Shown here piece after piece: positions 1-64,000 of a stretch of DNA of 64,000 nt. How positions within the stretch are numbered: the stretch's first letter is position 1; each line of letters opens with the position of its first letter. The stretch spans positions 72,007 through 136,006 of the forward strand of contig JAMPIH010000005.1 of NCBI GenBank assembly GCA_023662825.1, in the 5' to 3' direction. The notes beneath the pieces are model-generated. The model worked only from the letters and a program-made list of their open reading frames with translations, made no database searches and was not told the DNA's origin. This DNA comes from Bacteroides sp. (lineage in GTDB: Bacteria; Bacteroidota; Bacteroidia; Bacteroidales; P3). A program made the position numbers and the translations under genes.

Positions 1-32
1 AACCCGTGACAGATTGTTACGGGTTCGCTTTT
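1..32 (+). terminator. Rho-independent terminator-like hairpin at the window edge (7-bp stem aacccgt/acgggtt, 11-nt loop, then cgctttt)
   Basis: Inverted repeat at 1-7 and 19-25 followed by a T-run; read directly from the sequence. Confidence 0.4.
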
Positions 33-43
33 AAAGCCGCCGC

Positions 44-75
44 GCCGCCCACGCCAACCCCGTGGAGAGCCTGCG
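44..75. repeat. 32-bp direct repeat, copy 1 (gccgcccacgccaaccccgtggagagcctgcg)
   Basis: Identical 32-mer recurs at 1283-1314; both copies lie just 3' of an in-frame TAA. Confidence 0.85.
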
Positions 76-214
76 GGAGGTGTGAGGGTTGTTTGTGGCC
101 TCCCCCCAAAAACGGAATCGGGGTATTCCTATCCGAAAGAGGGGCAGCGGGTTGTCGGACAAGGTATTCTATCTTTGCAGCGTAAAAAAAGACGATATGC
201 AAAATCGGGAGAAT

Positions 215-1114
215 ATGAGACGGATGGCCATCACGCCGCTCCTTGTTTCGGGGCTGGCGTTCACGGCCACGGCCTGCACCCCGGAGCCGATACAGGAAGC
301 GCCCGCCCAAGGCAGGGCTCCGACCATTCGGCTGAGCAGCGGTTACGATATGCCCGTTTTGGGGCTGGGAACCTACAGCCTGCATGGAGCCACCTGTGTC
401 AATTCTGTAAAGACGGCCATCGCCGCCGGCTACCGCAAACTGGATGATGCCTCCGTTTACGGCAACGAGGAGGAAGTGGGGCAGGGCGTACGCGAATCGG
501 GGGTGCCGAGGGAGGAAATTTTCGTGGCGACCAAACTTTACCCCAATCAGTATGCCGATCCCGAAGCGGCCATCGAAGAAAGCCTGCGTAAACTCGATAT
601 CGGGTATATTGACCTTATGCTGCTCCATCATCCCGGCACGGATGACGTAAAGGCCTACAAGGCCATGGAAAAATATGTGGCCGCGGGTAAGATCCGTTCA
701 TTGGGCGTTTCGTGCTATTATATCAAGGAAATCGACGAATTTCTGCCGCAAGTGGCCATCAAGCCGGTGCTGGTTCAAAACGAGGTTCACCCGTATTATC
801 AGGATGAAGAAGTGGTGAAGCATCTCCAGGCTCTCGGCATCGTGGTGGAGGCTTGGTATCCGCTCGGCGGGCGGGGGCATCAGGCGGAACTGTTGAGCGA
901 TCCGGTGTTGTCCGAGATTGCCGCCAAGCACCAAAGGTCGGTGGCGCAGGTTATCTTGCGCTGGAACCTGCAACGCGGTGTGGTGGTGATTCCCGGTTCG
1001 AGCAATCCCGACCATATCCGGGAAAATATCTCGATTTTCGATTTCACCATCACCGACGAGGAAATGGCGCGGATAGCCGCCCTCGACCGGAACGAGAAGC
1101 ACGACTGGTATTAG
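215..1114 (+). CDS. Aldo/keto reductase family oxidoreductase (2,5-diketo-D-gluconate reductase-like) with an N-terminal lipoprotein-type signal (MRRMAITPLLVSGLAFTATAC)
   Basis: ORF 89..1114 opens with TTG. The first plausible ATGs are 197 and 215. AKR motifs seen: GLGTY, GYR.LDDA, LLHHP, IPGSSNPDHIREN. Confidence 0.85.
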   Translation: MRRMAITPLLVSGLAFTATACTPEPIQEAPAQGRAPTIRLSSGYDMPVLGLGTYSLHGATCVNSVKTAIAAGYRKLDDASVYGNEEEVGQGVRESGVPREEIFVATKLYPNQYADPEAAIEESLRKLDIGYIDLMLLHHPGTDDVKAYKAMEKYVAAGKIRSLGVSCYYIKEIDEFLPQVAIKPVLVQNEVHPYYQDEEVVKHLQALGIVVEAWYPLGGRGHQAELLSDPVLSEIAAKHQRSVAQVILRWNLQRGVVVIPGSSNPDHIRENISIFDFTITDEEMARIAALDRNEKHDWY

Positions 1115-1135
1115 TTATTCTTCCTCAATAAAGAA

Positions 1136-1276
1136 ATGTACGTGGTGGGTTCCACCTATTGGAACGTCGCCTACGGACGGTTGCCCGGCGAAGCCATGAA
1201 AGACACGGAAGGTGTGGCCAACATGAAGAACCTCGGCCAGAACATAGCCTGGCTGCTGGCGCGGATAGCGGGATAA
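1136..1276 (+). pseudogene. 3' remnant (46 codons) of a flavodoxin-like / NAD(P)H-dependent FMN reductase gene, in frame immediately after the AKR stop
   Basis: Translation MYVVGSTYWNVAYGRLPGEAMKDTEGVANMKNLGQNIAWLLARIAG* resembles flavoprotein C-termini; there is no upstream coding capacity beyond the AKR stop. Confidence 0.4.
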
Positions 1277-1282
1277 ACGTTG

Positions 1283-1314
1283 GCCGCCCACGCCAACCCC
1301 GTGGAGAGCCTGCG
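1283..1314. repeat. 32-bp direct repeat, copy 2
   Basis: Identical to 44-75. Confidence 0.85.
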
Positions 1315-1318
1315 TAAG

Positions 1319-1786
1319 CTAGCTTGATTTTATGCAGTTCGTAATCTCGCTGTCGGGGTTCAGCGCGGTTTGGTCGGAAAGCACGAGGCTCTTTACCATG
1401 TGCAGCGTTCCCTGCTTGTATTTCTGGAAATGCGGCGAGGCGATATGCGCTTGATATGCCGCCTGGCTCGCGTACGTCTCGAGGATGGTGATGCGGCACG
1501 GATTTTCCCTCTCGGCCACGGCATACATGGTGAGTACGCCGGGTTCGGTGCGCAGGGACACTTCTCCCACCTCCGTGGCGAATTCCTTGTACACGTCGAG
1601 ATATTCCGGAAACACCTCGATTTTCGACAGCCGTATGATGCCGTCGGCCTGCATGGGCAACTTACGGCACATCGAAAGATTTACCTCATTCATCCTGTTT
1701 GAATCGTTTTTTGTCTGATCCTGCCCGTAAGCCATCTGCATCAGTGCAAACAACAATGCCGGCAGGATAATCCTGTATGATTTCAT
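1319..1786 (-). CDS. Secreted antibiotic-biosynthesis-monooxygenase (ABM, YgiN-like) domain protein
   Basis: Signal peptide MKSYRIILPALLFALMQMAYGQ; ABM-like C-terminal half; ATG at 1786 confirmed in the DNA. Confidence 0.6.
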   Translation of the reverse strand: MKSYRIILPALLFALMQMAYGQDQTKNDSNRMNEVNLSMCRKLPMQADGIIRLSKIEVFPEYLDVYKEFATEVGEVSLRTEPGVLTMYAVAERENPCRITILETYASQAAYQAHIASPHFQKYKQGTLHMVKSLVLSDQTALNPDSEITNCIKSS

Positions 1787-1853
1787 CACTGTTCTCCTAT
1801 TAAGGCTATCCAAATTTTAAGGTGGTCGAAATTGACCACAGATGGTACTTCGG

Positions 1854-2927
1854 TTATAGTGGCGCTATCTCCCACCAACCGTCCCTTTTTCCGTTCTTTC
1901 GGATAAGGATGCCCCGTTCCACCAACGAAGCTGTTGCACGTTTGACGGTTGCGGCAGATTTTCCGATTTCTTCGGAAATGGCGGCTTGGGTGATCTTGGG
2001 ATTGTTCTTGATGCAGTCAAGTATCGCTAAATCAATCATGGAAAGTTTCAAAGTATCATTTTGATACTTTGAAACGATACTTTGGGTTTCCTTATGGAGA
2101 CTTTGAGGGGATGGCGCCGCATATCTGATATGCATTTCCCTATCCTTCAATTCATTATTTTCTTTGAGAATCAGGTTCCGCATGAATTTCAGCAGAAACC
2201 CCATATCCGCCTTGATTCCCTGCGTGAAGTCGTTGAAGTTGGCCCGGACAAGGGCATCCCGAAAGTAGGCAGACTTCTCTTTAAACAAATCGTTGTTCAC
2301 CTTAAAGCCGAAAGAACGCAAGTATTTGATCAGGAATACCGCCGTTGTACGCGTATTGCCCTCGCTGAACACATGATTCTGCCAGACATCGGAGATGAAT
2401 TTGGCAAGATGAACCAAGGATTCCTCTACCGACAGACGGGCATAGGAAAAAGCCTTTTCCTGTTCAAAATCATATTCCAGATTGGCGCGGAGCATCTCAG
2501 AATTACCATACACCACGCTTTGGCCATCGAGAACCCATTCTTTCTTGGAAATATTATAGGTGCGGATTTTTCCAGCGTTTTTCAGAAGCCCTTCGAACAG
2601 ACGCTTGTGGATATGGAGATACTCCAGCGAAGAGAAATGGAATCCATTCTCCAGCAATATCTTGGAAATACGTCCCGAAACGATGTCCGCCTCCTCGGTA
2701 TCGGCGCCTTGACGCCGTCCGTCCTCCCGCTCGTAGTAACTTTTGATAAGTTGCCCGGCTTCGTCTATGGTGATGTCGTTCTCGATATGCCGGCGTGCCG
2801 TCTCGATAAGGTAGGGCGACACTTTCAGCCCGTCGACGTCTTGCAGGCCGATGGCCGTCTGCCATGCTTGCGCCCGTTCCCTGCGGTTCGGTTCCCCTGC
2901 CTTGATATATTCTTCGAAATCGCCCAT
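1854..2927 (-). CDS. Fic/DOC family protein with a C-terminal winged-helix DNA-binding domain
   Basis: Fic motif HVFSEGNTRTT (HxFx(D/E)GNxR); C-terminal wHTH (ILDCIKNNPKITQAAISEEIGKSAATVKRATASLVERGIL); the track ORF starts at TTG 2954 and the first ATG is at 2927; lower GC than flanking DNA. Confidence 0.8.
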   Translation of the reverse strand: MGDFEEYIKAGEPNRRERAQAWQTAIGLQDVDGLKVSPYLIETARRHIENDITIDEAGQLIKSYYEREDGRRQGADTEEADIVSGRISKILLENGFHFSSLEYLHIHKRLFEGLLKNAGKIRTYNISKKEWVLDGQSVVYGNSEMLRANLEYDFEQEKAFSYARLSVEESLVHLAKFISDVWQNHVFSEGNTRTTAVFLIKYLRSFGFKVNNDLFKEKSAYFRDALVRANFNDFTQGIKADMGFLLKFMRNLILKENNELKDREMHIRYAAPSPQSLHKETQSIVSKYQNDTLKLSMIDLAILDCIKNNPKITQAAISEEIGKSAATVKRATASLVERGILIRKNGKRDGWWEIAPL

Positions 2928-2976
2928 AATGCTACCGGCATCACGCCAAAGCAAAGATACGACAACTCACCGTATC

Positions 2977-4914
2977 TCAGAAATGCACCTTGAGCCCGCC
3001 GCGCACGGTCACCTGGGGCATGGGGTCGCCGGCGTTGATTTCGTAGCGTTGGCCCAGCAGGTTCTCGCCGCAGACCCATAGGTCGAGCCATTTGGTCACG
3101 CGCACCTGCCCGCGCAGGTTCCACAGCACGAAATCCTCCTTCGATTCCGTGCCCTGGCCGTTGGTGCGCACCGAAGTGTAGAGGCCGGCGATGTACTGCA
3201 CGCCGGTGGACACCGACCAACGCCCCTCCTGGAAGCCCGCCCCCACGTAGAGTTTGTGTTCGGGCGCGGCGACAACGGGATTCTCCATATGCAGGAAACT
3301 GTAGTTGGCGTCCACCGACCAGGCCGCATTGATGCGGAAGGCCGACTGCACCTCCAAGCCTACGTTCTCTATCGCCCCCGAATTCTGGTTCAGCATGCCG
3401 CTTCCGTTCGGATTGGGCAAGGTCATGATGAGGTTCCTGCCCCGTATGTAGAAGACATTGAGCCCGTAAGACAGCCGCCCGCCCAGGAGCCGTTGGGCAA
3501 AAGCGATTTCGTAGTTCCACATCGACTCGGGCTTCAAATCCGGATTCTGGGGCGGGAACATATACATCTCGCGCAGGATCGGATAGCGGAAACCTTTCGA
3601 GGCCGAAGCCTTCAGCTCGATGGCGTGGGGCAGGTGGAAGGCCAGCCCCGCCTGCGGCACCCATTCGGCACCCACGCGGGAATGATAGTCGAAACGCAGG
3701 CCGGCGTTCAGGCTCAGCCATCTGCCGATATCCTGCCGGAACTCCACATAGCCCGCCAGTTCATCTTCGTGCTTGTTCACCAAATCGCTCCGCGTACCCT
3801 CGCGCTCCCCGCTCACATACTCGTTCCACGCCCTGCCGCCGTAGCGGAACCAGTCGAAGCCCGCCGTAATCCGGTTCCCCTTGAAGAAGCGCGCACTCTG
3901 ATAGAGCGACACCCCCATCATGTCGTCGTAAGACTTGAAGCGGCTGTCTCTCGGTTCCTCGCCCGCGGCGGGGTTGTAGCCGTCGTTGATCCAGTGGTTT
4001 CCCCAGTTGTAGAAGAAACTCAGCGCGCCGGAAGTCTTCTCGTACCCGTTCTCCACGGCCAGCGAGGCCATGCCCCGCGTGATGCGCTGGTCGGCATCGC
4101 TCAAAGGCGCGGACACCGGGCCGGGGTTGGCGGCGTTGAAGTGGGTCACGTTCACGTCCGCCTGCACCGTCCAGTTCTTGCTGGCCTCGTAGGCCACCTT
4201 GCCGTAGCCGCCGTACTGTTCGAATTCCGTGTTGCTCCGGTGGCCGTCGGTGCGGTTGTAGGACGCGCTCACCACGCTCGAGAAACGCCCCTTGCGGACA
4301 CGGTTCGTCGCCTCGGTTTCCAAGGTGTTGTAGGTGCCGTAGCCGGCGCGGATGTCGGTGCGCACGCCGTCCTGGTGCATCTTGCGGGTAACGATGTTGA
4401 CCACGCCGCCCATCGCGTTCGAGCCGTAGAGCACCGAGGCCGGGCCGCGCAGCACCTCCACGCGGTCGGCCAAGAGCGTCTGGTAGGCGTCGGAAATGGG
4501 ATGCCCGAAGATGCCGGCGTATTGCGGATGGCCGTCGATCAGCACCATCAGGCGGGCGTTGCCGCCGCTCAGTCCGCGCAGGGAGATGCCGCCCGCCGCG
4601 CCGTTGGACACGCCGTAGCCCATCACGCCGCGCGAGGTCACGAACAGCCCCGGCACCTGCTCGGTGAGCATCGGCAGCAGGGACGACTGCATGGATTCCT
4701 CAATCTGGGCGCGGCCGATCACCGAGACGGTCTGAGAGAGGTGGCGCAGGTCTATCTGCGCGCGGGTGCCGGTGATGACCACCTCCTGCAAGGCCGCGCC
4801 GCGCACCGTGCTGTCGGCCGTGGCAGGCACCCAACCCCTGGCGGCTTCCTGCGCCGGAGCCATAGATAGCCCCGCGCACGCCAAGGCAACGAACATCAGC
4901 GCTTGTTTCAACAT
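2977..4914 (-). CDS. TonB-dependent outer-membrane receptor (plug plus 22-strand barrel, C-terminal aromatic residue)
   Basis: Signal peptide; TonB-box-like EVVITGTRAQ; plug and barrel motifs; ends ...GGLKVHF; the track ORF starts at GTG 4947 and the ATG is at 4914. Confidence 0.85.
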   Translation of the reverse strand: MLKQALMFVALACAGLSMAPAQEAARGWVPATADSTVRGAALQEVVITGTRAQIDLRHLSQTVSVIGRAQIEESMQSSLLPMLTEQVPGLFVTSRGVMGYGVSNGAAGGISLRGLSGGNARLMVLIDGHPQYAGIFGHPISDAYQTLLADRVEVLRGPASVLYGSNAMGGVVNIVTRKMHQDGVRTDIRAGYGTYNTLETEATNRVRKGRFSSVVSASYNRTDGHRSNTEFEQYGGYGKVAYEASKNWTVQADVNVTHFNAANPGPVSAPLSDADQRITRGMASLAVENGYEKTSGALSFFYNWGNHWINDGYNPAAGEEPRDSRFKSYDDMMGVSLYQSARFFKGNRITAGFDWFRYGGRAWNEYVSGEREGTRSDLVNKHEDELAGYVEFRQDIGRWLSLNAGLRFDYHSRVGAEWVPQAGLAFHLPHAIELKASASKGFRYPILREMYMFPPQNPDLKPESMWNYEIAFAQRLLGGRLSYGLNVFYIRGRNLIMTLPNPNGSGMLNQNSGAIENVGLEVQSAFRINAAWSVDANYSFLHMENPVVAAPEHKLYVGAGFQEGRWSVSTGVQYIAGLYTSVRTNGQGTESKEDFVLWNLRGQVRVTKWLDLWVCGENLLGQRYEINAGDPMPQVTVRGGLKVHF

Positions 4915-4970
4915 GATGCGGACTTTGCGGACGCAAAAATACTTCACGAGACAAATCCTCCCCGAGAAAA

Positions 4971-5918
4971 CTACTTATCCAGATCGATGATTTCGTATTC
5001 GAGCGAACCCAGCCCTATCTTGGCCGCGTGGTCGATGGTGTGCGTGCCGTGGCGGCTGTTGATGCGCTCTATCAGCGGCGCGTTGTCGTTGCCCTCGCTG
5101 GCCTTCATGTGGAAGATGATGTCCACGCAGGCCTTGTCGAGCGCCACGGGGTCGGTCGAAGCCAGGATGCCGTAATCCTTCAGGAGAACCTCGGAGGGAT
5201 GGGCGGCGCAATCGCAGTCCACCGACATATTGTTCATCACGTTGATATAGACGATATTTTCGCCGAAATAATCGTGAACGGCCTGCGCCGCCGCGGCCAT
5301 CGATTCCAGAAAATCATCCTGAGGTGCGATGTTCTCCCAGATCTCCTCCGCCTTGTCGGTTTTCCCGGCCGAGTGGATATACGCCTTGCCGTCGGCCGAG
5401 GCCACGCCGATGCTGGCGTTCTTGAGCACGCCGCCGTAGCCGCCCATGGCATGACCCTTGAAGTGGGCGAGGTTTATCATATAGTCGTAGCGGTTCAGGT
5501 GGCTTCCCACAAGGTCGTGCCGGATATGCTTCCTGTCCTTCACCGGAATCTTGATCTGCCCCTCTTCGTCCATCAGGTCGACGGGGGCGATTTTATCGAA
5601 GCCGTGTTCGCGGATGGTCTGCCAATGCGCTTCCGTGGTGTTGCGCTTGCCCGCGTAGGCGGTGTTGCATTCCACGATGGTGCCGTGAACGCTGTCCACC
5701 AGTTGCCCGATGAGGGCGGGTTGCAGGTAGTTGGGGTTGCCGGCCTCGCCGGTGCTGATTTTCACGGCCACCTTGTGTCCGTCGGCGGAACGTCCGAGCG
5801 CCTGATAGATTCTAACGAGCGCCTCGGGCGAAATCTCGCGCGTCATAAATACTTTCGACTGGGCGGAAGCCGCCAGGGAAACGGTCATGGCAAGCATAAG
5901 GAAGATGAGTTTTTTCAT
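4971..5918 (-). CDS. Exported DUF362-domain protein, co-oriented just upstream of the TonB-dependent receptor (likely operon)
   Basis: Signal peptide MKKLIFLMLAMTVSLAASAQ; the DUF362 assignment is from recollection of the family; 23-bp gap to the receptor gene. Confidence 0.55.
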   Translation of the reverse strand: MKKLIFLMLAMTVSLAASAQSKVFMTREISPEALVRIYQALGRSADGHKVAVKISTGEAGNPNYLQPALIGQLVDSVHGTIVECNTAYAGKRNTTEAHWQTIREHGFDKIAPVDLMDEEGQIKIPVKDRKHIRHDLVGSHLNRYDYMINLAHFKGHAMGGYGGVLKNASIGVASADGKAYIHSAGKTDKAEEIWENIAPQDDFLESMAAAAQAVHDYFGENIVYINVMNNMSVDCDCAAHPSEVLLKDYGILASTDPVALDKACVDIIFHMKASEGNDNAPLIERINSRHGTHTIDHAAKIGLGSLEYEIIDLDK

Positions 5919-6422
5919 GATTGACTTTTTTATCGGCTGCAAAATTATCACGAAGCCCCCAATCTCCCCTTATACAGATTCCCGATTGTGTTACCAGAAT
6001 TGCTTTTTATGCGCAAGGTCGCCGCCCCGTACGCGGAAAGCCCGCGGCATTAAAAAAGGCTCACGGGCACGGTGCATATCGTTTTTCCGTGCCACTCAAT
6101 TTTTTCTTCCTGGTTATTGGTGATAACGAGAAGGTTGCAGCAGTGGAGTTCATCGGCGGCTTCGATGAGGGCATCGAGTTCGCGCTTGCGGGTTTTCCCG
6201 GAAGCCATATCGTAACAGACTTGGATAAGTTGTTCAACCTTTGTGTCTTAGGGGCTATATGGTCGATTTTATTCAATAATCACACTGTACTGAATAAAAA
6301 AGTACATATTTTATTCAATACGGAATGTTCGACAGTCTCGAATTTATTTTGTACGATTAATGAAACTACTGCATATTTTAGTTTTGTTTGGTACAACAAA
6401 TAAAATTCACTACCTTCGCCGT

Positions 6423-7634
6423 ATGGAAATCATTTCACGACAGATATACATAGACCATATTCTGAGGTTCCTGAACAAGGGTATGATGATAGCTCTCACC
6501 GGTCAGCGTCGGGTGGGTAAAAGTTATGTGCTTCGGGAACTTGCTGAAATTATCCGTCAGAATAATCCCGATGCCAACATCGTATATATCAACAAGGAGA
6601 AGAAGAAATTCGATTCGATAAAAAACGATTCAGATTTGTCTGCCTATATCGAGGGAAAGTTTCCCGAAGATGGGGATAATTATCTGCTGATAGATGAAGT
6701 GCAGGATATTGAAGGTTTCGAGAATGTATTGAGAAGTCTTAACGCTGATGAGGAGTGTCAGATAGTCGTTACCGGGAGCAATGCAAAGATGCTTTCGTCG
6801 GAGTTGTCAACCTATCTTGGGGGAAGATATATTGACATTCATATCCAGAGCTTGTCTTATCGTGAATTTCTCCGTTTCCATAATCTTGAAGAATCGGCTG
6901 AAAGCCTTGAGAAGTATCTCTCATTTGGAGGTCTTCCGCATCTTTACAGGCTCGGACTTGAAAATGAAGACATGGTTTGGGAATATGTGCAGAACATTTA
7001 CAACACCATAGTGCTGAAAGATGTGGTGCAAAGAGAAGGGCTGCGCAATGTCACATTGTTTGAGAATCTGATGGCGTATGTCAGCGACAATACAGGCCAG
7101 CTTGTTTCGGCCACATCTCTGTCGAAATATCTTAAGGCCCAGAGAGTGGAGCTTACTCCGCTGTCCGCTATCAATTACCTGAAGGCTGCCTCAAACGCTT
7201 ATATTATCAACAAAGTACAAAGGTATGACATCCAGGGCAAGCGGCTGTTGGAGACTAACGATAAATACTACTTTGAAGACCTTGGATTGAGGAATCTGCT
7301 GGTCGGAAGCAACCGTGCAAAAGACATGGAGAAGATAATGGAAAATGCCGTGTATCTTCACTTGAAGAACCTTGGCTATAAAGTTGCCGTCGGAACACTG
7401 CCTAAGGGAGAAATAGACTTTATTGCCGAAAAGGGAGGCGATAAAGTCTACATTCAGGTTGCTTATTTGCTCAACGAGGATTCGACTGTAAAACGCGAGT
7501 TCGGCAATTTGACACAAATTTCCGACAATTATCCCAAATACGTCGTGTCAATGGATCCTATAAGCAAACCGAAGGACTACGACGGAATCATTCATATATC
7601 ATTGCGGACTTTTTTGCTTACTGACTCATTTTAG
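6423..7634 (+). CDS. AAA+ ATPase of the DUF4143 / COG1373 family
   Basis: Walker A GQRRVGKS and Walker B LLIDEVQ; typical Bacteroidales 'ATP-binding protein'; AT-rich gene; possible TAgtTTTG -7 box at 6379-6386 upstream of ATG 6423. Confidence 0.8.
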   Translation: MEIISRQIYIDHILRFLNKGMMIALTGQRRVGKSYVLRELAEIIRQNNPDANIVYINKEKKKFDSIKNDSDLSAYIEGKFPEDGDNYLLIDEVQDIEGFENVLRSLNADEECQIVVTGSNAKMLSSELSTYLGGRYIDIHIQSLSYREFLRFHNLEESAESLEKYLSFGGLPHLYRLGLENEDMVWEYVQNIYNTIVLKDVVQREGLRNVTLFENLMAYVSDNTGQLVSATSLSKYLKAQRVELTPLSAINYLKAASNAYIINKVQRYDIQGKRLLETNDKYYFEDLGLRNLLVGSNRAKDMEKIMENAVYLHLKNLGYKVAVGTLPKGEIDFIAEKGGDKVYIQVAYLLNEDSTVKREFGNLTQISDNYPKYVVSMDPISKPKDYDGIIHISLRTFLLTDSF

Positions 7635-7657
7635 GTGATTTCATCACAGGTTTAAGA

Positions 7658-8302
7658 TTATTCCATCACCCCGATGTTCCGCAGCCAGGCCCCGATGGTC
7701 TCGGCATTGATGCGGCCGCTGGTAAGGCCTTCGCCAGTAAGGTGTTGGGCGTCGGGCGTCAGTTCCACGATACGTGCCAGGGTCTCGTCGCGGTAGGTGG
7801 CGGCGTAGGTGCAGAAAGGCACCACCGTCTTGCCGTGGAAATCGTAGCTTTCGGCAAAGGTGCAGATGATCATCGGCGTGGTCCACCACCAGACGGGGCA
7901 TCCGATAAATACGGTGTCGTAGCTGTTCCAGTTTTCCACCGCGTTGAGGATTTCAGGACGGGCGTCCGCGTCCTTTTCCTCGCGGGCCACTTCCGTGCAG
8001 GGCGTGTATTCGGTGGGGTAGGGGTTCACCGGTTCGATGCGGAAGATGTCGGCACCCGTCTGACGCACGATTTCCTGCGCCATGCGCTGTGTGGTGCCGC
8101 CCCAGCTGAAATAGGCCACCAAGGTCTTGGAGGAACCGCCCACAGCGGTTGAGTCTTCGCCCGAAGTGTCGGGGTCGTCGGGAAGGGCGGGTGTTTCGGT
8201 GCTGGGCGTACCGGGCCCGGTTTCGGGTTCATCGTCGGGGGAGCAGGCGGCAATGCTTACCAGAAACATGCCCGCCAACAGGGGAAGCAGATATTTTTTC
8301 AT
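7658..8302 (-). CDS. Flavodoxin-like lipoprotein
   Basis: Lipoprotein signal MKKYLLPLLAGMFLVSIAAC, Pro/Thr-rich linker, then a flavodoxin fold (KTLVAYFSWGGTTQRMA ... GCPVWWWT). Confidence 0.7.
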   Translation of the reverse strand: MKKYLLPLLAGMFLVSIAACSPDDEPETGPGTPSTETPALPDDPDTSGEDSTAVGGSSKTLVAYFSWGGTTQRMAQEIVRQTGADIFRIEPVNPYPTEYTPCTEVAREEKDADARPEILNAVENWNSYDTVFIGCPVWWWTTPMIICTFAESYDFHGKTVVPFCTYAATYRDETLARIVELTPDAQHLTGEGLTSGRINAETIGAWLRNIGVME

Positions 8303-8460
8303 GACAGTAAGTATTAGGCGCCGGTTTCCCGGCTTTGTACGGCGGCAAAGGTAGGGTGTTCGTTTCACCTCCGCAGAACAAAAACTACGGATAGAATTTC
8401 CTTTTTTTCGGAAAACGATGCCGTTTCCCTCAAAAACCGAAATCATGGTATCTATAACCG

Positions 8461-8476
8461 TGATTTATGTAAATCA
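8461..8476. promoter_or_regulatory. Perfect 16-bp palindrome TGATTTATGTAAATCA in the divergent intergenic region, a candidate operator
   Basis: 7+7 inverted repeat with a 2-nt spacer between the divergently transcribed flavodoxin and DHFR-family genes. Confidence 0.35.
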
Positions 8477-8533
8477 TCACAGAAAGTTTCACTCTACTTT
8501 TACGGTGTCGGAAACCAATAAACATGCAGAAAT

Positions 8534-9250
8534 ATGAAACCGAAAATAATATGCCATATCATGAGTTCCGTCGATGGACGGTTGCTCAATAATCGGTGGA
8601 CGGATCCGTTCGACGGTACGCCCGCCTCGGATTTGTTGAAGGTTTATGCGGCTATCGGCCGTGAACTGAATACCGATGCGTGGATGTTCGGGAAGAACAC
8701 ACTCCATGCGGTATTTCCCTATAAATGGGGTGTTTACGGAAATGCTTTACCCTTGGATTATCCTTCCGTATTCATCGGCGAACGCCGCTCGGAGCGGATG
8801 TTCATCGTGGCCGACCCGGAGGCCGACATCTATTTCACCTCTTCCGTTGTGAGGGGCGACAATATCCTCGTTGTAGTGGGGCGGAATGCAACGGAAGGCT
8901 ACCTTGCCCATCTGCGCGAAAGGAAGATTTCCTACCTTGTCGTCAGCGATGCATGCAATCTTCGGGAAGGTCTTGAGGCGGTCGGGCGGGAGTTCGGCAT
9001 CCGTTCCGTTTCGGTGCAGGGTGGCGGCATATTGAACGGTGCCTTGCTTGCCGAAGGATTGGTGGACGAGTTGAGCCTGGTCGTTTATCCCGGAATCGAC
9101 GGGCTTGCAGGTGTTCCCTCTGTTTTCGAGTATGTCGGGAAGAAAACCGATTGTCCGGCAAAAGGCCAGAGCCTGCAACTCCTTTCGGTGGAACAGCGGG
9201 AACACGGGGTGGTATGGCTTCGGTATAAATTTCATCTCAATAAGGAGTAA
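8534..9250 (+). CDS. Dihydrofolate reductase family protein (RibD C-terminal domain-like)
   Basis: N-terminus [17 protein letters not shown] and overall length are typical of the RibD_C/YwjB family. Confidence 0.75.
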
Positions 9251-9254
9251 GACA

Positions 9255-10328
9255 ATGAAAAATTCATTCAAGAAGGTGTCCTTTATGGCTGTTTTGCTGT
9301 TGGGCACGCTGATTGGCAACGCACAGGAAAACATGAAGGCGAAAAAAGAAAACAAAAATCCTTGGGGTTTGGTTTACCGTGATGCCATTACGGTAAATGA
9401 GGCGGGAAAGGTGAATATCCATCCCGTTTCTTATGATTTGAACGGCTTGAAAATCGCCGCCAACATCTATACGCCGGCCGTATATGATTCCACGGGCGGT
9501 TATCCTGCCTTGGTGGTGGCACATCCCAATGGCGGGGTAAAGGAACAGGTGGCGGGGCTGTACGGTCAGCGCATGGCTGAGCACGGCTATGTCTGCCTGG
9601 TGTTCGACGCCGCCTATCAGGGGGCGAGCGAAGGTGAACCCAGACAGACGGATAAACCCGCCAACCGGGTGGAAGATATCCGGCGGGCCGCCGATATATT
9701 GTCGCGCTACCCGGGCGTGGATTCGCGGCGGTTGGGTGTTCTCGGTATCTGCGGCGGTGGCGGCTATACGCTTAAGGCCGCCCAGACCGACAAACGGTTC
9801 AAGGCGGTGGCCACGCTCAGTATGTTCAATACGGGATTGGTGCGTCGGAACGGTTTTCTCGACGCGCAGATAAACACCGTGCAGGAACGGCTTGCCGAGG
9901 CTTCCGTTGCCCGGCAGAAAGAGGCGGAGGGCGGAGAGCCTGAGTATGTGGGCGACATGAGCGGCGTAACGCCCGAACAGGCGGCGCGGCTTCCGTTCGA
10001 CTTGTACCGCGAGGGTTACGAATACTACCTGCAGAGCCACGCGCATCCCAATTCAACCTTCCGCTATACGAAAGGCAGTCTGCTCGATCTGATGGCGTTC
10101 GATGCCTCCGAAGGCATGTATCTTATCGAATGTCCGTTGTTGATGATGGCCGGCAGCCTTGCCGACACCTACTACATGACCGAGCGTTGCTACAGTCAGG
10201 CCACCGGCACGCGAAACAAGGAAATGTTCCTGATTCCCGGCGCTACCCACATCAAGACCTACTATGTTCCCGAATATGTAAATCAGGCGGTGGGCAAACT
10301 GACGGAATTTTTTGATAAGAATCTATAA
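9255..10328 (+). CDS. Secreted alpha/beta hydrolase (dienelactone-hydrolase-like, GxCxG nucleophile elbow)
   Basis: Signal peptide; GICGGGGYT elbow; ATG at 9255 lies 5 nt after the upstream stop. Confidence 0.65.
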
Positions 10329-10464
10329 AACGAAACCTCAAACTTCGATGAACGCCTCGCCGTCCCGATAGCGAGCCTGTGGGCATGGCATTCCGTGTCC
10401 CGCATAGGTCTTGCCGAAATCAAGGGATTTTTTACCTTTGTGTTTCAGCATACTATGCGGTGAT

Positions 10465-11271
10465 ATGGAAGAACGGAAAGATATATTCGTTACCGACAGG
10501 CCCGGCGGGGTTAGCGTGGGGGCGGACGAAGGTTACCTTGCGCATCTGTTCTGTCTGGGCGGCAGCTGCCGCTTTACGTTCAACGGCAAGGATTTTTGCG
10601 TGGAGGCGGGCGACCTTTCGATTGTGCGTAAGCGGAATCTGATAGGGAACGTGCGCTATTCCAAGGATTTTCGCGCCAAGGTGATTTACGCCCGTCCCGG
10701 TTTCCTTGAGTTGTGCACGCCCCAGAGCAACTACGGCATGAAAGGTTCGCTGGCCCTGTTCCTGAATCCGGTCATGCGCCTCTCGCCCGAACAGCAGGCG
10801 GTCTGCCTGCGCGATTTTGCTTTGCTGGAAGCGCGCATCAACGACACCGCCCACCGTTTCTATCGCGAGATGCTGATAAACTCCATGCAGACGGCCATCC
10901 TCGACTTTTTCGATTTCCATGCCCGGATTTACGGCGAGAGCGACGTTTCCACGCAGAACGCCTCCATCATGAACCGTTTCCTTAAGATGTTGGAAGCGGG
11001 CACCTACCGCAAGCACCGCGAGGTGGCCTATTACGCTGACTGCCTGTGCGTAACGCCCAAATACCTCTCGGAAGTGTCGAAAAAGGTGAGCGGTTTCGCG
11101 GCCAATCACTGGATAAACCGCTACACGGCCCTCGATATCGCCCGCTTGCTGCGCGACAAGTCGCTCACCTTCGTAGAGATTTCCGACCTGTTTGGCTTCT
11201 CCTCCCAAGCCTACTTCAGCCGCTACGTGCAGAAGAACTTAGGGATCGCCCCCACCGATTACCGAAAATAG
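10465..11271 (+). CDS. AraC family transcriptional regulator
   Basis: C-terminal AraC HTH (...FSSQAYFSRYVQKNLGIAPTDYRK); TAccTTTG -7-like box at 10433-10440. Confidence 0.8.
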   Translation: MEERKDIFVTDRPGGVSVGADEGYLAHLFCLGGSCRFTFNGKDFCVEAGDLSIVRKRNLIGNVRYSKDFRAKVIYARPGFLELCTPQSNYGMKGSLALFLNPVMRLSPEQQAVCLRDFALLEARINDTAHRFYREMLINSMQTAILDFFDFHARIYGESDVSTQNASIMNRFLKMLEAGTYRKHREVAYYADCLCVTPKYLSEVSKKVSGFAANHWINRYTALDIARLLRDKSLTFVEISDLFGFSSQAYFSRYVQKNLGIAPTDYRK

Positions 11272-11285
11272 AAACACACGATACT

Positions 11286-11609
11286 ATGAACTGGATAATC
11301 CTGATAATAGCGGGCTTGTTCGAGGCCGGATTCGCCTTTTGCCTGGGCAAGATGAAAGAAGTGTCGGGCACCGAATACTATCTGTGGGGCGCGGGCTTTC
11401 TGCTGTGCCTCGCGCTCAGCATGGTGTTGCTGGCCAAGGCGGTGCAGACCCTGCCCATCAGCGTGGCCTATCCCGTGTGGACGGGCATCGGCGCGGTGGG
11501 CACCGTGTTGCTGGGCATTTTCTTCTTCCACGAACCGGTGTCCGTGGCCCGCGTATTCTTTATCGTGCTGCTGATAGGCTCTGTGGTCGGGCTCAAATGC
11601 GTGTCGTAA
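11286..11609 (+). CDS. sugE: SMR family small multidrug/guanidinium exporter (SugE/Gdx-like)
   Basis: 107 aa with four TM segments; the start overlaps the araC-family stop. Confidence 0.8.
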   Translation: MNWIILIIAGLFEAGFAFCLGKMKEVSGTEYYLWGAGFLLCLALSMVLLAKAVQTLPISVAYPVWTGIGAVGTVLLGIFFFHEPVSVARVFFIVLLIGSVVGLKCVS

Positions 11610-11686
11610 AGATTTCTCCCCGGAAACGAAGAGGTGAATTTCTGTAAGAGCATCCCGCGGGTCGGCGGCCAAAATCGGGTCCGGCG

Positions 11687-12718
11687 TTAGAATGGCTCCT
11701 TTTCAAGCAATCGATCCAACTGGGCTTGAAGTTCCTCTCTTTTGGGCAGATAAAGTTGGTATTTTGCTGCAAAAAGTTGATTTGTATTATCTTGCAGCGC
11801 ATATTCCATAAGAAGTTCATCTTTCTTTGCCCCAAGTACAATGCCGATAGGGGGGTTATCGTCCGGTTGGCAAATTTCGGTCTTGAAGTAGTTGATGTAC
11901 AGATTCATTTGCCCAATGTCATTGTGTCTTATTTCTGCCCGTTTAAGGTCTATCAGCACATAACATTTCAGGATGCAATGATAAAACACCAAATCAACCT
12001 TGAAGCATCTGCTCCCTATCTGCATTGTGTATTGTCGTCCGATAAATGCAAAACCGCGTCCCAGCTCCAATAGGAATTGTTCCATATTTGCTTTGAGTGC
12101 GGCCTCCAAGTCACATTCCCTATATCGCTTCCTTGCAGGCAATCCCGTAAATTCCAGCACATAAGGATCATGTATTATATCTTGCGGCGTAAGCACCTGA
12201 TGTCCTTCATTGGCTAAAGCTAAAATACCTTCTTTGTCTGTGCTCAATGCCAACCGTTGAAATAAGGAACTTTTTATCTGTCGTTTAAGTTCACGTACCT
12301 TCCATCCTTCCTGGATGGCTTGCTTAAAGTAGAATTGCATTTCCAATGGGTCATCGCATTTCAGTAATTCGAAATAGTGACTCCAAGACAATTTGTGAGA
12401 CAGTGTTTCACAAATTGGAAATGCTACATATAACTTACGCATATAGTTTAGGTTGGAGCGGCTGAAGCCTTTTCCTCGTGCTAATGTCAGATCCTTTGAT
12501 AGGTTGACCAATAGTTGCTTGCCGTACTCGGCTCTGGCAGCTCCTTTCTGTTCGAACTCTACGATGTATTGTCCCGTTTTCCAATTGGCTTCAAGGAGGT
12601 TGGTATTTACAGCGGTTATGGCTTTTTCCTTTGCTGTATCCCATAAGCCGATAATGCGGTCAACAAGTTCATCATATCCTTTGCCGTTATTATGCGTTGT
12701 CGTTATGTCTTGACCCAT
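11687..12718 (-). CDS. DUF1016 (YhcG-like) PDDEXK nuclease-domain protein, paralog 1
   Basis: YhcG_N-like N-terminus and a PDDEXK-like C-terminus (VDLVFY..YVLIDLK); AT-rich; conserved leader with GAGGAGG just upstream of ATG 12718; an alternative upstream ATG at 12766. Confidence 0.75.
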   Translation of the reverse strand: MGQDITTTHNNGKGYDELVDRIIGLWDTAKEKAITAVNTNLLEANWKTGQYIVEFEQKGAARAEYGKQLLVNLSKDLTLARGKGFSRSNLNYMRKLYVAFPICETLSHKLSWSHYFELLKCDDPLEMQFYFKQAIQEGWKVRELKRQIKSSLFQRLALSTDKEGILALANEGHQVLTPQDIIHDPYVLEFTGLPARKRYRECDLEAALKANMEQFLLELGRGFAFIGRQYTMQIGSRCFKVDLVFYHCILKCYVLIDLKRAEIRHNDIGQMNLYINYFKTEICQPDDNPPIGIVLGAKKDELLMEYALQDNTNQLFAAKYQLYLPKREELQAQLDRLLEKEPF

Positions 12719-12814
12719 TTCAGTCCTCCTCAAATTCTCGGTGTTGTCGGTAATTTCAATTTCCATAAGTTTTTCGGGGCCATGGAAACAAAAGGGTTCG
12801 GCAAGGCCGGAAGT

Positions 12815-14593
12815 TCATCGTTTAACGATCTTGTGGCGGACAGTGGCGCCATTCCCGTCTGTGGCCTCCAATACGTAAACGCCGGCGGGAAGTTGGCTCA
12901 TGTCGATTTCCCTTGCACCGCCCCGTACGCGCAGTCGCTCGTTTCCCTGTAGATCCAACAGACGCAAACCAAGAACGTTCGCCGCGTCCTCTCCTCCATC
13001 TTGCACCTTAATGTAGAGGGTAGTCCCACAAGGATTGGGATAAGCAGAGAGCACCGTCCGGGGCAGGCGCGTTGTGTTGGAGAGCGTGTCGCCGCCCGGA
13101 ATTTCCTCCCGGACGACATATCGGGCGGTGGCCACCGCCGAGTTGATCCAGCCGTCCTTCATTGCCATAGCCTTGATTACAAGAGAGTCCTGGATTGCGA
13201 TGCCGTCGGTGTAGAGCGCCGAGTTCTCGGTGGGCGTGCTGCCGTCGAGGGTATAGCGGATTTGTGCGTTCTCGGTGGCGCAGGAGATTCGAATCCTTGT
13301 TCCCTTTTCCACCGTGTCTTTTTTCGGTTCGAATACCGGTATGTCGCAAGTGTCGGGGAGGGCGGGAAGTTCGACGGAAACGTGATAGGAAACGCTTACA
13401 GGCGTGTTTTCCTGTCGGAAAGGCGCAAAATAGACAGGCGTATGGCAATGGGTCAGGATACCGCTGTTTTGTAATTGAACCCTATAGTTCCCGCTTCTTT
13501 TGAAAATCAGGAAGCCTTCGGAGAAGGTGTAGTCGGTTCCCTCGCGCAAGGTGTCCTTGCTCTCTTCATCATATACGTTGCATTGCGTGGCGGTATTTTC
13601 AAAATAGGCTTCCGGCCGCAAATCGAGCGTGTCGATGCGTATCGGGTCAAGATACAGGTGCTGGTTGGAAGTGTAGTGCCAGAAGGCGGTGTCCAGGTGG
13701 GCGAAAGAGGCATCGAACCATTGCGTCACGGCAAGGTTCCGGGCTAAGGAAAGGGCGTTGTTTGCGGCATACAGGCATTGCAGCCGGGAGCAGTTGAAGA
13801 TGCCTAAGGTGTCCAGTCTGTTGTCGGCGCAGTGAAGGTATTCCAAGCGAGGGCAATTGTCCACTTCAAGGTAAGACAGATTGTTGTTGAAACATTCCAG
13901 CCATTGCAGGGAAGTGTCGTTGCTCACGTTCAGGGTTTTGAGGCGGTTGTTGCCGCAGTAGAGCCCTTGCAGTTTGGGGAGGCTGTCGGCGGTCAGCGAA
14001 TCCAGCCGGTTGTTGTAGCAGAAGATTTGCTGCAGTTTTTTGTTTCCTCTCAAATCCAAGGAACTCAGTTGGTTGTTGTAGCAATCCAACCAATAGAGTT
14101 GCGGGTTTCGGTTCAGGTTCAGCTGTTCCAGCAAGTTGAACGAACAGTTCAGTTCCTGTAAGTCGCTGTTGGCGCTCACATCCAGTACGGAAAGCCGGTT
14201 TTGGGCGCAGTTCAGTTCCTGCAGGGCAAGGTTGCGGCTTACATCCAAGGCGGTAAGTTGGTTGCCCGGACAATGCAAGGTTTGCAAGGTCTCGATTTCG
14301 CTTACATCCAGGCTTTTGATACCGGAAATGCGCAGGGCGGTGAGCTTTCCTCCTGAAGCATAAACTTTGCACGGGGTTTGGTCGGGCAGGGCCGACAGTT
14401 CCAGCGGTATGTCGGAAAGCACATGTGTCTGCGGGGCAGAGTCTCCGCATTCCAATACGACTGTCGTGTTCTCATCGCCGCGCAGGCTCAATTGGGCCGA
14501 TTCGGAGGTCTCAAAACGTATCGTGTCGGCGGTCTGACCGAAAACGGGCGAAAAACATGCGAAGACAAGGCCTAAGAATCCATAGGGTTTCAT
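12815..14593 (-). CDS. Leucine-rich-repeat surface protein with a chitobiase/beta-hexosaminidase C-terminal-like domain and a T9SS C-terminal sorting domain
   Basis: Signal peptide; ~12 LRRs (LQELNC..NRLSVLDVS); C-terminal Por_Secre_tail-like beta-sandwich. Confidence 0.75.
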   Translation of the reverse strand: MKPYGFLGLVFACFSPVFGQTADTIRFETSESAQLSLRGDENTTVVLECGDSAPQTHVLSDIPLELSALPDQTPCKVYASGGKLTALRISGIKSLDVSEIETLQTLHCPGNQLTALDVSRNLALQELNCAQNRLSVLDVSANSDLQELNCSFNLLEQLNLNRNPQLYWLDCYNNQLSSLDLRGNKKLQQIFCYNNRLDSLTADSLPKLQGLYCGNNRLKTLNVSNDTSLQWLECFNNNLSYLEVDNCPRLEYLHCADNRLDTLGIFNCSRLQCLYAANNALSLARNLAVTQWFDASFAHLDTAFWHYTSNQHLYLDPIRIDTLDLRPEAYFENTATQCNVYDEESKDTLREGTDYTFSEGFLIFKRSGNYRVQLQNSGILTHCHTPVYFAPFRQENTPVSVSYHVSVELPALPDTCDIPVFEPKKDTVEKGTRIRISCATENAQIRYTLDGSTPTENSALYTDGIAIQDSLVIKAMAMKDGWINSAVATARYVVREEIPGGDTLSNTTRLPRTVLSAYPNPCGTTLYIKVQDGGEDAANVLGLRLLDLQGNERLRVRGGAREIDMSQLPAGVYVLEATDGNGATVRHKIVKR

Positions 14594-14719
14594 ATCGGGA
14601 AGGTTTAAGGGTGAACAATGCTTTTCTTAACGCAGCGTAAAAGTAGTAAAATGCACTCAATTCCGCTGTTTATATAGGGAAACGAAATATGGAGCAGATC
14701 TTTTACCGCAGGATGATTA

Positions 14720-15814
14720 CTATTCGTTTTCTTCCAGTTTCTTTAATTCTTCATTTTCTTCAAACTCTTCAATCCATTCCTTCACCTTGGCTTGCAATAA
14801 AGCCTTGTTGGGGAGATAAAGCTGATAGGCAGAAGCATAGATATTGGCCTCCTTAGGCAAGGTGAGTTCCACAAGTGCATCGTTCTTCTCCTTGCACAGC
14901 AGAATGCCGATTGTCGGCTTTTCAAAATCTTGTTTGACATAGCGGTCATAATAGTTGACATACATCTGCATCTGTCCAAGATCTTGGTGAGTAAGTTTGT
15001 CTATCTTCAAATCTATAAGTACATAGCATTGCAGCAAACGATTATAGAACACTAAGTCAACAAAGAAATGCTGTTCATCGAATGTGAACCGTTTCTGCCT
15101 CGCTTCAAAAAGGAACCCTTTGCCGAGTTCTAATAGAAATTGCTGCATCTTGTTGATGATGGCATTCTCTAATTTCGATTCCGAGTAGGCGGCATCGGAT
15201 TTCAGACCGAGAAACTCCAATGTGATGGGATTCTTGATGATGTCCGATGGTTTTTCGATGGTCTGTCCCTCTCGTGCCAACCGCATTACTTCGGCTTTGT
15301 TACGGCTCAATGCAAGGCGCTCGTAGAGGCTACTGCCTATCTGACGGCTGAGCTGTCGTACGCTCCATTGTTGCTCGGCACATTCTATTTCATAGAAACT
15401 GCGGGCATCGGGATTCTCGATGCGCATAAGAATAAGATAATGAGACCACGAAAGGGAGAACGCGGGAATCTGTTCTATGTAGGAGGTGTTTTCAATTTGA
15501 TGAACACCGTTTATCAAATTGGCATAGACCAAATAAAACTGTCGGATTTGACGCAAATAGGGATACGACCATCCGTCCCCAAACCTATCCGTCAGACGCT
15601 TGGATAATTCTTGCAATACTGCTTTTCCGTATTCGGCTCTCGTGGCACCTTTCTGTTCATATTCCACTATGTATTGTCCGATATGATACTTGGTATAGAC
15701 CTCTGCCACGTTGACGGCGGTGGACACACGTTTTCTAGCCTGTTCTACAAGGTCTGCTACCTTTTGAAACAGGGTGTTCATATCATGGATGTTTGCGGCG
15801 ATGTCTTGTCCCAT
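14720..15814 (-). CDS. DUF1016 (YhcG-like) PDDEXK nuclease-domain protein, paralog 2
   Basis: ~40% identical to paralog 1; the same conserved leader precedes ATG 15814; the longer track ORF (to 16030) has no nearby start codon. Confidence 0.75.
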   Translation of the reverse strand: MGQDIAANIHDMNTLFQKVADLVEQARKRVSTAVNVAEVYTKYHIGQYIVEYEQKGATRAEYGKAVLQELSKRLTDRFGDGWSYPYLRQIRQFYLVYANLINGVHQIENTSYIEQIPAFSLSWSHYLILMRIENPDARSFYEIECAEQQWSVRQLSRQIGSSLYERLALSRNKAEVMRLAREGQTIEKPSDIIKNPITLEFLGLKSDAAYSESKLENAIINKMQQFLLELGKGFLFEARQKRFTFDEQHFFVDLVFYNRLLQCYVLIDLKIDKLTHQDLGQMQMYVNYYDRYVKQDFEKPTIGILLCKEKNDALVELTLPKEANIYASAYQLYLPNKALLQAKVKEWIEEFEENEELKKLEENE

Positions 15815-15980
15815 TTCAGTCCTCCTCAATTTCTCGATATTATCAATAATTTCAACTTCAAAGGTAGTTTTTATTTGGTTCGGATACAAAGGAGGATTGG
15901 ATTCCCCAAAAATGGCATTTATGCCAACTTTTTGGAATGCTCGGCTTATGCGTATCTTCGCGTGGTAAAGAAAGCCTCCT

Positions 15981-16547
15981 ATGCAAACCCCGAACCCCGA
16001 CAAACCCCGCTGCTTCTGGGCGAACCCCAAGAATCCCCTTTATATTGAATATCACGACAAGGAATGGGGCGTGCCCGAACACGACGACCGAAAATTGTTC
16101 GAAATGCTGATTCTCGAGGGCTTTCAGGCCGGTCTGTCGTGGGAGTGCGTGCTCAACAAGCGCGAGGCCTTCCGCCGTGTCTTTGCCGGTTTCGACCCCG
16201 GGAAAGTGGCCGCGTTCACCGAAGCGCAACAGGAAAGACTGATGGCCGAGCCCGGCATCATCCGCAACCGCCTCAAGATAAAGGCCGCCACCATTAACGC
16301 ACAGATTTTCTTGAAAATCCAGGCCGAGTTCGGTTCGTTCGACGCCTATCTGCAAGGCTTCACGCAAGGCAAGACACTTTACGAAACGGGCAAGGCTAGC
16401 AACGCCCTCTCGGACGCCCTTTCCAGAGACCTGAGGAAGCGCGGCATGAAATTCGTGGGAACCACCATCGTCTACGCCTTCCTGCAAGCCGTCGGCGCAA
16501 TAAATTCGCACGAAAAGGATTGCTTTCTGTACTGCGGCAGGAACTGA
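15981..16547 (+). CDS. tag: DNA-3-methyladenine glycosylase I
   Basis: Strong Tag family match (EYHDKEWGVP, FEMLILEGFQAGLSW). Confidence 0.9.
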   Translation: MQTPNPDKPRCFWANPKNPLYIEYHDKEWGVPEHDDRKLFEMLILEGFQAGLSWECVLNKREAFRRVFAGFDPGKVAAFTEAQQERLMAEPGIIRNRLKIKAATINAQIFLKIQAEFGSFDAYLQGFTQGKTLYETGKASNALSDALSRDLRKRGMKFVGTTIVYAFLQAVGAINSHEKDCFLYCGRN

Positions 16548-16673
16548 TACAGAACGGCTTAATAAGGCCTGTTTCCGATTTACCCCTTCCCGGGCAGTTC
16601 CCCGTGTCGGAAAACATTGCAAAAGTGCCCGTAAAAAGGTAAATTTGCCCACTTTTAACAGCGCGAGAAAAGC

Positions 16674-17261
16674 ATGTACGCATACATAGAAGGCAAGGTG
16701 GCCGAACAAAACCCGGCATGTGTCACCATCGACTGCGGGGGGGTCGGCTACGAGATCAACATATCGCTCCATACCTACTCGCAAATCAAAGACAAGGCTA
16801 CGGCACGGCTTTGGGTGTATCAGGCGGTGCGCGAGGATGCCCTGTTGCTTTTCGGGTTTGCGGACAAGACGGAAAAAGAACTCTTCCTGCAACTTATCTC
16901 GGTTTCGGGCGTGGGGGCCAATACGGCAAGGGTCATCCTTTCCACCCTGGGACCCGAACTTACGGCGCGCGCCATATTGGACGGCGACGTAAAGAAGGTT
17001 CAGTCCGTAAAGGGAATAGGCTTGAAGACGGCCCAGCGCATTATCGTCGATCTGCGCGACCGCCTGGCCAAGATGGACTTTTCCTCCGCCAATCCTTCGC
17101 TTTTGCCGCAGCTCCGCCCCGAACGGGAAGAAGCCGTGGCTGCACTGGTTACATTGGGTTTCGCCCGCGCCTCCGTAGAAAAGACGGTGGACGGCCTTTT
17201 GGCGAAAGAACCCGATTTGAACACGGAGAGCATGATCAAACAAGCGTTGCGGATGCTGTAA
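16674..17261 (+). CDS. ruvA: Holliday junction branch-migration protein RuvA
   Basis: MYAYIEGKV...GVGYEI N-terminus and HhH domains. Confidence 0.9.
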   Translation: MYAYIEGKVAEQNPACVTIDCGGVGYEINISLHTYSQIKDKATARLWVYQAVREDALLLFGFADKTEKELFLQLISVSGVGANTARVILSTLGPELTARAILDGDVKKVQSVKGIGLKTAQRIIVDLRDRLAKMDFSSANPSLLPQLRPEREEAVAALVTLGFARASVEKTVDGLLAKEPDLNTESMIKQALRML

Positions 17262-17286
17262 GGGCATACTCCTTGAGTTATTTGTT

Positions 17287-20200
17287 ATGTGGAAGTATTG
17301 GTTCTGCAGCATATTGGCAATCGTAACCGCCTGGGTCCTTTCCGCAGGGGTGGCCTTGTCGTATGCCGCCACGTCGGTCTATAAACCGCTTGCCCTGCCG
17401 CCCTCCTGGGAGGATATGCCGGGTGTGGCGGAGCGGCTGTATAACGCCTTTTACGAAAGCCCCGGGGCAACGGATTATCCCGCCGTGCCCTATGCCGCCG
17501 ACTTCGTGCAGGACGATTCCCTGCGCTATCCCATTCCCCAGACCCCGCCCAACGAAGACCTTCCCGAAGACAAGAGCCTCTATCTCAAGACCAATATCGT
17601 GGAGGAAGCCTCCTACGACCCCAAGACGAACGAATACGTGCTGACCCGCAAGATGGGCGACGTGGTGCTCTCGCGCCGTCACATGACGATGGACGAGTAC
17701 GTGAAGTTCACCAGCCAGAAGGCTGTGCGCGACTACTGGAAGAGCAAGGCCGACTATACCCCCACCACTTCTTCAGGTCTGAGCGGCCTCATACCGGGTC
17801 TGAACCTCGACTTCTTGGACGAAAAATTGGGCAAGGACCTGATTAAGTTCGACATGAACGGATCCATCGGGCTGGAATTCGCCCTGGTGGGCACCCGCCG
17901 CGACGACCCCTCCCTGGACATCAAGCACCGCCGCACGTTCAACTTCGACTTCGACGCCGACATCAACGTGAACCTGAACGCCACGATTGCCGACCGCCTC
18001 AAGTTCAACATCAGCCACAACACGGAGGCCCTCTTTCAGTTCGACAACAAGTTCAAGCTTGAATACGAAGGCAAGGAAGACGAGATCGTAAAGAACATCA
18101 GCGCCGGGAACATCGACTTTCCGTTGAACACCACCCTCATAAGCGGGGTGCAGGAACTGTTCGGTATCAAGGCCAAGCTGCAGTTCGGCAAGACTTTCAT
18201 CACGGGCGTGTTCTCCGAACAGCGTTCCGAAAGCACCAATGTGCGCGTGGAAGGCGGGGCGCAGAGCACCGAGTTCGAACTCAAGGTGGACGAGTACGAA
18301 GAAAACCGCCACTTCTTTCTGGCGCAGTACTTCCGCGAACATTACCACGAGGCCTTGTCGGAACTGCCCTTGGTGAACAGCCGCCTCAAGATCACCAAAA
18401 TTGAAGTCTGGGTAACCAATATCGGCTCCCCGGTGCAGAACAACCGCAACATCGTTGCCTTTACCGACCTGGCCGAAAGCAAGCCGGTTACTCCGGGCGT
18501 GCGGGGCTACTCCTTCGTGCGCTATCCCGACCAAGACAGATCGAACAACCTCTTGACGGTTTTCCCCAAGAGCAGCCTGCGCAATCTCAATACGGTGGGG
18601 CAGTACCTGCAGGGGCGCGGCCTTACCAACGGCAAGGATTTCGAGAAAGTGGAGAGCGCCCGCCGTCTGGACGCGAATGAGTATTCGTTCAACCCCGCCT
18701 TGGGTTTCATCACGCTGAACCAGACCCTCAACAGCGACCAGGTGCTGGCCGTGGCCTTCCAGTATCAGATTGTGGGCGACACCACCGTGTACCAGGTGGG
18801 TGAGTTCTCCGACCAGGGCATCAACGACCCGCAGGTGCTGGTGGTCAAGTTGTTGAAATCGTCGGTGCTCAATACCGAGACCCCGCTCTGGGACCTGATG
18901 ATGAAGAACGTCTATTCGCTGAACACCTATCAGCTCAGCGGCGAGAATTTCCGCTTCAACATCATGTATTCGGGCAACGAACGGGGCGTTCCCAGCGGCT
19001 ATTTTTCTGATAAAGAATGCCCTGTTAGCGGCATTCCCCTGATCCAGGTGTTCGGCGTTGATAACCTCGACACCCGCCAGAACCGCAATCCCGATGGATT
19101 GTTCGACTATCTGGACGGCGCGGCGACCGGTGCAGGCTATATTCAGAGCGACAAGGGCCTGGTGTATTTCCCCTGGCCCGAGCCTTTCGGCAAGGACATG
19201 GTGGAGATGTTCGGCGGCGACAGCGTGTCGGCGGCCAAGTACCGCTACGACGAACTCTACCGCAAGACCAAGACCGAGGCGCAGCAGTACAGCGAGAAAA
19301 ACAAATACACCTTCGTGGGCAGCTACAAGTCATCGGGCGGCAGCGAAATCAGCCTGGGTGCCTACAACCTGCCCGAAGGTTCGGTAAAGGTGATGGCGGG
19401 CAACACGCCCCTGGTTGAGAACCAAGACTATACGGTAAACTATTCGGCCGGTATCGTGCAGATTATCAATCCCGGTGTGCTGGCCTCGGGCGTGCCCATC
19501 GACATCAAGACCGAAAGCCGTTCCAACAGCCTGCTCACCAAGCGAATGATGGGCTTGCGCGTGGAACACTTCTTCGACGAGCATTTCTACGTGGGCGCCA
19601 CGGTGATGAACCTGCGCCAGAGCACGCTGACCCAGAAGGTGAACTACGGCGAGGAACCCATCTCCAACACCATCTACGGCTTCGACGCCTCCTACGACCG
19701 CGAGAGCCGTTGGCTCACCAAGGCGGTGGACGCCATCCTGCCCTTCGAAGACAGCAAGGCACCCTCGCGCATCAGCCTCTACGGGGAATTTGCCCATTTC
19801 CTGCCGGGACACTCCCGCGCCATCGGCAAGTCAGGAACCACCTATATCGACGACTTCGAGAGCAGCAAGAGCACCATCAACATCAAGGAACCCTATTCGT
19901 GGTATCTGGCCAGTACGCCGCAGAAGCAGAACGACCTTTTTCCCGAATCCCAAGACCAGTACTCCACCACCACGGTTACGGGACGTAACCGCGCCAAACT
20001 GGCCTGGTACACGGTGGACCCCATTTTCTACAGCAGCGCGCGCCCCAAGAACATCAGCAAGGAAGACCTCTCCAACCACTATACGCGCCGGGTGCTGGTA
20101 AACGAAGTGTTCCCCGGCCGCCAGCTTTCCTCGAACGAGGCGCAGGCGCTCACCATCCTCAACGTGGCCTTCTATCCCTCCGAACGCGGGCCGTACAACT

Positions 20201-23200
20201 ACGACGCCCGGCCGGTGGCGGGTGCCACGGCGGGTGCCAATGCCGACGGAAGCCTGAAGAACCCCGAAACCCGTTGGGGCGGGGTCATGCGTAAGGTGAA
20301 CAACACCGACTTCGAGGCGGCCAACGTGGAATACATCGAGTTCTGGGTCATGGACCCCTTTATCGGCACCGACGGCAGGGATGGCAACCCGAGGCATTCG
20401 GGCGGCAAGCTCTACTTCAACTTGGGGGATATCTCCGAAGACGTGCTGCGCGACGGGCGTAAGTCGTTCGAAAACGGCCTGCCCACCTCCGAGGTGGTGG
20501 AAAACGTGGACGAGACCCAGTGGGGGCGCGTGCCCACGATACAGGCCATCGTGAACAGTTTCGACAACGATCCGGCCGCCCGCAAGTACCAGGACGTGGG
20601 ATTGGACGGACTTTCCTCCACCGATGAACGCTCCTTTTTCCGCGACTTCCTGGATGAGATGGGCGAGATTGCCGGGCAGAACTCCGAGACCTACCGCAAG
20701 ATCTACGAAGACCCCTCGTCCGACAACTACATGTACTTCAGGCGCGGAGTGTGGGATACGGTGCAGCATTCCGCCAACAAGATCGCCGACCGATACAAAT
20801 ACTACAACAACCCCGACGGCAACTCGCCTTCGAACGACGACAACCCCGAAAGCTATCCCACCCAGCAGACCAACTATCCCAATACCGAAGACATCAGCGA
20901 AGACAACACCCTCAACGAGGCCGAGAACTACTACCAGTACGAGGTGGATCTGGACCCTGACAAGATGGAAGTGGGCGAGGGCTACATCACCGACGTGTAT
21001 GAAGCCAATGTGAAGCTGAGCAACAACAATACCGCAAAGGTAAAGTGGTATCAGTTCAAGATTCCCGTAAATGAGCCCGACAAGGTGGTGGGGCAGATGC
21101 AGAACCTGCAGTCGGTGCGCTTCGTGCGTATGTTCATGCGCGGCTTCAAGGAGCCGGTGATCCTGCGTTTCGCCTCGCTCGACCTGGTGCGCTCCGACTG
21201 GCGCAAATACGACAACGCCCTGGTGGAGACCGGCGAGGCGGCACCGGGCGGTTCCAACACCACTTTCGAGGTGGCCACGGTGAACGTGGAAGAGAACGGA
21301 CAGCGTACGCCTATCCGCTACGTGCTGCCTCCGGGCATCGAACGTATGCTCGACCCCTCCGACCAGAACAATGTGGAGATGAACGAACAGTCGTTGAGCC
21401 TTAAGGTGACCAACCTGGCCGACGGCGATGCGCGCGGCATCTACCGGAACACCTCCTACGACATGCGTCAGTTCAAGAAGATGGAGATGTTCGTGCACAT
21501 GGAGAAGGTAAACGAGATGGACAACGCCCGCGACGGCGACGTGCACCTGTTTATCCGCATGGGTTCCGACAACCAGGACAACTACTACGAATACGACATT
21601 CCCCTGAGCTATACCGAATGGGGGCAGAGCGCGCGCGACCTGGTGTGGCCCGAAGCCAACAAGGTGGAGATAGACCTGAACGCCCTGGTAAAGGTAAAGG
21701 AAACCCGCAACCGCCTCATGCGCGAGTCGAACAGCGGTAGCGGTTACGCCACCGTGTATTCCGAGCAGATCGGCAAGGCCACCTATTCGGTAAGGGGAAC
21801 GCCCTCCATCAGCGCGGTCAAGACCATTTTGATCGGTTTGCGCAATCCCCGTCAGGGTAGGCCGAATGAGGAAGACGACGGCCGGGCCAAGTCGGTGGAA
21901 GTGTGGATCAATGAGTTCAGCCTCAACGAGTTCAAGAAAGAGGGCGGGGTGGCGGCCACCGCGCGCGCCCAGTTGGCCTTGGGCGATCTGGGTACGATTT
22001 CGGTGGCGGGAGCCTATACGCAGGCCAACTTCGGGCAGCTGGAACAGAAGCTTACCGACCTTTCGCAGAGCAACACCGCCTCGTACGACATCGCCGTCGA
22101 TCTGGAAATGGGGCGCTTTCTGCCCGAAAAGGCGGGAATCAAGCTGCCGGTGCACTACGATCTGTCTTCCACCATCAGCAATCCCAAATACAATCCGCTC
22201 GACCCCGACATCAAGACCAAAGACGATCTCAAGAACTATACTTCCAAGCAGGAAAAGAAAGAGTTCAAGAAAGCCATCCAGGACTACACGATACGGCAGA
22301 ACGTCAATTTGATGAACGTGCGCAAGGAACGCACCAACGCCGAGAAACAGCCGCAGTTCTGGGACATCGAGAACTTCAACATTTCCTACGCCTATTCGAG
22401 CACCCTGCACCGCGATGAAGACATGGAGTTCGACAACCAGACCATCCACAGGGGCGGCCTGGGCTACGACTATTCCACGGCCTCGCGCTTCTTCACGCCC
22501 CTGGGCAAGACCAAGATGGCCTCGAATCCTTGGGCGGCCATCCTCACCGACTTCAACGTGAACTACATCCCCAATATGTTCTCGTTCAACATGGAGCTGG
22601 AACGCGAGTATTCCGAAAGCAAGATGCGCAACAAGAACGCCGACTGGGATATATTGATGCCGTCCACGATCTACAAGCGTTTCGACTGGAGCCGCAACTA
22701 CAATTTCCGCTACGACCTCACCAAATCCATCAGCATCAACTATTCGGCCAACGCCAACAGCTACCTGCGCGAACCGCCCGGCCGCATCAACAACGCCTCC
22801 CGCCGCGATTCGGTATGGCGCAGCTTTATCCAGGGCGGAAGCATGACCAACTACGACCAGAATTTAGGATTCACCTATACGCTGCCCATCAACAAGATAC
22901 CTATCTTCGACTGGGTGGAAGGAAGCGCGGCCTACAACGCCGTTTACCGCTGGGAAGGCGGTTCGATCGCCACGCAGGAACGACTGGGGAACGTGATCAC
23001 GAACTCGATGGACGTATCTGCCAACGGTTCGGTGAATCTGGTGGGGCTGTACAACAAGATACCGTTCTTAAAGAAGATAAACGACGGCAACCGCCGCAAC
23101 CGCCGTGGCGGACGGAGCAACACCATCATGAGCCGCGCCAACCAGAAGGAAGAAGAGCCCGAGGTGAAGAGCGCGTGGAAAACCATCTACAAGGGCGCGC

Positions 23201-24582
23201 TCCGTTTCCTGATGATGGTGCGCGACGCCAACATCAGCTACAGCCGCAACGAGGGCACCTCTCTGCCCGGTTTTATGCCTGAACCCGACCTGTTCGGGGT
23301 CAACTTCGGCAAGGATGCGCCCGGTGCGGGATTCGCCCTCTTCGGCTCGCAGGCCGACATACGCCGCCGCGCCGCCCGCAACGGCTGGCTCTCCACCGAC
23401 AGCCTTATGACCACGCCTTACTACAAGCAGTTTACCGAGAGCGTAACAGCGCAGGTATCGGTGGAACCCTTCGTGGACTTCCGCATCACGCTCAACTTCG
23501 GCTACAGCAAGGTGGAGAACAAGTCGTCGTACTACACCTACAACAGCGGCCTGGGCGATTTCCGCGAAACCAACCCCTTGCTCAACGGCAGCTACAACGT
23601 TACCAACGTAATGATAGGAACGGCCTTCAGCAAGTTCGACAAGAAGTATTTCGACAAGACCTACCAGAAGTTTCTCGATAACCGCATCATCATTGCCGAG
23701 CGTATGGCCGCCGACAACGCCATCCCCGGCTACAATCCCCACAACCGTGTTTACGATACGGCGGCGCGCGGCTATTTCCCGCAGGGCTATATGTCGAACA
23801 ACCAGGATGTGATGATTCCCGCCTTGATTGCCGCCTACACGGGCCGCGACCCGCACAAGGTGTCGCTTTCGGCCATGGACAAGTTCCCGCTGCCCAACTG
23901 GTCGCTCACCTATTCGGGGCTCACCAAGATAAAGGGCGTGCGCAAGGTGTTCAAGAACTTCTCGATCTCGCATGCCTATTCCTCTTCCTATACGGTGGGG
24001 TCCTATACGAACAACCTGCTGTACAAGGACGCGCAGGATTTTGTGGAGAACATCGACGCCGGGGGCAACTTCCGCTCCAAGTACATCATGGACGGAATCG
24101 TGCTCAGCGAGCAGTTCTCGCCCCTCATCAAGATTAACATGACGTTCGTGAACGACCTCTCGCTTAATTTCGAGTACCGTCAGAGCCGTCAGATAGGCCT
24201 GAGTTTCGTAAACAACCAGATTACCGAGATGCGCACCAAGGAGTGGATCATCGGCGCCGGCTACCGTATCAAGAACGTGGGCTTCAAGGTTAATTCGGGC
24301 GGGGCGGGCAAGCGCCGCATCAGCAGCGACATCGTGCTGCGGGCCGACCTGAGTATCCGAGACAACATCCGCCTCCTGCGCAAGATCGACCAGCAGATAA
24401 ACACCCCCTCCGAAGGGGCGCTCATCACCTCCATCAATGTGTATGCCGAATACGAGATCACGCGCCAGATCTCGGCCCGCGTGTTCTACGACATGACGCT
24501 CAACAAGCCTTACATCGCCAACCAGTTCTACAACAGCAACGGCAGGGGCGGCATCAGCCTCACCTACAAGTTCACGCAATAG
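17287..24582 (+). CDS. sprA: Cell-surface protein SprA (Sov), the type IX secretion system translocon
   Basis: 2431 aa; MWKYWFC... N-terminus; giant beta-barrel architecture typical of SprA. Confidence 0.9.
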   Translation: MWKYWFCSILAIVTAWVLSAGVALSYAATSVYKPLALPPSWEDMPGVAERLYNAFYESPGATDYPAVPYAADFVQDDSLRYPIPQTPPNEDLPEDKSLYLKTNIVEEASYDPKTNEYVLTRKMGDVVLSRRHMTMDEYVKFTSQKAVRDYWKSKADYTPTTSSGLSGLIPGLNLDFLDEKLGKDLIKFDMNGSIGLEFALVGTRRDDPSLDIKHRRTFNFDFDADINVNLNATIADRLKFNISHNTEALFQFDNKFKLEYEGKEDEIVKNISAGNIDFPLNTTLISGVQELFGIKAKLQFGKTFITGVFSEQRSESTNVRVEGGAQSTEFELKVDEYEENRHFFLAQYFREHYHEALSELPLVNSRLKITKIEVWVTNIGSPVQNNRNIVAFTDLAESKPVTPGVRGYSFVRYPDQDRSNNLLTVFPKSSLRNLNTVGQYLQGRGLTNGKDFEKVESARRLDANEYSFNPALGFITLNQTLNSDQVLAVAFQYQIVGDTTVYQVGEFSDQGINDPQVLVVKLLKSSVLNTETPLWDLMMKNVYSLNTYQLSGENFRFNIMYSGNERGVPSGYFSDKECPVSGIPLIQVFGVDNLDTRQNRNPDGLFDYLDGAATGAGYIQSDKGLVYFPWPEPFGKDMVEMFGGDSVSAAKYRYDELYRKTKTEAQQYSEKNKYTFVGSYKSSGGSEISLGAYNLPEGSVKVMAGNTPLVENQDYTVNYSAGIVQIINPGVLASGVPIDIKTESRSNSLLTKRMMGLRVEHFFDEHFYVGATVMNLRQSTLTQKVNYGEEPISNTIYGFDASYDRESRWLTKAVDAILPFEDSKAPSRISLYGEFAHFLPGHSRAIGKSGTTYIDDFESSKSTINIKEPYSWYLASTPQKQNDLFPESQDQYSTTTVTGRNRAKLAWYTVDPIFYSSARPKNISKEDLSNHYTRRVLVNEVFPGRQLSSNEAQALTILNVAFYPSERGPYNYDARPVAGATAGANADGSLKNPETRWGGVMRKVNNTDFEAANVEYIEFWVMDPFIGTDGRDGNPRHSGGKLYFNLGDISEDVLRDGRKSFENGLPTSEVVENVDETQWGRVPTIQAIVNSFDNDPAARKYQDVGLDGLSSTDERSFFRDFLDEMGEIAGQNSETYRKIYEDPSSDNYMYFRRGVWDTVQHSANKIADRYKYYNNPDGNSPSNDDNPESYPTQQTNYPNTEDISEDNTLNEAENYYQYEVDLDPDKMEVGEGYITDVYEANVKLSNNNTAKVKWYQFKIPVNEPDKVVGQMQNLQSVRFVRMFMRGFKEPVILRFASLDLVRSDWRKYDNALVETGEAAPGGSNTTFEVATVNVEENGQRTPIRYVLPPGIERMLDPSDQNNVEMNEQSLSLKVTNLADGDARGIYRNTSYDMRQFKKMEMFVHMEKVNEMDNARDGDVHLFIRMGSDNQDNYYEYDIPLSYTEWGQSARDLVWPEANKVEIDLNALVKVKETRNRLMRESNSGSGYATVYSEQIGKATYSVRGTPSISAVKTILIGLRNPRQGRPNEEDDGRAKSVEVWINEFSLNEFKKEGGVAATARAQLALGDLGTISVAGAYTQANFGQLEQKLTDLSQSNTASYDIAVDLEMGRFLPEKAGIKLPVHYDLSSTISNPKYNPLDPDIKTKDDLKNYTSKQEKKEFKKAIQDYTIRQNVNLMNVRKERTNAEKQPQFWDIENFNISYAYSSTLHRDEDMEFDNQTIHRGGLGYDYSTASRFFTPLGKTKMASNPWAAILTDFNVNYIPNMFSFNMELEREYSESKMRNKNADWDILMPSTIYKRFDWSRNYNFRYDLTKSISINYSANANSYLREPPGRINNASRRDSVWRSFIQGGSMTNYDQNLGFTYTLPINKIPIFDWVEGSAAYNAVYRWEGGSIATQERLGNVITNSMDVSANGSVNLVGLYNKIPFLKKINDGNRRNRRGGRSNTIMSRANQKEEEPEVKSAWKTIYKGALRFLMMVRDANISYSRNEGTSLPGFMPEPDLFGVNFGKDAPGAGFALFGSQADIRRRAARNGWLSTDSLMTTPYYKQFTESVTAQVSVEPFVDFRITLNFGYSKVENKSSYYTYNSGLGDFRETNPLLNGSYNVTNVMIGTAFSKFDKKYFDKTYQKFLDNRIIIAERMAADNAIPGYNPHNRVYDTAARGYFPQGYMSNNQDVMIPALIAAYTGRDPHKVSLSAMDKFPLPNWSLTYSGLTKIKGVRKVFKNFSISHAYSSSYTVGSYTNNLLYKDAQDFVENIDAGGNFRSKYIMDGIVLSEQFSPLIKINMTFVNDLSLNFEYRQSRQIGLSFVNNQITEMRTKEWIIGAGYRIKNVGFKVNSGGAGKRRISSDIVLRADLSIRDNIRLLRKIDQQINTPSEGALITSINVYAEYEITRQISARVFYDMTLNKPYIANQFYNSNGRGGISLTYKFTQ

Positions 24583-24664
24583 TGCCGGTTGCCGGTTTGC
24601 CAAAAAAAACGTACTTTTACAACTTGTACGCTTAAAAACGCTAAACATTTAAACATATTACGAT

Positions 24665-25045
24665 ATGAACTTTCCTGAAAACCTCAAGTACACCGAAGAC
24701 CACGAATGGATCAAGGTGGAAGGCGACACCGCTTTGGTAGGCATTACCGACTACGCGCAGAAAGAATTGGGCGACATCGTTTTCGTTGATGTCACCACTG
24801 AAGGCGAGACCCTCGCCACGGGCGAAGTTTTCGGCAATATCGAAGCCGTGAAGACCGTTTCCGAGCTGATGTTGCCCGCCGGCGGCGAAGTGTTGGAGCT
24901 CAACCCCGCCTTGGCCGACGATCCCTCCTTGGTGAACAAGGATCCCTACGGACAGGGCTGGATCATCAAGGTTAAGCTGACCGATGCCGCCGAAGCCGCT
25001 TCGTTGATGAGCGCGGCCGACTACAAGGCCAAGATCGGAGCCTAA
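24665..25045 (+). CDS. gcvH: Glycine cleavage system protein H
   Basis: Lipoyl-binding motif ...IEAVKTVSEL... Confidence 0.95.
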   Translation: MNFPENLKYTEDHEWIKVEGDTALVGITDYAQKELGDIVFVDVTTEGETLATGEVFGNIEAVKTVSELMLPAGGEVLELNPALADDPSLVNKDPYGQGWIIKVKLTDAAEAASLMSAADYKAKIGA

Positions 25046-25132
25046 ACGTATTGAAAAGCCCTCGGATGCTTCGTTTCTGATTTACAAAGCCTCGCATCCG
25101 GGCATTTTTCAACACTTTAGTCCTTACCCCAA

Positions 25133-25166
25133 GGGGCTGCCTGCATGGACAGCCCCTCGGTTTTTA
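25133..25166 (+). terminator. Rho-independent terminator downstream of gcvH (ggggctg-N10-cagcccc then tcggttttt)
   Basis: 7-bp GC stem followed by a T-run. Confidence 0.6.
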
Positions 25167-25214
25167 TGGGAGGGCGTGTCTCTCCCCGATTGTTTTTACG
25201 AAAAATACCGGAAA

Positions 25215-26318
25215 ATGTCTTTGAACTGTGGAATTGTGGGTTTGCCCAATGTGGGGAAATCAACCTTGTTTAACTGTTTGAGCAATGCCAAGGCGCAGGC
25301 GGCCAACTTTCCGTTCTGCACCATCGAACCCAACGTGGGTGTGATTACCGTGCCCGACGAGCGGCTCAACGTGCTCGTGGAAATCGACAGTCCCAAGAAG
25401 GTGATTCCCGCCACGATGGAGATCGTGGATATCGCCGGCCTGGTGAAGGGCGCCAGCAAGGGCGAGGGTCTGGGAAACAAGTTCCTGGCCAATATCCGCG
25501 AAACGGATGCCATCATCCATGTGTTGCGCTGCTTCGAGGATCCAAACGTGACCCATGTGGACGGCAGCGTGGATCCGGTGCGCGACAAGGAAATCATCGA
25601 TGCCGAGCTGCAGCTCAAAGACCTCGAGACCATCGAGAACCGTATCGGCAAGGTGGAGAAGCAGGCGCAGAGCGGCGGCGACAAGGAAGCCAGGCGCATG
25701 CTGGGCATCCTGCAGAAATACCGGGAGGTGCTGAACCAGGGTCTGAGCGCGCGCACGGTGGAATGGGAAAGCAAGGATGACTGCCGCCTGGCCAGGGAAC
25801 TGTTCCTCTTGACCAACAAGCCGGTGCTGTATGTGTGCAACGTGGACGAGGCTTCGGCCAAGAACGGAAACGAATACGTGGAGGCGGTGCGCAAGGCCGT
25901 GGCGAGCGAGAATGCGCAGCTGCTGGTGGTGGCCGCCAAGACCGAGAGCGAGATCGCCGAACTGGAAACCTACGAGGAACGGCAGATGTTCCTGCAGGAG
26001 ATAGGCTTGGAGGAATCGGGCGTGAACCGTCTTATCAAGGCTTCCTACGCCTTGCTGAACCTGCAGACCTATTTCACCACCGGACCCGATGAAAGCCGTG
26101 CCTGGACGTTCGTAAAGGGAACCAAGGCACCGCAGGCGGCGGGTATCATCCACACCGATTTCGAAAAAGGCTTTATCCGCGCCGAGGTGATCAAATACGA
26201 CGACTACGTGAAATACCGCACCGAGGCCGCCTGCAAGGAAGCCGGCAAGTTAGGCGTGGAAGGCAAGGACTACGTGGTGCAGGACGGGGATATCCTGCAT
26301 TTCCGCTTTAACGTTTAA
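25215..26318 (+). CDS. ychF: Redox-regulated ATPase YchF (Obg-family GTPase)
   Basis: GIVGLPNVGKSTLFN G1 motif; TGS domain; the track ORF starts at GTG 25176 and the ATG is at 25215. Confidence 0.95.
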   Translation: MSLNCGIVGLPNVGKSTLFNCLSNAKAQAANFPFCTIEPNVGVITVPDERLNVLVEIDSPKKVIPATMEIVDIAGLVKGASKGEGLGNKFLANIRETDAIIHVLRCFEDPNVTHVDGSVDPVRDKEIIDAELQLKDLETIENRIGKVEKQAQSGGDKEARRMLGILQKYREVLNQGLSARTVEWESKDDCRLARELFLLTNKPVLYVCNVDEASAKNGNEYVEAVRKAVASENAQLLVVAAKTESEIAELETYEERQMFLQEIGLEESGVNRLIKASYALLNLQTYFTTGPDESRAWTFVKGTKAPQAAGIIHTDFEKGFIRAEVIKYDDYVKYRTEAACKEAGKLGVEGKDYVVQDGDILHFRFNV

Positions 26319-26457
26319 TTAATGTCTTTCTTTTTTCTTTGAGCGACAAAGGAAATGGGCGGTCGGCATTGGTTGACTGCCCCATTTTTATGGGTTGAAA
26401 AGGTAAAATTTTGAACAGTTAATCAAGTTTTATATGATTAAGTGTTCGAAAAATTAC

Positions 26458-26465
26458 TATCTTTG
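26458..26465 (+). promoter_or_regulatory. Bacteroidetes sigmaA -7 element (TAtcTTTG) immediately upstream of abiEi
   Basis: Matches the TAnnTTTG consensus 5 nt before ATG 26471 (would give a leaderless or very short-leader mRNA). Confidence 0.35.
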
Positions 26466-26470
26466 CGGCT

Positions 26471-27094
26471 ATGAATGTGTTGGCTCAATTGGGCAATGTT
26501 CCGGTGGATAGCGGAAGTCTGGCGGCTCTTTATCCGGAAATCAGCGGTCGGAACCAGAAACTGAGCGGCTTGGAACGTTCCCGTCAGGTGCTGCGTTTAA
26601 AGCGCGGGCTTTACGTGGTTCACCCGGAGGTCAGCGGCAAGGCGCTTTCCACCGAACTGATCGCGAACCGTCTCTACGGCCCATCGTATGTTTCCATGCA
26701 CTATGCCTTGCGCTATTACGGCCTGATTCCCGAAGCGGTCCACACCGTGCAGTCGCTCACGGTAAAGCATTCGCGCGCCTTCGAGACCCCGGTGGCCTAT
26801 TTCGATTACCTGTCTTGTCCGCGCGATTATTTTCCGGTGGGCATCCGGCATGAAGTAAGAGACGGCTACTCCTTCGTGATCGCCACGCCTGAAAAGGCGC
26901 TCTGCGACCTTATAGCCTATACGCCCCGCCTGAACCTGCGTTACCGCAAGCAAATCTTGGCCTATCTGGAAGAAGACCTCCGTTTCGATATGGAAGCCTT
27001 CGCAAGGATGAACGCCGATATATTCCGGCAATGCGCCCGCACCGGCAAGAAGAAAACCGCCATGAACCTGTTGGCTCAAATTTTGGAACGATGA
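26471..27094 (+). CDS. abiEi: AbiEi family protein (type IV TA / abortive infection antitoxin-transcriptional regulator)
   Basis: N-terminal wHTH-like region; followed by and overlapping (ATGA) an AbiEii nucleotidyltransferase gene. Confidence 0.75.
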   Translation: MNVLAQLGNVPVDSGSLAALYPEISGRNQKLSGLERSRQVLRLKRGLYVVHPEVSGKALSTELIANRLYGPSYVSMHYALRYYGLIPEAVHTVQSLTVKHSRAFETPVAYFDYLSCPRDYFPVGIRHEVRDGYSFVIATPEKALCDLIAYTPRLNLRYRKQILAYLEEDLRFDMEAFARMNADIFRQCARTGKKKTAMNLLAQILER

Positions 27095-27915
27095 ACGATA
27101 TTTATCAGGATATGCTCTCCGCTTACGACCTCTCGTCGGAGCAGGCTAGGCGGAATGCCACTTTCGAGGTGAATCAGCAGGTGATTCTTGCCGGCTTGTA
27201 TCGGGGTGGATTCTTTAATCGGGCGGCCTTCTATGGCGGAACCTGCCTGCGTATCTTCCACGGGCTGGATCGTTTTAGCGAGGATATGGATTTCTCGCTG
27301 CTCGCGCCCGATGCCGACTTCGATTTCGAGGCGTATTTCCCCTTTGTCATCGATGAATTCGCCTTGGTGGGAAGAAGCGTGGAGATAAAGAAAAAAGACA
27401 AGAAGGGTTTCGGCAAGGTGGAGTCTGCCTTTCTCAAAGACAATACGGAGGTGTACGACCTTACGTTTCAAACGGAAAAGAGCATCCGTATCAAGATAGA
27501 GGTGGATATTTGTCCGCCGCTACAATTCAGCACGGAAGAACGTCTGCTGTTGCAGCCCAGTTCGTTTATGGCGCGTTGTTTTACGCTGCCCGACCTCTAT
27601 GCGGGCAAGATGCACGCTATGGTGTTTAGGGCGTGGAAACACCGCGTAAAGGGGAGGGATTGGTACGATTTCGAATGGTATGTGCGCAAGAGGATTCCGC
27701 TCGATTTCGCGCACCTGCAGGAACGGATTCAGACATTCAACGGCACGGAAATGTCAAAGGAAGCCTTTATCTGCCTGCTAAAGGACAGGATAGCATCGGC
27801 GGATATCCGTCAGGTGATCCAAGACGTGGAACCCTTTATCCGAAATCGGGAGGCCCTGAAGATCTGGTCGAACGATTACTTTTTGCAGTTGGTCGACAGG
27901 ATGGAATTCTTGTAA
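27091..27915 (+). CDS. abiEii: AbiEii/AbiGii nucleotidyltransferase-family toxin (DUF1814)
   Basis: GGTCLRIFHG...RFSEDMDF nucleotidyltransferase motif; start/stop ATGA overlap with abiEi. Confidence 0.8.
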   Translation: MNDIYQDMLSAYDLSSEQARRNATFEVNQQVILAGLYRGGFFNRAAFYGGTCLRIFHGLDRFSEDMDFSLLAPDADFDFEAYFPFVIDEFALVGRSVEIKKKDKKGFGKVESAFLKDNTEVYDLTFQTEKSIRIKIEVDICPPLQFSTEERLLLQPSSFMARCFTLPDLYAGKMHAMVFRAWKHRVKGRDWYDFEWYVRKRIPLDFAHLQERIQTFNGTEMSKEAFICLLKDRIASADIRQVIQDVEPFIRNREALKIWSNDYFLQLVDRMEFL

Positions 27916-27919
27916 TGGT

Positions 27920-27954
27920 CTTTCTTTTTCTTTGTCGCACAAAGAAAAAGAAAG
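27920..27954 (+). terminator. Perfect 16-bp stem hairpin (ctttctttttctttgt-cgc-acaaagaaaaagaaag) immediately after abiEii
   Basis: Perfect inverted repeat; a partial third copy of the arm at 27958-27976. Confidence 0.55.
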
Positions 27955-28177
27955 GACGCAAAGAAAAAGAAAGCGCTCCTCAGCGGAGGGCAAGTGGTGC
28001 TTGCCAGGGGCTTCGACCTCTCGCGCACCCTGCGCACTTGGCCTGCGCCATGGAATAACTTACGGGGCTGCACCCCGCAAGAACCCGCGCCCTACGCTGC
28101 GGTCGGTGCCTCCGGCGGTTGGTTGGCATGCTTGCTTCGCTTGCGCGCGGTGGGCGCCTTCAGCGAGGATGAAAAAG

Positions 28178-28210
28178 AAGAAGGCGGTTTCCGACAGGAA
28201 ACCGCCTTCT
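28178..28210. terminator. Bidirectional hairpin (agaaggcggtttcc-gacag-ggaaaccgccttct) at the 3' end of the LRR-MBG gene
   Basis: 14-bp perfect stem; flanked by A/T runs. Confidence 0.55.
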
Positions 28211-28230
28211 TGCTTTGCAGGGCGCTGAGG

Positions 28231-30201
28231 TTATCGTACAATCACCTTGTGGCTCTTGTTCCCGGCCTTTACGATATACAGGCCGCTGTGCCGTACCGGA
28301 ATGGCGGTGGCGTGGCCGTTGTAGAGGCATTGACCGAGCGTGTTATAAACCTGCACGTCACGGTATTCGGAAAGATGGATAACGCGGTCTCTGGCGTACA
28401 CACGGAAGCCGTCTTCTTTCCGGCTTTCGTTGCCTACATTATCCGGTTCTTTCTCGAAGTTGGCCGTCAGTTCCATATCTTCAGTCACTTCAAAGGTGTA
28501 AACCGCTTTTGTGCTGAACACGGAGCCGTCCATTTCCGTCCAGTTCACGAAGCGGTAGCCCTCGTTGGGCGTGGCGGTGATGGTTGCATTCTCGCCTTGG
28601 CTATAGGTGCCACTTCCTGCAATAGTGGCCACACCCCAGTCGGTATTGTTGCTCTGTACCGATATCGATATATTGAACCTGTCAATGATGACAAGGGTCT
28701 TTGATATTCGGACAGCCGAGAAGTAGTTGTTGTTTCCGTTTTGACTCGCCTTCACCGTTATGGTTCCTTTTTTCTGACAATCGAGAACGGCCACGTCTCC
28801 TGCATAGTAAATATCGGCTATGCCTTCCGGAGAGATTTCATATTCAACCGGAAGCCCGGAAGATGTTGAGGCGGTAAGTTCTATTTGATCATCCACATTA
28901 ACATCCCGAAAGCTTTGATTCCATGATAAAGTCTGGTTCGCTTTGGTGATGGTCAGGGTGCCGCTGTCGTAGCTGAATCGATAGTTGGTCGCCTCGCCAC
29001 CTGAAACACAGATGGGGTATTCCCCGACATCGGAAGTCTGCGTGGCTTCACACTGCACTGTCGGCAATGTATTTAGCGCCGAATAAGGGCGGTCATTGTT
29101 GACAAATCCCGAATACTCTATCTCGAATGCAGGATTTTTCGTGCCATAAGTTCGGGTATAGTCGGATACGGAAACCTGCAACAGCCGTTTGGATACGGTA
29201 AGCGTGCCGGGATGGTATTCAAAAGAATAGTTTTGCGCCTGCCCTCCGGATATTGTTATCTCATAATTTCCTACCGTCGATTGTTTATTCGCATGACTTG
29301 CGGCGACCGGCAACTGCTGTAAATCTGCTATCCCGTCATTATTCAAAAAACCCGAATACGAAAGTTCGAAAATAGGATTTTCTTCTCCGTATTCACGAGA
29401 GATGTCCTTTACCGAAACCGATAGCGTTTGCGGTTTGATTTCGTAATAGACGGCCACTTCCGCCGTATAAGTAAATCCTTCATATTCAAAGGTGATGGGG
29501 ATTAGTGCACGATGTGTACCCGCTTCTTTCTGCATTTGGGGTTCCAGCATGCTTATAATCTTACATCCCTCTACATTGCATTTCAATCCGGGAAATGCCG
29601 GTTCCTGTCCTGTATAGGCAAAAATATCCTGTTCAAATGAGAGTATCGGAACAAGCTTGCGTTGTTCCGTGTTTTCAAGTGAATAAGCCTTTATGTCAGC
29701 CACATAGAGGGTTGCCGCTTCAGAACCTTGAGACTGCCACTTTGACGGCGGTAGGAGGGAAAGATACATGATATATCGCAAACGATCACAGCCGGAAAAA
29801 ACCGAGTTGCCTAATCCTCTAAGTTTGGGAGGAAATACTACAGAAATAAGATTTCCACACCCGAGAAATGATAGGTTTTCCACTATCTCTAATGAATCAG
29901 GAAGTCTTATTTTTTTTATAGAGGAGGAGTAGGAAAAGGCACCGTGGCTACGACCACTTCCATGATCATAATATCTTAATCTGTTGACTATATAAGGAAT
30001 GCCTTCATACATAATTGAAGAAGGGATTACATACACGGAATCAGTGTAACCGGAAATACTGGCCTTAGGCGTAATGACATCTGCATGTACCCCATCATCA
30101 ATACAGTAAGTTATTTTATCAATCTGTACGACTACAGCAAAGTCCTTAGTTATGCTTGCGGCTGCAATAAAGGCAATCAGAATCAAAAAGATTTTTTTCA
30201 T
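28231..30201 (-). CDS. Cell-surface protein with BspA-type leucine-rich repeats, MBG repeats and a T9SS C-terminal sorting domain
   Basis: Signal peptide MKKIFLILIAFIAAAS; repeated YG(E/T)xNPxFE...GNYxI (MBG) modules; C-terminal Por tail; lower GC. Confidence 0.7.
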   Translation of the reverse strand: MKKIFLILIAFIAAASITKDFAVVVQIDKITYCIDDGVHADVITPKASISGYTDSVYVIPSSIMYEGIPYIVNRLRYYDHGSGRSHGAFSYSSSIKKIRLPDSLEIVENLSFLGCGNLISVVFPPKLRGLGNSVFSGCDRLRYIMYLSLLPPSKWQSQGSEAATLYVADIKAYSLENTEQRKLVPILSFEQDIFAYTGQEPAFPGLKCNVEGCKIISMLEPQMQKEAGTHRALIPITFEYEGFTYTAEVAVYYEIKPQTLSVSVKDISREYGEENPIFELSYSGFLNNDGIADLQQLPVAASHANKQSTVGNYEITISGGQAQNYSFEYHPGTLTVSKRLLQVSVSDYTRTYGTKNPAFEIEYSGFVNNDRPYSALNTLPTVQCEATQTSDVGEYPICVSGGEATNYRFSYDSGTLTITKANQTLSWNQSFRDVNVDDQIELTASTSSGLPVEYEISPEGIADIYYAGDVAVLDCQKKGTITVKASQNGNNNYFSAVRISKTLVIIDRFNISISVQSNNTDWGVATIAGSGTYSQGENATITATPNEGYRFVNWTEMDGSVFSTKAVYTFEVTEDMELTANFEKEPDNVGNESRKEDGFRVYARDRVIHLSEYRDVQVYNTLGQCLYNGHATAIPVRHSGLYIVKAGNKSHKVIVR

Positions 30202-30821
30202 TGTATTTTATTTTTAGAATTTTCATCGCAAAACGCTTCTATTTCGCAAAGCGTTTTATAGACTAACTCCAGTATTGCGTGGAGAAAATTTGCGGAGGAT
30301 ATGCTATATCCATCATAAACTTCGTCTAATCCTGATTCGCCATACTTTTCCAAACAAGCTTGAATCCGTTCTTTTCGTTCCTTGGAAAGACTCCCATGAA
30401 CGAAATAGTTGCGGAGTTCCCTAATTGATTCATTTATCAATTCTATGTCTGGATTGCAGGGGAACCCGAGGGCTAATATGGTTTTCAATGGCTTTTGGCC
30501 ACTTACACTTATGGTGCGTTCGTAAAATCTTATAATTCTGCAAAGCCCCGTTTCCCAAAAACAATAGATGGCGCAGAATATTGATTGATTGAATAATGCG
30601 TATTGACTGGTTATGTCGAGCTGCGCGTTGTATAAAGGATTACAGAGAGAACTGATTTCCTCTACATCAATCGATGCATCGTTGTTGATGGAGCCTATCT
30701 CATCTTCGAGGTTTTTGATCGCTGCGCAAATCAGGGAGGATTGTTCCTCAATGATTTGTTTATAGGCCGCATGCTCAAAATCAATCCCTGCACGTATGGA
30801 GGTGCGCCCTTTGGCTATCAT
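30198..30821 (-). CDS. Hypothetical protein with a C-terminal Rx4H motif (possible HEPN-like domain)
   Basis: AT-rich ORF; RELRNYFVH motif; stop overlaps (ATGA) the start of the surface-protein gene; the track ORF begins at TTG 30875 and the first ATG is at 30821. Confidence 0.4.
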   Translation of the reverse strand: MIAKGRTSIRAGIDFEHAAYKQIIEEQSSLICAAIKNLEDEIGSINNDASIDVEEISSLCNPLYNAQLDITSQYALFNQSIFCAIYCFWETGLCRIIRFYERTISVSGQKPLKTILALGFPCNPDIELINESIRELRNYFVHGSLSKERKERIQACLEKYGESGLDEVYDGYSISSANFLHAILELVYKTLCEIEAFCDENSKNKIQ

Positions 30822-30928
30822 TTTGTTGGTTTTTAGTGTATTTGAGTTCGTGTGTCTGGCTTCAATGTGTAGCAAATATAATTTAATTATCCGTAACTAA
30901 AAATCAATACTCTTGATTAAATGTAAGA

Positions 30929-31040
30929 TTTATATTATTATAATTTGCTGTTGCGGGGTTTGCTGACTCGTGGGCAGAGCCCGAAACCCTTGGTTTTTGC
31001 AATGCCCGTTGTGTCTTGTGGCAAATTATAATAATATAAA
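30929..31040. repeat. 20-bp perfect inverted repeat (tttatattattataatttgc / gcaaattataataatataaa) flanking a 72-bp GC-rich core
   Basis: Exact reverse complements at 30929-30948 and 31021-31040; the core carries nested short GC stems. Confidence 0.8.
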
Positions 31041-31082
31041 ACCGAGGTGATTGCAAGTTCGTTGGGGAGAGGATGAAAAATT

Positions 31083-31358
31083 TTAGAAGATATCGGAATG
31101 GGTTCCGGTGGTAATCAGCAATAACGTTAGGCGGTTATCGTCTTGCTCCCAGACAAGAAGCCAATCGGAAGAGATATGGCACTCCCAATAACCGGAATAT
31201 CTGCCGGATAATTTGTGCGGACGATATGCAGGAGGTAGTTTCCCGTTTTCGGAAAGAATACGGACAGCGGTCTTTAGAAGAGATACATCAAGTCCACGTT
31301 TAATGCATTTAGCGAGGGCTTTTTCGACATGGTTCGTGGTGTTGACTATGTAGCTCAT
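31083..31358 (-). CDS. yafQ: Type II TA toxin, YafQ/RelE family mRNA interferase
   Basis: 91 aa; C-terminus ...LLLITTGTHSDIF is typical of YafQ. Confidence 0.8.
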   Translation of the reverse strand: MSYIVNTTNHVEKALAKCIKRGLDVSLLKTAVRILSENGKLPPAYRPHKLSGRYSGYWECHISSDWLLVWEQDDNRLTLLLITTGTHSDIF

Positions 31359-31555
31359 AGTCCGAACTTGTTAAAGAGGGCATCAACGCTTTCGTAGCGG
31401 TTTACACGGCCTTCTTTCGCATCGTTTATGGCATCGTCCAGGCCGGTTCGCCTCAGGTTTTGCCGTTCGATAGACACCCCCTTTATCGAAGCCAGGACTT
31501 TGCGGAGGCTGGGGAGGATTTTGGGATCCTCGATATTTAAGACCAATTGATTCAT
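31355..31555 (-). CDS. Putative DinJ/RelB-like antitoxin
   Basis: Small ORF whose stop overlaps (ATGA) the yafQ start; DinJ-like C-terminus (...ESVDALFNKFGL); the track ORF starts at GTG 31618 and the ATG is at 31555. Confidence 0.6.
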   Translation of the reverse strand: MNQLVLNIEDPKILPSLRKVLASIKGVSIERQNLRRTGLDDAINDAKEGRVNRYESVDALFNKFGL

Positions 31556-31659
31556 AGCCAAAGATACGAAATATTCCCCACATTTGCGCAATCCCGTGCG
31601 AACCCTTACCTTTGTCACTTACGGCATAAAACGCTGTTAGACTTTCATACGGGTAATAC

Positions 31660-34047
31660 GTGAATCACTGCTTCCGACATCGTTTCCGCGAGATACTGCG
31701 CATATTGATATGCGTTGCTGTTCTGTGTGCTCATGGGCGTATATACGCCCAGACCGCCTACCTGCTTTCGGGCAGGATTCAGGACAAGAAGACTTCGCAG
31801 ACCATGCCCGACGCCGCCATTTGGGTTGAACCCGCGGGCAAGGGCACCACTTCCGATATCGACGGCCGCTATCAGCTCAGGCTTCCCCCCGGCACCTATA
31901 CCGTTAAGGTGAGCAGCTTAGGCTACGGCACCATCACTCGCAGCATCGAGGTCAAATCCAAGAACCTTACCGAGAACTTCTATCTCGAGGCCGATGCCGT
32001 GCAGCTCGAAGGCGTGGAGATCCGGGGCAGCCGCGCGCAACAGGCCGCGCGCAACACTATCGGCATGAACACCTTTACCTCCGAGATGGTGCAGCGCATT
32101 CCGGCCCTCTTGGGCGAGGCCGACATCATCAAGGCGGTGCAGATGCTGCCCGGCGTGCTCATGGCCTCCGAGAGCAGCTCCGGATTCAGCGTGCGCGGCG
32201 GCGGGCTCGACCAGAACGCCATCCTGCTCGACCGCACCCTGATCTACAATCCCACCCATACCTGTGGATTCTTTTCGGTCTTCAACAACGATGTGATCGG
32301 CGGCGCGGAAATCTACAAGGGCGACATCCCCATCGCCTATGGCGGCCGGCTGTCGTCGGTGGTGGACGTTTCCATGCGCGACGGCAACTTCAACGACTAC
32401 CACTTGGAGGGCGGGGTGGGGTTGCTGCTGGCCAAGCTCACCGTGGACGGCCCCATCTGGAAAGACCACACTTCCTTTCTCGTGTCGGGGCGCACCACCT
32501 ACTTCGATATGTTCCTGCCCCTGGTGGGCATGAAGGGCACCAAATTAGGTTTCTACGACCTGAACGCCCGCATCGTGCATAAGTTCGACAACAATAAGGA
32601 CAAGATCTCGCTGTCGGGCTATATGGGGCGCGACCGCTTCGGCATGCGTTCCGACGGCGACACCAAGACCGGGCTCAATTTCGGCAACAAGATGCTCGCG
32701 CTCACCTACACGCACCTTTTCTCGAACCGCCTGGCACTGAACACCACGGTAAACGTAAGCGACTATATCAGCGATGTGGCCATGGTCGCCGACGGCTACG
32801 ACTTCTCTTGGAAAAGCCGCATCACCGACGTGGGCGGGCAGATCGACGGCGTGTTCACGCCCGAGAACCACGACCTCCGCTTCGGCTTCCAGATAAAGTA
32901 CCATACCTGCCAGCCCGGCGAGATGAAGCTGCACATGAGCGAGAGCATGGGATTCCTCGATTCGGCGCGCCGCATGACCTTCAACCAGGACAAGATGCAC
33001 AGCCTCGAGAGCGCCCTCTACGCCGGCAACAGCCAGACCATCGGCAAGCACCTCTCCATCAAGTACGGCCTGCGGTTCAGCACTTTCTCCAACCAGGGCA
33101 AGGACTCGGTGTCCCGCTTCGACAAAGACTATCAGCGCATCGACCGCGTGTACGAAGGCGAGCGCGATTTCTACCATACATGGTACGGCTTCGAGCCCCG
33201 CGTGGGCATCGCCTGGCTGTTCCGGCACAACATCAGCCTCAAGTTCAACTACACCCGCACCGTACAGTACCTGCAATTGGCCACCAATTCCAATTCGGGC
33301 AACCCCATGGACATCTGGTTCCCCGCCAATCCGTTCGTAAGGCCGCAGACCGCCGATATGCTGGCCCTGGGCCTCAGTGCCGACTGGGGCAAGGACGGGC
33401 AGTGGTCGGCCTCCGTGGAAGGCTACTACAAGTTCATGCACCACGTCATCGACTTCAAGGACCATTCCAATGTGCTGCTCAACAGCGACCTCTACGGCGA
33501 GCTGCGCATGGGCAGGGGCTGGGCCTACGGTGTGGAGGTCTATGTGCAGCGCAAGAAAGGCATGGTGTATGGCTCGCTCAGCTATACCTATTCGCGTTCC
33601 ATGCGCGTCATCGACCAGGTGAACGACGGCAAGCCCTATCCCTCGCCCCAGGACAGGCCGCACGCCGTGAACCTGCTGCTCAACATCGACCCGCATCCGC
33701 GTCACTCCCTCTCGTTCAACTGGGTGTTCTACTCGGGGCAGCCCGCCACCTATCCGGTAGGCAAGGCCGTGATCGACGGCCAGTTCGTGCCTGTCTATGG
33801 CAGGCGCAACTCCGACCGTTTCGAAGATTACCACCGCCTCGATGTGTCCTACACCTTCAAGTCTAAGCCCAATACGGGCAAGCGCTTCAGCTGGAGCCTC
33901 TCGGCGGGGCTTTACAATGCCTACGCCCGCAAGAACCCCTGGACGGTGTCGTTCAAGCAAGACAGGGACAATCCCAATATCGCCTACGCCGAGAAGATCT
34001 ACCTTTTCTCGGCGGTGCCTTTCGTCTCGTTCAACTTCAAATGGTAA
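31660..34047 (+). CDS. TonB-dependent receptor with an N-terminal carboxypeptidase-regulatory-like domain
   Basis: CarbopepD_reg-like region (YLLSGRIQD...PDAAIW), plug and barrel; no in-frame ATG near the 5' end (GTG 31660 or TTG ~31705). Confidence 0.8.
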   Translation: MNHCFRHRFREILRILICVAVLCAHGRIYAQTAYLLSGRIQDKKTSQTMPDAAIWVEPAGKGTTSDIDGRYQLRLPPGTYTVKVSSLGYGTITRSIEVKSKNLTENFYLEADAVQLEGVEIRGSRAQQAARNTIGMNTFTSEMVQRIPALLGEADIIKAVQMLPGVLMASESSSGFSVRGGGLDQNAILLDRTLIYNPTHTCGFFSVFNNDVIGGAEIYKGDIPIAYGGRLSSVVDVSMRDGNFNDYHLEGGVGLLLAKLTVDGPIWKDHTSFLVSGRTTYFDMFLPLVGMKGTKLGFYDLNARIVHKFDNNKDKISLSGYMGRDRFGMRSDGDTKTGLNFGNKMLALTYTHLFSNRLALNTTVNVSDYISDVAMVADGYDFSWKSRITDVGGQIDGVFTPENHDLRFGFQIKYHTCQPGEMKLHMSESMGFLDSARRMTFNQDKMHSLESALYAGNSQTIGKHLSIKYGLRFSTFSNQGKDSVSRFDKDYQRIDRVYEGERDFYHTWYGFEPRVGIAWLFRHNISLKFNYTRTVQYLQLATNSNSGNPMDIWFPANPFVRPQTADMLALGLSADWGKDGQWSASVEGYYKFMHHVIDFKDHSNVLLNSDLYGELRMGRGWAYGVEVYVQRKKGMVYGSLSYTYSRSMRVIDQVNDGKPYPSPQDRPHAVNLLLNIDPHPRHSLSFNWVFYSGQPATYPVGKAVIDGQFVPVYGRRNSDRFEDYHRLDVSYTFKSKPNTGKRFSWSLSAGLYNAYARKNPWTVSFKQDRDNPNIAYAEKIYLFSAVPFVSFNFKW

Positions 34048-34982
34048 GGAAAATGGCAAGGAACAGGCTTCTCAACATATTTTTCGCACTCATCCTGCTG
34101 TGGCTGCTTCCGGGCTGCCGCGAGAAGATAGACATCAAGCTCTCTTCTTCGGCCGTGCGCCTCGTGGTGGATGCCCGCTTCACCAACGACACCACTTCCC
34201 ATATAGTTAAGTTGAGCCGTACCTGCGATTATTTCGACCCGGAAATCGACGGCATAGGCGTTTCCGGAGCCGAGGTCTATATCACAGACGAACGCGGCAG
34301 GCGCATCGATTTCACGCCCGTCGATACAATGCCTTCCTGGTATGTCTCTGCACCGGACGTGTACGGCAGTATGGGCGAGACCTATCAATTGCATATTTGG
34401 GCCGACCTGCACGGTACCGGCATGCGCGAGCATTACGAAGCGCAGGCCACCATGCCCTTCATGCCGCCCATCGACTCGGCCAAGGCGGTCTATGGATATC
34501 CGCTGCCTCCGTTCGGCTATGGAAAGTATCTGGGCTGGAACCTGCTGGCCTACGCCCAGGACCCGCCCACCAAAGAGTATTACGGATTCAGCTATGCCGT
34601 GAACGGAAAGGTCTATGAAGACAGCATCACCAATATGTTCCTCTTTCCCGACAATTTTTCGGCGGGTCTGTATCTGCACGGGGTGTCGATGTATTTCTTT
34701 CCCGACCCCACCGACGAGATCCGCGACCTCTTGAAAGTGATCCTTCATGAAGGGGATACGCTTACCCTGATAGGCTACAGCTTTACCGAAGGCTACAACG
34801 ATTATATCAGCCAGGTGCGCGAAGCCCTGTCGTCCAATATCCCCGTTTTCAGCGCCGCCCCGTCGAACATAGTGGGTAATGTAAGCAAGGGCGCATTTGG
34901 TTATTTCGCCGTCTATTCGTTGGCGAAAGCCTCCTGCACGGTGGGTAAAGCGCCGGAGATCCCCGGTTTACAACTTCGTTAG
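34041..34982 (+). CDS. DUF4249 family lipoprotein (partner of the upstream TonB-dependent receptor)
   Basis: Lipoprotein signal ...LLWLLPGC; ATGGTAA overlap with the receptor stop; this pairing is common in Bacteroidetes. Confidence 0.6.
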   Translation: MVRKMARNRLLNIFFALILLWLLPGCREKIDIKLSSSAVRLVVDARFTNDTTSHIVKLSRTCDYFDPEIDGIGVSGAEVYITDERGRRIDFTPVDTMPSWYVSAPDVYGSMGETYQLHIWADLHGTGMREHYEAQATMPFMPPIDSAKAVYGYPLPPFGYGKYLGWNLLAYAQDPPTKEYYGFSYAVNGKVYEDSITNMFLFPDNFSAGLYLHGVSMYFFPDPTDEIRDLLKVILHEGDTLTLIGYSFTEGYNDYISQVREALSSNIPVFSAAPSNIVGNVSKGAFGYFAVYSLAKASCTVGKAPEIPGLQLR

Positions 34983-34995
34983 GGGAGGAGTCGGA

Positions 34996-37308
34996 TCAGA
35001 ACCAATAGCCGATGTGCAGGAATACGTTGAAGCTGTTGACGTTGGAAGTCTGGAAACTCAATCCCACCGGACCGATGGGCGTGTTGTAAGACAATCCGAT
35101 GTTTCCGCCGTAGATCAGGCGGTCGTAGTGGCGTATAAAGTCGTTCAGTTCATAATCGGCCTTCCCGATACCGCCACGCAGGCTGAAATAGAGGTTCTTG
35201 ATAATCATTACCTGGGCTGTGAGCCGCAGGTTCACCAGTTGATAGCCGCTCGACTGCCCCAGGAGCACGCCCGGCATCATGGTGGTGTACATGGAACTCA
35301 AATCCGCGCAGCCGCCCTGAAAGAACTGGTGCTGTATGGGTACGATGGCATGGTTCTTCACGGGGGTCAGCCCGATGGTGAAGCCGGGGTAGAACGTGAT
35401 CCGCTTGCCGGCGGGAATGGCGAAATCCCCTTTCCAATAAACGCTCAGGAAAAAGTCGGACGCCTTTCGGCCGTCGCCTCTGTCGTTCTTCCCTAAGAGT
35501 ATGGGAAAAGACGCGTCCAAGGTCATCTTGAAACCTTTGTTCGGGTAGAATTTCTTGTCGAAATTGTCGTGCCGGTAGTAAAAGTAGGGATAAACGTGAT
35601 GGTTGTTGTAGATGTCGTGCCGGTTTATGGAGTCCGTGTTGGAGATCCGTATTTTGTTGTTGGAGAACTCGTAGGCGAATCCAACACCTAATACATTGGT
35701 TCGCCATGAGGATTGCCCGTAAATCTTGGCCTTGTAACGGTTGGCGGTCATGTCGGAGGTGCGCCGTTTACTGTTTTCGGGGTTGCGGTACAGGTAGGAG
35801 TGAAAGTTGAAGTAATCCAGGCCGACCCCCAGTGTGGGTACCCAGAAAGAATACTTGGCTTTTTTGCGTTGCCATTGGGGCGTGAACCGGAAATTGGCCG
35901 AAATGACAGGCATTTTGGACAGTTCGATATCCAACGTCACCACGGAATTCTTTACGCCGAAATTCTGCAATTCCACGCCCGCCAGCAAACCGGCCATGCG
36001 GATATTGTCGTAGCGAACGCCCACCTTGAATGAATTGGACGGTGATTCTTCCAGATGGAGTACCAATACCGTAGCATCCGGATCGGTTTCATCCGCTTTG
36101 AATTCGTAGGAAACGGTGCTGAACTTTCTCGCCCCGTACAGACGGTCCACCCCCTTGGTGATGTTGGAAAGTTTCACGTTCTTGCCTGTCTCGATCTGCA
36201 GGAATTGGTTTACGTAGGAACGGTTGAACGTTTTCAGTCCGTTGTATTCGATACGCGATACATACACTTCATCGGGCGGCAGGTAGGGGCGTTTTTCCTT
36301 GGGGGGATCCGGCCGATAGCGCGCCACGGTGTCGGCGACCCATTGCAAGCGGGCGTAGATAAGCGAATCGCGCGCGGCTGCTTCCCCGCGGGCCAGAATG
36401 GAGTCCGTCTTGTTGAACGATGCCGTGCTCAGCCCCGTCATGTCCGGTTTGATGAATACGTTGCACATGGCGCGGTTGTTCATCACGCGCGTTTTGGACC
36501 CCATGAATATCACCTCTTCCAGCACGTCCATAAAACTGCTTACATGTTCCACGCCGGCATATGAAAAGCCCACATCCACCCCGATGATGATATCCGCCAC
36601 GTTTTTCTCCTTCATTTTATCCACGGGGAAATTGTTGAGAACCCCGCCGTCCACCAGAACCATCGAATCGATTTTTACAGGCGTGAACACGCTGGGAATG
36701 GCCATTGAGGCGCGCATGGCCAAAGCCAGGTTGCCGCTGTCGAGGTAGGCCGGCTGACCGTTGGCGATGTTGGCCGCCACGCAGAAAAAGGGAATGTTGA
36801 AGTCTTCGAAATTCTTATATCGGTAAGACCGGGAAGTGAGTGTATAGAAAAGATTCTCGACATGCTGCCCTTTGAGCAGGCCTACCGGAGCGAAGTTCGT
36901 TTTTTCCTCTTTCGATTTCCAGGCCCAAGGCAGGTTCAGGAAGTAGGCGTCCTTGTTCACGTAAAACACGTCGCGCCAGTCGGGGGCGTCACTCAGCAGC
37001 TGTCCCCAGTCCGTCGAGCGCAGGATCGAATCCAGTTCGTGTGCCGTGTAACCATAGGCGTACAAACCTCCGATAATCGAGCCCATGCTGGTTCCGGCAA
37101 TGTAGTCGATGGGAATGTTCAGTTCTTCCAGCACCTTGAGCACACCCACGTGAGCCATACCCTTGGCTCCGCCGCCGCTCAAGACCACGCCCACGCGCGG
37201 CCGTTTCCCCTCCAACGGCGGCAATGTGTCGGTGTCCTGTGCCGGTAACGATGGCGTAAGAGCCAATAGGAGAGTAATAAACAGCAGTGTGTGGAAAACT
37301 TTTCTCAT
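34996..37308 (-). CDS. Patatin-like phospholipase fused to an Omp85/BamA-type outer-membrane beta-barrel
   Basis: GxSxG lipase motif (GTSMGS) within GVVLSGGGAKGMAHVGV...; C-terminal ...HIGYWF barrel; ATG at 37308. Confidence 0.75.
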   Translation of the reverse strand: MRKVFHTLLFITLLLALTPSLPAQDTDTLPPLEGKRPRVGVVLSGGGAKGMAHVGVLKVLEELNIPIDYIAGTSMGSIIGGLYAYGYTAHELDSILRSTDWGQLLSDAPDWRDVFYVNKDAYFLNLPWAWKSKEEKTNFAPVGLLKGQHVENLFYTLTSRSYRYKNFEDFNIPFFCVAANIANGQPAYLDSGNLALAMRASMAIPSVFTPVKIDSMVLVDGGVLNNFPVDKMKEKNVADIIIGVDVGFSYAGVEHVSSFMDVLEEVIFMGSKTRVMNNRAMCNVFIKPDMTGLSTASFNKTDSILARGEAAARDSLIYARLQWVADTVARYRPDPPKEKRPYLPPDEVYVSRIEYNGLKTFNRSYVNQFLQIETGKNVKLSNITKGVDRLYGARKFSTVSYEFKADETDPDATVLVLHLEESPSNSFKVGVRYDNIRMAGLLAGVELQNFGVKNSVVTLDIELSKMPVISANFRFTPQWQRKKAKYSFWVPTLGVGLDYFNFHSYLYRNPENSKRRTSDMTANRYKAKIYGQSSWRTNVLGVGFAYEFSNNKIRISNTDSINRHDIYNNHHVYPYFYYRHDNFDKKFYPNKGFKMTLDASFPILLGKNDRGDGRKASDFFLSVYWKGDFAIPAGKRITFYPGFTIGLTPVKNHAIVPIQHQFFQGGCADLSSMYTTMMPGVLLGQSSGYQLVNLRLTAQVMIIKNLYFSLRGGIGKADYELNDFIRHYDRLIYGGNIGLSYNTPIGPVGLSFQTSNVNSFNVFLHIGYWF

Positions 37309-37419
37309 CGGGACAAATGTAGGAAAAAGCGCCCGATATAAAAAGAGGTTGCCCGACCACGCGCAAGCGTTTACAGGCAACCTCCTTACCGAGGGCGGAA
37401 CAAGTCCGCGGAATTCAGA

Positions 37420-38727
<1,308 letters not shown>

Positions 38728-38903
38728 TCATAAACAATCCTTTCCAAACCCCACAGGGGAGTCTTTCGAGGGGCACAAAGGTACGAAGAATTTTTATGCA
38801 AAAGTTATCGGTTTCGCGTTCTCTCCGATACGTTAAAAAGTGTTAAAAATTAAGAGAAGAAAGCGCATCTTGTTATCTTTGCCGAAAGAGGGGGATAAAC
38901 GAT

Positions 38904-39272
38904 ATGGCGAAGCAGCTCGAAATCAGAAACAGTACGGCGGAATTCCTTATTTTTCAGATAGAAGGCAAGGAAAACGGTGTGCAGGTGGTGTATAAAGACG
39001 GCACGATATGGGTTACCCAGAAGGCGATGGCACAATTGTTCGAAGTGGGGATTCCCGCTATCAGCAAGCATTTGAAAAATATATTTGAAAGCGGAGAGTT
39101 GCAGGAATCTTCAGTTGTTTCCAAAATGGAAATAACTGCCACCGATGGAAAAGTGTATGACACCACTTTCTACGCCCTCGATGCTATCATCGCGGTAGGG
39201 TATCGGCTCAATTCCCTTCGCGCCACCCAATTCCGGCAATGGTGTACCCAGGTTCTGCGCCAATTTGGATAG
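38904..39272 (+). pseudogene. Truncated RhuM-family (virulence protein RhuM-like) gene, N-terminal ~120 codons only
   Basis: Matches the RhuM N-terminus (LTQKAMAQLFEV...GYRLNSLRATQFRQW) but stops where full-length homologs continue for ~200 aa; TAtcTTTG -7 box at 38874-38881. Confidence 0.5.
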
Positions 39273-39345
39273 AAGAATAGACAGGCTCGCCCTCCGCACA
39301 AGAAGAAAGAAGTCTCATACGCCGTCTCAGGCGTAAAAACTAAAA

Positions 39346-39380
39346 AGGGAAGGGGAAAAGCATGGCTTTTCCCCTTCCCT
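39346..39380. terminator. Perfect 16-bp hairpin (agggaaggggaaaagc-atg-gcttttccccttccct) downstream of rplQ
   Basis: Perfect inverted repeat with A/T runs on both sides. Confidence 0.6.
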
Positions 39381-39413
39381 TTAAAAACTCCCTATCGGGA
39401 AGAATTCCGGAAC

Positions 39414-39893
39414 CTATTCGGCTTTCGGTTCTTCCGCAGCAGCCGGCGTTTCGGCAGCCGGAGCTTCGGCCGCTTTCTTCTTGCCGCCGCGACGGGTGCT
39501 CTTCGCCTTCGTTTCGGTGGCCTTGGTAGCGTTCATGCTGTAGTCCACCAATTCGATAAAGGCCATTTCCGCATTGTCGCCGATACGGTAGCCGGTTTTG
39601 AGGATGCGGGTGTAACCGCCGTTGCGCTGGGCAATCTTCTGCGAAATTTCGCGGAAAAGTTCGGTTACGGCTTCCTTGTTCTGCAGGTAGCTGAACACCA
39701 CGCGGCGCGAGTGGGTCGTATCTTCTTTCGACTTGGTGAGGATAGGTTCCACATAGCTGCGCAGAGCCTTGGCCTTGGCCAAGGTCGTATTGATCTTCTT
39801 GTGCAGGATCAGCGACGATGCCATGTTGGCCAACAATTGACGTCTGTGGGCGTGTGTCCTGCTAAGCTTATTGAATTTCTTTCCGTGTCTCAT
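39414..39893 (-). CDS. rplQ: 50S ribosomal protein L17 (with an Ala/Glu-rich C-terminal tail)
   Basis: Canonical L17 sequence. Confidence 0.95.
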
Positions 39894-39910
39894 TTTAAGG
39901 CTCCCCCTAA

Positions 39911-40918
39911 TTATTCTTCGTCTTTATCTGTTTTATTCAATTTGTATTTGCCGACGTTCAAGCCGAATTCCAGGTTCTTGGATTTCACCAGGTTTTCAAG
40001 TTCGGTAAGCGATTTCTTACCGAAATTGCGGAATTTGAGCAGGTCGGCCTTTTCGAACGACACCAGTTCGCCCAAGGTTTCCACTTCGGCCGCCTTCAGG
40101 CAGTTCAAAGCGCGAACCGAGAGTTCCATTTCAGACAGCTTGGTGTTGAGCAACTGGCGCATGTGCAGGTCGTCTTCATCAATATCGCTGCTGATGGTGG
40201 GCTCGGTCTGTTCGATGGCGATCTTTTCGTCGGAGAAGAGCATGAAGTGCGAGATAAGGATCTTCGCGGCGTCTTTCAAGGCTTCCTTGGGCGAAATCGA
40301 ACCGTCGGAAACAACCGTCAGGATCAATTCCTCGTAGTCGGTCTTCTGTTCAACACGGAAGTTTTCCTTTTCGTAGTGAACGTTCTTGATCGGCGTGTGA
40401 ATCGAGTCGATGGCGATCGTGCCCACAGGGTCGGAGGCGTTTTTGTTTTCTTCCGCCGGCACCCAACCGCGGCCTTTGTCGATCGTGATGTCCATGGTCA
40501 GCTTCACGCTGCTTTCCATGTGGCAGATCTCGAAGTCGGGATTCAACACGGTAAAGCCGTTCAAGGCGTTGTTCAGATCGCCGGCCTTGAACACTTCCTT
40601 GTTGGAAATCACCAAGTGAACCTTTTCGTGATCCGTGCCCTTGATCTGTTGCTTGAAACGGATCTGTTTCAAGTTCAACACGATATTGGTAACGTCTTCC
40701 AGCACACCCTTGATCGAGGCGAACTCGTGTTCGACCCCGTCGATACGGATGGACGTGATGGCAAACCCTTCCAAGGACGAAATCAGAATACGGCGCAGAG
40801 CATTCCCTATTGTAACCGCATAACCAGGCTCCAGCGGCCGGATCGAGAACACACCCGTGTGGTCGTCCAAGCTGCGAATACTTACTTTATCCGGTTTCTG
40901 AAAAGCTAAAATTGCCAT
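39911..40918 (-). CDS. rpoA: DNA-directed RNA polymerase subunit alpha
   Basis: Canonical. Confidence 0.95.
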
Positions 40919-40996
40919 TAGTTTTTTAAGTTTAATGTTTTATACCAAGAAAAAACAAACCCAAAAGTGCGGAAAAGCACTTCAAGCAGCCGAGGG

Positions 40997-41602
40997 CTAC
41001 TTGGAGTACAATTCCACGATGAGTTGTTCCTTGATGTTTTCGGGAATGTTTTCGCGTTCGGGGAAGCTCAGGAACTTACCGCACATCTGCTTGCCATCCC
41101 ATTCCAACCAATTGTACTGGTTGCTGCGGCCTTCCAGCGAGTTGTTGATCACTTCCAGCGATTTGGATTTTTCGCGGACTTCAACGATGTCGCCGGGACG
41201 CAACTGGAACGAGGGGATGTTCACCACCTGGCCGTTCACCTCGATGTGGCGGTGTCCCACCAACTGACGGGCGGCGCTGCGGGTGGGGGCGATGCCCAGA
41301 CGGTAAACCACGTTGTCCAGACGGGATTCCAGAATCTTGAGCAAGTTTTCACCGGTGATACCCTGCTTGCGCGAGGCCTGGGCGAAAATCTTGCGGAACT
41401 GGCGTTCCAAAATGCCGTAAGTATATTTGGCTTTCTGTTTTTCCTTCAACTGCACACCGTACTCGGAAAGTTTGCTGCGGCGTTTGTTCTGGCCGTGTTG
41501 ACCGGGTGCATAGTTCTTGCGTTCCAGCACCTTGTCAGCTCCGAAGATGGGTTCTTGGAACTTTCTTGCAATCTTAGACTTGGGTCCAATATATCTTGCC
41601 AT
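40997..41602 (-). CDS. rpsD: 30S ribosomal protein S4
   Basis: Canonical. Confidence 0.95.
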
Positions 41603-41638
41603 TGTTTGCTATGATTTATATGTACGTGTACTCTGAAA

Positions 41639-42046
41639 TTAAACTCTTCTTCTCTTGGGAGGACGGCAGCCGTTGTGGGGCAGGGGAGTAACGTCCGTAA
41701 TTTCGGTTACTTCGATACCGGCGCCGTGCAAGGTACGGATGGCCGATTCACGACCGGCCCCGGGCCCCTTCACGAAAACCTTTACCTTACGCAATCCCAA
41801 ATCATAGGCAACCTTGGCGCAATCGGTGGCGGCCATCTGGGCGGCATAGGGAGTGTTCTTCTTGGAACCCTTGAATCCCATCTTGCCGGCAGAAGCCCAC
41901 GAGATTACCTGGCCTGAATTGTTAGTGAGCGAGATGATCACATTGTTGAATGAAGCAAAGATGAAAGCCTTGCCTTGGGGCTCAACCTTGACAATCTTCT
42001 TCTTTGCAGTCTTGGCGTTTTTACCGCCGGTAGCAACTTTTGCCAT
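41639..42046 (-). CDS. rpsK: 30S ribosomal protein S11
   Basis: Canonical. Confidence 0.95.
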
Positions 42047-42106
42047 GTTTTATTTAAATGAATGATGTTTATCCTATCAAAAACTATCAGCACACGCGAA
42101 CAAGGA

Positions 42107-42487
42107 TTAGCCTTTGGGCGCCTTCTTCTTGTTGGCCACGGTCTTCTTGCGGCCCTTGCGCGTACGGGCGTTGTTCTTGGTGCTCTGACCACGGAGGGGC
42201 AATCCCAGACGGTGACGGATACCACGGTAGCAACCGATATCCATCAGACGCTTGATGTTGGTTTGGACTTCCGAGCGCAAGGCGCCTTCCACTTTCAGCT
42301 TGTCGCCGATATAGGTACGGATCTTCGCCAATTCATCGTCGTTCCATTCTTCCACTTTCTTGTCGAAAGAAATACCGGAATCGGCCAAGATCTTACGAGC
42401 GGTGCTCCTTCCGATACCATAGATGTAGGTCAAGCCTACTTCCCCTCTTTTGTTCTTAGGTAAATCGATACCTGCAATACGTGCCAT
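42107..42487 (-). CDS. rpsM: 30S ribosomal protein S13
   Basis: Canonical. Confidence 0.95.
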
Positions 42488-42529
42488 GTATTATTCCTGT
42501 TTTAAAATCAAACCTAAATTGCGTGCATT

Positions 42530-42646
42530 ATCAACCCTGACGCATTTTGTACTTAGGGTTCTTCTTATTAATCACGTAAACCACCCCCTTGCGTTTTACA
42601 ATCTTGCATTCGGGCGATCTCTTCTTTGCTGATGGCTTTACTTTCA
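42530..42646 (-). CDS. rpmJ: 50S ribosomal protein L36
   Basis: 38-aa [41 protein letters not shown] translated by hand; below the 60-aa cutoff of the ORF track. Confidence 0.85.
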
Positions 42647-42680
42647 TCGGTCTTCGTGTTATAAAGTTTGCTCAAAATTA

Positions 42681-42899
42681 CTATTTGTAGCGGAATACGA
42701 TACGTGCCTTGCTCAGATCGTAGGGCGACATTTCCAACTGTACTCTGTCTCCAGGCAGGATCTTGATGTAATGCAGGCGCATCTTTCCGGAAATATGGGC
42801 GATAACCGTATGCCCGTTTTCCAGTTCCACCCTGAACATGGCGTTGCCCAACGATTCTAAAACCGTTCCGTCCTGTTGTATGGATTGCTGTTTGGCCAT
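42681..42899 (-). CDS. infA: Translation initiation factor IF-1
   Basis: Canonical. Confidence 0.95.
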
Positions 42900-42902
42900 G
42901 TT

Positions 42903-43682
42903 TTATCTGTTCTTTAAAATGGTTTCCACTTTTTCAAAGCTTGACAGCACATCCGCTCCGTGTTCGGTAATCGTGACACTGTGTTCGAAATGTGCCGCCG
43001 GCTTGCCGTCTAAGGTGAATATACCCCAGCCGTCTTTGGCTACGCCTATATTGCGCTTGCCCATCGTAATCATGGGCTCGATCGCGATAACCATGCCTTT
43101 CTTCAGGAGGCAGCCGCTACCGCGTTTGCCGTAGTTCAACACATCCGGCTTCTCGTGCATATGGACGCCGACCCCGTGGCCGCAAAGTTCGCGTACTACC
43201 CCGTAACCCCGCGATTCCACGTATGTCTGTACCGCGTTTCCTATATCGCCGGTGCGGTTTCCGACGCGGGCCTGTTCGATGCCCTGGTAAAGCGAGGCCT
43301 TGGTGGCTTCCAGTAACTGTCGTACCGGTTCCTCGATGCGGCCTACCGCGAACGTATAGGCCGAGTCTCCGTGATAGCCGTCTTTCTCGACCACGCAATC
43401 TACCGAAACGATGTCTCCTTCTTTGAGTTCCTCTTCGGAAGGAAACCCGTGCACCACCATCTGGTTCACCGATACGCAAAGGGTAAAGGGAAAGCCTTCG
43501 TAACCCTTGCAGGCCGGAACCCCGCCCTGGGAGCGGATAAAGGCCTCAGCCATCCGGTCCAGTTCTATCGTCTTTACTCCCGGGGCGATCATCTTGGCCA
43601 CTTCGGCCAGGGTGTCGGCCACCAGAAGCGCGCTGGTGCGAATCTTCGCGATTTCCTGTTCGGTGTAGATGCGCGGTGTCAT
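42903..43682 (-). CDS. map: Type I methionine aminopeptidase
   Basis: Canonical; ATG at 43682 (the track ORF begins at TTG 43703). Confidence 0.9.
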   Translation of the reverse strand: MTPRIYTEQEIAKIRTSALLVADTLAEVAKMIAPGVKTIELDRMAEAFIRSQGGVPACKGYEGFPFTLCVSVNQMVVHGFPSEEELKEGDIVSVDCVVEKDGYHGDSAYTFAVGRIEEPVRQLLEATKASLYQGIEQARVGNRTGDIGNAVQTYVESRGYGVVRELCGHGVGVHMHEKPDVLNYGKRGSGCLLKKGMVIAIEPMITMGKRNIGVAKDGWGIFTLDGKPAAHFEHSVTITEHGADVLSSFEKVETILKNR

Positions 43683-43695
43683 TCTACGAAACAAA

Positions 43696-45057
43696 CTAAG
43701 CAACGCCGTAAGCTCCGCCCGAACGGCCCTTGATGCGGCCCGACTTGGTCAAGCCGTCGTAGTGGCGCATCAACAGGTGACTTTCGATTTGTTGCAAGGT
43801 ATCCAGGATAACGCCCACCATAATCAGCAGCGAGGTGCCGCCGTAGAACTGGGCGAACTGGGTGCTCACGCCGAAAAGCCTTACGATGGCCGGCAGGATG
43901 GCTACGAAAGCCAGGAAAATGGAGCCGGGCAGGGTAATGCGGGAAATCACGTCATCGATGAATTCCATCGTCTTCTTGCCGGGCTTGATGCCGGGAATGA
44001 ACCCGTTGTTGCGCTTCAAGTCGTCGGCAATCTGTTGCGAGTTCATCGTAATCGCCGTATAGAAATAGGTGAATGCGATAATCAGCAACGCGAACACAAA
44101 GTTATACCAAAAACTGTTAAAATCCATAAAAGCTCTCCAAAAACCCGAGTTTACGGCTTCGGGAGAGGCGAAGCCCGCTACGGTAACGGGAATGAACATC
44201 AGCGCCTGGGCGAAGATGATGGGCATGACGCCGGCCGCGTTCACCTTCATGGGAAGGTATTGGCGTACGCCGCCGTACTGTTTGTTGCCCACGATACGCT
44301 TGGCGTACTGAACGGGAATCCTGCGGGTTCCCTGCACCAGAAGGATGCAGAGGAAGATGACCACGATGAGGACCACCAGTTCCACCATGAACACCACCAG
44401 ACCGCCGCCCTGCTGTTCCAGACGCGAAACGAATTCGCCGAAGAGCGCGAAAGGCAGACGGGCGATGATACCGATCATGATGATGAGCGAGATACCGTTT
44501 CCGATACCCTTGTCGGTGATCTTTTCACCCAACCACATCACGAACAGGGTGCCTGCGGTAAGGATGATGCAGGAAGACACCCAGAAGAACACACCCGGAT
44601 TGGCGCCGTTAAAGGGAATGAAGGCCGTGGCGGGCAGCTGGCTTACCACATTGGTGAGGTAGGCGGGCGCCTGCATGGCGGTAACGGCGATCGTGAGCCA
44701 GCGGGTAATCTGGTTCATCTTCCGGCGGCCGCTTTCCCCTTCTTTCTGAAGTTTCTGGAAGTAGGGGATAGCCATTCCGAACAATTGCACGATAATCGAT
44801 GCGGAAATGTAGGGCATAATCCCCAACGCAAACACAGATGCATTGGAGAACGCACCCCCGGAGAACATGTTCAACAAGCCGAGCAAACCGTCGCTTGTCT
44901 GTTGCTGGAGCGCTCCCAACTGGGCGGGATCGACACCCGGCAATACAATAAAAGAACCTACCCGGTAAATCACGATGATTCCCAGCGTATAGAGGATTCT
45001 CTTGCGGAGCTCCTCTATCTTGTAGATGTTCTTTATGGTTTCAATGAATCTTTTCAT
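43696..45057 (-). CDS. secY: Preprotein translocase subunit SecY
   Basis: Canonical. Confidence 0.95.
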   Translation of the reverse strand: MKRFIETIKNIYKIEELRKRILYTLGIIVIYRVGSFIVLPGVDPAQLGALQQQTSDGLLGLLNMFSGGAFSNASVFALGIMPYISASIIVQLFGMAIPYFQKLQKEGESGRRKMNQITRWLTIAVTAMQAPAYLTNVVSQLPATAFIPFNGANPGVFFWVSSCIILTAGTLFVMWLGEKITDKGIGNGISLIIMIGIIARLPFALFGEFVSRLEQQGGGLVVFMVELVVLIVVIFLCILLVQGTRRIPVQYAKRIVGNKQYGGVRQYLPMKVNAAGVMPIIFAQALMFIPVTVAGFASPEAVNSGFWRAFMDFNSFWYNFVFALLIIAFTYFYTAITMNSQQIADDLKRNNGFIPGIKPGKKTMEFIDDVISRITLPGSIFLAFVAILPAIVRLFGVSTQFAQFYGGTSLLIMVGVILDTLQQIESHLLMRHYDGLTKSGRIKGRSGGAYGVA

Positions 45058-45092
45058 CAATTATCGGTAATAAGGTGGAAACTGTAAGCTGG

Positions 45093-45554
45093 TTAGGCTT
45101 GGGGCTTTTCAACCAGATTGGCGGAACCGCCTTTGGCTTCGATCGCTTCTTTCGCCTTGGCGGAGAAAGCGTCGGCAACAACCGTGATGGCGGAGTTCAG
45201 TTCGCCACGGCCGAGGATCTTGATCTTGTCGCGCTTGGCGGCGAAACCGCAATCTACCAGCACCTGAAGGTTGATTTCCTTGATACCTTTTTCGGTAGCG
45301 ATCTTTTCCAACGTATCCAGGTTGACGGCGTTGTATTCAATATGGTTGATGTTCTTGAAACCGCTCTTGGGAACTCGCCTGTACAAGGGCATCTGACCAC
45401 CTTCGAAACCTATTTTGCGGCTGTAACCCGAACGGGATTGCGCACCCTTGTGACCTCTGCCGGCAGTTTGACCGTTGCCCGAGCCGTAACCACGGCCCTT
45501 GCGTTTGTTGGTTCTCACCGAACCTTTGGCAGGGGTTAAAACTGATAAGTCCAT
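45093..45554 (-). CDS. rplO: 50S ribosomal protein L15
   Basis: Canonical. Confidence 0.95.
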
Positions 45555-45602
45555 ATCTAAAATTCTTTTTCTCGCGTTTGTAACTAAGTTTGAGCCCCGG
45601 GA

Positions 45603-45782
45603 TTAGATTTCTTCGATCGTAATCAAGTGGCTTACTTTGGCAATCATACCTTCCACCTGAGGCGTAAGCGTGGCTTCGGCCATTTTGCCGATACGGCCCA
45701 ACTTCAAGGCTTCAAGGGTTCTTTTTTGCCGGAGGGGGCGATCGATCGCGCTCCTAACTTGTGTCAATTTAACCTTCTTCAT
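45603..45782 (-). CDS. rpmD: 50S ribosomal protein L30
   Basis: 59-aa ORF MKKVKLTQVRSAIDRPLRQKRTLEALKLGRIGKMAEATLTPQVEGMIAKVSHLITIEEI translated by hand; not in the ORF track (<60 aa). Confidence 0.85.
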   Translation of the reverse strand: MKKVKLTQVRSAIDRPLRQKRTLEALKLGRIGKMAEATLTPQVEGMIAKVSHLITIEEI

Positions 45783-45808
45783 GGCGTTTCTCCTTTTCTG
45801 TTTGGGGC

Positions 45809-46327
45809 TTAGCCGTTAAACACTTTGTCCAGTTCAATGCCTCTCAACTGAGCTACCGTATAAGGATCGCGCAACTGGGAAAGGGCGTTGATGGTGGCCT
45901 TCACCACCGAGTGGGCGTTGGAAGAACCTTTCGATTTGGCCAACACGTCGTGCACCCCTACGCTTTCCAATACGGCACGCATGGCACCGCCGGCGATAAC
46001 ACCCGTACCGGGAGCGGCCGGCTTGAGGAATACGGTGGCGCCGCTGTACTTGCCATATTGTTCGTGGGGGATGGTCCCTTTGAGAACAGGCACCTTGATA
46101 AGGTTTTTCTTGGCATCGTCCAAGCCTTTCTGAACGGCGGCCTGAACTTCCTTGGCTTTACCAAGGCCGTAGCCTACCACTCCGTTGCCGTTTCCAACCA
46201 CAACGATGGCCGAAAAACTGAACGTACGGCCACCCTTGGTTACCTTGGTAACGCGGTTGATGGCCACCAACTTGTCCTGGAACTCGATATCGCTCGATTT
46301 CACTCTCTTTACGTTTGCGTCTGTCAT
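45809..46327 (-). CDS. rpsE: 30S ribosomal protein S5
   Basis: Canonical. Confidence 0.95.
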
Positions 46328-46339
46328 AACCTTATATCC

Positions 46340-46693
46340 TTAGAATTTGAGACCAGCTTCCCTGGCACCGTCGGCCAAAGCTTTAACACGTCCGTGATAC
46401 AAATATCCGTTGCGGTCGAAAACCACTTGGGAGATTCCCGCGCTTTTGGCACGTTCCGCCAAGATTTTGCCAACTTCCACAGACTGCTCGGTTTTGGTTC
46501 CCTTTACGGTAAAGGACTTTTCCTTGGAGGAAGCCTGTACGAGCGTTTTGCCATCGAGGTCGTTAATGATTTGAGCGTAGATGTCGCGGTTGCTGCGGAA
46601 CACGCTCAAACGGGGCATTTCCTTGCTGCCCGTAATCTTCTTGCGAATGCGCATCTTGATGCGCGTTCTTCTATATGATTTTGTAATAGCCAT
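46340..46693 (-). CDS. rplR: 50S ribosomal protein L18
   Basis: Canonical. Confidence 0.95.
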
Positions 46694-46717
46694 CGTGCAA
46701 ATATATTTAATAGTCCG

Positions 46718-47287
46718 CTATTTCTTGGCGCTGGCTGCCGATTTACCGGCTTTTCTGCGCAGGATTTCGCCTTCAAACTTGATACCTTTTCCTTTGTAAG
46801 GTTCGGGCTTACGGTAGGAGCGGATCTTGGCGCAAACCATACCGAGCAACTCCTTGTCGTGGGATTCCAAAGTCAGGGTAGGGTTCTTACCTTTTTCGGC
46901 GGTAGCCGTGGCCTTGACTTCCTTGGGCAGTTCGAGGAACAAGTTGTGCGAAAAGCCCAAAGCCAGGTCGATGATCTGTCCGTTGACAGTGGCCCTGTAA
47001 CCGACCCCCACGATTTCCATCGTGGTCTTATATCCTTCCGAAACACCGACCACCATATTGTTGATGAGGGCGCGGTACAGACCGTGCAACGCGCGGTGGC
47101 GTTTCTGGTCGGTGGGACGCTCAACCAATACGTGGCTGTTTTCCGTATCTACTCGCACCGTGATGTCGGGATCTACCATACGGTTCAATTCGCCCTTGGG
47201 GCCCTTTACCGTTACCAAGTTGTTGCTGGCAACCGTTACCGTCACTCCCTTAGGAAGGTTTATAGGTGCTTTACCAATTCTTGACAT
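46718..47287 (-). CDS. rplF: 50S ribosomal protein L6
   Basis: Canonical; ATG at 47287. Confidence 0.95.
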   Translation of the reverse strand: MSRIGKAPINLPKGVTVTVASNNLVTVKGPKGELNRMVDPDITVRVDTENSHVLVERPTDQKRHRALHGLYRALINNMVVGVSEGYKTTMEIVGVGYRATVNGQIIDLALGFSHNLFLELPKEVKATATAEKGKNPTLTLESHDKELLGMVCAKIRSYRKPEPYKGKGIKFEGEILRRKAGKSAASAKK

Positions 47288-47298
47288 TGTTTTGTTGT

Positions 47299-47694
47299 TT
47301 AGCTGATGAAACAAATAACTTCGCCGCCAACATTTTCCTTGCGGGCTTCCTTGTCGGTCATCAGGCCTTTGGAGGTTGACATGATGGCGATGCCCAGACC
47401 GTTCATCACGCGGGGAAGGTTTTCGGTGTCGGCGTAGCGACGCAAACCGGGCGTGCTCACACGGTCGATCCGGTGGATGGCCGGAGTCTTGGTGGCAGGA
47501 TGATATTTCAAAGCGATTTTCAGCGTGGGTTTCACACCTTCTTCCACCTTGTAGTTTACGATATAACCCTTTTCAAACAAAATGCGCGCGATGCCCGCCT
47601 TCATTTTGGAGGAAGGCACTTCCACCATCCTCTTTTTGGCCATATTGGCGTTTCTGATAACGGTCAAAAAGTCCGCAATAGAATCTGATATCAT
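47299..47694 (-). CDS. rpsH: 30S ribosomal protein S8
   Basis: Canonical. Confidence 0.95.
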   Translation of the reverse strand: MISDSIADFLTVIRNANMAKKRMVEVPSSKMKAGIARILFEKGYIVNYKVEEGVKPTLKIALKYHPATKTPAIHRIDRVSTPGLRRYADTENLPRVMNGLGIAIMSTSKGLMTDKEARKENVGGEVICFIS

Positions 47695-47725
47695 GGTTTC
47701 TCTCTTTCTTTTTTAGGTTAAGGGA

Positions 47726-47995
47726 CTACCAACTGGCTTTCTTAACGCCCGGAATCAAACCTTGCAGCGCCATTTCCCTGAAGTTGATACGCGAAATGCC
47801 AAACACCCGCATATAACCTTTGGGACGACCGGTAAGTTTGCAACGGTTGTGCAAGCGAACGGGCGAAGCGTTCTTGGGTATTCTTTGCAGGGCATCGTAA
47901 TCGCCTGCTTTCTTGAGCTCGGCACGCTTCTGGGCATATTTAGCAACCATGCGTTCTCTCTTGAGCTCTCTGGCTTTCATTGATTCTTTTGCCAT
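47726..47995 (-). CDS. rpsN: 30S ribosomal protein S14
   Basis: Canonical. Confidence 0.95.
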
Positions 47996-48001
47996 AGTGC
48001 G

Positions 48002-48559
48002 CTACTTGTTTTGTTTTTGAAAAGGCATGCCAAACTCTCTTAACAAAGCGTATGCTTCCTTATCGTTGGTTGCGGTAGTTACAAAGGTAATGTCCATACC
48101 GCTGATTTTATTGATTTTGTCGATATTGATTTCGGGAAAGATAATCTGTTCGGTTACACCGAAAGAAAAGTTACCCTTTCCGTCGAATCCCTTGTCGCTG
48201 ATACCCCTGAAGTCGCGGATACGGGGGATGGCCACCGAAATAAGGCGGTCGAGGAATTCGTACATGCGTTCACCGCGCAAGGTAACCCTTACGCCGATGG
48301 GCATGCCCTTACGAACCTTGAAGTTCGAAATGTCCTTCTTCGATTTGGTGGCAACCGCACGCTGGCCGGTAATGGCCGTCATTTCTTCCACGCCGAAGTC
48401 GATCAGCTTCTTGTCGGCAACGGCATTCCCGAGGCCCTGGTTCAAGCAAATCTTAACAAGGCGGGGAACCTGCATCACGCTCTTGTAACCGAATTCGTTC
48501 TTGAGATTCGGCACGATAGTGGTAGCGTATTTTTCTCTAAGTCTCGGCGAATAGCTCAT
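48002..48559 (-). CDS. rplE: 50S ribosomal protein L5
   Basis: Canonical. Confidence 0.95.
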
Positions 48560-48876
48560 TACTTAATTACCTCCCCTGATTTTTTAGAATAGCGAACTGA
48601 TTTATTGGTCTTTTCATCCAACTTGCGGCCGATACGGGTGGCATTGCCCTTGCCGTCAACCACCATCAGGTTCGAAATATGGATTCCTGCTTCTTTCTTG
48701 ATGATGCCGCCCTGAGGATTCTTGGAGTTGGGCTTGGTGTGCTTGGATACCATGTTGATACCTTCCACCTTGGCGCGGAGCTTTTCGCGATCCACCATCA
48801 GCACCTTACCCTGCATGCCCTTGTCGTCACCGGCCAGCACCTTAACGGTGTCTCCTTTTTTGATGTGTAATTTCAT
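48559..48876 (-). CDS. rplX: 50S ribosomal protein L24
   Basis: Canonical. Confidence 0.95.
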
Positions 48877-48890
48877 GGTCGTATTTCCTA

Positions 48891-49259
48891 TTAAAGCACT
48901 TCGGGTGCCAGTGAAACAATCTTCATGAATTGCTTTTCACGCAACTCGCGGGCTACCGGGCCGAAGATACGGGTACCACGCATTTCGTCGGCGGCGTTAA
49001 GCAATACAACAGCGTTGTCGTCAAACCGGATGTACGAGCCATCGGGTCTGCGTACTTCTTTGGTGGTTCTTACAACAACAGCCTTCGATACGGTTCCTTT
49101 CTTAACGTTGCCGGAAGGAAGCGCGTCTTTAATGGCGACAACGATTTTGTCACCTACACTCGCGTATCTTCTCTTGGTACCACCCAAGACGCGGATGCAG
49201 AGTACCGACTTCGCCCCACTGTTATCGGCAACACTAAGCCTAGTTTCTTGCTGTATCAT
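48891..49259 (-). CDS. rplN: 50S ribosomal protein L14
   Basis: Canonical. Confidence 0.95.
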
Positions 49260-49261
49260 AA

Positions 49262-49516
49262 CTATTTAGCTCTTTCAATGATTTCAACTAATCTCCAACA
49301 TTTATCCTTGCTCAAAGGACGGGTTTCCATGATGCGTACGGTATCACCGATGTTGCACGTGTTTTCCTCGTCATGGGCTTTGAACTTGGTCGATTTCTTG
49401 ACGAACTTACCGTAAATGGGGTGTTTCGTCTTGCGCTCAACCAGAACGGTTATGGTTTTCTGCATTTTATTGCTGACCACTACACCGATTCTTTCTTTTC
49501 TAAGATTCCTTTCCAT
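49262..49516 (-). CDS. rpsQ: 30S ribosomal protein S17
   Basis: Canonical. Confidence 0.95.
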
Positions 49517-49533
49517 CTTTTCCTCCTTTGGGG

Positions 49534-49731
49534 CTATTGAGCCAATTCCCTGCGGCGCAATTCCGTCAGGATACGGGCGATATTTTTCTTGTGAGTCTTG
49601 ATAAGGTTCGGGTTTTCAACAGGAGAAATTGCATGATTCAATTTCATCTTGTGCAACTCGGCCCTTTCCGTGTCCAAGCGGTCCTGCAGTTCCGCGGTCG
49701 ACAGTTCCTTTACTACGAATTCTGATTTCAT
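49534..49731 (-). CDS. rpmC: 50S ribosomal protein L29
   Basis: Canonical. Confidence 0.9.
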
Positions 49732-49744
49732 GGCTTATCCCTTA

Positions 49745-50167
49745 TTATTCGGCTACGTAATCTCTCCTTACTACAAACTTAACGGCTACGGGCAGCTTCT
49801 GCGATGCCAACCTAAGTGCTTCCTTGGCTACATCCATGGGTACACCGTCGGCTTCGAACAAAATACGTCCCGGGTTGATACGGGCCACAAAGTATTCGGG
49901 AGCACCTTTACCCTTACCCATACGTACTTCGTTAGGCTTCTTGGTAATGGGCTTGTCGGGGAAAACACGTATCCAAATCTGACCTTCACGTTTCATATAA
50001 CGGGTTACGGCCTGACGTGCGGCTTCCAATTGGCGGGCCGTAATGAAAGCGGTTTCCAAGGACTTGATTCCAAAAGAACCGAAAGCAATCTCGGCGCCTC
50101 TCTTGGTATTGCCTTTCAGTCTGCCTTTTTGTTGCTTTCTGAATTTGGTTTTCTTGGGTTGTAACAT
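49745..50167 (-). CDS. rplP: 50S ribosomal protein L16
   Basis: Canonical. Confidence 0.95.
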
Positions 50168-50197
50168 CTCTGTATAAGGTTAAAATGTTAGCGAATG

Positions 50198-50932
50198 TTA
50201 GTTGGCTTTCTTTCTTCTTCCACCCATACCGGAGCGGGGAGCCATCGACCTTCCGGAGTTTTCTTTGGCGGCGGGAGCGGCGGTAAAGGCTACCGACAGG
50301 TCGCACTTGCCGTAGATAACGCCCCTGCAGATCCAAACCTTGATACCGAGGCGGCCGTAAGTGGTGTGGGCTTCAGCCAAGGCGTAGTCGATATCGGCGC
50401 GCAAGGTGTGCAAGGGGGTACGGCCTTCCTTGAAGTGTTCGGTACGCGCCATTTCGGCACCGCCCAAACGGCCGGAAATCTGAACCTTGATACCTTCGGC
50501 ACCCATACGCATGGCCGACGAGATGGCCGTCTTGATAGCCTTGCGGTACGAAACACGGCCTTCGAGCTGGCGGGCGATGGAGGAAGCCACGATAACGGCG
50601 TCCAATTCGGGACGTTTGATTTCGGAAATGCTGATCTGGATTTCCTTTCCGGTAAGTTTCTTCAACTCTTCCTTGAGTTTATCCACTTCCTGACCGGCCT
50701 TGCCGATAATCAATCCCGGACGAGCGGTAAAGATGGTGATCGTAACCATTTTCAGTGTCCGTTCGATCAAAATCTTGGAAACACTGGCTTTGGCCAAACG
50801 AACGTTCAAGTATTTGCGGATCTTGTCGTCTTCCACCAACTTGGTTTCGAAACGGCGACCGCCATACCAACTGGAATCCCAGCCTCTGATGATCCCTAAT
50901 CTATTGCCTATCGGGTTTGTTTTTTGTCCCAT
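50198..50932 (-). CDS. rpsC: 30S ribosomal protein S3
   Basis: Canonical. Confidence 0.95.
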
Positions 50933-50934
50933 GG

Positions 50935-51387
50935 TTACTTGTTTTCAGCTTCTTTTTCGACATTCTTTTTCTTCGGTTCGGCCTGTGCGGTCAAATCGCG
51001 GCTACCCAAAATGAGGGTTACGTGGTTGGAACGTTTGCGGATCCGGTAACCTCTGCCTTGAGGCGCGGGACGCAAGCGTTTGAGTTGAGCTCCACCGTCC
51101 ACAAAAATTTCCTTTACGTACAGGTGGGCGTCTTCCATGCGCACGCCTTCGTTCTTGCTCTGCCAGTTGGCCATGGCCGAACGGAGTAACTTGTGCAGCT
51201 TGGGAGCAGCTTCCCGGTGACCGTATTGGAGAACGGCCAAAGCCTTTTCAACATCCAGCCCGCGGATCAAATCGGCGGTGTAGCGCGTTTTGCGAGGCGA
51301 GGTGGGGTTGTTGTTCAACTTGGCCACGTAGAGCGTCTTCTTCTGCTCTTTTATCTTTTCGGCACGAATACGTTTTCTCGATCCCAT
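50935..51387 (-). CDS. rplV: 50S ribosomal protein L22
   Basis: Canonical. Confidence 0.95.
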
Positions 51388-51413
51388 TGCTCTATGCTTT
51401 TACTAACGGTGAA

Positions 51414-51692
51414 TTACTTTTTACCTTTATCCTTGTTGCCGGCGTGACCACGGAAGGTACGGGTAGGGGCGAACTCGCCCAGTTTGTGACCTACCATGTT
51501 TTCGGTAACGTAAACGGGAACGAACTTGTTTCCGTTGTGTACGGCGATGGTTTGACCAACGAAGTCGGGCGAGATCATGGATGCGCGCGACCAGGTTTTA
51601 ATCGTAACCTTCTTCTTGCTTTCGGCAGCGGCAAGCACTTTCTTTTCCAGCTTGTAGTGGATATATGGACCCTTTTTAATTGAACGGCTCAT
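51414..51692 (-). CDS. rpsS: 30S ribosomal protein S19
   Basis: Canonical. Confidence 0.95.
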
Positions 51693-51711
51693 GATTCTGC
51701 GTTTTTAAAAA

Positions 51712-52536
51712 TTACTTCTTCCTTCTTTCAATGATGTACTGATTCGAAGGATTCTTCAAGCGGCGAGTCTTGTATCCTTTTGCGGGCATACCCTTTCTGG
51801 AACGGGGATGACCACCGGAGGCACGACCTTCACCACCACCCATCGGGTGATCGACAGGGTTCATAACGACACCACGGTTGCGGGGTCTGCGACCCAACCA
51901 ACGGCTGCGGCCCGCCTTGCCCGAGGACTCCAGGTTGTGGTCAACGTTGGAGGTAACCCCGATGGTGGCCTTGCAGGCCTGGAGGATCTTGCGGGTTTCG
52001 CCGGAAGGCAACTTGATAATGGCGTATTTGTCGTCGCGGGAAAGCAATTGTGCGTAAGAACCGGCACTGCGTACGATCTTGGCTCCCTGACCGGGACGCA
52101 ACTCGATGTTGTGGATCAGCGTACCGAAAGGAATCTCGCTCAGGTAGAGGGCATTGCCGAGGTTGGGAGCGATGTCCTTGCCCGACATTACCTTCTGTCC
52201 GACCTGCAGGCCGTGGGGAGCGATGATATACCTCTTCTCGCCGTCGGCGTAGGCCAGCAGGGCGATACGCGCGGTACGGTTGGGATCGTACTCAATGGTC
52301 TTTACGATAGCGGGAATCTGATCCTTGTCGCGCTTGAAGTCGATGATACGGTATTGTCTCTTGTGTCCGCCACCGATGTAACGCATCGTGCGGTGGCCTT
52401 CGTTGTTGCGACCGCCCGTTTTACGGTAGGAAACGACCAGCGATTTTTCAGGCTTGGTAGCCGTGATTTCCTCGAAGGTGCTGGTGCTTCTAAAACGCTG
52501 ACCCGCCGAAGTGGGTTTCAATTTCTTTAAAGCCAT
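51712..52536 (-). CDS. rplB: 50S ribosomal protein L2
   Basis: Canonical. Confidence 0.95.
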
Positions 52537-52541
52537 CTCTC

Positions 52542-52832
52542 TTAAATGTTACTGTAAAAATCGATCGTGTCGCCTTGAGCCAAGGTTACAATTGCTTTCT
52601 TGATGTCGCTGGTGCGGCCTTCGATAAATCCGGCACGCGTGTAACGCGATTTGGACTTGCCTTTCTGGTTGATCGTGTTCACGGCAACCACCTTTACGCC
52701 GTACGCATCTTCCACCGCCTTTTTAATCTCAATTTTGTTCGCTGCTTTGTCAACGATGAAACCGACGCGGTTGAATTTTTCCGCCACCTTGGTCATTTTT
52801 TCGGTGACGATAGGTTTAATTATCACGTTCAT
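52542..52832 (-). CDS. rplW: 50S ribosomal protein L23
   Basis: Canonical. Confidence 0.95.
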
Positions 52833-52854
52833 TGTTCTTTAATTAAGCAGTTCC

Positions 52855-53490
52855 CTATTCTTGCGTTGCGTAAATCTCGTCCAGTTTCTTGGCCGAGCTT
52901 TCCACAAACAGCAGATTTTTCGCATTGAGAATATCGTAAGTGTTTAAATCTGAAACATTTACAACCTTAATCTGCGGCAGATTTCGGGAGGACAAAAATA
53001 CGAATTTATTTGATTCCGCAAGCACGATAAGCGATTTTTTTTCAGACAAATTGAGATTTTTGAGAATCTCAACCATCCGCTTGGTCTTGGGGGCATCGAA
53101 CGAGAGGTCTTCCACCACCATGACGTTGCTTTCCTTGAACTTGTAGGACAAGGCCGAAAGACGGGCCAGGCGCTTGAGCTTTTTGTTCAATTTGAAGCTG
53201 TAATCGCGCGGACGCGGACCAAACACGCGGGCACCGCCGTGCAACAGGGGAGAGTTGATGTCCCCGCGACGGGCACCGCCACCGCCTTTCTGCTTGCCCA
53301 ATTTCTTGGTACTGCCCGTCATTTCGGAGCGTTCCTTACTCTTGTGCGTGCCTTGGCGCTGGTTGGCCAGATATTGCTTCACATCCAAGTAAATGGCGTG
53401 ATCGTTGGGTTCGGCATTTACGATGCTATCGGAAATCTGCACCTTCTTCCCGGTTTCCTTTCCGGCTGTGTTTAAAACTGTTAACTCCAT
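52855..53490 (-). CDS. rplD: 50S ribosomal protein L4
   Basis: Canonical. Confidence 0.95.
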
Positions 53491-54110
53491 CTTTCTAATT
53501 TTAAAAATGAACCTTTAGGACCAGGTACGGAACCCTTGACCAAAATCAAATTCTTTTCAGGAATGATCTTAACCACTTCGAGGTTGATGCTTTTCCTGCG
53601 AACGTGACCGGTCTGACCGGCCATACGCAAGCCTTTAAACAAACGGGAAGGGTAAGAAGACGCGCCCACCGAACCGGGAGCCCTGAGGCGGTTATGTTGA
53701 CCGTGAGTGCTTTGTCCAACACCACCGAATCCGTGTCTGCCTACCACACCTTGAAAACCGTGTCCTTTGGTGAGGCCCGCAACGTCGATGAACTCGCCTT
53801 CGGTGAATACATCCACGTTGATGCTTTCGCCGAACTGCTTGCGGTGGCCTTCCTCAAAGCGGGTGAACTCCATGCTGATCTGCTTGGGAGTCGTGTTCGC
53901 CTTGGCGTAGTGCCCCTTCAAGGCTTTGGGCGTATGTTTTTCCTTGCGTTCGCCAAACGACAGCTGAATGGCGTCGTAGCCATCCTTTTCTTTTGTTTTT
54001 ACTTGCGTTACCACACAAGGACCAGCCTCTATGACTGTGCACGGCACGTTCTTGCCGGAGGCATCCCAGATGCTAGTCATTCCGATTTTTTTACCAATTA
54101 ATCCGGACAT
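53481..54110 (-). CDS. rplC: 50S ribosomal protein L3
   Basis: Canonical. Confidence 0.95.
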
Positions 54111-54197
54111 TACTTTGCTTGTTAATGGTTTTGTTTACTTTGTTTGTTGTCTGCCGGATGCTCGGATCCGGGCTTTTTCGGGTTTCAAGCCTGAACC

Positions 54198-54506
54198 TCA
54201 GACTTTGATTTCAACTTCCACGCCGCTGGGCAGTTCCAGCTTCATCAAGGCGTCGATGGTCTTGGAGCTGCTGCTGTGAATGTCTAACAAACGTTTGTAA
54301 GAAGACAATTCAAACTGTTCGCGCGACTTCTTGTTGACGAAAGTAGAGCGGTTCACGGTGAAGATTTTCTTGTTGGTAGGCAAGGGGATAGGTCCGCTTA
54401 CCATGGCACCGGTCATCTTCACGGTCTTTACGATCTTCTCGGCGGACTTGTCCACCAAGTTGTAGTCGTAAGACTTTAACTTGATTCTGATTTTTTGCTG
54501 ACTCAC
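54198..54506 (-). CDS. rpsJ: 30S ribosomal protein S10
   Basis: Canonical. Confidence 0.95.
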
Positions 54507-54523
54507 GGTATTAAACGTTTAAA

Positions 54524-56611
54524 TTATTTTGTAGCTTGTTTAATAACTTCGGCGGTGATGTTGGCGGGAGCCTCGGCGTGGTGCGAGTATTCCATCGTGG
54601 AGCTTGCACGGCCGGAGGTCAAGGTACGCAATGCCGTTACATAACCGAACATTTCTGCCAAAGGCACTTTGGCACGGATGGCCTGGCCGCCGGGCTTGCC
54701 TTCGATACCTTCCATCACGCCGCGGCGACGGTTCAAGTCGCTCGAAACATCCCCTACATTGGCGTCGGGCGTTTCGATTTCGACCGACATGATAGGTTCA
54801 AGCAGGATCGACTTGGCCTTGCGGCAGGCTTCGCGGAAGCCCATCTTGGCGCATACTTCGAACGAGAGCGCATCGGAGTCCACCGGGTGGAACGAACCGT
54901 CCAGAAGGCGAACCTTGAGGCTTTCGAGGGGATAGCCGGCCAACACACCGTTTTCCAAGGAGGCCTTGAAGCCCTTTTCCACCGAGGGGATGAATTCCTT
55001 GGGAATGTTACCGCCCTTCACTTCGTTGACGAACTGGAGGCCTTTCACGCCTTCGTCGGCAGGAGAGATCTCGAAGAGGATATCGGCGAACTTACCACGG
55101 CCGCCGGTCTGTTTCTTGTAAACTTCGCGGTGTTCAACCGTGGAGCAGATAGCTTCCTTGTAGGCAACCTGGGGACGGCCTTGGTTACATTCCACCTTGA
55201 ATTCGCGTTTGAGGCGGTCCAAGAGGATATCCAAGTGCAACTCGCCCATACCGCTGATGATGGTCTGACCCGAGTTTTCATCGCTCTTGACGCGGAAAGT
55301 GGGGTCTTCTTCGGCCAGCTTCACCAAGCCGTTCGACAATTTGTCCACGTCTTGCTGGGAAACGGGTTCGATCGCGATACTGATAACCGGTTCGGGGAAG
55401 GTCATGGTCTCGAGGTTGATCGGGTGCGCCTCATCGCAGAGGGTGTTGCCCGTCTTGATTTCCTTGAAGCCCACGGCCGCACCGATATCACCCACTTCGA
55501 TACGGTCGAGGGGTTGCTGCTTGTTGGCGTGCATCTGGAGGATACGCGAGATACGTTCCTTCTTGCCCGTGGAGGCGTTCAACACGTAGGAACCGGCATC
55601 CAACGCACCGGAATAAACGCGGAAGAACGCGATACGGCCCACGAAGGGGTCGGTGGCAATCTTGAACGCCAAGGCGCAGAAAGGTTCGTTGACATCTACC
55701 TTGCGCGTGGTTTCATCGCCCGTGTCGGGATTGGTGCCCACTACGGCCTCGATGTCGAGGGGGCTGGGCAGGTAGCGTACAATGGCATCCAAAAGGGGCT
55801 GTACGGCTTTATTCTTGATGGCCGAACCGCAAAAAACGGGGTTGATGTGCATGGCGATCGTACCCTTGCGGATGGCCGCGATAATTTCATCTTCGCTGAT
55901 GGAAGAAGGATCCTCGAAGAATTTTTCCATCAAGGCTTCATCTTCTTCGGCTGCGGCTTCCACCAACTTGTTGTGGTATTCTTCCACTTGATCCACCATG
56001 TCGGCGGGTACGGGGATTTCCTCGGATTCGGTTCCCTTTTCGTCCGTCCACTTGTAGGCCTTCTTCGTGATGAGGTCAACGATCCCCACAAAGGAGTCCT
56101 CTTGCCCGATAGGAAGCTGCATGGGAACAGGATGGGCGTGGAGACGTTCGCTTATCTGGCTTACGACATTATAGAAATCGGCACCCGTGCGGTCCATCTT
56201 GTTGATGAAGCAGATACGGGGAACCTTGTATTTATTGGCTTGGCGCCAAACGGTTTCGGATTGGGGCTGAACACCGCCTACCGCGCAAAGCACCATCACG
56301 GCACCGTCCAATACACGCAAGGAACGCTCTACCTCCACGGTAAAGTCAACGTGCCCCGGGGTGTCGATGAGGTTCATCTTGTAGGTATCCTTCGCGTATT
56401 TCCAAAATACGGTGGTGGCTGCGGAGGTAATGGTGATACCACGTTCCTGTTCCTGCGCCATCCAGTCCATGGTGGCGGTACCCTCGTGGGTTTCACCGAT
56501 TTTGTGTGTCTTGCCCGTATAGAAAAGGATACGCTCCGAGCAGGTGGTCTTGCCTGCATCGATGTGCGCCATAATCCCGAGGTTCCGGGTCTTGGATAAA
56601 TCGTATGCCAT
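54524..56611 (-). CDS. fusA: Elongation factor G
   Basis: Canonical (AHIDAGKTT...). Confidence 0.95.
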
Positions 56612-56619
56612 TGTCTTGC

Positions 56620-57087
56620 TTAAAATTTAAAGTGGGAGAAAGCCTTGTTGGCTTCAGCCATGCGGTGAATGTCTTCCTTGCGTTTGAAAGCGGCGCCTTC
56701 TTCCTTGTAGGCGGCCATGATTTCGGCAGCCAGTTTGCTGGCCATCGACTTTTCGTTGCGCTTGCGGGCATACGAAATAAGCGACTTCATCCCCAGGGAC
56801 TGTTTTCTTTCGGGACGGATCTCGGAGGGAATCTGGAAAGTGGCACCACCCACACGGCGGCTGCGCACTTCCACCGAAGGCGTTACGTTGGCCAAGGCTT
56901 TCTTCCAGATTTCCAGGCCGTTTTCCTTCGTCTTTGCCGAAACTTCGTCAATGGCATTGTAGAAAATTTCGTGTGCAATGCTCTTTTTGCCCTGCAACAT
57001 AATGTTGTTGATGAATTTGGTCACCAACACTTCATTATATTTGGGATCGGGTAAAATCTCTCTCTTTTTGGGAGTTGTCTTTCTCAT
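56620..57087 (-). CDS. rpsG: 30S ribosomal protein S7
   Basis: Canonical. Confidence 0.95.
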
Positions 57088-57117
57088 GATATGCTGTTAT
57101 TACCTCTGTGGTGCAAC

Positions 57118-57495
57118 TTATTTTTTCTTGGGACGCTTGGTACCGTATTTGGAACGGCGCTGGTTACGGCCTTCCACACCGGATGTATCCAACGCACCGC
57201 GGATGATATGGTATCTTACACCGGGAAGGTCCTTCACACGGCCGCCGCGGATCATCACGATGGAGTGTTCCTGAAGGTTGTGGCCTTCGCCGGGGATGTA
57301 AGCGTTCACTTCTTTTTGATTGGTCAAGCGCACACGGGCCACCTTACGCATAGCCGAATTAGGCTTCTTGGGGGTGGTGGTGTACACACGCACGCAAACG
57401 CCTCTGCGCTGCGGGCAGGAGTCCAATGCCGGGGACTTGCTCTTGTCTGTCAATTTCTGCCGTCCCTTACGAACTAACTGTTGGATTGTTGGCAT
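57118..57495 (-). CDS. rpsL: 30S ribosomal protein S12
   Basis: Canonical. Confidence 0.95.
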
Positions 57496-57549
57496 ATCGT
57501 TGGTTTTGTATTAGTTATGCAATCTAAATGCGTAGTCCAAAATGGAGGG

Positions 57550-57557
57550 CAAAGATA
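57550..57557 (-). promoter_or_regulatory. Bacteroidetes -7 element (TAtcTTTG on the minus strand) upstream of rpsL, a candidate promoter of the ribosomal superoperon
   Basis: The + strand reads caaagata ~55 nt upstream of the rpsL ATG. Confidence 0.3.
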
Positions 57558-57759
57558 TATGCTTTTTTGATAAAAAACAACCAAATGCGGAAAATTTTAA
57601 CGCAACGCGTTCCCGGAAGCGGGGCCGTTTCCGGAATCCGGGTGCGCGGAGGCTTTGGGAAATTAACAGGGCGATGTTTATTTCTCGCCCGGGAAACCGC
57701 CTTGGACTGGCTTAAAAGGGCGTATCTTCGCAAGCGTTTAATTGCATAACAATACAGCT

Positions 57760-58464
57760 ATGTTTTTACAGATTGTTCAGAACGGATTGGAGGCGGGCGC
57801 TTCGATGGAACAGGCGGTGAACGCCGCGGTGCAGACACAGGAAAAGATTCCGGTGATGGAACTGGCCATGAAGGGCGGCTGGATCATGGTACCCATCGTG
57901 CTGCTGCTTCTGGTGAGCGTTTATGTATTCGTGGAACGCCTGGTTGTGATACAGCGTTCGATGCACAACGAGTCGGGCCTGCTGGATTCGGTGCGCGACT
58001 ATGTGCTTGGCGACCGGCTGGACTCGGCCAAGACCCTGTGTCAGAATACGGGAACGCCCACCTCGCGCATTATAGAGAAAGGTGTGGACCGCATCGGCAA
58101 GCCGATCGAGAACATCAAGGCGGCCATGGAAGATGCCGGCAACCTGGAGGTGGCGCGTCTGGAGAAACGCATCGGCTGGCTTTCGACCACGGCGGGGGCG
58201 GCCCCCATGATCGGGTTCCTGGGAACCGTGACGGGGATGGTGCGCGTGTTCTTCGACATGGCCTCCAAGGGCAGCAACATCGAGGTGGGCACGCTGGCCA
58301 ACGGTATGTACCAGGCCATGGTGACCACGGTGGCGGGGCTTATCGTGGGCATCATCGCCTACGTGTGCTATAATATAGTGGTGTCGCGCATAGGACGGGT
58401 AACGCACGAGTTCGAGTCGCGTTCGGCCCAGTTTATGGATTTGTTGAACGAACCGGTAAAATAG
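57760..58464 (+). CDS. exbB: MotA/TolQ/ExbB proton-channel family protein
   Basis: Three TM segments; ExbB-like motifs; ATG at 57760 (the track ORF begins at TTG 57742). Confidence 0.85.
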   Translation: MFLQIVQNGLEAGASMEQAVNAAVQTQEKIPVMELAMKGGWIMVPIVLLLLVSVYVFVERLVVIQRSMHNESGLLDSVRDYVLGDRLDSAKTLCQNTGTPTSRIIEKGVDRIGKPIENIKAAMEDAGNLEVARLEKRIGWLSTTAGAAPMIGFLGTVTGMVRVFFDMASKGSNIEVGTLANGMYQAMVTTVAGLIVGIIAYVCYNIVVSRIGRVTHEFESRSAQFMDLLNEPVK

Positions 58465-58487
58465 CCGCCGGGCGAAAACCAACCCCC

Positions 58488-58901
58488 ATGGCATTGAAAT
58501 CTCGCTACAAACAGGACCTGAACTTCAGCTCGGCCTCGATGTCCGACCTGGTGTTCCTGTTGCTTATCTTCTTTATACTGCTTTCCACGATGGTGAGTCC
58601 CAACGCCATCAAGCTGTTGCTGCCCAACAGCGGCAGCCGCACGATGGCCAGGCAGAACTACACCATCTACATCAACGACCGCTACGAGTATTTCGTGGAA
58701 CAGACCTACGTGGAGTCGCCCGACCTGGAGCAGGCCATCTACGGCATGGCCGAGACCAATCCGGAGGCCACCATCGTGCTGCGGGTGGACCGCACGGTGC
58801 CGGTGCAGTACCTGGTGCGGGTCATGGACGCGGTGAACACGGTGAACGAACAGACGGGATACAAGTTGAAAACCATTTTGGCGACCGCTCCGCATGAATG
58901 A
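58488..58901 (+). CDS. exbD: Biopolymer transport protein ExbD/TolR
   Basis: N-terminal ...DLVFLLLIFFIL TM helix; canonical ExbD. Confidence 0.9.
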   Translation: MALKSRYKQDLNFSSASMSDLVFLLLIFFILLSTMVSPNAIKLLLPNSGSRTMARQNYTIYINDRYEYFVEQTYVESPDLEQAIYGMAETNPEATIVLRVDRTVPVQYLVRVMDAVNTVNEQTGYKLKTILATAPHE

Positions 58902-59712
58902 TTTCGATCAAGAAAACGACCGCAGGGCAAGGCGTTGGGCATTGCTGGCAACCTTTCTGTTTGCCGTGGTGTCGGTATGCGCCCTGCTTTGGTTAGGCCT
59001 GTACAGGACCTATCCGCCTCCGCCCGAATACGGTATCGAGGTGAACTTCGGCTATTCGGAGGTGGGCAGCGGCCAGATGCAGGCGTTTGAGCCCGATGCC
59101 TCGCCGGTGGAGGTGCCCGATGTGCCGGAGCAGGTGCAGGAGGAAGAGGAGGTGGTTACCGCTGTTTCGGAGGAAGCCCCGGCCCTGCCCAAGCCTGAAA
59201 AGGTGAAACCCAGGCAGGAGCCCAAAAAGGATCAGCCCAAGCCGGCGGTTCAGGAACAGCCTGAGAAAAAGGTGGAACAGCCCAAGGAACCCGAAATAAA
59301 CCCGATGGCGCTCTATCCGGGCAAGCGCAAGGGCAGCGAGACCTCCGCCCAGGGCGAGACCGGGGATCCGGGCGACCAGGGCAGGCCGAACGGCGACGTG
59401 AACGCCAAGGAATATACGGGCTCGGGAGGATCGGGCGGCATTTCGTTCTCGCTGAACGGGCGCACGCTCATGAGCCTGGTGAAGCCCAATTACGATTCGG
59501 AGGAAGAAGGCGTGGTGGTGGTGCGCATCGTGGTGGACAGGAACGGTGCCGTTACCGAAGCCACGGCGGGGTTGAAAGGCACGACCACAATGGACGGCAA
59601 CCTTTGGAAGACGGCCGAACGGGCGGCCCTGCAGTCGAAGTTCGTACCCAAGGAGAACGCGCCCGACAAGCAGGTGGGCACGATTACCTACCGTTTTGTG
59701 CGGGGTGCATAG
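58894..59712 (+). CDS. tonB: Energy transducer TonB (N-terminal TM anchor, Pro/Glu/Lys-rich spacer, C-terminal TonB domain)
   Basis: ATGAATGA overlap with the exbD stop; PEPE/KP-rich linker; the TonB C-terminal domain assignment is an inference from the architecture. Confidence 0.75.
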   Translation: MNDFDQENDRRARRWALLATFLFAVVSVCALLWLGLYRTYPPPPEYGIEVNFGYSEVGSGQMQAFEPDASPVEVPDVPEQVQEEEEVVTAVSEEAPALPKPEKVKPRQEPKKDQPKPAVQEQPEKKVEQPKEPEINPMALYPGKRKGSETSAQGETGDPGDQGRPNGDVNAKEYTGSGGSGGISFSLNGRTLMSLVKPNYDSEEEGVVVVRIVVDRNGAVTEATAGLKGTTTMDGNLWKTAERAALQSKFVPKENAPDKQVGTITYRFVRGA

Positions 59713-59724
59713 GAGTGTGGTTCG

Positions 59725-60873
59725 ATGGCGGATTGCAAGCGCATATACCGGCTGTTGTTCTGGATAGGTTTCCCGATAGCGGACCTGGCTGTCTTGTTCC
59801 TGCTGTTCCGCTTCGCGGACGTTCCGTTCTGGCCTCCCTTCTGGCGCACCTACCTGATAGGGAATCTGGCGGTGTTCTTTCTGCTGTATCTGTTCTACGC
59901 CTTTTTGCGGCTGGTTGGCGGGAAGCGTTTGCGCAAGTACGCGGCCGCCGCCACGGGTGTTTTATTTTTGATTTGTGTTTACGCTATGGTTATCTCCACG
60001 TTCAACATACGGATCGACAGGATCAGGCTCTCGCAGGTGAATCCTGAGCGGAAGGCTCCCCAGGGCTTGCGTCATTACCGTATCCTGCAGGTTTCGGACA
60101 TGCATATAGGCAGCTTCACCTCGCCCAAGCAGGTAAGGCGCCTGGTGCAGCAGGCCCTGCACACCAAACCGGATTTGGTGGTTTTTACGGGCGATATGGT
60201 GAACTTCAGCACCTCGGAGATGACGCCGCATCTGGCCGAATTGTCGCACCTGCGCGCGCCCGACGGGGTGTATTGCGTGCTGGGGAACCACGACTACGGG
60301 GGCTATGTGCGTTGGCCGGACACTGCCTCGCGCCACGCCAACCTGCAGAAGATGCTGCAATACTACAGGAACATAGGCTGGGTGTGCCTGAACAACGCCT
60401 CGGTAAAGATCGAGCGCGGAGGCGACACCCTGCACCTGGTGGGGGTGGAGAACTGGGGCAGGGAGAAGCGTTTCCCCAAGAAGGGGGACTTGAAGGCGGC
60501 GCTTTCGCCGGAGGCGGTGCTGGAGGTTAAACGGAGTGCCTCGCAGGATCCGCTGGCCGACACGGTGCGCGACAGGCGCGATCCGCAGGTCTATACGGTG
60601 CTGCTCTCGCACGACCCCTCGCATTTCGATTCGGCGGTGTATCTGCGCTGTCCGCAGATCGACCTTACGCTGGCCGGGCACACGCACGGCATGCAGTTCG
60701 GCCTGCGCATCAACGGAAAGGACTACAGCCCGGCGCGTTTTATGTATGAACACTATTCGGGGCTCTACGTCATGGCCAACGGCCAGGCGCTCTACGTAAA
60801 CACCGGCTGCGGATTCAACGGGATTCCGTTCCGGCTCGGCATGCGGCCTTGCTTTACTCTTTTTGAGCTGTAG
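59725..60873 (+). CDS. Membrane-anchored metallophosphoesterase (calcineurin-like)
   Basis: Five N-terminal TM helices; DMHIG...GDMVN...GNHDY...SHDP...GHTHG phosphoesterase motifs. Confidence 0.8.
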   Translation: MADCKRIYRLLFWIGFPIADLAVLFLLFRFADVPFWPPFWRTYLIGNLAVFFLLYLFYAFLRLVGGKRLRKYAAAATGVLFLICVYAMVISTFNIRIDRIRLSQVNPERKAPQGLRHYRILQVSDMHIGSFTSPKQVRRLVQQALHTKPDLVVFTGDMVNFSTSEMTPHLAELSHLRAPDGVYCVLGNHDYGGYVRWPDTASRHANLQKMLQYYRNIGWVCLNNASVKIERGGDTLHLVGVENWGREKRFPKKGDLKAALSPEAVLEVKRSASQDPLADTVRDRRDPQVYTVLLSHDPSHFDSAVYLRCPQIDLTLAGHTHGMQFGLRINGKDYSPARFMYEHYSGLYVMANGQALYVNTGCGFNGIPFRLGMRPCFTLFEL

Positions 60874-60900
60874 GAGGCGGAATGGAGACGGTATAAAAAG

Positions 60901-60938
60901 AACGAGGTCGTGCAGCAAAATGCACGACCTCGTTTTCC
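60901..60938. terminator. Bidirectional Rho-independent terminator (aacgaggtcgtgca-gcaaaa-tgcacgacctcgtt)
   Basis: 14-bp perfect stem flanked by A-run and T-run; sits between the convergent metallophosphoesterase and DUF2971 genes. Confidence 0.65.
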
Positions 60939-60940
60939 CT

Positions 60941-61789
60941 TTAAAGTGTTGGCATCAAGCATAAAATCGATACCGGCATTGTGAGGGCAAAGATACAGTT
61001 TTTTCTCCATTCGTTAGCATCTTTGTCTCGGAGGTTGGCTTTGCCACAGAACATTCCATATTCCAATATGGGAATCTTGGGAACTATTTTTTCTAATAAC
61101 CTCGAGTTTTCTGAGTTGAATACACTGTCTTCGTGGGTTACGTCGGGAGCGAAATTCAGAATTATGGCTATCAGGCTATCCGCTAAATCGAGATATGTAG
61201 GTTCTTCTTCCGAGCAGACAAGAACCCTCCATTCCTGTTCGTAAGCCCAATCTTGAGTTTTTGTGAAAAAATATTCTTTTTCGTATTTCTGTAGAGACTC
61301 TTTGATGTTTTCATCTGTAAAAATGTTCTCGTTAAAATCTGGAGTATATTGAACAGACCGCCTTGCCATTTCGGGTTTTAATTGCTGTAGCAACTTGGCT
61401 TTGTCAAAAACAAGGCAAACGCCGCACCCTCTATCGGCATAGTGTCCCCACATGGCAGGAATATCGTATCCGGCTTTTTGGGGGGTGTCTTGGGTAAAAC
61501 TGAGTTGTTTGTATTTTGACAGTTCTTTTTCAAACTTATCCTCGATGTTTGTTTCGGATAGCCTCTCAGGATAACATTTCCTACGATATACTTCATTGAT
61601 ATCGTTCATTTTCTTTAGGGCTCCGAACCGTAATTTATTGGAAGATAAAATCAAACAGGCGGCCTGAACGGAAGTGTAATGGTATAGTTTTTCCACTCGC
61701 TTAAAGGCTTCGCGTGTTTCACGAGTATTGTCATCTTCTGAAGGGTGAGGATGGCAATGTTTCAATTTTGGAGTATCAGGGTTGCACAT
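60941..61789 (-). CDS. DUF2971 family protein
   Basis: AT-rich; family-typical motifs (LYHYTS, MWGHYADRGCGVCLVF, EWR); the family assignment is from recollection. Confidence 0.55.
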   Translation of the reverse strand: MCNPDTPKLKHCHPHPSEDDNTRETREAFKRVEKLYHYTSVQAACLILSSNKLRFGALKKMNDINEVYRRKCYPERLSETNIEDKFEKELSKYKQLSFTQDTPQKAGYDIPAMWGHYADRGCGVCLVFDKAKLLQQLKPEMARRSVQYTPDFNENIFTDENIKESLQKYEKEYFFTKTQDWAYEQEWRVLVCSEEEPTYLDLADSLIAIILNFAPDVTHEDSVFNSENSRLLEKIVPKIPILEYGMFCGKANLRDKDANEWRKNCIFALTMPVSILCLMPTL

Positions 61790-61954
61790 CTCTTTAATGT
61801 TTTAAAAATTAAATCCTATTTTTTGTTTTCAATCACACCGTACAGCAGTACCGTGTAGGTACCCTCTGTGTTGTATCCATGAGAGCAATACACTTGGTAC
61901 TTCGCCCCTTCTCCCGTATGGGTCTCCGTTTTTCCGTAGCCCCAATATAGTGGC

Positions 61955-62176
61955 TTAGGCCACTACGCCTGTTTCGATTTCGTTTTGGAGGTAGGAGAAG
62001 ACGTAAACGGGGCTTTCGTAATAGAGGCCGGTTTCGGGATTGCAGATGCGTTGAAAGGTTTCCGAACTATAGTATTCGTCTAAAGCCCGTTGCGCATCCC
62101 ATCGGTAGGTTTCCATCAGCATGGCAATCAAATCGGCCGAAAGGCATTCTATCTGGAATTGAATCTCGGGTGTCAC
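61955..62176 (-). CDS. DUF3791 domain protein (copy a)
   Basis: 73 codons; GTG start overlapping (GTGA) the DUF3990 stop; ~35% identical to copy b. Confidence 0.5.
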   Translation of the reverse strand: MTPEIQFQIECLSADLIAMLMETYRWDAQRALDEYYSSETFQRICNPETGLYYESPVYVFSYLQNEIETGVVA

Positions 62177-62661
62177 AGTGAAATCTTTTTAAGCAGGGCG
62201 ATGGCCTTTTCTGAGCCGAAGAAATATTGTACGGCACGGTCTGCGTTAAAGCGAAGTTCTTTAATCAAGTCTTCTATGCTGAGAATCCCCATCAAAAAAC
62301 GCCGTATCTGCACGCCCACCGTATCGTTGGCGATAGGCCCCACCACTATATCATAGGGGTGGGGCGATTCTCCGGTTTTATTCTTTCTGTTTTCCAATAC
62401 AAATTGAGCCCACTCAACACTGTAATCTTCGAAGATTTTGACGTTTAAGCCATTCGGCGCGTGCAAACAAGTTTCGTCAAATTCAAAAGCCGAAACGGTA
62501 GCCGTACCCGTAGCCATACGCGAAGTGGTGCGTTCCGCCATCTTTTGGGCTTGCAACAAGTTGTCGTTCAGGTAAAAGCCAATACCAAAATCTTTTCCTT
62601 TTTTAGAAAAAGAAAGGTCGATGCTTTTAATATCGAGGTTTGACCCGTGGTATAGAATCAT
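62173..62661 (-). CDS. DUF3990 domain protein (N-terminal MILYHGS with an H-G-S motif)
   Basis: 162 aa; family-typical N-terminus; TAATG overlap with the upstream DUF3791 gene. Confidence 0.55.
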   Translation of the reverse strand: MILYHGSNLDIKSIDLSFSKKGKDFGIGFYLNDNLLQAQKMAERTTSRMATGTATVSAFEFDETCLHAPNGLNVKIFEDYSVEWAQFVLENRKNKTGESPHPYDIVVGPIANDTVGVQIRRFLMGILSIEDLIKELRFNADRAVQYFFGSEKAIALLKKISL

Positions 62662-62888
62662 TACTGTATGCGCCCTCCATTGCGCAGGCAGATGGCCTGA
62701 AGGTCATCCACGGCATCGTCAATCGACAAGGTGTGTTCGGCCTCGTAACAGTTCAGGAGAAAGTGGATGCCGCTGTAGCGACGCAGGTAGGCGTAAGCCT
62801 GTGCCATCACCAAATTGTATCTTTCGGCAAAAGCGCTTACACAACAAACAACGTATTCTATTATGTTGAAATCTTTCTGCGTCATCAT
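62661..62888 (-). CDS. DUF3791 domain protein (copy b)
   Basis: 75 aa; overlaps the DUF3990 start. Confidence 0.5.
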   Translation of the reverse strand: MMTQKDFNIIEYVVCCVSAFAERYNLVMAQAYAYLRRYSGIHFLLNCYEAEHTLSIDDAVDDLQAICLRNGGRIQ

Positions 62889-62906
62889 TGCAAAGGTAGG
62901 GAAATT

Positions 62907-63455
62907 TTACATCCTGAACGGGCTTGCGAAGTCTTTGAAGCGTTCGCCTTTTTGGTCTTTGGGCGAGAGGAGGGGGTTGGCGCATTTCCAGTCGATGCCT
63001 ATGTCGGGGTCGTTCCAGAGCAGGCAGCCTTCGGTCTGGGGCGCGTAGGGTGCGGTTACCTTGTAGGCGAACACCGTGCCTTGTTCGCGCGCCACGAACC
63101 CGTGCGCCATGCCCGCCGGCAGCAGGAACTGCAGCTTGTTCTGCTCGCTGAGCTCCACGCATACGTGTTGGCCATAGGTGGGCGAGCCCAGGCGGATATC
63201 CACCGCCACGTCCATCACCGCCCCCTTGATGACCCTTACGATCTTGTCTTGGGCGAAGGGCGGCTTCTGGAAGTGCAGCCCCCGCAGCACGTCCTTGCCA
63301 GACTTCGACTCGTTGTCCTGCACGAAAACGTAGTCCAGACCCGCTTCCTGCCACTTCTTGAGCGAGTAGCTCTCCATAAAGTAGCCCCGCTCGTCTTCGA
63401 AAACGTCGGGGTGGATAATCACCACCCCGGGGATTTTTGTTTCTTCGAATTGCAT
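62907..63455 (-). CDS. rfbC: dTDP-4-dehydrorhamnose 3,5-epimerase
   Basis: Canonical RmlC cupin motifs (RGLHFQ, KGAVMDVAVDIR); internal ATG chosen as the start (the track ORF begins with GTG). Confidence 0.9.
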   Translation of the reverse strand: MQFEETKIPGVVIIHPDVFEDERGYFMESYSLKKWQEAGLDYVFVQDNESKSGKDVLRGLHFQKPPFAQDKIVRVIKGAVMDVAVDIRLGSPTYGQHVCVELSEQNKLQFLLPAGMAHGFVAREQGTVFAYKVTAPYAPQTEGCLLWNDPDIGIDWKCANPLLSPKDQKGERFKDFASPFRM

Positions 63456-63535
63456 GATATTTAAAATATGGTGGTTCACGAGCCTGAACGTCACGGTAGG
63501 TGTGTCGAGGCTGCGTGCCTTGTTTTTTCCCGCGT

Positions 63536-64000
63536 TTACTGGCTTTCGGTTGTATTGTTTAAATTGTCCTCAATCCCTTCGATTGTTGGAAGTGCCGATG
63601 CGACATCATTAAATAACTTTTCCGTTTCGTACTGGGCAATACCCATAGGTTGTGTTATTCCTCTCAGTGCAAATTCAGCTTTCTTATTGCTTTTATTTCT
63701 ACATAGCAGCAGACCGATGGTGGGATTATCCTCAGGAGATTTTACATATTCATCTACTGCTGAAATGTAAAAGTTGAGTTTGCTTACAAACTCAGGGATG
63801 AACTCAACCGCTTTTAACTCTATAGCAACATAACAGTGTAGCTTGACATGATACATTAAAATGTCGATGTAATAGTCTTCGCCATCAACTACGACATTAT
63901 ATTGGCGGCCAATGTAAGAGAAGCCTTTGCCCATCTCCAACAAAAAGTCGGTAACCTTGTCGGCAAGATGATTTTCTATGTCTCTTTCATGCTGTAAGGC
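63536..64000 (-). CDS. DUF1016 (YhcG-like) PDDEXK nuclease-domain protein, paralog 3 (partial; the 5' part runs off the window end)
   Basis: C-terminal half aligns with paralogs 1 and 2 (LLEMGKGFSYIGRQY...YVAIELK); the reading frame stays open to position 64000. Confidence 0.7.
   Translation of the reverse strand, partial: ALQHERDIENHLADKVTDFLLEMGKGFSYIGRQYNVVVDGEDYYIDILMYHVKLHCYVAIELKAVEFIPEFVSKLNFYISAVDEYVKSPEDNPTIGLLLCRNKSNKKAEFALRGITQPMGIAQYETEKLFNDVASALPTIEGIEDNLNNTTESQ

What the first reader, a model, noticed from the sequence alone, without database searches (positions are those of the whole stretch)
11687..16030. Two diverged DUF1016/YhcG PDDEXK paralogs bracket an LRR-T9SS surface-protein gene and share a conserved 5' leader with an atypical GAGGAGG element; a third paralog sits at the window end
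Paralog 1 (11687-12718) and paralog 2 (14720-15814) are only ~40% identical at the protein level. The ~55 nt immediately upstream of their ATGs are nearly identical (gaaattgaaattaccgacaacaccgagaatttgaggaggactgaaATGgg vs gaagttgaaattattgataatatcgagaaattgaggaggactgaaATGgg). This leader contains a Shine-Dalgarno-like GAGGAGG 8 nt before the ATG, which is unusual for Bacteroidetes, where SD use is rare. In the leader the substitutions look 3rd-position-like, yet in paralog 2 it has no start codon. That pattern suggests a conserved cis-regulatory RNA or translation-control element rather than an N-terminal extension. All three copies are AT-rich islets in a GC-rich backbone. Three PDDEXK-domain paralogs in 64 kb, each in an islet, points to a selfish or defence-type gene family rather than housekeeping nucleases.
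Basis: partly seen in the sequence, partly recalled or inferred. Interest (0 to 1): 0.7.

Follow-up and report, generated by a model that had tools for sequence, protein, structure and literature searches.

The report
Orphan restriction-linked nuclease genes sharing leader
Two diverged copies of a restriction-system-associated nuclease gene share a 59-base stretch in front of their start codons that is most likely a leftover of the methylase gene that precedes such genes in intact restriction operons, not a regulatory RNA, so the finding is real but fairly ordinary.

Summary
Two intact DUF1016/YhcG genes lie on the minus strand (11687-12718 and 14720-15814, 42% identical). They bracket an LRR/T9SS gene and share a 59-nt block (-48 to +11, 86% identical) containing GAGGAGG. 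A third, truncated copy runs off the window end. All three are AT-rich.

The regulatory-RNA reading is not supported. The block has no Rfam match and no stable or shared fold. It is absent upstream of about 100 other DUF1016 genes, including 86-87% identical homologs.

In close homologs the gene sits between hsdM and hsdS of Type I restriction-modification operons. There HsdM ends ...LLANIEED*, encoded by ...ATAGAGGAGGACTAA just before ATGGGCAAAGACATC. In the window the +2 frame reads GAG GAG GAC TGA A ATG. So GAGGAGG is best read as fossil Glu-Glu codons of hsdM. Support for this is moderate and comes only from position-restricted tests.

A syntenic genome has one DUF1016 gene with the same leader. 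Its flanks have dS 0.14-0.25, but its coding sequence has dS about 1.6. The leader therefore belongs to a conserved flank behind which alleles were swapped and, here, stacked.

The proteins are under strong purifying selection and match the PADLOC candidate PDC-S02. Interest is low to moderate.

The parts
11687..12718 (-). Par1: an intact DUF1016_N + YhcG_C (PD-(D/E)xK) gene of 343 aa starting at the inner ATG (MGQDITT...). GC 0.42.
   Evidence: Pfam E 3.9e-44 and 5e-58. PADLOC PDC-S02 E 1.5e-132. Closest homologs are 88-91% identical in amino acids, with synonymous sites saturated.
12719..12766 (-). Par1 leader, 48 nt. It ends ...GAG GAG GAC TGA A before the ATG. GAGGAGG is at 12725-12731. 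The in-frame ATG at 12766 is probably not used.
   Evidence: Similarity to par2 stops at about -48.
12705..12763 (-). Copy 1 of the 59-nt shared block (-45 to +14 in the repeat finder's register).
   Evidence: the repeat finder family D3, 86% identity. Identity between the coding sequences collapses after about codon 5.
12815..14593 (-). LRR / Fn3-associated / T9SS-sorted surface protein gene, 592 aa. GC 0.54, like the host backbone.
   Evidence: Pfam LRR_4, CHB_HEX_C_1, Fn3_assoc and Por_Secre_tail. No homolog lies next to DUF1016 in about 145 other loci.
14720..15814 (-). Par2: an intact DUF1016_N + YhcG_C gene of 364 aa. It is identical to the NCBI protein P0121. GC 0.44.
   Evidence: Pfam. 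P0121 at 100% identity. It is 82-86% identical in amino acids to alleles embedded in Type I R-M operons (77% by tblastn over residues 1-345 for the B. fragilis allele).
15815..15862 (-). Par2 leader, 48 nt. It has the same junction: GAG GAG GAC TGA A ATG. GAGGAGG is at 15821-15827.
   Evidence: It is 88% identical to the leader of the syntenic ortholog L116.
15801..15859 (-). Copy 2 of the 59-nt shared block.
   Evidence: the repeat finder family D3.
15859..15890 (-). Bacteroides-type promoter consensus, TTTG-N20-TACCTTTG. It abuts the 5' edge of the par2 leader. The implied 5' UTR is about 40 nt.
   Evidence: One of only 3 matches in 64 kb, against 0.59 expected. The -7 box is conserved in L116. 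Par1 has no equivalent box. This is motif evidence only.
11607..14747 (.). A 3.1-kb segment present here but absent from the syntenic genome L116. It holds the last ~28 nt and stop codon of par2 (homology with L116 ends about 28 nt before the par2 stop), the LRR gene, the second leader copy, par1 and 77 nt downstream.
   Evidence: blastn: L116 1-6103 matches window 20770-14748 at 90%. L116 6122-7263 matches window 11606-10465 at 94%.
63560..64000 (-). Third DUF1016 paralog. Only the C-terminal 146 aa are in the window. It keeps D...ELK. GC 0.40. Its start and leader lie outside the window.
   Evidence: It is 36% identical to par1 and par2. It matches other PDC-S02 sub-models best.

Best explanation
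The shared 'leader' is a lineage-restricted junction segment, not an RNA element. It is most likely the fossil 3' end of a Type I R-M methyltransferase gene (hsdM).

In intact Bacteroides operons the gene order is hsdR-hsdM-DUF1016-hsdS, followed by an integrase and spare hsdS genes. There hsdM ends 1-5 nt before the DUF1016 start codon. GAGGAGGAC-TGA are then the last Glu-Glu-Asp-stop codons of HsdM, read in the +2 frame relative to DUF1016. Upstream stop codons show that this frame is now dead.

Par1 and par2 are two old allele lineages (42% identical) of this R-M-embedded nuclease. They now exist as orphans. The 59-nt block belongs to the conserved flank of a chromosomal DUF1016 slot between tag and an SMR gene. 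Behind that flank, coding sequences have been replaced by horizontal transfer and recombination. In this genome a second allele, together with an LRR gene, was added in tandem.

Today the block serves passively as the 5' UTR and start region. Par2 has its own Bacteroides-type promoter at the block's 5' edge. Par1 has none and is probably read through from the LRR gene.

What is shown:
- the repeat and its sharp boundaries;
- the lack of RNA structure and of wider conservation;
- the R-M context of homologs;
- hsdM and hsdS relics next to other orphans;
- synteny with a one-copy genome;
- the contrast between conserved flank and diverged coding sequence;
- purifying selection on the proteins.

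What is inferred:
- that the window's leader itself descends from hsdM;
- the order of the recombination events;
- the promoter and the read-through transcription.
For: 1. R-M context. The B. fragilis ortholog of par2 (P0166) and P0136 lie between hsdM and hsdS in 14 contigs, and again in L129-L132. DUF1016 inside Type I R-M loci is also in the literature (PMC3424549, PMC9881135).

2. Junction geometry:
- L020: ...LLANIEED*, GAG GAG GAC TAA ACTTT ATG GGC AAA GAC ATC.
- L013: GAG GAG GAT TAA A ATG.
- L012: GAA GAG AAT TAA A ATG.
- Window: GAG GAG GAC TGA A ATG GG(T/A) CAA GAC AT.

3. Relics next to other orphans.
- L012 (91% identical to par1) has 57 aa of HsdM upstream and 70 aa of HsdS downstream, each 74% identical to the B. 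fragilis proteins.
- L117-120 have a truncated hsdM and an hsdS stub.
- A profile built from intact hsdM 3' ends hits the upstream DNA of orphans L013 (E 1.4e-7), L154 (0.0025) and L110 (0.007).

4. Position-restricted tests. The window leaders score 21-28 against the L020 hsdM end. With the stringent gap penalties none of 78 unrelated DUF1016 upstream regions reaches that score; with lenient penalties 1 of 78 does for par1 and L116. Between 0 and 8 of 1000 shuffles reach it.

5. No RNA element. No Rfam hit. Folding z-scores are about 0 to +0.45. No conservation in broad samples.

6. Flank versus coding sequence. L116 is syntenic. dS is 0.14 for RuvA, 0.25 for Tag and 1.6 for DUF1016, while the leader is 88% identical. 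Par2 is closer to the R-M-embedded L121 allele (82% nt) than to the syntenic L116 allele (77% nt).

7. Three-way leader comparison. There are 14 variable sites in 60. Par1-par2 divergence is about 0.17, of the same order as the dS of the flanks (sequences; partial tally of 45 nt).

8. Purifying selection. dN/dS is 0.05-0.10.
Against: - The direct sequence link between the window leader and hsdM rests on about 16-19 nt (ATWGAGGAGGACTRAA).
- The hsdM 3' profile gives only E 1.4-3.4 for par1, par2 and L116.
- A leader profile searched against 895 kb of fetched loci does not recover hsdM ends. A whole-window blastn gives only a non-significant 10-mer.
- The alignment needs a ~9-nt insertion (cgagaaWtt) shared by par1, par2 and L116.
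- Weak similarity of the region further upstream of par2 to L156 (score 27 against a null maximum of 25) hints at a more complex history.
- No transcript data exist, so the TSS and read-through are unverified.
- Which of par1 or par2 was resident, and how the LRR gene arrived, cannot be decided.
Confidence: 0.62

Rival explanations
1. The leader is simply native intergenic DNA of the tag-DUF1016 locus. It was copied once inside this lineage, by tandem duplication or gene conversion of about 59 nt onto par1. It has no hsdM ancestry, and the resemblance to HsdM's ...IEED* end is coincidence.
For: - Unrestricted searches do not connect the leader with hsdM ends.
- Par1 and par2 uniquely share CAA (Gln) at codon 3, where L116 and all other homologs have Lys. 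This fits an intragenomic exchange.
- The block has sharp boundaries.
Against: - The position-restricted match to the B. fragilis-type hsdM end exceeds all 78 unrelated upstream regions under stringent gap penalties (77-78 of 78 under lenient ones) and at least 99% of shuffles.
- The stop-plus-1-nt-plus-ATG geometry is identical to the proven relics L012 and L013.
- Nine of eleven distinct close-homolog loci have hsdM or a relic directly upstream, which gives a high prior.
- Par1's leader is not nearer to par2 than to L116: 10 versus 11 differences in 60 nt.
Confidence: 0.2
2. The leader is kept by selection as a translation-control element. One version is a genuine Shine-Dalgarno site used by a ribosome subpopulation, such as bS21-free ribosomes. 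The other is a small cis-acting RNA.
For: - A perfect GAGGAGG lies 6 nt from the ATG in three leaders (par1, par2, L116).
- The only strongly SD-led gene known in Flavobacterium (rpsU) is regulated through bS21-free ribosomes (PMC9976891, PMC13000453).
- The region is unstructured, as start regions usually are.
Against: - At homologous hsdM-DUF1016 junctions the motif is GAAGAGAAT, AAAGAAGAT or GAAGAATAT. The SD is therefore not conserved.
- Orphans 86-87% identical to par1 or par2 (L125, L154, L110) lack it.
- Leader divergence between orthologs (12%) equals neutral expectation from the flanking dS of 0.14-0.25.
- There is no Rfam hit, no stable fold and no shared fold.
- Bacteroidia ribosomes are SD-blind (PMC7797042).
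Confidence: 0.08
3. The leader is coding: an N-terminal extension of the nuclease (MEIEITDNTENLRRTE- in par1).
For: - Frame 0 is open through the leader in par1, par2 and L116.
- Par1 has an in-frame ATG at 12766.
Against: - Par2 and L116 have no ATG in that stretch.
- Codon changes are 2 synonymous against 4 non-synonymous, then 0:5 and 1:4.
- None of 240 close homologs has the extension, and their N-termini start at the inner Met.
- In L012 frame 0 is closed 4 codons upstream of the ATG.
- The DUF1016_N domain begins only at residue 23 of the short form.
Confidence: 0.03

Closest known systems
DUF1016/YhcG genes inserted between hsdM and hsdS of phase-variable Type I R-M loci in Bacteroides (for example the CP046428.1 locus in PMC9881135, and the B. 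fragilis loci L020-L029 here)
   Same: - Same protein family and sub-clade: par2 is 82-86% identical in amino acids to the operon-embedded alleles (77% by tblastn over residues 1-345 for the B. fragilis allele).
- Same first codons (MGK/QDI...).
- The same GAGGAGGAC-stop sequence lies directly before the start codon.
   Different: - The window has no hsdR, hsdM, hsdS or shufflon integrase.
- The genes are orphans in a housekeeping neighbourhood (tag, ruvA, sprA, SMR).
- Only about 48 nt of the presumed hsdM end remain, and that frame now contains stop codons.
PADLOC phage-defence candidate PDC-S02 (a single-gene candidate)
   Same: Par1, par2 and the third fragment match PDC-S02 models at E 1e-132, 1e-140 and 1e-62.
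   Different: PDC-S02 is a candidate defined by association. No defence activity was tested here, and no experimental test of it was looked for in the ten papers the search listed as mentioning it.
Decayed R-M loci that retain DUF1016 with gene stubs
   Same: An intact DUF1016 gene is kept under purifying selection while hsdM is truncated to a 3' stub directly upstream. The junction spacing is the same.
   Different: In those loci the stub is long enough to be statistically identified, and in L012 and L117 an hsdS stub is also present. The window's stub is shorter, carries a 9-nt insertion and has no hsdS stub downstream.
The SD-containing rpsU leader of Flavobacteriia (bS21 autoregulation)
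   Same: A strong SD-like sequence upstream of a start codon in a Bacteroidia genome.
   Different: The rpsU SD is conserved across species and functionally tested (PMC9976891). Here the motif is not conserved at homologous junctions and has a simpler origin as codons.

Membership tests
DUF1016 / YhcG family (Pfam PF17761 + PF06250) | Both the N-terminal DUF1016_N domain and the C-terminal YhcG_C domain score above the gathering cut-off. | tested here: met
   Par1 scores 150.5 and 195.8 bits. Par2 scores 129.5 and 177.9 bits. The cut-offs are 32.8 and 32.5. The third fragment scores 174.8 bits on YhcG_C.
PD-(D/E)xK nuclease superfamily | The catalytic D ... (D/E)-x-K motif sits on the beta-strands of an alpha-beta-beta-beta-alpha-beta core. 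| tested here: met
   D242, D257 and K259 (par1 numbering) are invariant in 12 sequences. The upstream E218 and Q270 are also invariant. Par1 and par2 read VDLVFY...LIDLK. The third copy reads IDILMY...AIELK.
PD-(D/E)xK nuclease superfamily | The three-dimensional fold matches solved PD-(D/E)xK nucleases. | tested here: inconclusive
   The AF2 model has low confidence (pLDDT 61.5, pTM 0.40), although residues 201-295 have alpha-beta-beta-beta-alpha-beta topology. The top Foldseek PDB hits are NucS/EndoMS, Card1/Can2 and a Cas4-like protein, but the best E is only 1.5e-3. No solved relative is detectable by sequence.
Type I R-M operon-embedded DUF1016 | The gene lies between hsdM and hsdS, with hsdR nearby. 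| tested here: not met
   tblastn with B. fragilis HsdR, HsdM and HsdS finds nothing in the 64-kb window. The neighbours are tag, ruvA, sprA, SMR and the LRR gene.
Type I R-M operon-embedded DUF1016 | A remnant of the hsdM 3' end lies directly upstream, showing descent from such an operon. | tested here: inconclusive
   Position-restricted alignment to the L020 hsdM end scores 21-28. No more than 1 of 78 null regions and 0-8 of 1000 shuffles reach that. The junction geometry is identical. However, the profile E-values are 1.4-3.4 and the unrestricted search finds no hit.
PADLOC PDC-S02 defence candidate | Match to the PDC-S02 HMMs. | tested here: met
   E 1.5e-132 (par1), 1.8e-140 (par2) and 1.2e-62 (third copy). 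Anti-phage activity cannot be tested with these tools.
Structured cis-regulatory RNA (riboswitch or leader) | A known family match, or a stable conserved secondary structure. | tested here: not met
   No Rfam match at E <= 1 in 11000-16500. Minimum free energies are no better than shuffles (z +0.03 to +0.45), and the folds differ in par1, par2 and L116.
Structured cis-regulatory RNA (riboswitch or leader) | Conservation upstream of orthologs and paralogs across genomes. | tested here: not met
   The leader is present only in par1, par2 and the syntenic L116. Only its core appears in L013 and in the L020-type hsdM ends. It is absent in 78 metagenomic loci, about 20 viral-contig loci and the close homologs L125, L154 and L110. 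The 19-mer and 20-mer cores gave only chance SD hits in genome and viral collections.
Shine-Dalgarno-led start site | An SD motif 5-9 nt upstream of the start codon that is used by the ribosome. | not testable with these tools
   The motif and its spacing are present. Actual use cannot be tested. Published work says Bacteroidia ribosomes sequester the anti-SD (PMC7797042, PMC9976891).
Bacteroides-type promoter (-33 TTTG / -7 TAnnTTTG) | Both motifs present with a 19-21 nt spacer upstream of the gene. | tested here: met
   Par2 has TTTG-N20-TACCTTTG at 15859-15890 on the minus strand. This is one of 3 matches against 0.59 expected. Par1 does not have it. Activity was not tested.

The most novel reading that the evidence does not exclude
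The hsdM-derived leader, together with the conserved first codons MG(K/Q)DI, acts as a homology 'handle'. Incoming Type I R-M DNA could use it to swap or stack DUF1016 nuclease alleles at a fixed chromosomal slot. That would be a recombinase-free cassette system diversifying a candidate defence nuclease in Bacteroidales. In this view the window captures a stacked, two-allele intermediate. A still more exotic reading is not excluded but is unlikely: the perfect SD makes these genes translatable mainly by bS21-free ribosomes.
Probability: 0.2. Interest if true: 0.55.

Novelty: new member of a known kind. Interest (0 to 1): 0.3.

Why it matters
This is mainly a cautionary result. A short, strikingly conserved 'leader' with an SD-like motif in an SD-blind phylum turns out to be a flank or fossil of a neighbouring gene rather than a riboregulator.

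There is a modest positive yield:
- Orphan DUF1016 (PDC-S02) genes in Bacteroidales are traceable to Type I R-M operons.
- They stay under strong purifying selection (dN/dS <= 0.1) after the R-M genes are lost, which argues that the nuclease has a function independent of the R-M complex.
- At one chromosomal slot the allele has been replaced (dS 1.6 against 0.14-0.25 in the flanks) and here duplicated in tandem. This is the pattern expected for defence genes under diversifying turnover.

Tried and rejected
- Exact-pattern scans with the leader core in genome contigs and viral contigs returned only chance SD+ATG sites in SD-using organisms, or nothing.
- The look-up of encoding contigs with the window's own par1 (both start choices) and with P0121 found no record. 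The source contig itself could therefore not be extended, and the 5' end of the third paralog stayed out of reach.
- nhmmer and blastn of hsdM 3' ends against the whole window gave nothing significant. The leader profile against all fetched loci also gave nothing significant. The relic claim therefore rests on position-restricted tests.
- I looked for an hsdS stub downstream of par1 and par2 and found none.
- I looked for homology between par1 and par2 upstream of -48 and found none.
- A motif shared by par2/L116 and L125-L128 (TTGGCATAAATG), and similarity of par2's far upstream region to L156, were only marginal. I did not build on them.
- The sigma-70 promoter scan found nothing. It does not cover Bacteroides promoters.
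- The AF2 model from a 12-sequence alignment was low confidence. The Foldseek result is only indicative. Deeper alignments could not be submitted, because locus translations are not accepted.
- The N-terminal extension hypothesis was considered and rejected.
- A site-specific recombinase or shufflon explanation was considered and rejected: there is no integrase homolog in the window.

Full report
OBSERVATION

The region 11687-16030 carries three co-directional genes on the minus strand.
- Par2 (14720-15814, 364 aa) and par1 (11687-12718, 343 aa) each have DUF1016_N and YhcG_C domains far above the Pfam cut-offs. They are 42% identical.
- Between them lies an LRR / Fn3-associated / Por_Secre_tail gene (12815-14593).
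- A 59-nt direct repeat (12705-12763 and 15801-15859, 86% identical) spans -48 to +11 of both nuclease genes.
- Its 20-nt core occurs exactly twice in 64 kb, against 0.01 expected.
- A third YhcG_C fragment runs off the window end (63560-64000, minus strand).
- GC content is 0.42, 0.44 and 0.40 for the three copies, against 0.54-0.56 for neighbouring genes.

- The genes are on the minus strand.
- GAGGAGG ends 6 nt before the ATG.
- Par1 has an in-frame ATG at 12766.
- The substitutions are not biased towards third positions or synonymous changes.
- GAGGAGG as such is not enriched in the window (7 found, 6.3 expected).

IS IT AN RNA ELEMENT OR A CODING EXTENSION?

Neither reading holds.
- Rfam finds nothing at E <= 1.
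- The 82-nt start regions of par1, par2 and three homologs fold no better than shuffles (z +0.03 to +0.45). They adopt different folds.
- In frame 0 the three available leaders (par1, par2, syntenic L116) differ mostly by non-synonymous changes.
- None of 240 close homologs has such an N-terminus.
- NCBI starts par2 at the inner ATG (P0121).
- In an unbiased sample of 80 metagenomic and 25 viral-contig DUF1016 loci the upstream regions are unrelated to the leader.
- Even homologs 86-87% identical to par1 (L125) or par2 (L154, L110) lack it.

WHERE THE LEADER COMES FROM

The B. fragilis ortholog of par2 (P0166) and P0136 lie between hsdM and hsdS in Type I R-M operons that also carry an integrase and inverted spare hsdS genes. 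L129-L132 show the same arrangement. This association is already in the literature (PMC3424549, PMC9881135).

In those operons HsdM ends ...AELQKLLANIEED*. The DNA reads ...AATATAGAGGAGGACTAAactttATGGGCAAAGACATC.

The junctions line up as follows:
- L020 (intact operon): GAG GAG GAC TAA ACTTT ATG GGC.
- L121 (intact operon): GAA GAG AAT TAA GTT ATG.
- L012 (57-aa HsdM relic): GAA GAG AAT TAA A ATG GGA.
- L013 (short relic): GAG GAG GAT TAA A ATG GAA.
- Window par1, par2 and L116: GAG GAG GAC TGA A ATG GG(T/A).

So GAGGAGG reads as the Glu-Glu codons of HsdM's C-terminus in the +2 frame. In the window that frame is interrupted by stop codons further upstream.

Orphans with clear relics are common in this clade:
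- L012 has both an HsdM stub upstream and an HsdS stub downstream, each 74% identical to B. fragilis.
- L117-120 keep a truncated hsdM and an hsdS stub.
- A profile of intact hsdM 3' ends detects relics upstream of L013 (E 1.4e-7), L154 (0.0025) and L110 (0.007).

For the window's own leader the statistical link is weaker.
- Position-restricted alignments to the L020 hsdM end score 21-28. With the stringent gap penalties no unrelated DUF1016 upstream region out of 78 reaches that; with lenient penalties 1 of 78 does for par1 and L116. Between 0 and 8 of 1000 shuffles do.
- The profile E-values are only 1.4-3.4.
- Unrestricted searches do not connect the two.
- The alignment needs a 9-nt insertion shared by par1, par2 and L116.

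I therefore rate the hsdM-relic origin as probable, not proven.

WHY TWO 42%-IDENTICAL GENES SHARE IT

L116 comes from an NCBI MAG (GCA_023667785.1). It is syntenic with the window in the order sprA-ruvA-tag-[leader-DUF1016]-SMR-araC.
- DNA identity is 90-94% on both sides.
- L116 has a single, par2-type gene.
- The window carries an extra 3.1 kb (11607-14747) holding the LRR gene, a second leader copy and par1.

Between the two genomes the divergence differs sharply by region:
- dS is 0.14 for ruvA and 0.25 for tag.
- dS is about 1.6 for the DUF1016 coding sequence (77% nt identity), with mosaic patches of 90-95% identity.
- The leader and promoter region stays 83-88% identical.

Par2 is in fact closer to the R-M-embedded allele of L121 (82% nt) than to its positional ortholog. 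The coding sequence at this slot has therefore been replaced by recombination, while the leader stayed with the flank.

The three leaders differ at 14 of 60 sites. Seven changes are private to par1, 4 to L116 and 3 to par2. Par1-par2 divergence is thus about 0.17, of the same order as the flanking dS and far younger than the split between the coding sequences.

Similarity between par1 and par2 begins abruptly at about -48 and collapses after codon 5. The simplest reading is this: par1 is a second allele lineage joined to the same locus-type leader and stacked in tandem. The exact path cannot be decided. Two options remain open:
- insertion of LRR-leader-par1 downstream of par2;
- single-crossover integration of a leader-par2-LRR molecule at a resident leader-par1.

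The shared Gln codon at position 3 hints at some intragenomic exchange.

HOW IT WORKS NOW (INFERRED)

- A full Bacteroides-type promoter consensus (TTTG-N20-TACCTTTG, 15859-15890 on the minus strand) abuts the par2 leader. It is one of 3 matches in the window against 0.59 expected. Its -7 box is conserved in L116. It implies a 5' UTR of about 40 nt that is essentially the shared block.
- Par1 lacks the box. No terminator-like site separates it from the LRR gene, so read-through is likely.
- Because Bacteroidia ribosomes are reported to be SD-blind (PMC7797042, PMC9976891, PMC13000453), and the motif is not conserved at homologous junctions, GAGGAGG is probably incidental.

THE PROTEINS

- The catalytic D...(D/E)xK residues are invariant.
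- A low-confidence AF2 model shows the alpha-beta-beta-beta-alpha-beta core.
- The best Foldseek PDB hits are PD-(D/E)xK nucleases: NucS/EndoMS, Can2/Card1 and a Cas4-like protein. The best E is 1.5e-3.
- No solved relative exists by sequence.
- All three copies match the PADLOC candidate PDC-S02.
- dN/dS is 0.05-0.10, with synonymous sites saturated even among proteins 83-90% identical. The orphans are therefore maintained by selection without R-M partners. No hsdR, hsdM, hsdS or shufflon integrase is in the window.
- The LRR gene is not a conserved neighbour of DUF1016: it is absent from about 145 other loci.

VERDICT

The 'conserved cis-regulatory RNA / atypical SD element' part is not.

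The shared leader is a lineage-restricted junction and flank segment, probably a fossil hsdM 3' end, carried along through allele replacement and tandem stacking of an R-M-derived nuclease gene. It is a new instance of known kinds of things, of low to moderate interest.

Noticed in passing
window 11607-14747 versus L116 6103-6122: Relative to a syntenic MAG (GCA_023667785.1), the window has a 3.1-kb insertion holding the LRR/T9SS gene, a leader copy and par1. No flanking target duplication was seen at the junctions.
   Followed up: partly
par2 versus L116, positions +530 to +650 of the coding sequence (window about 15165-15285): The two positional orthologs are mosaic. A patch of about 120 nt is 90-95% identical inside a gene that is otherwise 70-80% identical. 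This suggests recombination within the gene.
   Followed up: partly
L020-L029 and L121-L124 (about 7200-11300 in L020): The hsdS region downstream of DUF1016 differs in arrangement and orientation between samples that carry identical hsdR, hsdM and DUF1016 genes. An integrase and inverted spare hsdS copies are present. This is a classic phase-variable hsdS shufflon captured in different states.
   Followed up: no
window 15913-15926 (both strands); L116 4885; L125 2469: A small palindrome plus T-run, TGGCATAAATGCCA-TTTTT, lies upstream of the par2 promoter and is terminator-like on both strands. The 12-mer TTGGCATAAATG also occurs upstream of the par1-type orphans L125-L128. Its significance is marginal.
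   Followed up: partly
L034 659-2996; L054 366-2509: Two metagenomic loci carry two diverged DUF1016 genes directly in tandem (30-34% identical). Stacking of alleles is therefore not unique to this window.
   Followed up: no
L117 2592-3788 (protein P0130): The gene caller gave this homolog a 19-aa N-terminal extension (MLPWPNLKGCLRTLKNIEC-). It is just frame 0 read through the hsdM 3' end, so it is an annotation artefact of the same junction.
   Followed up: yes
window 6360-7634 (+), 1854-2954 (-), 60941-61789 (-), 62182-62888 (-), 28231-30875 (-): There are other AT-rich single-gene islets in the GC-rich backbone: an AAA_14/DUF4143 ATPase, a Fic + wHTH protein, a DUF2971 protein, a DUF3990/DUF3791 pair, and a BspA-type LRR/MBG surface protein with an unannotated 225-aa neighbour.
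   Followed up: partly
window 15008-15038 (-): A second full match to the Bacteroides promoter consensus lies inside the par2 coding sequence, about 290 nt before its stop. It might drive the downstream LRR gene.
   Followed up: no
whole window; L116: NCBI labels the source MAG and its relative 'Bacteroides sp.'. However, the backbone GC of about 0.55 and the presence of sprA and a Por_Secre_tail cargo gene suggest another Bacteroidales genus. The DUF1016 genes have a Bacteroides-like GC of 0.42-0.44.
   Followed up: no

Follow-up and report, generated by a model that had tools for sequence, protein, structure and literature searches.

The Correia elements (CREE) of Neisseria are 105–155 bp long, carry 26-bp terminal repeats and lie about 98 bp 5' of opa surface-protein genes (PMC2649163). 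They act through RNase III, IHF and promoters and, when co-transcribed, form RNase III-sensitive hairpins (PMC2649163). The CREE family is further marked by 100–250 dispersed copies, target duplications of the dinucleotide TA and presence/absence polymorphism. What the inverted repeat (IR) at vlsE of Borrelia burgdorferi does is not established; proposals include a cruciform and a protein-binding site (PMC7584230). This repeat spans about 100 bp with essentially no spacer and overlaps the −35 box. Bacteroidales invertons, which have IRs of about 20 bp upstream of surface-structure genes, enclose a promoter, occur in both orientations and depend on a recombinase.

In the 64-kb stretch of Bacteroidales DNA that we analyzed (hereafter the window), a 112-bp element consists of two 20-nt arms, TTTATATTATTATAATTTGC (30929–30948) and GCAAATTATAATAATATAAA (31021–31040), that are complementary at 20 of 20 positions and enclose a 72-nt core. 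It lies between a toxin–antitoxin (TA) operon and a surface-protein cassette, and the features of the locus are as follows.

28231–30201, minus strand: variable LRR/MBG surface-protein gene (Pfam MBG_2, Flg_new_2, LRR_5)
30198–30821, minus strand: first cassette gene, weakly HEPN-like, encoding 207 aa when read from the ATG at 30821
30873–30880, minus strand: putative −7 box of the cassette promoter, TATATTTG, an exact TAnnTTTG 48 nt downstream of the IR, invariant in the copies
30929–30948, no strand assigned: promoter-side IR arm, which spans about −63 to −82 when counted from the inferred TSS of the cassette gene
30949–30984, no strand assigned: hypervariable patch, the promoter-proximal half of the core, with 21 of 36 columns variable and a mean pairwise difference of 30.6%
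30985–30995, no strand assigned: small palindrome AACCnnnGGTT within the conserved half of the core
30985–31020, no strand assigned: conserved half of the core, with a mean pairwise difference of 7.8%, like the flanks
31021–31040, no strand assigned: yafQ-side IR arm, the 5' arm in the gene-sense (minus-strand) direction, pairing 20/20 with 30929–30948
31083–31358, minus strand: YafQ-family toxin gene, the last of the TA operon (Pfam YafQ_toxin, E = 4e-27)
31355–31555, minus strand: antitoxin gene, coding for 66 aa with its ATG at 31555, overlapping yafQ by 4 nt
31559–31566, minus strand: putative −7 box of the TA operon promoter, TATCTTTG, an exact TAnnTTTG that precedes the antitoxin ATG by 3 nt

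The original prediction held that so perfect a repeat was improbable by chance, and a scan of the window and shuffled sequences bear this out. No other long IR with a large loop occurs in the 64 kb, and the arm 20-mer does not recur in the window with up to three mismatches allowed; chance predicts 0.01 matches, and two or more were reached in 0 of 100 shuffles. The core is indeed GC-rich (56% GC vs 10% in the arms), and the stem comprises 18 A/T and two G-C pairs, with an 8-bp palindrome, ATTATAAT, inside each arm. The predicted location between yafQ and the downstream promoter is likewise correct, the IR lying 42 nt from the yafQ stop codon and 48 nt from the promoter box. It ends 108 nt before the cassette ATG, up to which, in the alignment, a conserved 5' UTR runs.

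The yafQ product is identical to P0122 (MCM1041700.1). For the antitoxin we found no family assignment, so the label of a DinJ-like antitoxin is unsupported. Its mRNA is probably leaderless, and homology to the copy in a second genomic context (L023) begins exactly at the ATG at 31555; the role of the upstream −7 box is suggested by its match to the Bacteroidetes promoter consensus. The HEPN-like label of the first cassette gene finds weak support in a CARF_HEPN match (E = 0.003) and an RNYFVH motif of the Rx4H type, and other genes stand in its place in other copies. The C-terminal ~118 codons of the LRR/MBG gene form the conserved 3' end of the cassette.

In size (about 105–155 bp), intergenic position and long terminal IRs (26 bp in CREE, 16–20 bp here), the element resembles CREE, as it does in having a core able to carry a protein-binding site and in its distance from the downstream surface-protein genes. 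It differs in that it has no sequence similarity to CREE, no dispersed copies, no empty site and only a possible TA duplication, and it is confined to one module in one species. With the vlsE IR it shares the arrangement of a long perfect IR directly upstream of the promoter of an antigenically variable, recombination-exchanged surface-protein gene. In contrast to that repeat, its arms are 20 bp long with 72 nt between them, and 48 nt separate its end from the −7 box; phylum, replicon and mechanism of variation also differ between the two.

We observe six copies of the element, five of them distinct, in four MAGs of one Bacteroidales species (GCA_023664225.1, GCA_023667785.1, GCA_023667315.1 and the window's own assembly, which holds MCM1041700.1). 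All have the same position and orientation and a core of exactly 72 nt, and sit in one conserved block that extends from the yafQ 3' end to the ATG. The module, of about 0.75 kb, comprises in order the probably leaderless antitoxin, the YafQ toxin, the IR, a Bacteroidetes-type promoter, the 5' UTR and the ATG, and it precedes T9SS/LRR surface-protein cassettes whose content is different in every copy. The block is present in at least two genomic contexts. Homology between loci ends just past the cassette promoter box or at the ATG, 50–110 bp downstream of the IR, and synteny with copy L034 restarts at window position 28585. This head module is better conserved than the surrounding chromosome and is duplicated within genomes; between the window and copy L024, 4-fold sites diverge by 2–3% in the TA module vs 14% in a TonB-receptor gene. 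Duplication has placed the head module in at least two contexts, and probably in three, and strains have exchanged it. Related but more distant TA loci lack the IR, which indicates that the module acquired it once; the antitoxin family is tiny, and its single distant relative has no IR.

Further copies thus exist, as the original prediction proposed to check, but only inside this module. An exact 20-mer scan for the arm, which was not flank-independent and in which the 20-mer may include target-derived bases, found none elsewhere in the species' representative genome or in 185,579 other species. A flank-independent search of JGI metagenomes with the inner arms returned no copies and only an unrelated palindrome family of about 220 nt. 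Viral contigs searched with the arm, the conserved half of the core and the 16-nt terminal repeat pair yielded no family member, and BLAST against plasmids and phages gave no match. Nothing was returned by a protein search with the LRR N terminus for promoter blocks lacking the TA pair, and GcvH and YchF look-ups for further strains led to the same MAGs. We attribute 27 single-arm matches in genome collections to chance, as they extend over 20–26 nt only (one over 32 nt at 91%) and fall in a mixture of coding and intergenic sequence.

At 112 bp with 20-nt perfect terminal repeats, the element has the size (about 100–300 bp) and ends of a MITE. From the sequence, the IR can also be divided into a terminal repeat of 16 nt and a duplicated TA, the target being TTTTAAA; no direct repeat lies outside the arms, and such a duplication would be hidden within the IR. 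No parent IS emerged, since no locus has two arms 0.7–3 kb apart and the window encodes no transposase, nor did we find an empty site or a filled/empty polymorphism. The suggestion of a MITE-like mini-element is not supported, as these searches revealed no dispersed copies, all being in one conserved TA–IR–promoter block, and the element is not mobile now.

The promoter-side arm does not vary across copies, and the yafQ-side arm is identical in four of the five distinct copies, the exception being L034, which carries two uncompensated substitutions, one of which still allows a G-U pair in the sense RNA. Two of 40 arm columns are therefore variable, vs 7–23% of columns in the flanks. The arms are no better conserved than the rest of the young module, which leaves selection on the stem unproven, and RNAalifold revealed no compensatory change in the stem among the copies on either strand. 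The whole element folds at −36.7 kcal/mol on the sense strand and −41.6 kcal/mol on the plus strand (z = −5.3 and −4.5, respectively), and these z-scores derive from the arm stem alone. The core by itself folds no better than shuffled sequences (z = −0.7 on the plus and −1.2 on the minus strand). The nested GC stems that had been noted, GGGTTT..AAACCC and GGGC..GCCC, do exist in the window copy, but a structured core is not supported by the folds: the four other distinct copies do not preserve these stems, and their own folds vary from copy to copy and lack significance. An AACC/GGTT mini-hairpin is the sole feature that recurs among these folds. Across the five sequences, RNAalifold finds only the invariant arm stem to be consistent, with covariation contributing next to nothing on either strand (+0.8 and −0.08 kcal/mol). 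Rfam returned nothing at gathering thresholds, its best E-value-mode matches (about 1) falling far under gathering, and ARAGORN found no tRNA or tmRNA at the element; with no Rfam match, covariation or conserved fold, a small structured RNA is not supported. An alternative pairing of the spacer (CCTCGGTTTT) with the core (AAAACCAAGG) was set aside, as the other copies do not keep it. We also discarded a coding core: a single gene-sense reading frame stays open throughout the copies, yet it lacks an ATG, and patch substitutions fall 7:7:7 over the codon positions.

The two halves of the core have diverged to different degrees. In pairwise comparisons of the promoter-proximal patch, 8–16 of 36 sites differ (22–44%) vs 2–7% at 4-fold sites of the adjacent TA genes. 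This divergence is about ten-fold above that of adjacent synonymous sites, while length and base composition are kept: the patch has no indels among the copies, and its gene-sense strand remains C-rich, with 15–19 C of 36. The loop and the 10 nt that adjoin the yafQ-side arm on its outer side are where substitutions concentrate. Variable columns have lineage-structured states, and some contain no A in any copy. The presence of A-less variable columns, together with the lack of a second core copy longer than 12 nt and of an RT within the window, speaks against a DGR variable region, although a distant DGR acting in trans is conceivable. Nor does the patch show copy-specific antisense pairing with its own flanking 1.5–3 kb, matched pairs being no better than mismatched ones, and no standard mechanism that we tested accounts for the rate. 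Two of the copies, L039 and L040, come from the same strain (0 differences in 9,847 nt) and are thus uninformative on short-term stability of the patch. The loop, being C-rich and 72 nt long, also invites comparison with a Rho rut site, but the same strand skew extends across 30600–31400, and a rut-like loop would leave the above-neutral patch rate unaccounted for.

The original prediction listed five readings and committed to none, and several more familiar identities do not fit the element. The idea of a strong terminator is rejected for an intrinsic terminator: the stem is A/T save for two G-C pairs, its loop measures 72 nt against the 3–8 nt expected, no U-tract follows and the polarity of the arms is reversed. 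In both directions the 3' arm ends in the A-rich AAUAUAAA, followed by UCUUAC (sense) or ACCGAG (antisense), and a terminator scan did not report the IR. Like the genome's own terminators, the IR is hairpin-forming and directly follows the last gene of an operon. Those terminators (27920–27954, 28170–28219 and 39344–39382), however, have GC-containing stems of 16–23 nt, loops of 3–4 nt and a U-tract, whereas in the IR nearly all stem pairs are A/T, the loop spans 72 nt and the 3' arm is A-rich. An integron attC site is contradicted by the inner ends (..CCGCAAC / GTTGCGG..), which misfit the R''/R' consensus (RYYYAAC ... GTTRRRY), by the non-palindromic center and by the lack of an integrase in the window. 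As an operator for the TA system the IR is misplaced, being downstream of the toxin gene and about 500 nt from the TA −7 box (31566–31559), and related TA loci do without it. The vaguer idea of an insulator, or of an operator for the islet, survives in that it is compatible with the position.

We tentatively propose that the element is a solitary, lineage-specific palindromic insert fixed in the 3' UTR of the TA operon, with its 20-bp RNA stem serving as a processing or boundary element, and we hold this to be the likeliest single reading, though at less than an even chance. The proposal builds on the observed anatomy, conservation pattern and module structure and on the absence of features of the rival families; it supposes that the region is transcribed, that a hairpin would form in vivo and that this may have a selected effect. 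An insert with terminal repeats, Correia-like in shape, would have become fixed between the YafQ TA operon and the surface-protein promoter and would since have been inherited solely as part of the ~0.75-kb head module. Between the yafQ stop codon and the IR there is only a weak, chance-level terminator-like motif, while neighboring genes in the window end in canonical terminators; with no canonical terminator in this interval, TA transcripts should run into the IR. There the transcript is predicted to form a stem of 20 bp, rich in A/U, with the 72 nt as its loop; this putative processing or stability structure may be targeted by a double-strand-specific RNase or may block 3' exonucleases. The stem would thereby set where the TA message ends on its 3' side and keep TA transcription apart from the cassette promoter that follows directly. 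With a stem of nearly pure A/U and a loop as long as 72 nt, other structures could win out over the hairpin during transcription. We also note that the absence of other family members, a parent IS and an empty site counts against the reading as an insert, and that an RNA-hairpin role leaves both the conserved and the hypervariable loop halves unaccounted for.

It is possible, if on the whole unlikely, that the repeat has no present function and is a neutral relic, a dead MITE or inverted duplication hitch-hiking in a young module, with the patch a by-product of hairpin mutagenesis or old divergence that gene conversion of the flanks left in place. The module copies are so similar, differing at 2–7% of TA 4-fold sites, that conservation of the arms needs no selection; one copy already carries its two uncompensated arm substitutions, and the element is limited to four MAGs of one species. 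Such a relic would leave unaccounted for why one half of the loop is conserved like the flanks while the other is near saturation, and although long perfect IRs are as a rule unstable, four of five distinct copies retain this one intact. An architectural role at the level of DNA strikes us as rather unlikely. The arms would be paired sites at which a protein bridges or loops 92 bp, with AACCnnnGGTT as an accessory site; acting between about −63 and −174, the complex would regulate or insulate the promoter. IRs upstream of ospC and vlsE, described as operator or protein-binding sites (PMC3700930; PMC7584230), offer a precedent of kind. The IR is immediately upstream of the conserved cassette promoter, each arm holds the 8-bp palindrome, and the core is fixed at 72 nt though one half diverges by 31%, so that one spacer half would be sequence-free and the other, with the small palindrome, conserved. 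No candidate binding protein is at hand, however, 92 bp from center to center is a non-integral number of helical turns, and a neutral spacer cannot account for divergence above the synonymous rate. The fixed length is itself weak evidence: zero core indels have an estimated probability of roughly 0.35, because the flanks show about one indel per 25 variable columns.

A structure that promotes recombination, in which a hairpin or cruciform stalls replication or breaks DNA and so leads to cassette exchange, with hypervariability arising from error-prone repair, seems improbable to us. It would accord with the end of homology among strains and paralogues shortly downstream of the IR, with cassette content that differs in every copy, with the clustering of substitutions in the loop and the 10 nt beyond the yafQ-side arm, and with a TA module whose history differs from that of the backbone (2–3% vs 14%); the long IR at the vlsE expression site is again a precedent of kind. 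This case is purely circumstantial, though: the 72-nt spacer strongly disfavors cruciform extrusion, conserved flanks suffice for cassette exchange, and only half of the loop is hypervariable. Perfect 20-bp IRs upstream of a surface-protein gene, flanking a short segment, are also the classic Bacteroidales setting of invertons, the majority of which measure under 300 nt. With its sense strand rich in C, the core is strand-asymmetric, so its orientation could matter if a recombinase encoded elsewhere flipped the 72 nt and altered expression of the downstream surface protein. A 72-bp spacer, however, is at or under the practical limit for intramolecular synapsis. Nor does TAnnTTTG occur in 30949–31020 on either strand, the promoter lying outside the IR at 30880–30873, and no recombinase, invertase or integrase is encoded in the 64-kb window or the syntenic loci. 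All five distinct assembled copies have one orientation: the yafQ-side junction of the reference reads CGGTTTTATATTATTATAATTTGC then CACAAGAC, where an inverted core would read TATAATTTGC (or CGGTTTTATATTATTATAATTTGC) followed by TGTTGCGG. The suggested invertible-promoter remnant or recombination site, and the orientation heterogeneity it would entail, find no backing among these assembled copies, and we consider an inverton very improbable. Least credible to us is a small RNA gene or pair of convergent promoters, in which each arm with a CTTG 23 nt upstream would form an inward promoter-like TATAATTTG and give a short core transcript, one of the two antisense to the yafQ 3' end. Matches resembling −35 and −10 boxes are symmetrical on both strands, and the arm is similar to the genuine promoter that lies downstream, ATTATA(A)TTTGC(C/T)ACA. 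Its box is off by one (TAnnnTTTG), though, a form found upstream of one window gene vs five for TAnnTTTG; the 5' end of the supposed antisense RNA would be the hypervariable patch, which has no copy-specific complementarity to nearby sequence, and Rfam match, conserved structure and covariation are all lacking.

Considered alone, the IR is a rare, species-restricted palindrome with at most a putative function, of a kind ordinary for bacterial intergenic DNA. The patch within its fixed-length hairpin loop may be a site of targeted non-coding diversification, through hairpin-directed hypermutation or through selection on a copy-specific recognition determinant, tied to the TA-anchored cassette-swapping platform; we regard this as a long shot. 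Should the patch be no more than old divergence that gene conversion has spared, nothing about the element is remarkable; if it stems from directed mutagenesis or diversifying selection, it is worth an experiment, and a site of targeted diversification would count as a new type of cis-element behind surface variation among gut Bacteroidales. The IR also marks a compact conserved head, made up of TA pair, palindrome and promoter, in front of T9SS/LRR genes that differ with each strain and paralogue. This arrangement suggests that a lineage of gut Bacteroidales expresses exchangeable surface antigens from a TA-anchored site.

The inverted repeat proves to be exactly as originally described: the arm TTTATATTATTATAATTTGC (30929-30948) pairs 20/20 with 31021-31040 around 72 nt. 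Even when 3 mismatches are tolerated, the arm 20-mer matches nowhere else in the window; the chance expectation for such matches is 0.01, and two were reached in 0 of 100 shuffles. No other inverted repeat of at least 16 nt in the 64 kb has a large loop. GC content is 10% in the arms and 56% in the core. The further claim that the core is structured found no support, as by itself the core shows no more folding stability than its dinucleotide shuffles (z = -0.7 and -1.2), the whole-element values (z = -4.5 and -5.3) derive from the arm stem, and the core stems reported earlier are particular to the window's copy. Across copies, we observed no compensatory changes in stem pairs and a covariation term of about zero on both strands. 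Searches of Rfam, tRNA, plasmid and phage sequences returned no match to the element.

The relevant genes around the repeat all lie on the minus strand, within core chromosome (ribosomal-protein operons, rpoA, fusA, eno, sprA, ychF and gcvH); the 64-kb window encodes no recombinase, transposase, integrase or reverse transcriptase.

Genes and promoter boxes around the inverted repeat
31566-31559, minus strand: toxin-antitoxin (TA) -7 box TATCTTTG, an exact Bacteroidetes-type TAnnTTTG ending 3 nt before the antitoxin ATG
31355-31555, minus strand: antitoxin, 66 aa, first gene in order
31083-31358, minus strand: YafQ-family toxin (Pfam E = 4e-27)
30880-30873, minus strand: second exact TAnnTTTG -7 box, 48 nt downstream of the repeat
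ATG at 30821, minus strand: 207-aa protein, downstream of the repeat
28231-30201, minus strand: LRR/MBG surface protein, 656 aa, after the 207-aa protein

The position of the TA -7 box suggests a leaderless antitoxin mRNA, and the 87-aa GTG-started ORF in the mechanical ORF list (31355-31618) is probably not the true gene. The antitoxin had been called DinJ-like, a label that falls away with no DinJ/RelB similarity detectable; the HEPN-like label of the 207-aa protein survives as a weak likeness. Elsewhere in the window (11687-16030), two YhcG/DUF1016 PDDEXK-nuclease paralogues (11687-12766 and 14720-16030) stand on either side of another LRR/T9SS surface-protein gene (12815-14593), which is not preceded by a TA-repeat-promoter head.

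When one genome from each of 185,579 species was scanned with the arm, a pair of arms spaced 92 nt apart turned up on only two contigs of one MAG (L023 and L024); the remaining 27 loci were single-arm chance matches. Further copies were traced through the protein cluster of the window's YafQ (MCM1041700.1), giving six in total, five distinct, in four MAGs of one species: the window's own and those on contigs L023, L024/L040, L034, L038 and L039. Look-ups with the antitoxin, GcvH and YchF added no strains, viral scans found no copy, and a JGI metagenome scan with the inner arms returned nothing but an unrelated palindrome family. The expectation of additional copies was borne out within the module described below and nowhere outside it. 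The MAGs carry the NCBI label 'Bacteroides sp.', with one mislabelled Ruminococcus flavefaciens (GCA_023667315.1, JAMPAI01, holding L023 and L024/L040). These contigs encode TonB-dependent receptors and SprA/T9SS genes, have promoters of Bacteroidetes type and match the window at 92% identity, and the window's YafQ is itself labelled 'Bacteroides sp.' at NCBI; either the Ruminococcus label is an error or the bin combines more than one organism. The palindromes, near-perfect, ~220 nt long and with variable central loops, occur on at least four contigs of metagenome Ga0268261 (L030:2047-2142, L031:807-915, L032:5657-5752 and L033:380-487); retrieved solely via a 12-mer in common with the arms, they look like a foldback or MITE-type repeat with no relation to the element.

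In every copy the repeat has the same orientation, with arm starts exactly 92 nt apart; alignments A2 and A3 place it in a conserved block that begins at the 3' end of yafQ and extends as far as the next gene's ATG.

Mean pairwise difference between copies, by region
yafQ 3' end: 3.5%
yafQ-repeat spacer: 10.9%
yafQ-side arm: 4% (two uncompensated substitutions, L034 only)
30985-31020, core half adjoining the yafQ-side arm: 7.8%
30949-30984, other core half: 30.6%
promoter-side arm: 0%
repeat to -7 box: 4.3%

The arms are thus conserved to no greater degree than the young block in which they sit, and conservation alone is no proof of selection on the stem. Between copies, 2-7% of 4-fold sites differ in the TA genes (31083-31555; 2-3% for window versus L024), compared with 14% for window versus L024 in the adjacent TonB-receptor gene (31660-34047). 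By these values the module is of more recent ancestry than the chromosome around it, having been exchanged or homogenised by gene conversion later than the backbone.

The first gene behind the promoter changes from copy to copy: the 207-aa HEPN-like protein in the window, a 91-aa protein in L034, and signal-peptide LRR proteins in L023, L024, L038 and L039. L034 runs collinear with the window on either side (window 38646-30861 and 28585-23262), and their difference is confined to the stretch from the promoter to the C-terminal part of the surface-protein gene. The L023 module (L023:4231-4495) sits in an unrelated context (glyA, mscL), where homology to the window begins exactly at the antitoxin ATG; the antitoxin is intact and 99.5% identical to the window's, and most of yafQ (~205 bp) is gone, leaving an orphan antitoxin. 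Given this unrelated context and the differing downstream genes, the head module (TA pair, repeat and promoter) is a duplicated unit ahead of exchangeable surface-protein cassettes. No such repeat lies downstream of the TA pair's more distant relatives (64-71% identity), so it is not general to YafQ systems.

Comparison of window 28585-30861 with L034:7780-10187 and L040:8498 onward reveals wholesale replacement between strains and paralogues, bounded on one side by the conserved promoter and on the other by the last ~118 codons of the LRR/T9SS surface-protein gene, with the small 207-aa and 91-aa genes inserted right behind the promoter; the stretch has the look of a site at which surface-antigen cassettes are exchanged. 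In the LRR genes that follow the module, BLAST gives self-similar hits shifted by 63 nt, the mark of tandem repeats with a ~63-nt period (L023:5673-6180, L038:1391-1863 and L040:9168-9407). Both JAMPAI01 contigs terminate within these repeats, and assemblies therefore break there. At L050:13613-15737 (JAMOZR010000001.1), the conserved LRR C-terminal fragment is followed by unrelated Por_Secre_tail, Gate and T9SS_plug genes and not by the module, which lies with the TonB-receptor gene on a separate contig of the same assembly (L039). Either the DNA has truly been rearranged at the cassette, or the assembly was joined across the repeat.

The single truly odd feature is the core half at 30949-30984. 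This patch differs at 8-16 of its 36 positions in each copy pair, versus 2-7% at TA 4-fold sites 50-600 nt away (Fisher p <= 0.01 in eight of nine testable pairs); L024 and L034 differ at 11/36 patch positions and at 2.9% of TonB-receptor 4-fold sites. The gene-sense strand of the patch is consistently C-rich (15-19/36) and G/T-poor, and by our own count on alignment A3 transitions are about as frequent as transversions. No indels separate the copies here. From the flanks we estimate ~1 indel per 25 variable columns, at which zero indels in the core have a P of roughly 0.35; its constant length is therefore unsurprising and is weak evidence. The patch states are lineage-structured ({window, L038, L034} versus {L024, L023}), which suggests descent with modification rather than independent randomisation. 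The variation may reflect local mutagenesis tied to the hairpin, with the other loop half under purifying selection; diversifying selection on some specificity determinant; or an unconstrained stretch whose old divergence survived gene conversion of the flanks.

Four other origins of the patch were tested and rejected: a coding frame (substitutions fall 7:7:7 over codon positions and ATG is absent), copy-specific complementarity to the flanks of its own locus, a conserved but shifted hairpin, and a nearby DGR, of which neither template nor RT was found in the window. On the sense strand of 30949-30975 and the adjoining arm (30929-30948), GCAA recurs every 6-9 nt from the patch 3' end into the arm, e.g. 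GCAAACCCCGCAACAGCAAATT; in L023, two adjacent units are altered in concert to CAATCCCG, a possible sign that short templated changes, of the slippage type, contribute to the clustered substitutions.

Direct tests rejected most of the functions originally proposed for the element, which lies outside every known family. An intrinsic terminator is contradicted by a stem of almost pure A/T, a 72-nt loop and a 3' arm that is A-rich in both directions; the genome's own terminators, as after AbiEii (27920-27954), the LRR gene (28170-28219) and rplQ (39344-39382), have GC-containing stems, loops of 3-4 nt and U-tracts. The defining features of a TA operator, a known RNA family or, as a further candidate, an attC site are likewise absent. 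An inverton is highly improbable, with no promoter inside, a single orientation among assembled copies and no recombinase in the window, and we give slightly less credence still to a small RNA or a convergent promoter pair: TAnnTTTG is absent from core and arms, each arm carrying only the off-spacing variant TATAATTTG, pointing inward. A dispersed MITE is at odds with the lack of any copy outside the module in the window, genome, metagenome and viral scans. The 20-nt repeat might be made up of a 16-nt terminal repeat and, from a TTTTAAA target, a duplicated TA; the genome-scan query would then have contained target-derived bases and could miss differently flanked copies; the metagenome and viral scans are independent of flanks.

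Our tentative preference is for a one-off, TIR-type palindromic insertion, resembling Correia elements in size and shape, that came to lie between the TA operon and the promoter of the cassette. It would have been fixed there before the module was duplicated and passively inherited since. Nothing like this genome's terminators separates the yafQ stop codon from the repeat, so TA transcripts should include it, and if they fold accordingly in vivo, a 20-bp A/U stem would close a 72-nt loop. Any selected effect would most likely be an RNA-level processing or stability boundary ahead of the cassette promoter. Co-transcribed Correia elements of Neisseria act as such boundaries and share the placement before surface-protein genes, lying ~98 bp upstream of opa genes (PMC2649163). 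A relic without function, with which the ordinary conservation of the arms would be compatible, strikes us as rather unlikely, and a DNA-level pair of protein-binding sites as a little more so; the latter could draw on the fixed 92-bp spacing and an accessory AACCnnnGGTT site. We doubt more strongly that the repeat is a recombination-promoting structure aiding cassette exchange, although in position it is comparable to the long inverted repeat, itself of unknown function, found at the vlsE expression site of Borrelia (PMC7584230).

Confined to four MAGs of one species, the element is rare and of modest interest. That interest lies mainly in its hypervariable loop patch and in the TA-anchored, cassette-swapping surface-protein locus that the repeat marks.

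Follow-up and report, generated by a model that had tools for sequence, protein, structure and literature searches.

The AT-rich islet in the window (the whole 64,000-nt stretch of Bacteroides sp. DNA analysed) consists of two separate horizontally acquired modules beside a native rfbC gene: a cassette of three small genes, A-B-C, and a stand-alone DUF2971 gene, each centred on a predicted NAD-using toxin-type enzyme. By its sequence matches the cassette (62888–61955) is the PADLOC phage-defence candidate PDC-M13, so that the islet, although a genuine candidate, has its place in an existing catalogue and does not represent a new kind of system.

Layout and composition of the islet

The features of the locus are as follows.

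59725-60873, plus strand: metallophosphoesterase gene, flank of the islet
60901..60934, minus strand: intrinsic-terminator-like hairpin, closing the DUF2971 gene and separating the convergent metallophosphoesterase gene
60941..61789, minus strand: DUF2971 gene, 282 aa, PADLOC PDC-S31, independent single gene
61790..61954, no strand: spacer between C and the DUF2971 gene, 165 nt, AT-rich (GC 0.42), holding the breakpoint of contig L001 near 61947
61955..62176, minus strand: gene C, 73 aa, GTG start, PDC-M13C family
62173..62661, minus strand: gene B, 162 aa, DUF3990 protein, PDC-M13B, presumed toxin/effector
62661..62888, minus strand: gene A, 75 aa, DUF3791 protein, PADLOC PDC-M13A
62891..62898, minus strand: TACCTTTG, possible -7 promoter element in the 18-nt rfbC-A spacer, read from the sequence
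62907..63494, minus strand: rmlC/rfbC (dTDP-4-dehydrorhamnose 3,5-epimerase), TIGR01221 equivalog match at 2.6e-67, GC3 0.81
63536..64000, minus strand: 3' part of a YhcG/DUF1016 PD-(D/E)xK gene, PADLOC PDC-S02, running off the end of the window

The open reading frames and flanks confirm the four co-oriented minus-strand genes between the metallophosphoesterase gene and rfbC that a sequence-only reading had described. The contrast of these genes with a backbone of about 60% GC is also real, although the triad, at 0.45-0.49, lies somewhat above the 40-45% given for the islet in that reading; the DUF2971 gene has a GC content of 0.41 and the flanking genes 0.58-0.61. At third codon positions GC is 0.42 in DUF2971 and 0.51-0.62 in the triad, against about 0.8 in native genes. 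The composition of rfbC is native and genes of foreign composition lie on either side of it, as the low-GC stretch runs past rfbC into the YhcG/DUF1016 gene (Pfam YhcG_C 1.3e-44, PDC-S02 7.9e-57, GC3 0.41 for the part present), beyond the limits first drawn for the islet.

The stem of the hairpin at 60901-60934 is perfect over its 14 bp, 8 of the pairs being G-C, and encloses a loop of 6 nt; on the minus strand CTTTTTATAC comes next. It had been taken for a strong bidirectional terminator; the hairpin and its minus-strand T-run stand, but the plus-strand tail, TTCCCTTT, is weaker and a terminator scan called the minus strand only, so that bidirectional action is unsupported. Bacteroidetes promoters have the -7 consensus TAnnTTTG, and TACCTTTG fits it, so its role as a promoter of the triad is a speculative possibility; no matching -33 TTTG was seen when the sequence was read directly. 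Alternatively, the triad may be transcribed by read-through from rfbC.

A search for direct or inverted repeats bounding the islet or the DUF2971 cassette gave only matches of 12-14 nt, a length expected by chance, and tRNA and Rfam scans found neither an integration target nor a regulatory RNA. No NCBIfam model matched any of the four proteins (A, B, C and the DUF2971 protein).

The triad is a copy of PDC-M13

PDC-M13 is one of 145 PDC candidate systems (Payne et al., bioRxiv 10.1101/2024.01.29.577857), defined from cassettes inside BREX, DISARM or type I RM systems and recorded in two cyclically permuted orders with 257 and 112 occurrences (10.1101/2024.01.29.577857). The three genes found here are adjacent, co-oriented, contiguous and overlapping, and each matches a model of the system: A matches PDLC04435 at 7.3e-27, B matches PDLC04438 at 1.8e-43 and C matches PDLC04444 (PDC-M13C) at 2.5e-16. 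Direct reading confirms the 1-4-nt overlaps noted earlier, namely a TAATG junction between A and B (1 nt) and a GTGA junction between B and C (4 nt). The A-B-C order is kept in about 24 of the 27 genome loci compared, and at most of these A and B overlap by 4 nt and B and C by 4-8 nt. Such small, overlapping and tightly linked genes are what is seen in type II toxin-antitoxin systems.

Gene fusions were found for every pair of the three genes: 13 of B with C, one of A with B (P0239) and one of C with A. A profile of the C family matches the C-terminal ~65 residues of the 13 B-C fusions, at E-values from 4e-21 to 2.5e-8. It also recognises the third gene in the triad of a C. tetani plasmid (3e-15) and, in the 149-aa C-A fusion encoded on plasmid pMG01-07_1, the N-terminal half (8.6e-14). 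Next to the B-C fusions, DUF3791 remains a separate gene. Because A-B, B-C and C-A fusions all exist, together with conserved order and overlaps, a complex of the three proteins is suggested, and A and C are most likely obligate partners of B within it. On the same sequence comparisons A looks like a separate, trans-acting partner and C like an accessory or regulatory module of B.

Gene B encodes a divergent ADP-ribosyltransferase-fold protein

B matches Pfam DUF3990 (PF13151) with 149.6 bits against a cutoff of 32.2, residues 1-158 aligning to positions 1-151 of the 152 in the model. Both motifs that had drawn attention to it, MILYHGS and GIGFYL, are present. Across 73 sequences H5 (LYHGS), Y30 (GFYL) and D104 are invariant. 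In the structure model (pLDDT 95.1), H5 lies in strand 2-7 and Y30 in strand 29-32, i.e. strands 1 and 2, as the motif I His and motif II Tyr do in the H-Y-[E/D/Q] clade of ADP-ribosyltransferases (ARTs). D104, a candidate for the acidic residue of motif III, immediately precedes strand 105-109 (strand 5); it is an Asp and not a Glu. The modelled protein shares the ART fold with solved ARTs; toxins give the best structural matches, the ART toxin RhsP2 is also matched, and the weaker matches include Tpt1/KptA and Arr. The DUF3990 sequence profile had no match among all PDB sequences even at E=10, so the kinship is visible at the level of the fold only, plus sub-threshold matches to ART-PolyVal from some members of the family. 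Fold and conservation show B, as modelled, to be a divergent ART-fold enzyme with a candidate H5-Y30-D104 catalytic core. An ART-like H-Y core had been proposed from the motifs alone, and it is borne out by the invariant residues and the ART-like model; it is not new, as DUF3990 is already placed in the Pfam ART clan (PMC7955679).

DUF3990 comprises about 2250 clusters at 50% identity, and is carried by plasmids of Bacteroides and Clostridium and by some phages, besides being part of Rhs toxins; in Serratia and Enterobacter it is the C-terminal toxin tip of Rhs effectors. A literature search for PF13151 or PF12668 found no paper, and the one paper that mentions DUF3791 had no bearing on the triad.

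The two small partners

A is a DUF3791 protein (PF12668; 77.7 bits, cutoff 25), a family predicted to form a four-helix bundle from structure models of database homologues of A. No fold of an antitoxin, a DNA-binding protein or an ADP-ribose hydrolase can be recognised in A, and the antitoxin-type DNA-binding domains of type II toxin-antitoxin systems (HTH, RHH, AbrB) were not found in the partners. Conserved polar residues of A (Y48, H52, S55 and C67) could mean that this protein has an activity of its own and is not a passive plug.

The label DUF3791-DUF3990-DUF3791 that had been given to the triad holds for A and B, but C has no Pfam DUF3791 match even at E=10, so that the assignment of two DUF3791 genes is only half right. 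BLASTP gave no alignment of A with C, and hhalign gave a probability of 10% for the pair; on these grounds membership of C in Pfam DUF3791 was rejected. Only one of 24 members of the C family touched DUF3791, at E=0.005. C is possibly a very distant paralogue of A at the sequence level, and this relationship was kept as a remote one because three marginal matches agree in register.

The DUF2971 gene is a separate module

The 282-aa product matches Pfam DUF2971 at 5.4e-13 (50.5 bits, cutoff 22) and PDC-S31 at 9.6e-20. Its motifs are H37 (LYHYTS), Y117 (MWGHY) and E184-x-E186, and Y117, E184, E186 and R188 are invariant when the protein is aligned with five homologues from plasmids and phages (23-27% identity). 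The start is ambiguous, as a GTG lies in frame at codon 31 and a protein begun there would open with MEKLYHYTS. DUF2971 is a published ART-like family of the H-Y-E clade, whose validated antiphage member is the lactococcal Aristaios, and Y117 and the ExE motif agree with the published family motifs. By these sequence features, the protein is a stand-alone ART-like H-Y-ExE enzyme of the DUF2971/PDC-S31 family.

The DUF2971 gene and the triad had been read together as one module, a single system of four components. The genes are indeed co-oriented and adjacent within a common AT-rich stretch, and the DUF2971 and DUF3990 proteins are both ART-like. Against this, none of 27 genome loci has a DUF2971 homologue adjoining the triad; here the DUF2971 gene and the triad stand 165 nt apart and differ in GC3; PADLOC treats them as separate systems; and DUF2971 proteins work singly. 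A further argument comes from L001, a contig in which positions 4662-6714 correspond to 64000-61947 of the window at 97.5% identity (blastn). The identity stops 8 nt past the stop codon of C, the common part being YhcG-rfbC-A-B-C, and AbiEii/AbiEi occupies the place where DUF2971 would be. We therefore abandon the one-module reading and regard a four-component system as extremely improbable.

The copy of YhcG in L001 is full-length (374 aa, with DUF1016_N and YhcG_C). In the same contig B is frameshifted and A and C are intact, although an assembly error may account for the frameshift. With its frameshifted B and exchanged neighbouring defence gene, L001 is a natural comparison locus.

Mobility and genomic context

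The triad was found on 86 plasmids and at varied chromosomal sites. Its plasmid hosts span two phyla: one example comes from C. tetani, another is a mobilizable plasmid of 7.6 kb from Phocaeicola, on which the annotated genes other than the cassette serve mainly replication and mobilization. Being self-contained, of foreign composition and spread over these plasmids and chromosomal sites, the cassette confirms the earlier proposal of horizontal acquisition. Among the candidate systems of Bacteroidales from gut and rumen, PDC-M13 is one of the most frequent: 6530 rumen genomes yielded 3324 detections (PMC13356809).

A survey of gene neighbourhoods, proposed with the thought that the triad might be both mobile and tied to defence islands, supported the first part, the contexts being varied. 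The 114 flanking genes at other loci are mostly housekeeping genes with few recognised defence genes, so that the association with defence islands is only modest in the sampled loci. In the window the triad lies between the PDC-S02 and PDC-S31 genes, and in L001 it adjoins AbiEii/AbiEi. The hypothesis of a conserved neighbour was rejected, as no family had more than 3 members among these 114 genes of 26 loci.

Possible function of the triad

We lean, with modest confidence, towards the two-module picture in which the triad acts as a toxin-antitoxin-like or abortive-infection module. B would be kept inactive through direct binding of A and C, rather than by enzymatic reversal of its action, because neither of them is a macrodomain. 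Indirect support for a neutralised toxin comes from the three kinds of fusion, the Rhs toxin tips made of DUF3990 and the plasmid locations. Phage infection or loss of the element would then free B, and the free enzyme would arrest the cell, either through NAD+-dependent ADP-ribosylation of an essential target, protein or nucleic acid, or through consumption of NAD+ as such. Since A keeps a gene of its own even where C is fused to B, it appears to be the better candidate for a neutraliser acting in trans; C may act in cis, as a sensor or regulatory module of B.

The triad might also be a purely selfish addiction module that uses the same ART toxin and protein antitoxins for post-segregational killing and has no role in phage defence. 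Carriage on 86 plasmids, including the small mobilizable plasmid and C. tetani plasmids, would suit such a module, as would the chromosomal copies that form solitary islets amid housekeeping genes. We nevertheless consider it unlikely, given that the cassette was catalogued through its embedding in BREX, DISARM or type I RM systems and that other defence candidates adjoin it both here and in L001. Many toxin-antitoxin modules do both jobs, and the addiction hypothesis therefore overlaps with the toxin-antitoxin-like or abortive-infection module that we prefer.

Two further explanations change the role of B itself. It could be a regulated NAD-dependent modifying enzyme and not a toxin, acting for example in reversible ADP-ribosylation of a cellular target or as a Tpt1-like RNA 2'-phosphotransferase; A and C would then be its subunits for specificity or regulation. 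The ART superfamily does contain non-toxic enzymes, Tpt1/KptA and Arr being among the weaker structural matches; the invariant polar residues of A suggest a functional site; and the three pairwise fusions are expected for subunits of one enzyme. This role is nonetheless quite improbable in view of the patchy, plasmid-borne distribution and foreign composition, the use of DUF3990 as an Rhs toxin tip and the toxins that head the structural matches. The frameshifted B beside intact A and C in L001 also fits the decay of a toxin gene, if it is not an assembly error. Alternatively, B could be a detached tip of the Rhs/T6SS type, with A and C as its immunity proteins, in an orphan polymorphic-toxin/immunity cassette for interbacterial competition. 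DUF3990 does end T6SS-associated Rhs proteins, each of which is followed by a small immunity gene, and the match to RhsP2 points the same way. B, however, has a start codon of its own directly at catalytic strand 1 (MILYHGS) and lacks delivery or recombination-handle sequence; no Rhs, VgrG or PAAR protein was among the family matches at the sampled loci; the partner gene usually precedes the toxin, as in toxin-antitoxin operons; and the triad is found on small plasmids. We regard an origin of this kind as very improbable.

For the module that we favour, the results provide a hypothesis that can be tested by mutation: an H5-Y30-D104 ART core, A as trans-acting neutraliser and C as cis-acting module. 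The fusions also add evidence for a ternary complex. If the proposal is true, gut microbiota biology gains a common ART-based toxin/defence module; if it is not, the mobility of the DUF3990 family needs another explanation.

Comparison with known systems

The copy in the window has the same three families in the same order as PDC-M13, and the two cyclic orders recorded for that system correspond to the A-B-C and BC-A arrangements found among the loci. It differs in its setting, as it follows a native rfbC and lies outside BREX, DISARM or type I RM systems. The DUF2971 protein resembles Aristaios, which confers abortive-infection-type phage resistance in Lactococcus, in belonging to the same family and in being encoded by a stand-alone gene (316 aa for Aristaios, 282 aa here). 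The antiphage effect is known for Aristaios, whereas the present copy is known from its sequence, compared with other homologues.

Among Rhs/T6SS effectors, Serratia Rhs5 and Enterobacter RhsA carry the same Pfam domain as B at the toxin position. Theirs, however, forms the tip of a large protein that is secreted and accompanied by a single unrelated immunity gene, whereas B is a free-standing protein of 162 aa, predicted to be cytoplasmic, with two dedicated partners. The triad also differs from ParST, MbcTA and Xre-RES systems. RES-domain toxins have the signature R-E-S, whereas B has no Pfam RES match and has an H-Y-D motif; the partners of B are two small proteins, one of them a four-helix bundle, and not Xre-HTH/COG5642 (DUF2384) proteins; and those systems have two components, the triad three. 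DarTG, like the module proposed for the triad, is an ART toxin-antitoxin system, of the H-Y-E clade, and its antiphage role has been demonstrated, but the triad has neither a DarT (DUF4433) toxin nor a macrodomain antitoxin. CmdTAC, a tripartite defence system of ART toxin, antitoxin and chaperone in which CmdC is a SecB-like chaperone, resembles the triad in having three genes around an ADP-ribosyltransferase toxin, which B is presumed to be; it differs in gene order and protein sizes, and no chaperone-like match was found in A or C. We suggest, tentatively and with clear doubt, that PDC-M13 is a distinct ART-based immunity class in which two small proteins, maybe anciently related, would clamp a minimal H-Y-D ART in a three-protein complex. 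One partner would be a phage sensor, the target would be new among defence ARTs, and regulation would proceed without a macrodomain, an HTH antitoxin or a chaperone, unlike in DarTG, RES-Xre and CmdTAC.

Gene organization and family assignment of the islet

The islet at 60941-62888 had been proposed, in a sequence-only reading, as a toxin/immunity or defence module of four co-oriented genes between a metallophosphoesterase gene and rfbC. The ORF scan found all four genes on the minus strand, and both flanks were as described. We refer to the 75-, 162- and 73-aa genes as A, B and C and to the three together as the triad; PDC entries are phage-defence candidates of PADLOC.

Features of the islet and its flanks
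59725-60873, plus strand, flanking gene of a Metallophos protein (Pfam)
60901-60934, minus strand, terminator-like hairpin (perfect 14-bp stem, then a T-run)
60941-61789, minus strand, DUF2971 gene, 282 aa (Pfam DUF2971, 5.4e-13; PDC-S31, 9.6e-20)
61955-62176, minus strand, gene C, 73 aa (no Pfam match, even at E=10; PDC-M13C, 2.5e-16)
62173-62661, minus strand, gene B, 162 aa (Pfam DUF3990, 6.8e-44; PDC-M13B, 1.8e-43)
62661-62888, minus strand, gene A, 75 aa (Pfam DUF3791, 6.7e-22; PDC-M13A, 7.3e-27)
62907-63494, minus strand, flanking rfbC (rmlC equivalog model match)
63536-64000, minus strand, partial YhcG/DUF1016 gene past rfbC (Pfam; PDC-S02)

The family label initially given to the triad, DUF3791-DUF3990-DUF3791, is only half correct: it holds for A and B but not for C, which lacks a Pfam match. 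None of the four islet proteins matched an NCBIfam model. The tight overlaps via TAATG and GTGA were confirmed by direct reading: at the A/B junction (CAGTAATGATT) stop codon TAA and start codon ATG have one base in common, and at the B/C junction (CTGTGACA) the start GTG overlaps the stop TGA by four bases. The spacers are 18 nt from the rfbC stop to the A start and 165 nt from C to the DUF2971 gene. The hairpin had been described as a strong bidirectional terminator; its stem and minus-strand T-run are present, but the terminator scan did not report it on the plus strand, so it is only possibly bidirectional.

Within the rfbC-A spacer, TACCTTTG lies at 62891-62898 on the minus strand, 2 nt before gene A's first ATG. 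It matches the Bacteroidetes -7 promoter consensus TAnnTTTG, and could reflect a near-leaderless transcript or chance. It is the second ATG of gene A that matches the Met conserved among homologues.

Predicted fold and conserved residues of the DUF3990 protein

An ART/PARP-like core had been suggested for B from its N-terminal MILYHGS and a GIGFYL further on, and both motifs are present. For the AlphaFold2 model, 73 homologues sharing 32-79% identity with the query were aligned; the model has a pLDDT of 95.1 and a pTM of 0.89. Foldseek placed PARP1, diphtheria toxin, VPA0770, ParT, RES-Xre and tankyrase at the top, with weak E-values and a TM of about 0.4, and the sequence profile of B found no relative among PDB sequences; B therefore belongs to the ART fold as a divergent branch. 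The suggestion agrees with the existing listing of DUF3990 in Pfam's ADP-ribosyltransferase clan (PMC7955679). No paper mentioning PF13151 or PF12668 was found in a literature search.

Residues H5, G6, D24, F25, G26, F29, Y30, A38, W84, R92, D104, G108 and L157 are invariant in the 73-sequence alignment. The model places H5 within strand 1 (2-7), Y30 within strand 2 (29-32) and D104 directly ahead of strand 5 (105-109). The catalytic motifs of ARTs sit on strands 1-2-5 (PMC12522546), and by strand position in the model H5, Y30 and D104 appear to match this placement as an H-Y-D motif.

In two database proteins a truncated C-terminal half of DUF3990, lacking both the His and the Tyr motif, is joined either to a metallophosphoesterase N-terminus, in P0257 (329 aa), or to a DUF1934 domain, in P0220 (215 aa); they are probably remnants of enzyme-inactivating deletions.

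Partner proteins and gene fusions

Protein A is modelled as four helices (pLDDT 94.4) with a conserved polar loop, Y48...H52-T53-x-S55, and a conserved tail, C67...G71-G72. Given this fold, A would neutralise B, if it does so, by binding and not by ADP-ribose removal. BLASTP showed no similarity between A and C, and the hhalign probability was only 10%; because three marginal matches are mutually in register, an ancient common origin of the two sequences is possible.

Fusions were found for every pair of components. The C-family profile detects a C domain at the C-terminus of thirteen DUF3990 proteins (224-255 aa; E 4e-21 to 2.5e-8), the database protein P0239 joins DUF3791 (29.8 bits, cutoff 25) to DUF3990, and a 149-aa protein encoded on plasmid pMG01-07_1 and labelled 'DUF3791' fuses C to A (C profile at 19-78, 8.6e-14; DUF3791 at 90-148). 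These A-B, B-C and C-A fusions argue that A, B and C act together as a physically associated set. At two B-C-fusion loci DUF3791 is a separate neighbouring gene, at one locus on the upstream side and at the other on the downstream side.

Distribution and mobility of the triad

In a survey with one genome per species, which returned 27 loci, the order A-like, B, C-like was kept in about 24, and most loci had overlaps of 4 nt at A/B and 4-8 nt at B/C. The DUF3990 family comprises about 2250 clusters at 50% identity. Homologues of B occur in 7 phage records and on 86 plasmids (Bacteroides 42, Clostridium 15, Phocaeicola 8, Parabacteroides 8, Moraxella 5). The triad of a C. tetani plasmid encodes proteins of 75, 161 and 76 aa, the third belonging to the C family (3e-15), and on a 7.6-kb mobilizable Phocaeicola plasmid the cassette lies beside replication and mobilization genes. 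Neighbouring genes vary by locus, e.g. a nuo operon in one lineage and SusC/D and AAA_14 genes in another. No family is represented more than three times among the 114 proteins that flank the triad at 26 loci; most are housekeeping proteins, with a few type II or III RM, SoFic, PDC-S09 and nucleotidyltransferase proteins. The expected mobility of the triad is thus borne out by plasmids and varied contexts, but its expected association with defence genes extends to few of its neighbours in this sample. A 3.8-kb Anaerovoracaceae contig (CAVFUK010000200.1) has tandem DUF3990 systems at 1180-3558, a full A-B-C followed by a more divergent B-C pair.

The DUF2971 gene and the composite islet

The DUF2971 gene and the triad had been read as one module, and a single four-gene system is contradicted by the evidence. 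No DUF2971 homologue lies beside the triad in any of the 27 loci. A related contig, L001 (JAMPAI010000023.1), is 97.5% identical to window 64000-61947 (YhcG-rfbC-A-B-C) and diverges 8 nt past the C stop; directly after C, at 6818-8490, a gene pair on the opposite strand for the AbiEii toxin (264 aa) and the AbiEi antitoxin (293 aa) takes the place of DUF2971. The slot downstream of the triad holds different defence-type genes in different genomes. Finally, GC3 is 0.41-0.42 for DUF2971 and YhcG and 0.51-0.62 for the triad, as against 0.77-0.86 for native genes (rfbC 0.81). These values also uphold the horizontal acquisition suggested from low GC, which is 0.40-0.48 over 60800-62900 and 0.55-0.64 on both sides. 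Together, the L001 replacement and the three GC3 classes indicate that the islet is a composite of at least three acquisitions flanking native rfbC. No repeats delimiting the islet, tRNA genes or Rfam elements were found.

The DUF2971 family is described as an ART-like H-Y-E clade family, related to DarT and AbiGi; its Tyr is strictly conserved, its His only poorly, and it has an ExE motif (PMC12522546). The 282-aa protein has H37, Y117 and E184-x-E186, and Y117, E184 and E186 do not vary when it is aligned with five plasmid and phage homologues. On sequence grounds it is assigned to this published family, which has a validated antiphage member.

The true start of the DUF2971 gene (61699-61789) is ambiguous: a 33-residue stretch after the annotated ATG lies outside the PADLOC and tblastn matches, and initiation at the in-frame GTG of codon 31 would yield MEKLYHYTS, near where the PADLOC models begin matching. 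Elsewhere, a DUF2971 gene lies between tail-completion and baseplate genes of the P2-like Pseudomonas phage vB_Pae_BR319a (L046, 1396-2160), and on a plasmid of Segatella copri (L044, 739-2217) the gene for a 492-aa DUF2971 protein directly precedes a NACHT-domain gene; these contexts suggest accessory or defence cargo.

In L001 the DUF3990 gene (6001-6488) is frameshifted near codon 108 into ORFs 6001-6369 and 6342-6488, with A and C intact, which may represent toxin-gene decay or an assembly error. L001 is labelled a Ruminococcus flavefaciens MAG despite its identity to the window over 2 kb. The window itself has Bacteroidota features: a Por_Secre_tail (T9SS) domain is encoded at 12815-14593, and NCBI lists a copy of the DUF3990 protein under 'Bacteroides sp.' The mismatch suggests either mis-binning or recent transfer.

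Other low-GC islets in the window

The window has three YhcG/DUF1016 PD-(D/E)xK genes (PDC-S02) and one AAA_14/DUF4143 ATPase gene (PDC-S01).

PDC-S02 and PDC-S01 genes (PADLOC)
6360-7634, plus strand
11687-12766, minus strand
14720-16030, minus strand
63536-64000, minus strand

Each of the four occupies a separate low-GC islet (1-kb GC 0.41-0.46; window mean 0.53), and scattered single-gene AT-rich islets with candidate defence genes are thus a general feature of this genome. The lowest GC of the window, down to 0.38, is at 28231-30875 (minus strand). Two proteins are encoded there: one of 656 aa, of surface type, in which BspA-type LRR, MBG and InlB B-repeat domains are combined, and one of 225 aa without a family match; neither protein matched PADLOC.

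Proposed mechanism and comparison with known systems

For the triad, the analysis shows that B has the ART fold and conserved H-Y-D residues, that the three genes overlap in a conserved layout, that fusions exist, and that the cassette is mobile and foreign in composition. B may be toxic, since it resembles toxins and DUF3990 serves as an Rhs toxin tip, occupying the C-terminal toxin position in Serratia and Enterobacter Rhs effectors. We propose that A, together with C, would hold B inactive in a complex, from which phage infection or loss of the element would release it. Free B would then cause growth arrest, by NAD+-dependent modification of an essential target or by NAD+ depletion. Three rival readings were considered: the triad could be a pure plasmid or islet addiction module, an orphan interbacterial toxin with its immunity set, or a set in which B is a regulated, non-toxic ART enzyme.

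The triad is already catalogued as candidate PDC-M13. The PDC systems are 145 candidates picked by Payne et al. as embedded in BREX, DISARM or type I RM, and in their supplement PDC-M13 comprises two three-family cassettes that are cyclic permutations of each other and occur 257 and 112 times (bioRxiv 10.1101/2024.01.29.577857). PDC-M13 was detected 3324 times across 6530 rumen genomes (PMC13356809). The islet is therefore a further example of already-known kinds of candidate, and its value lies in pairing a very common candidate module with a specific hypothesis on B, A and C. The cyclic orders of the PDC-M13 supplement correspond to the upstream and downstream DUF3791 placements at the two B-C-fusion loci.
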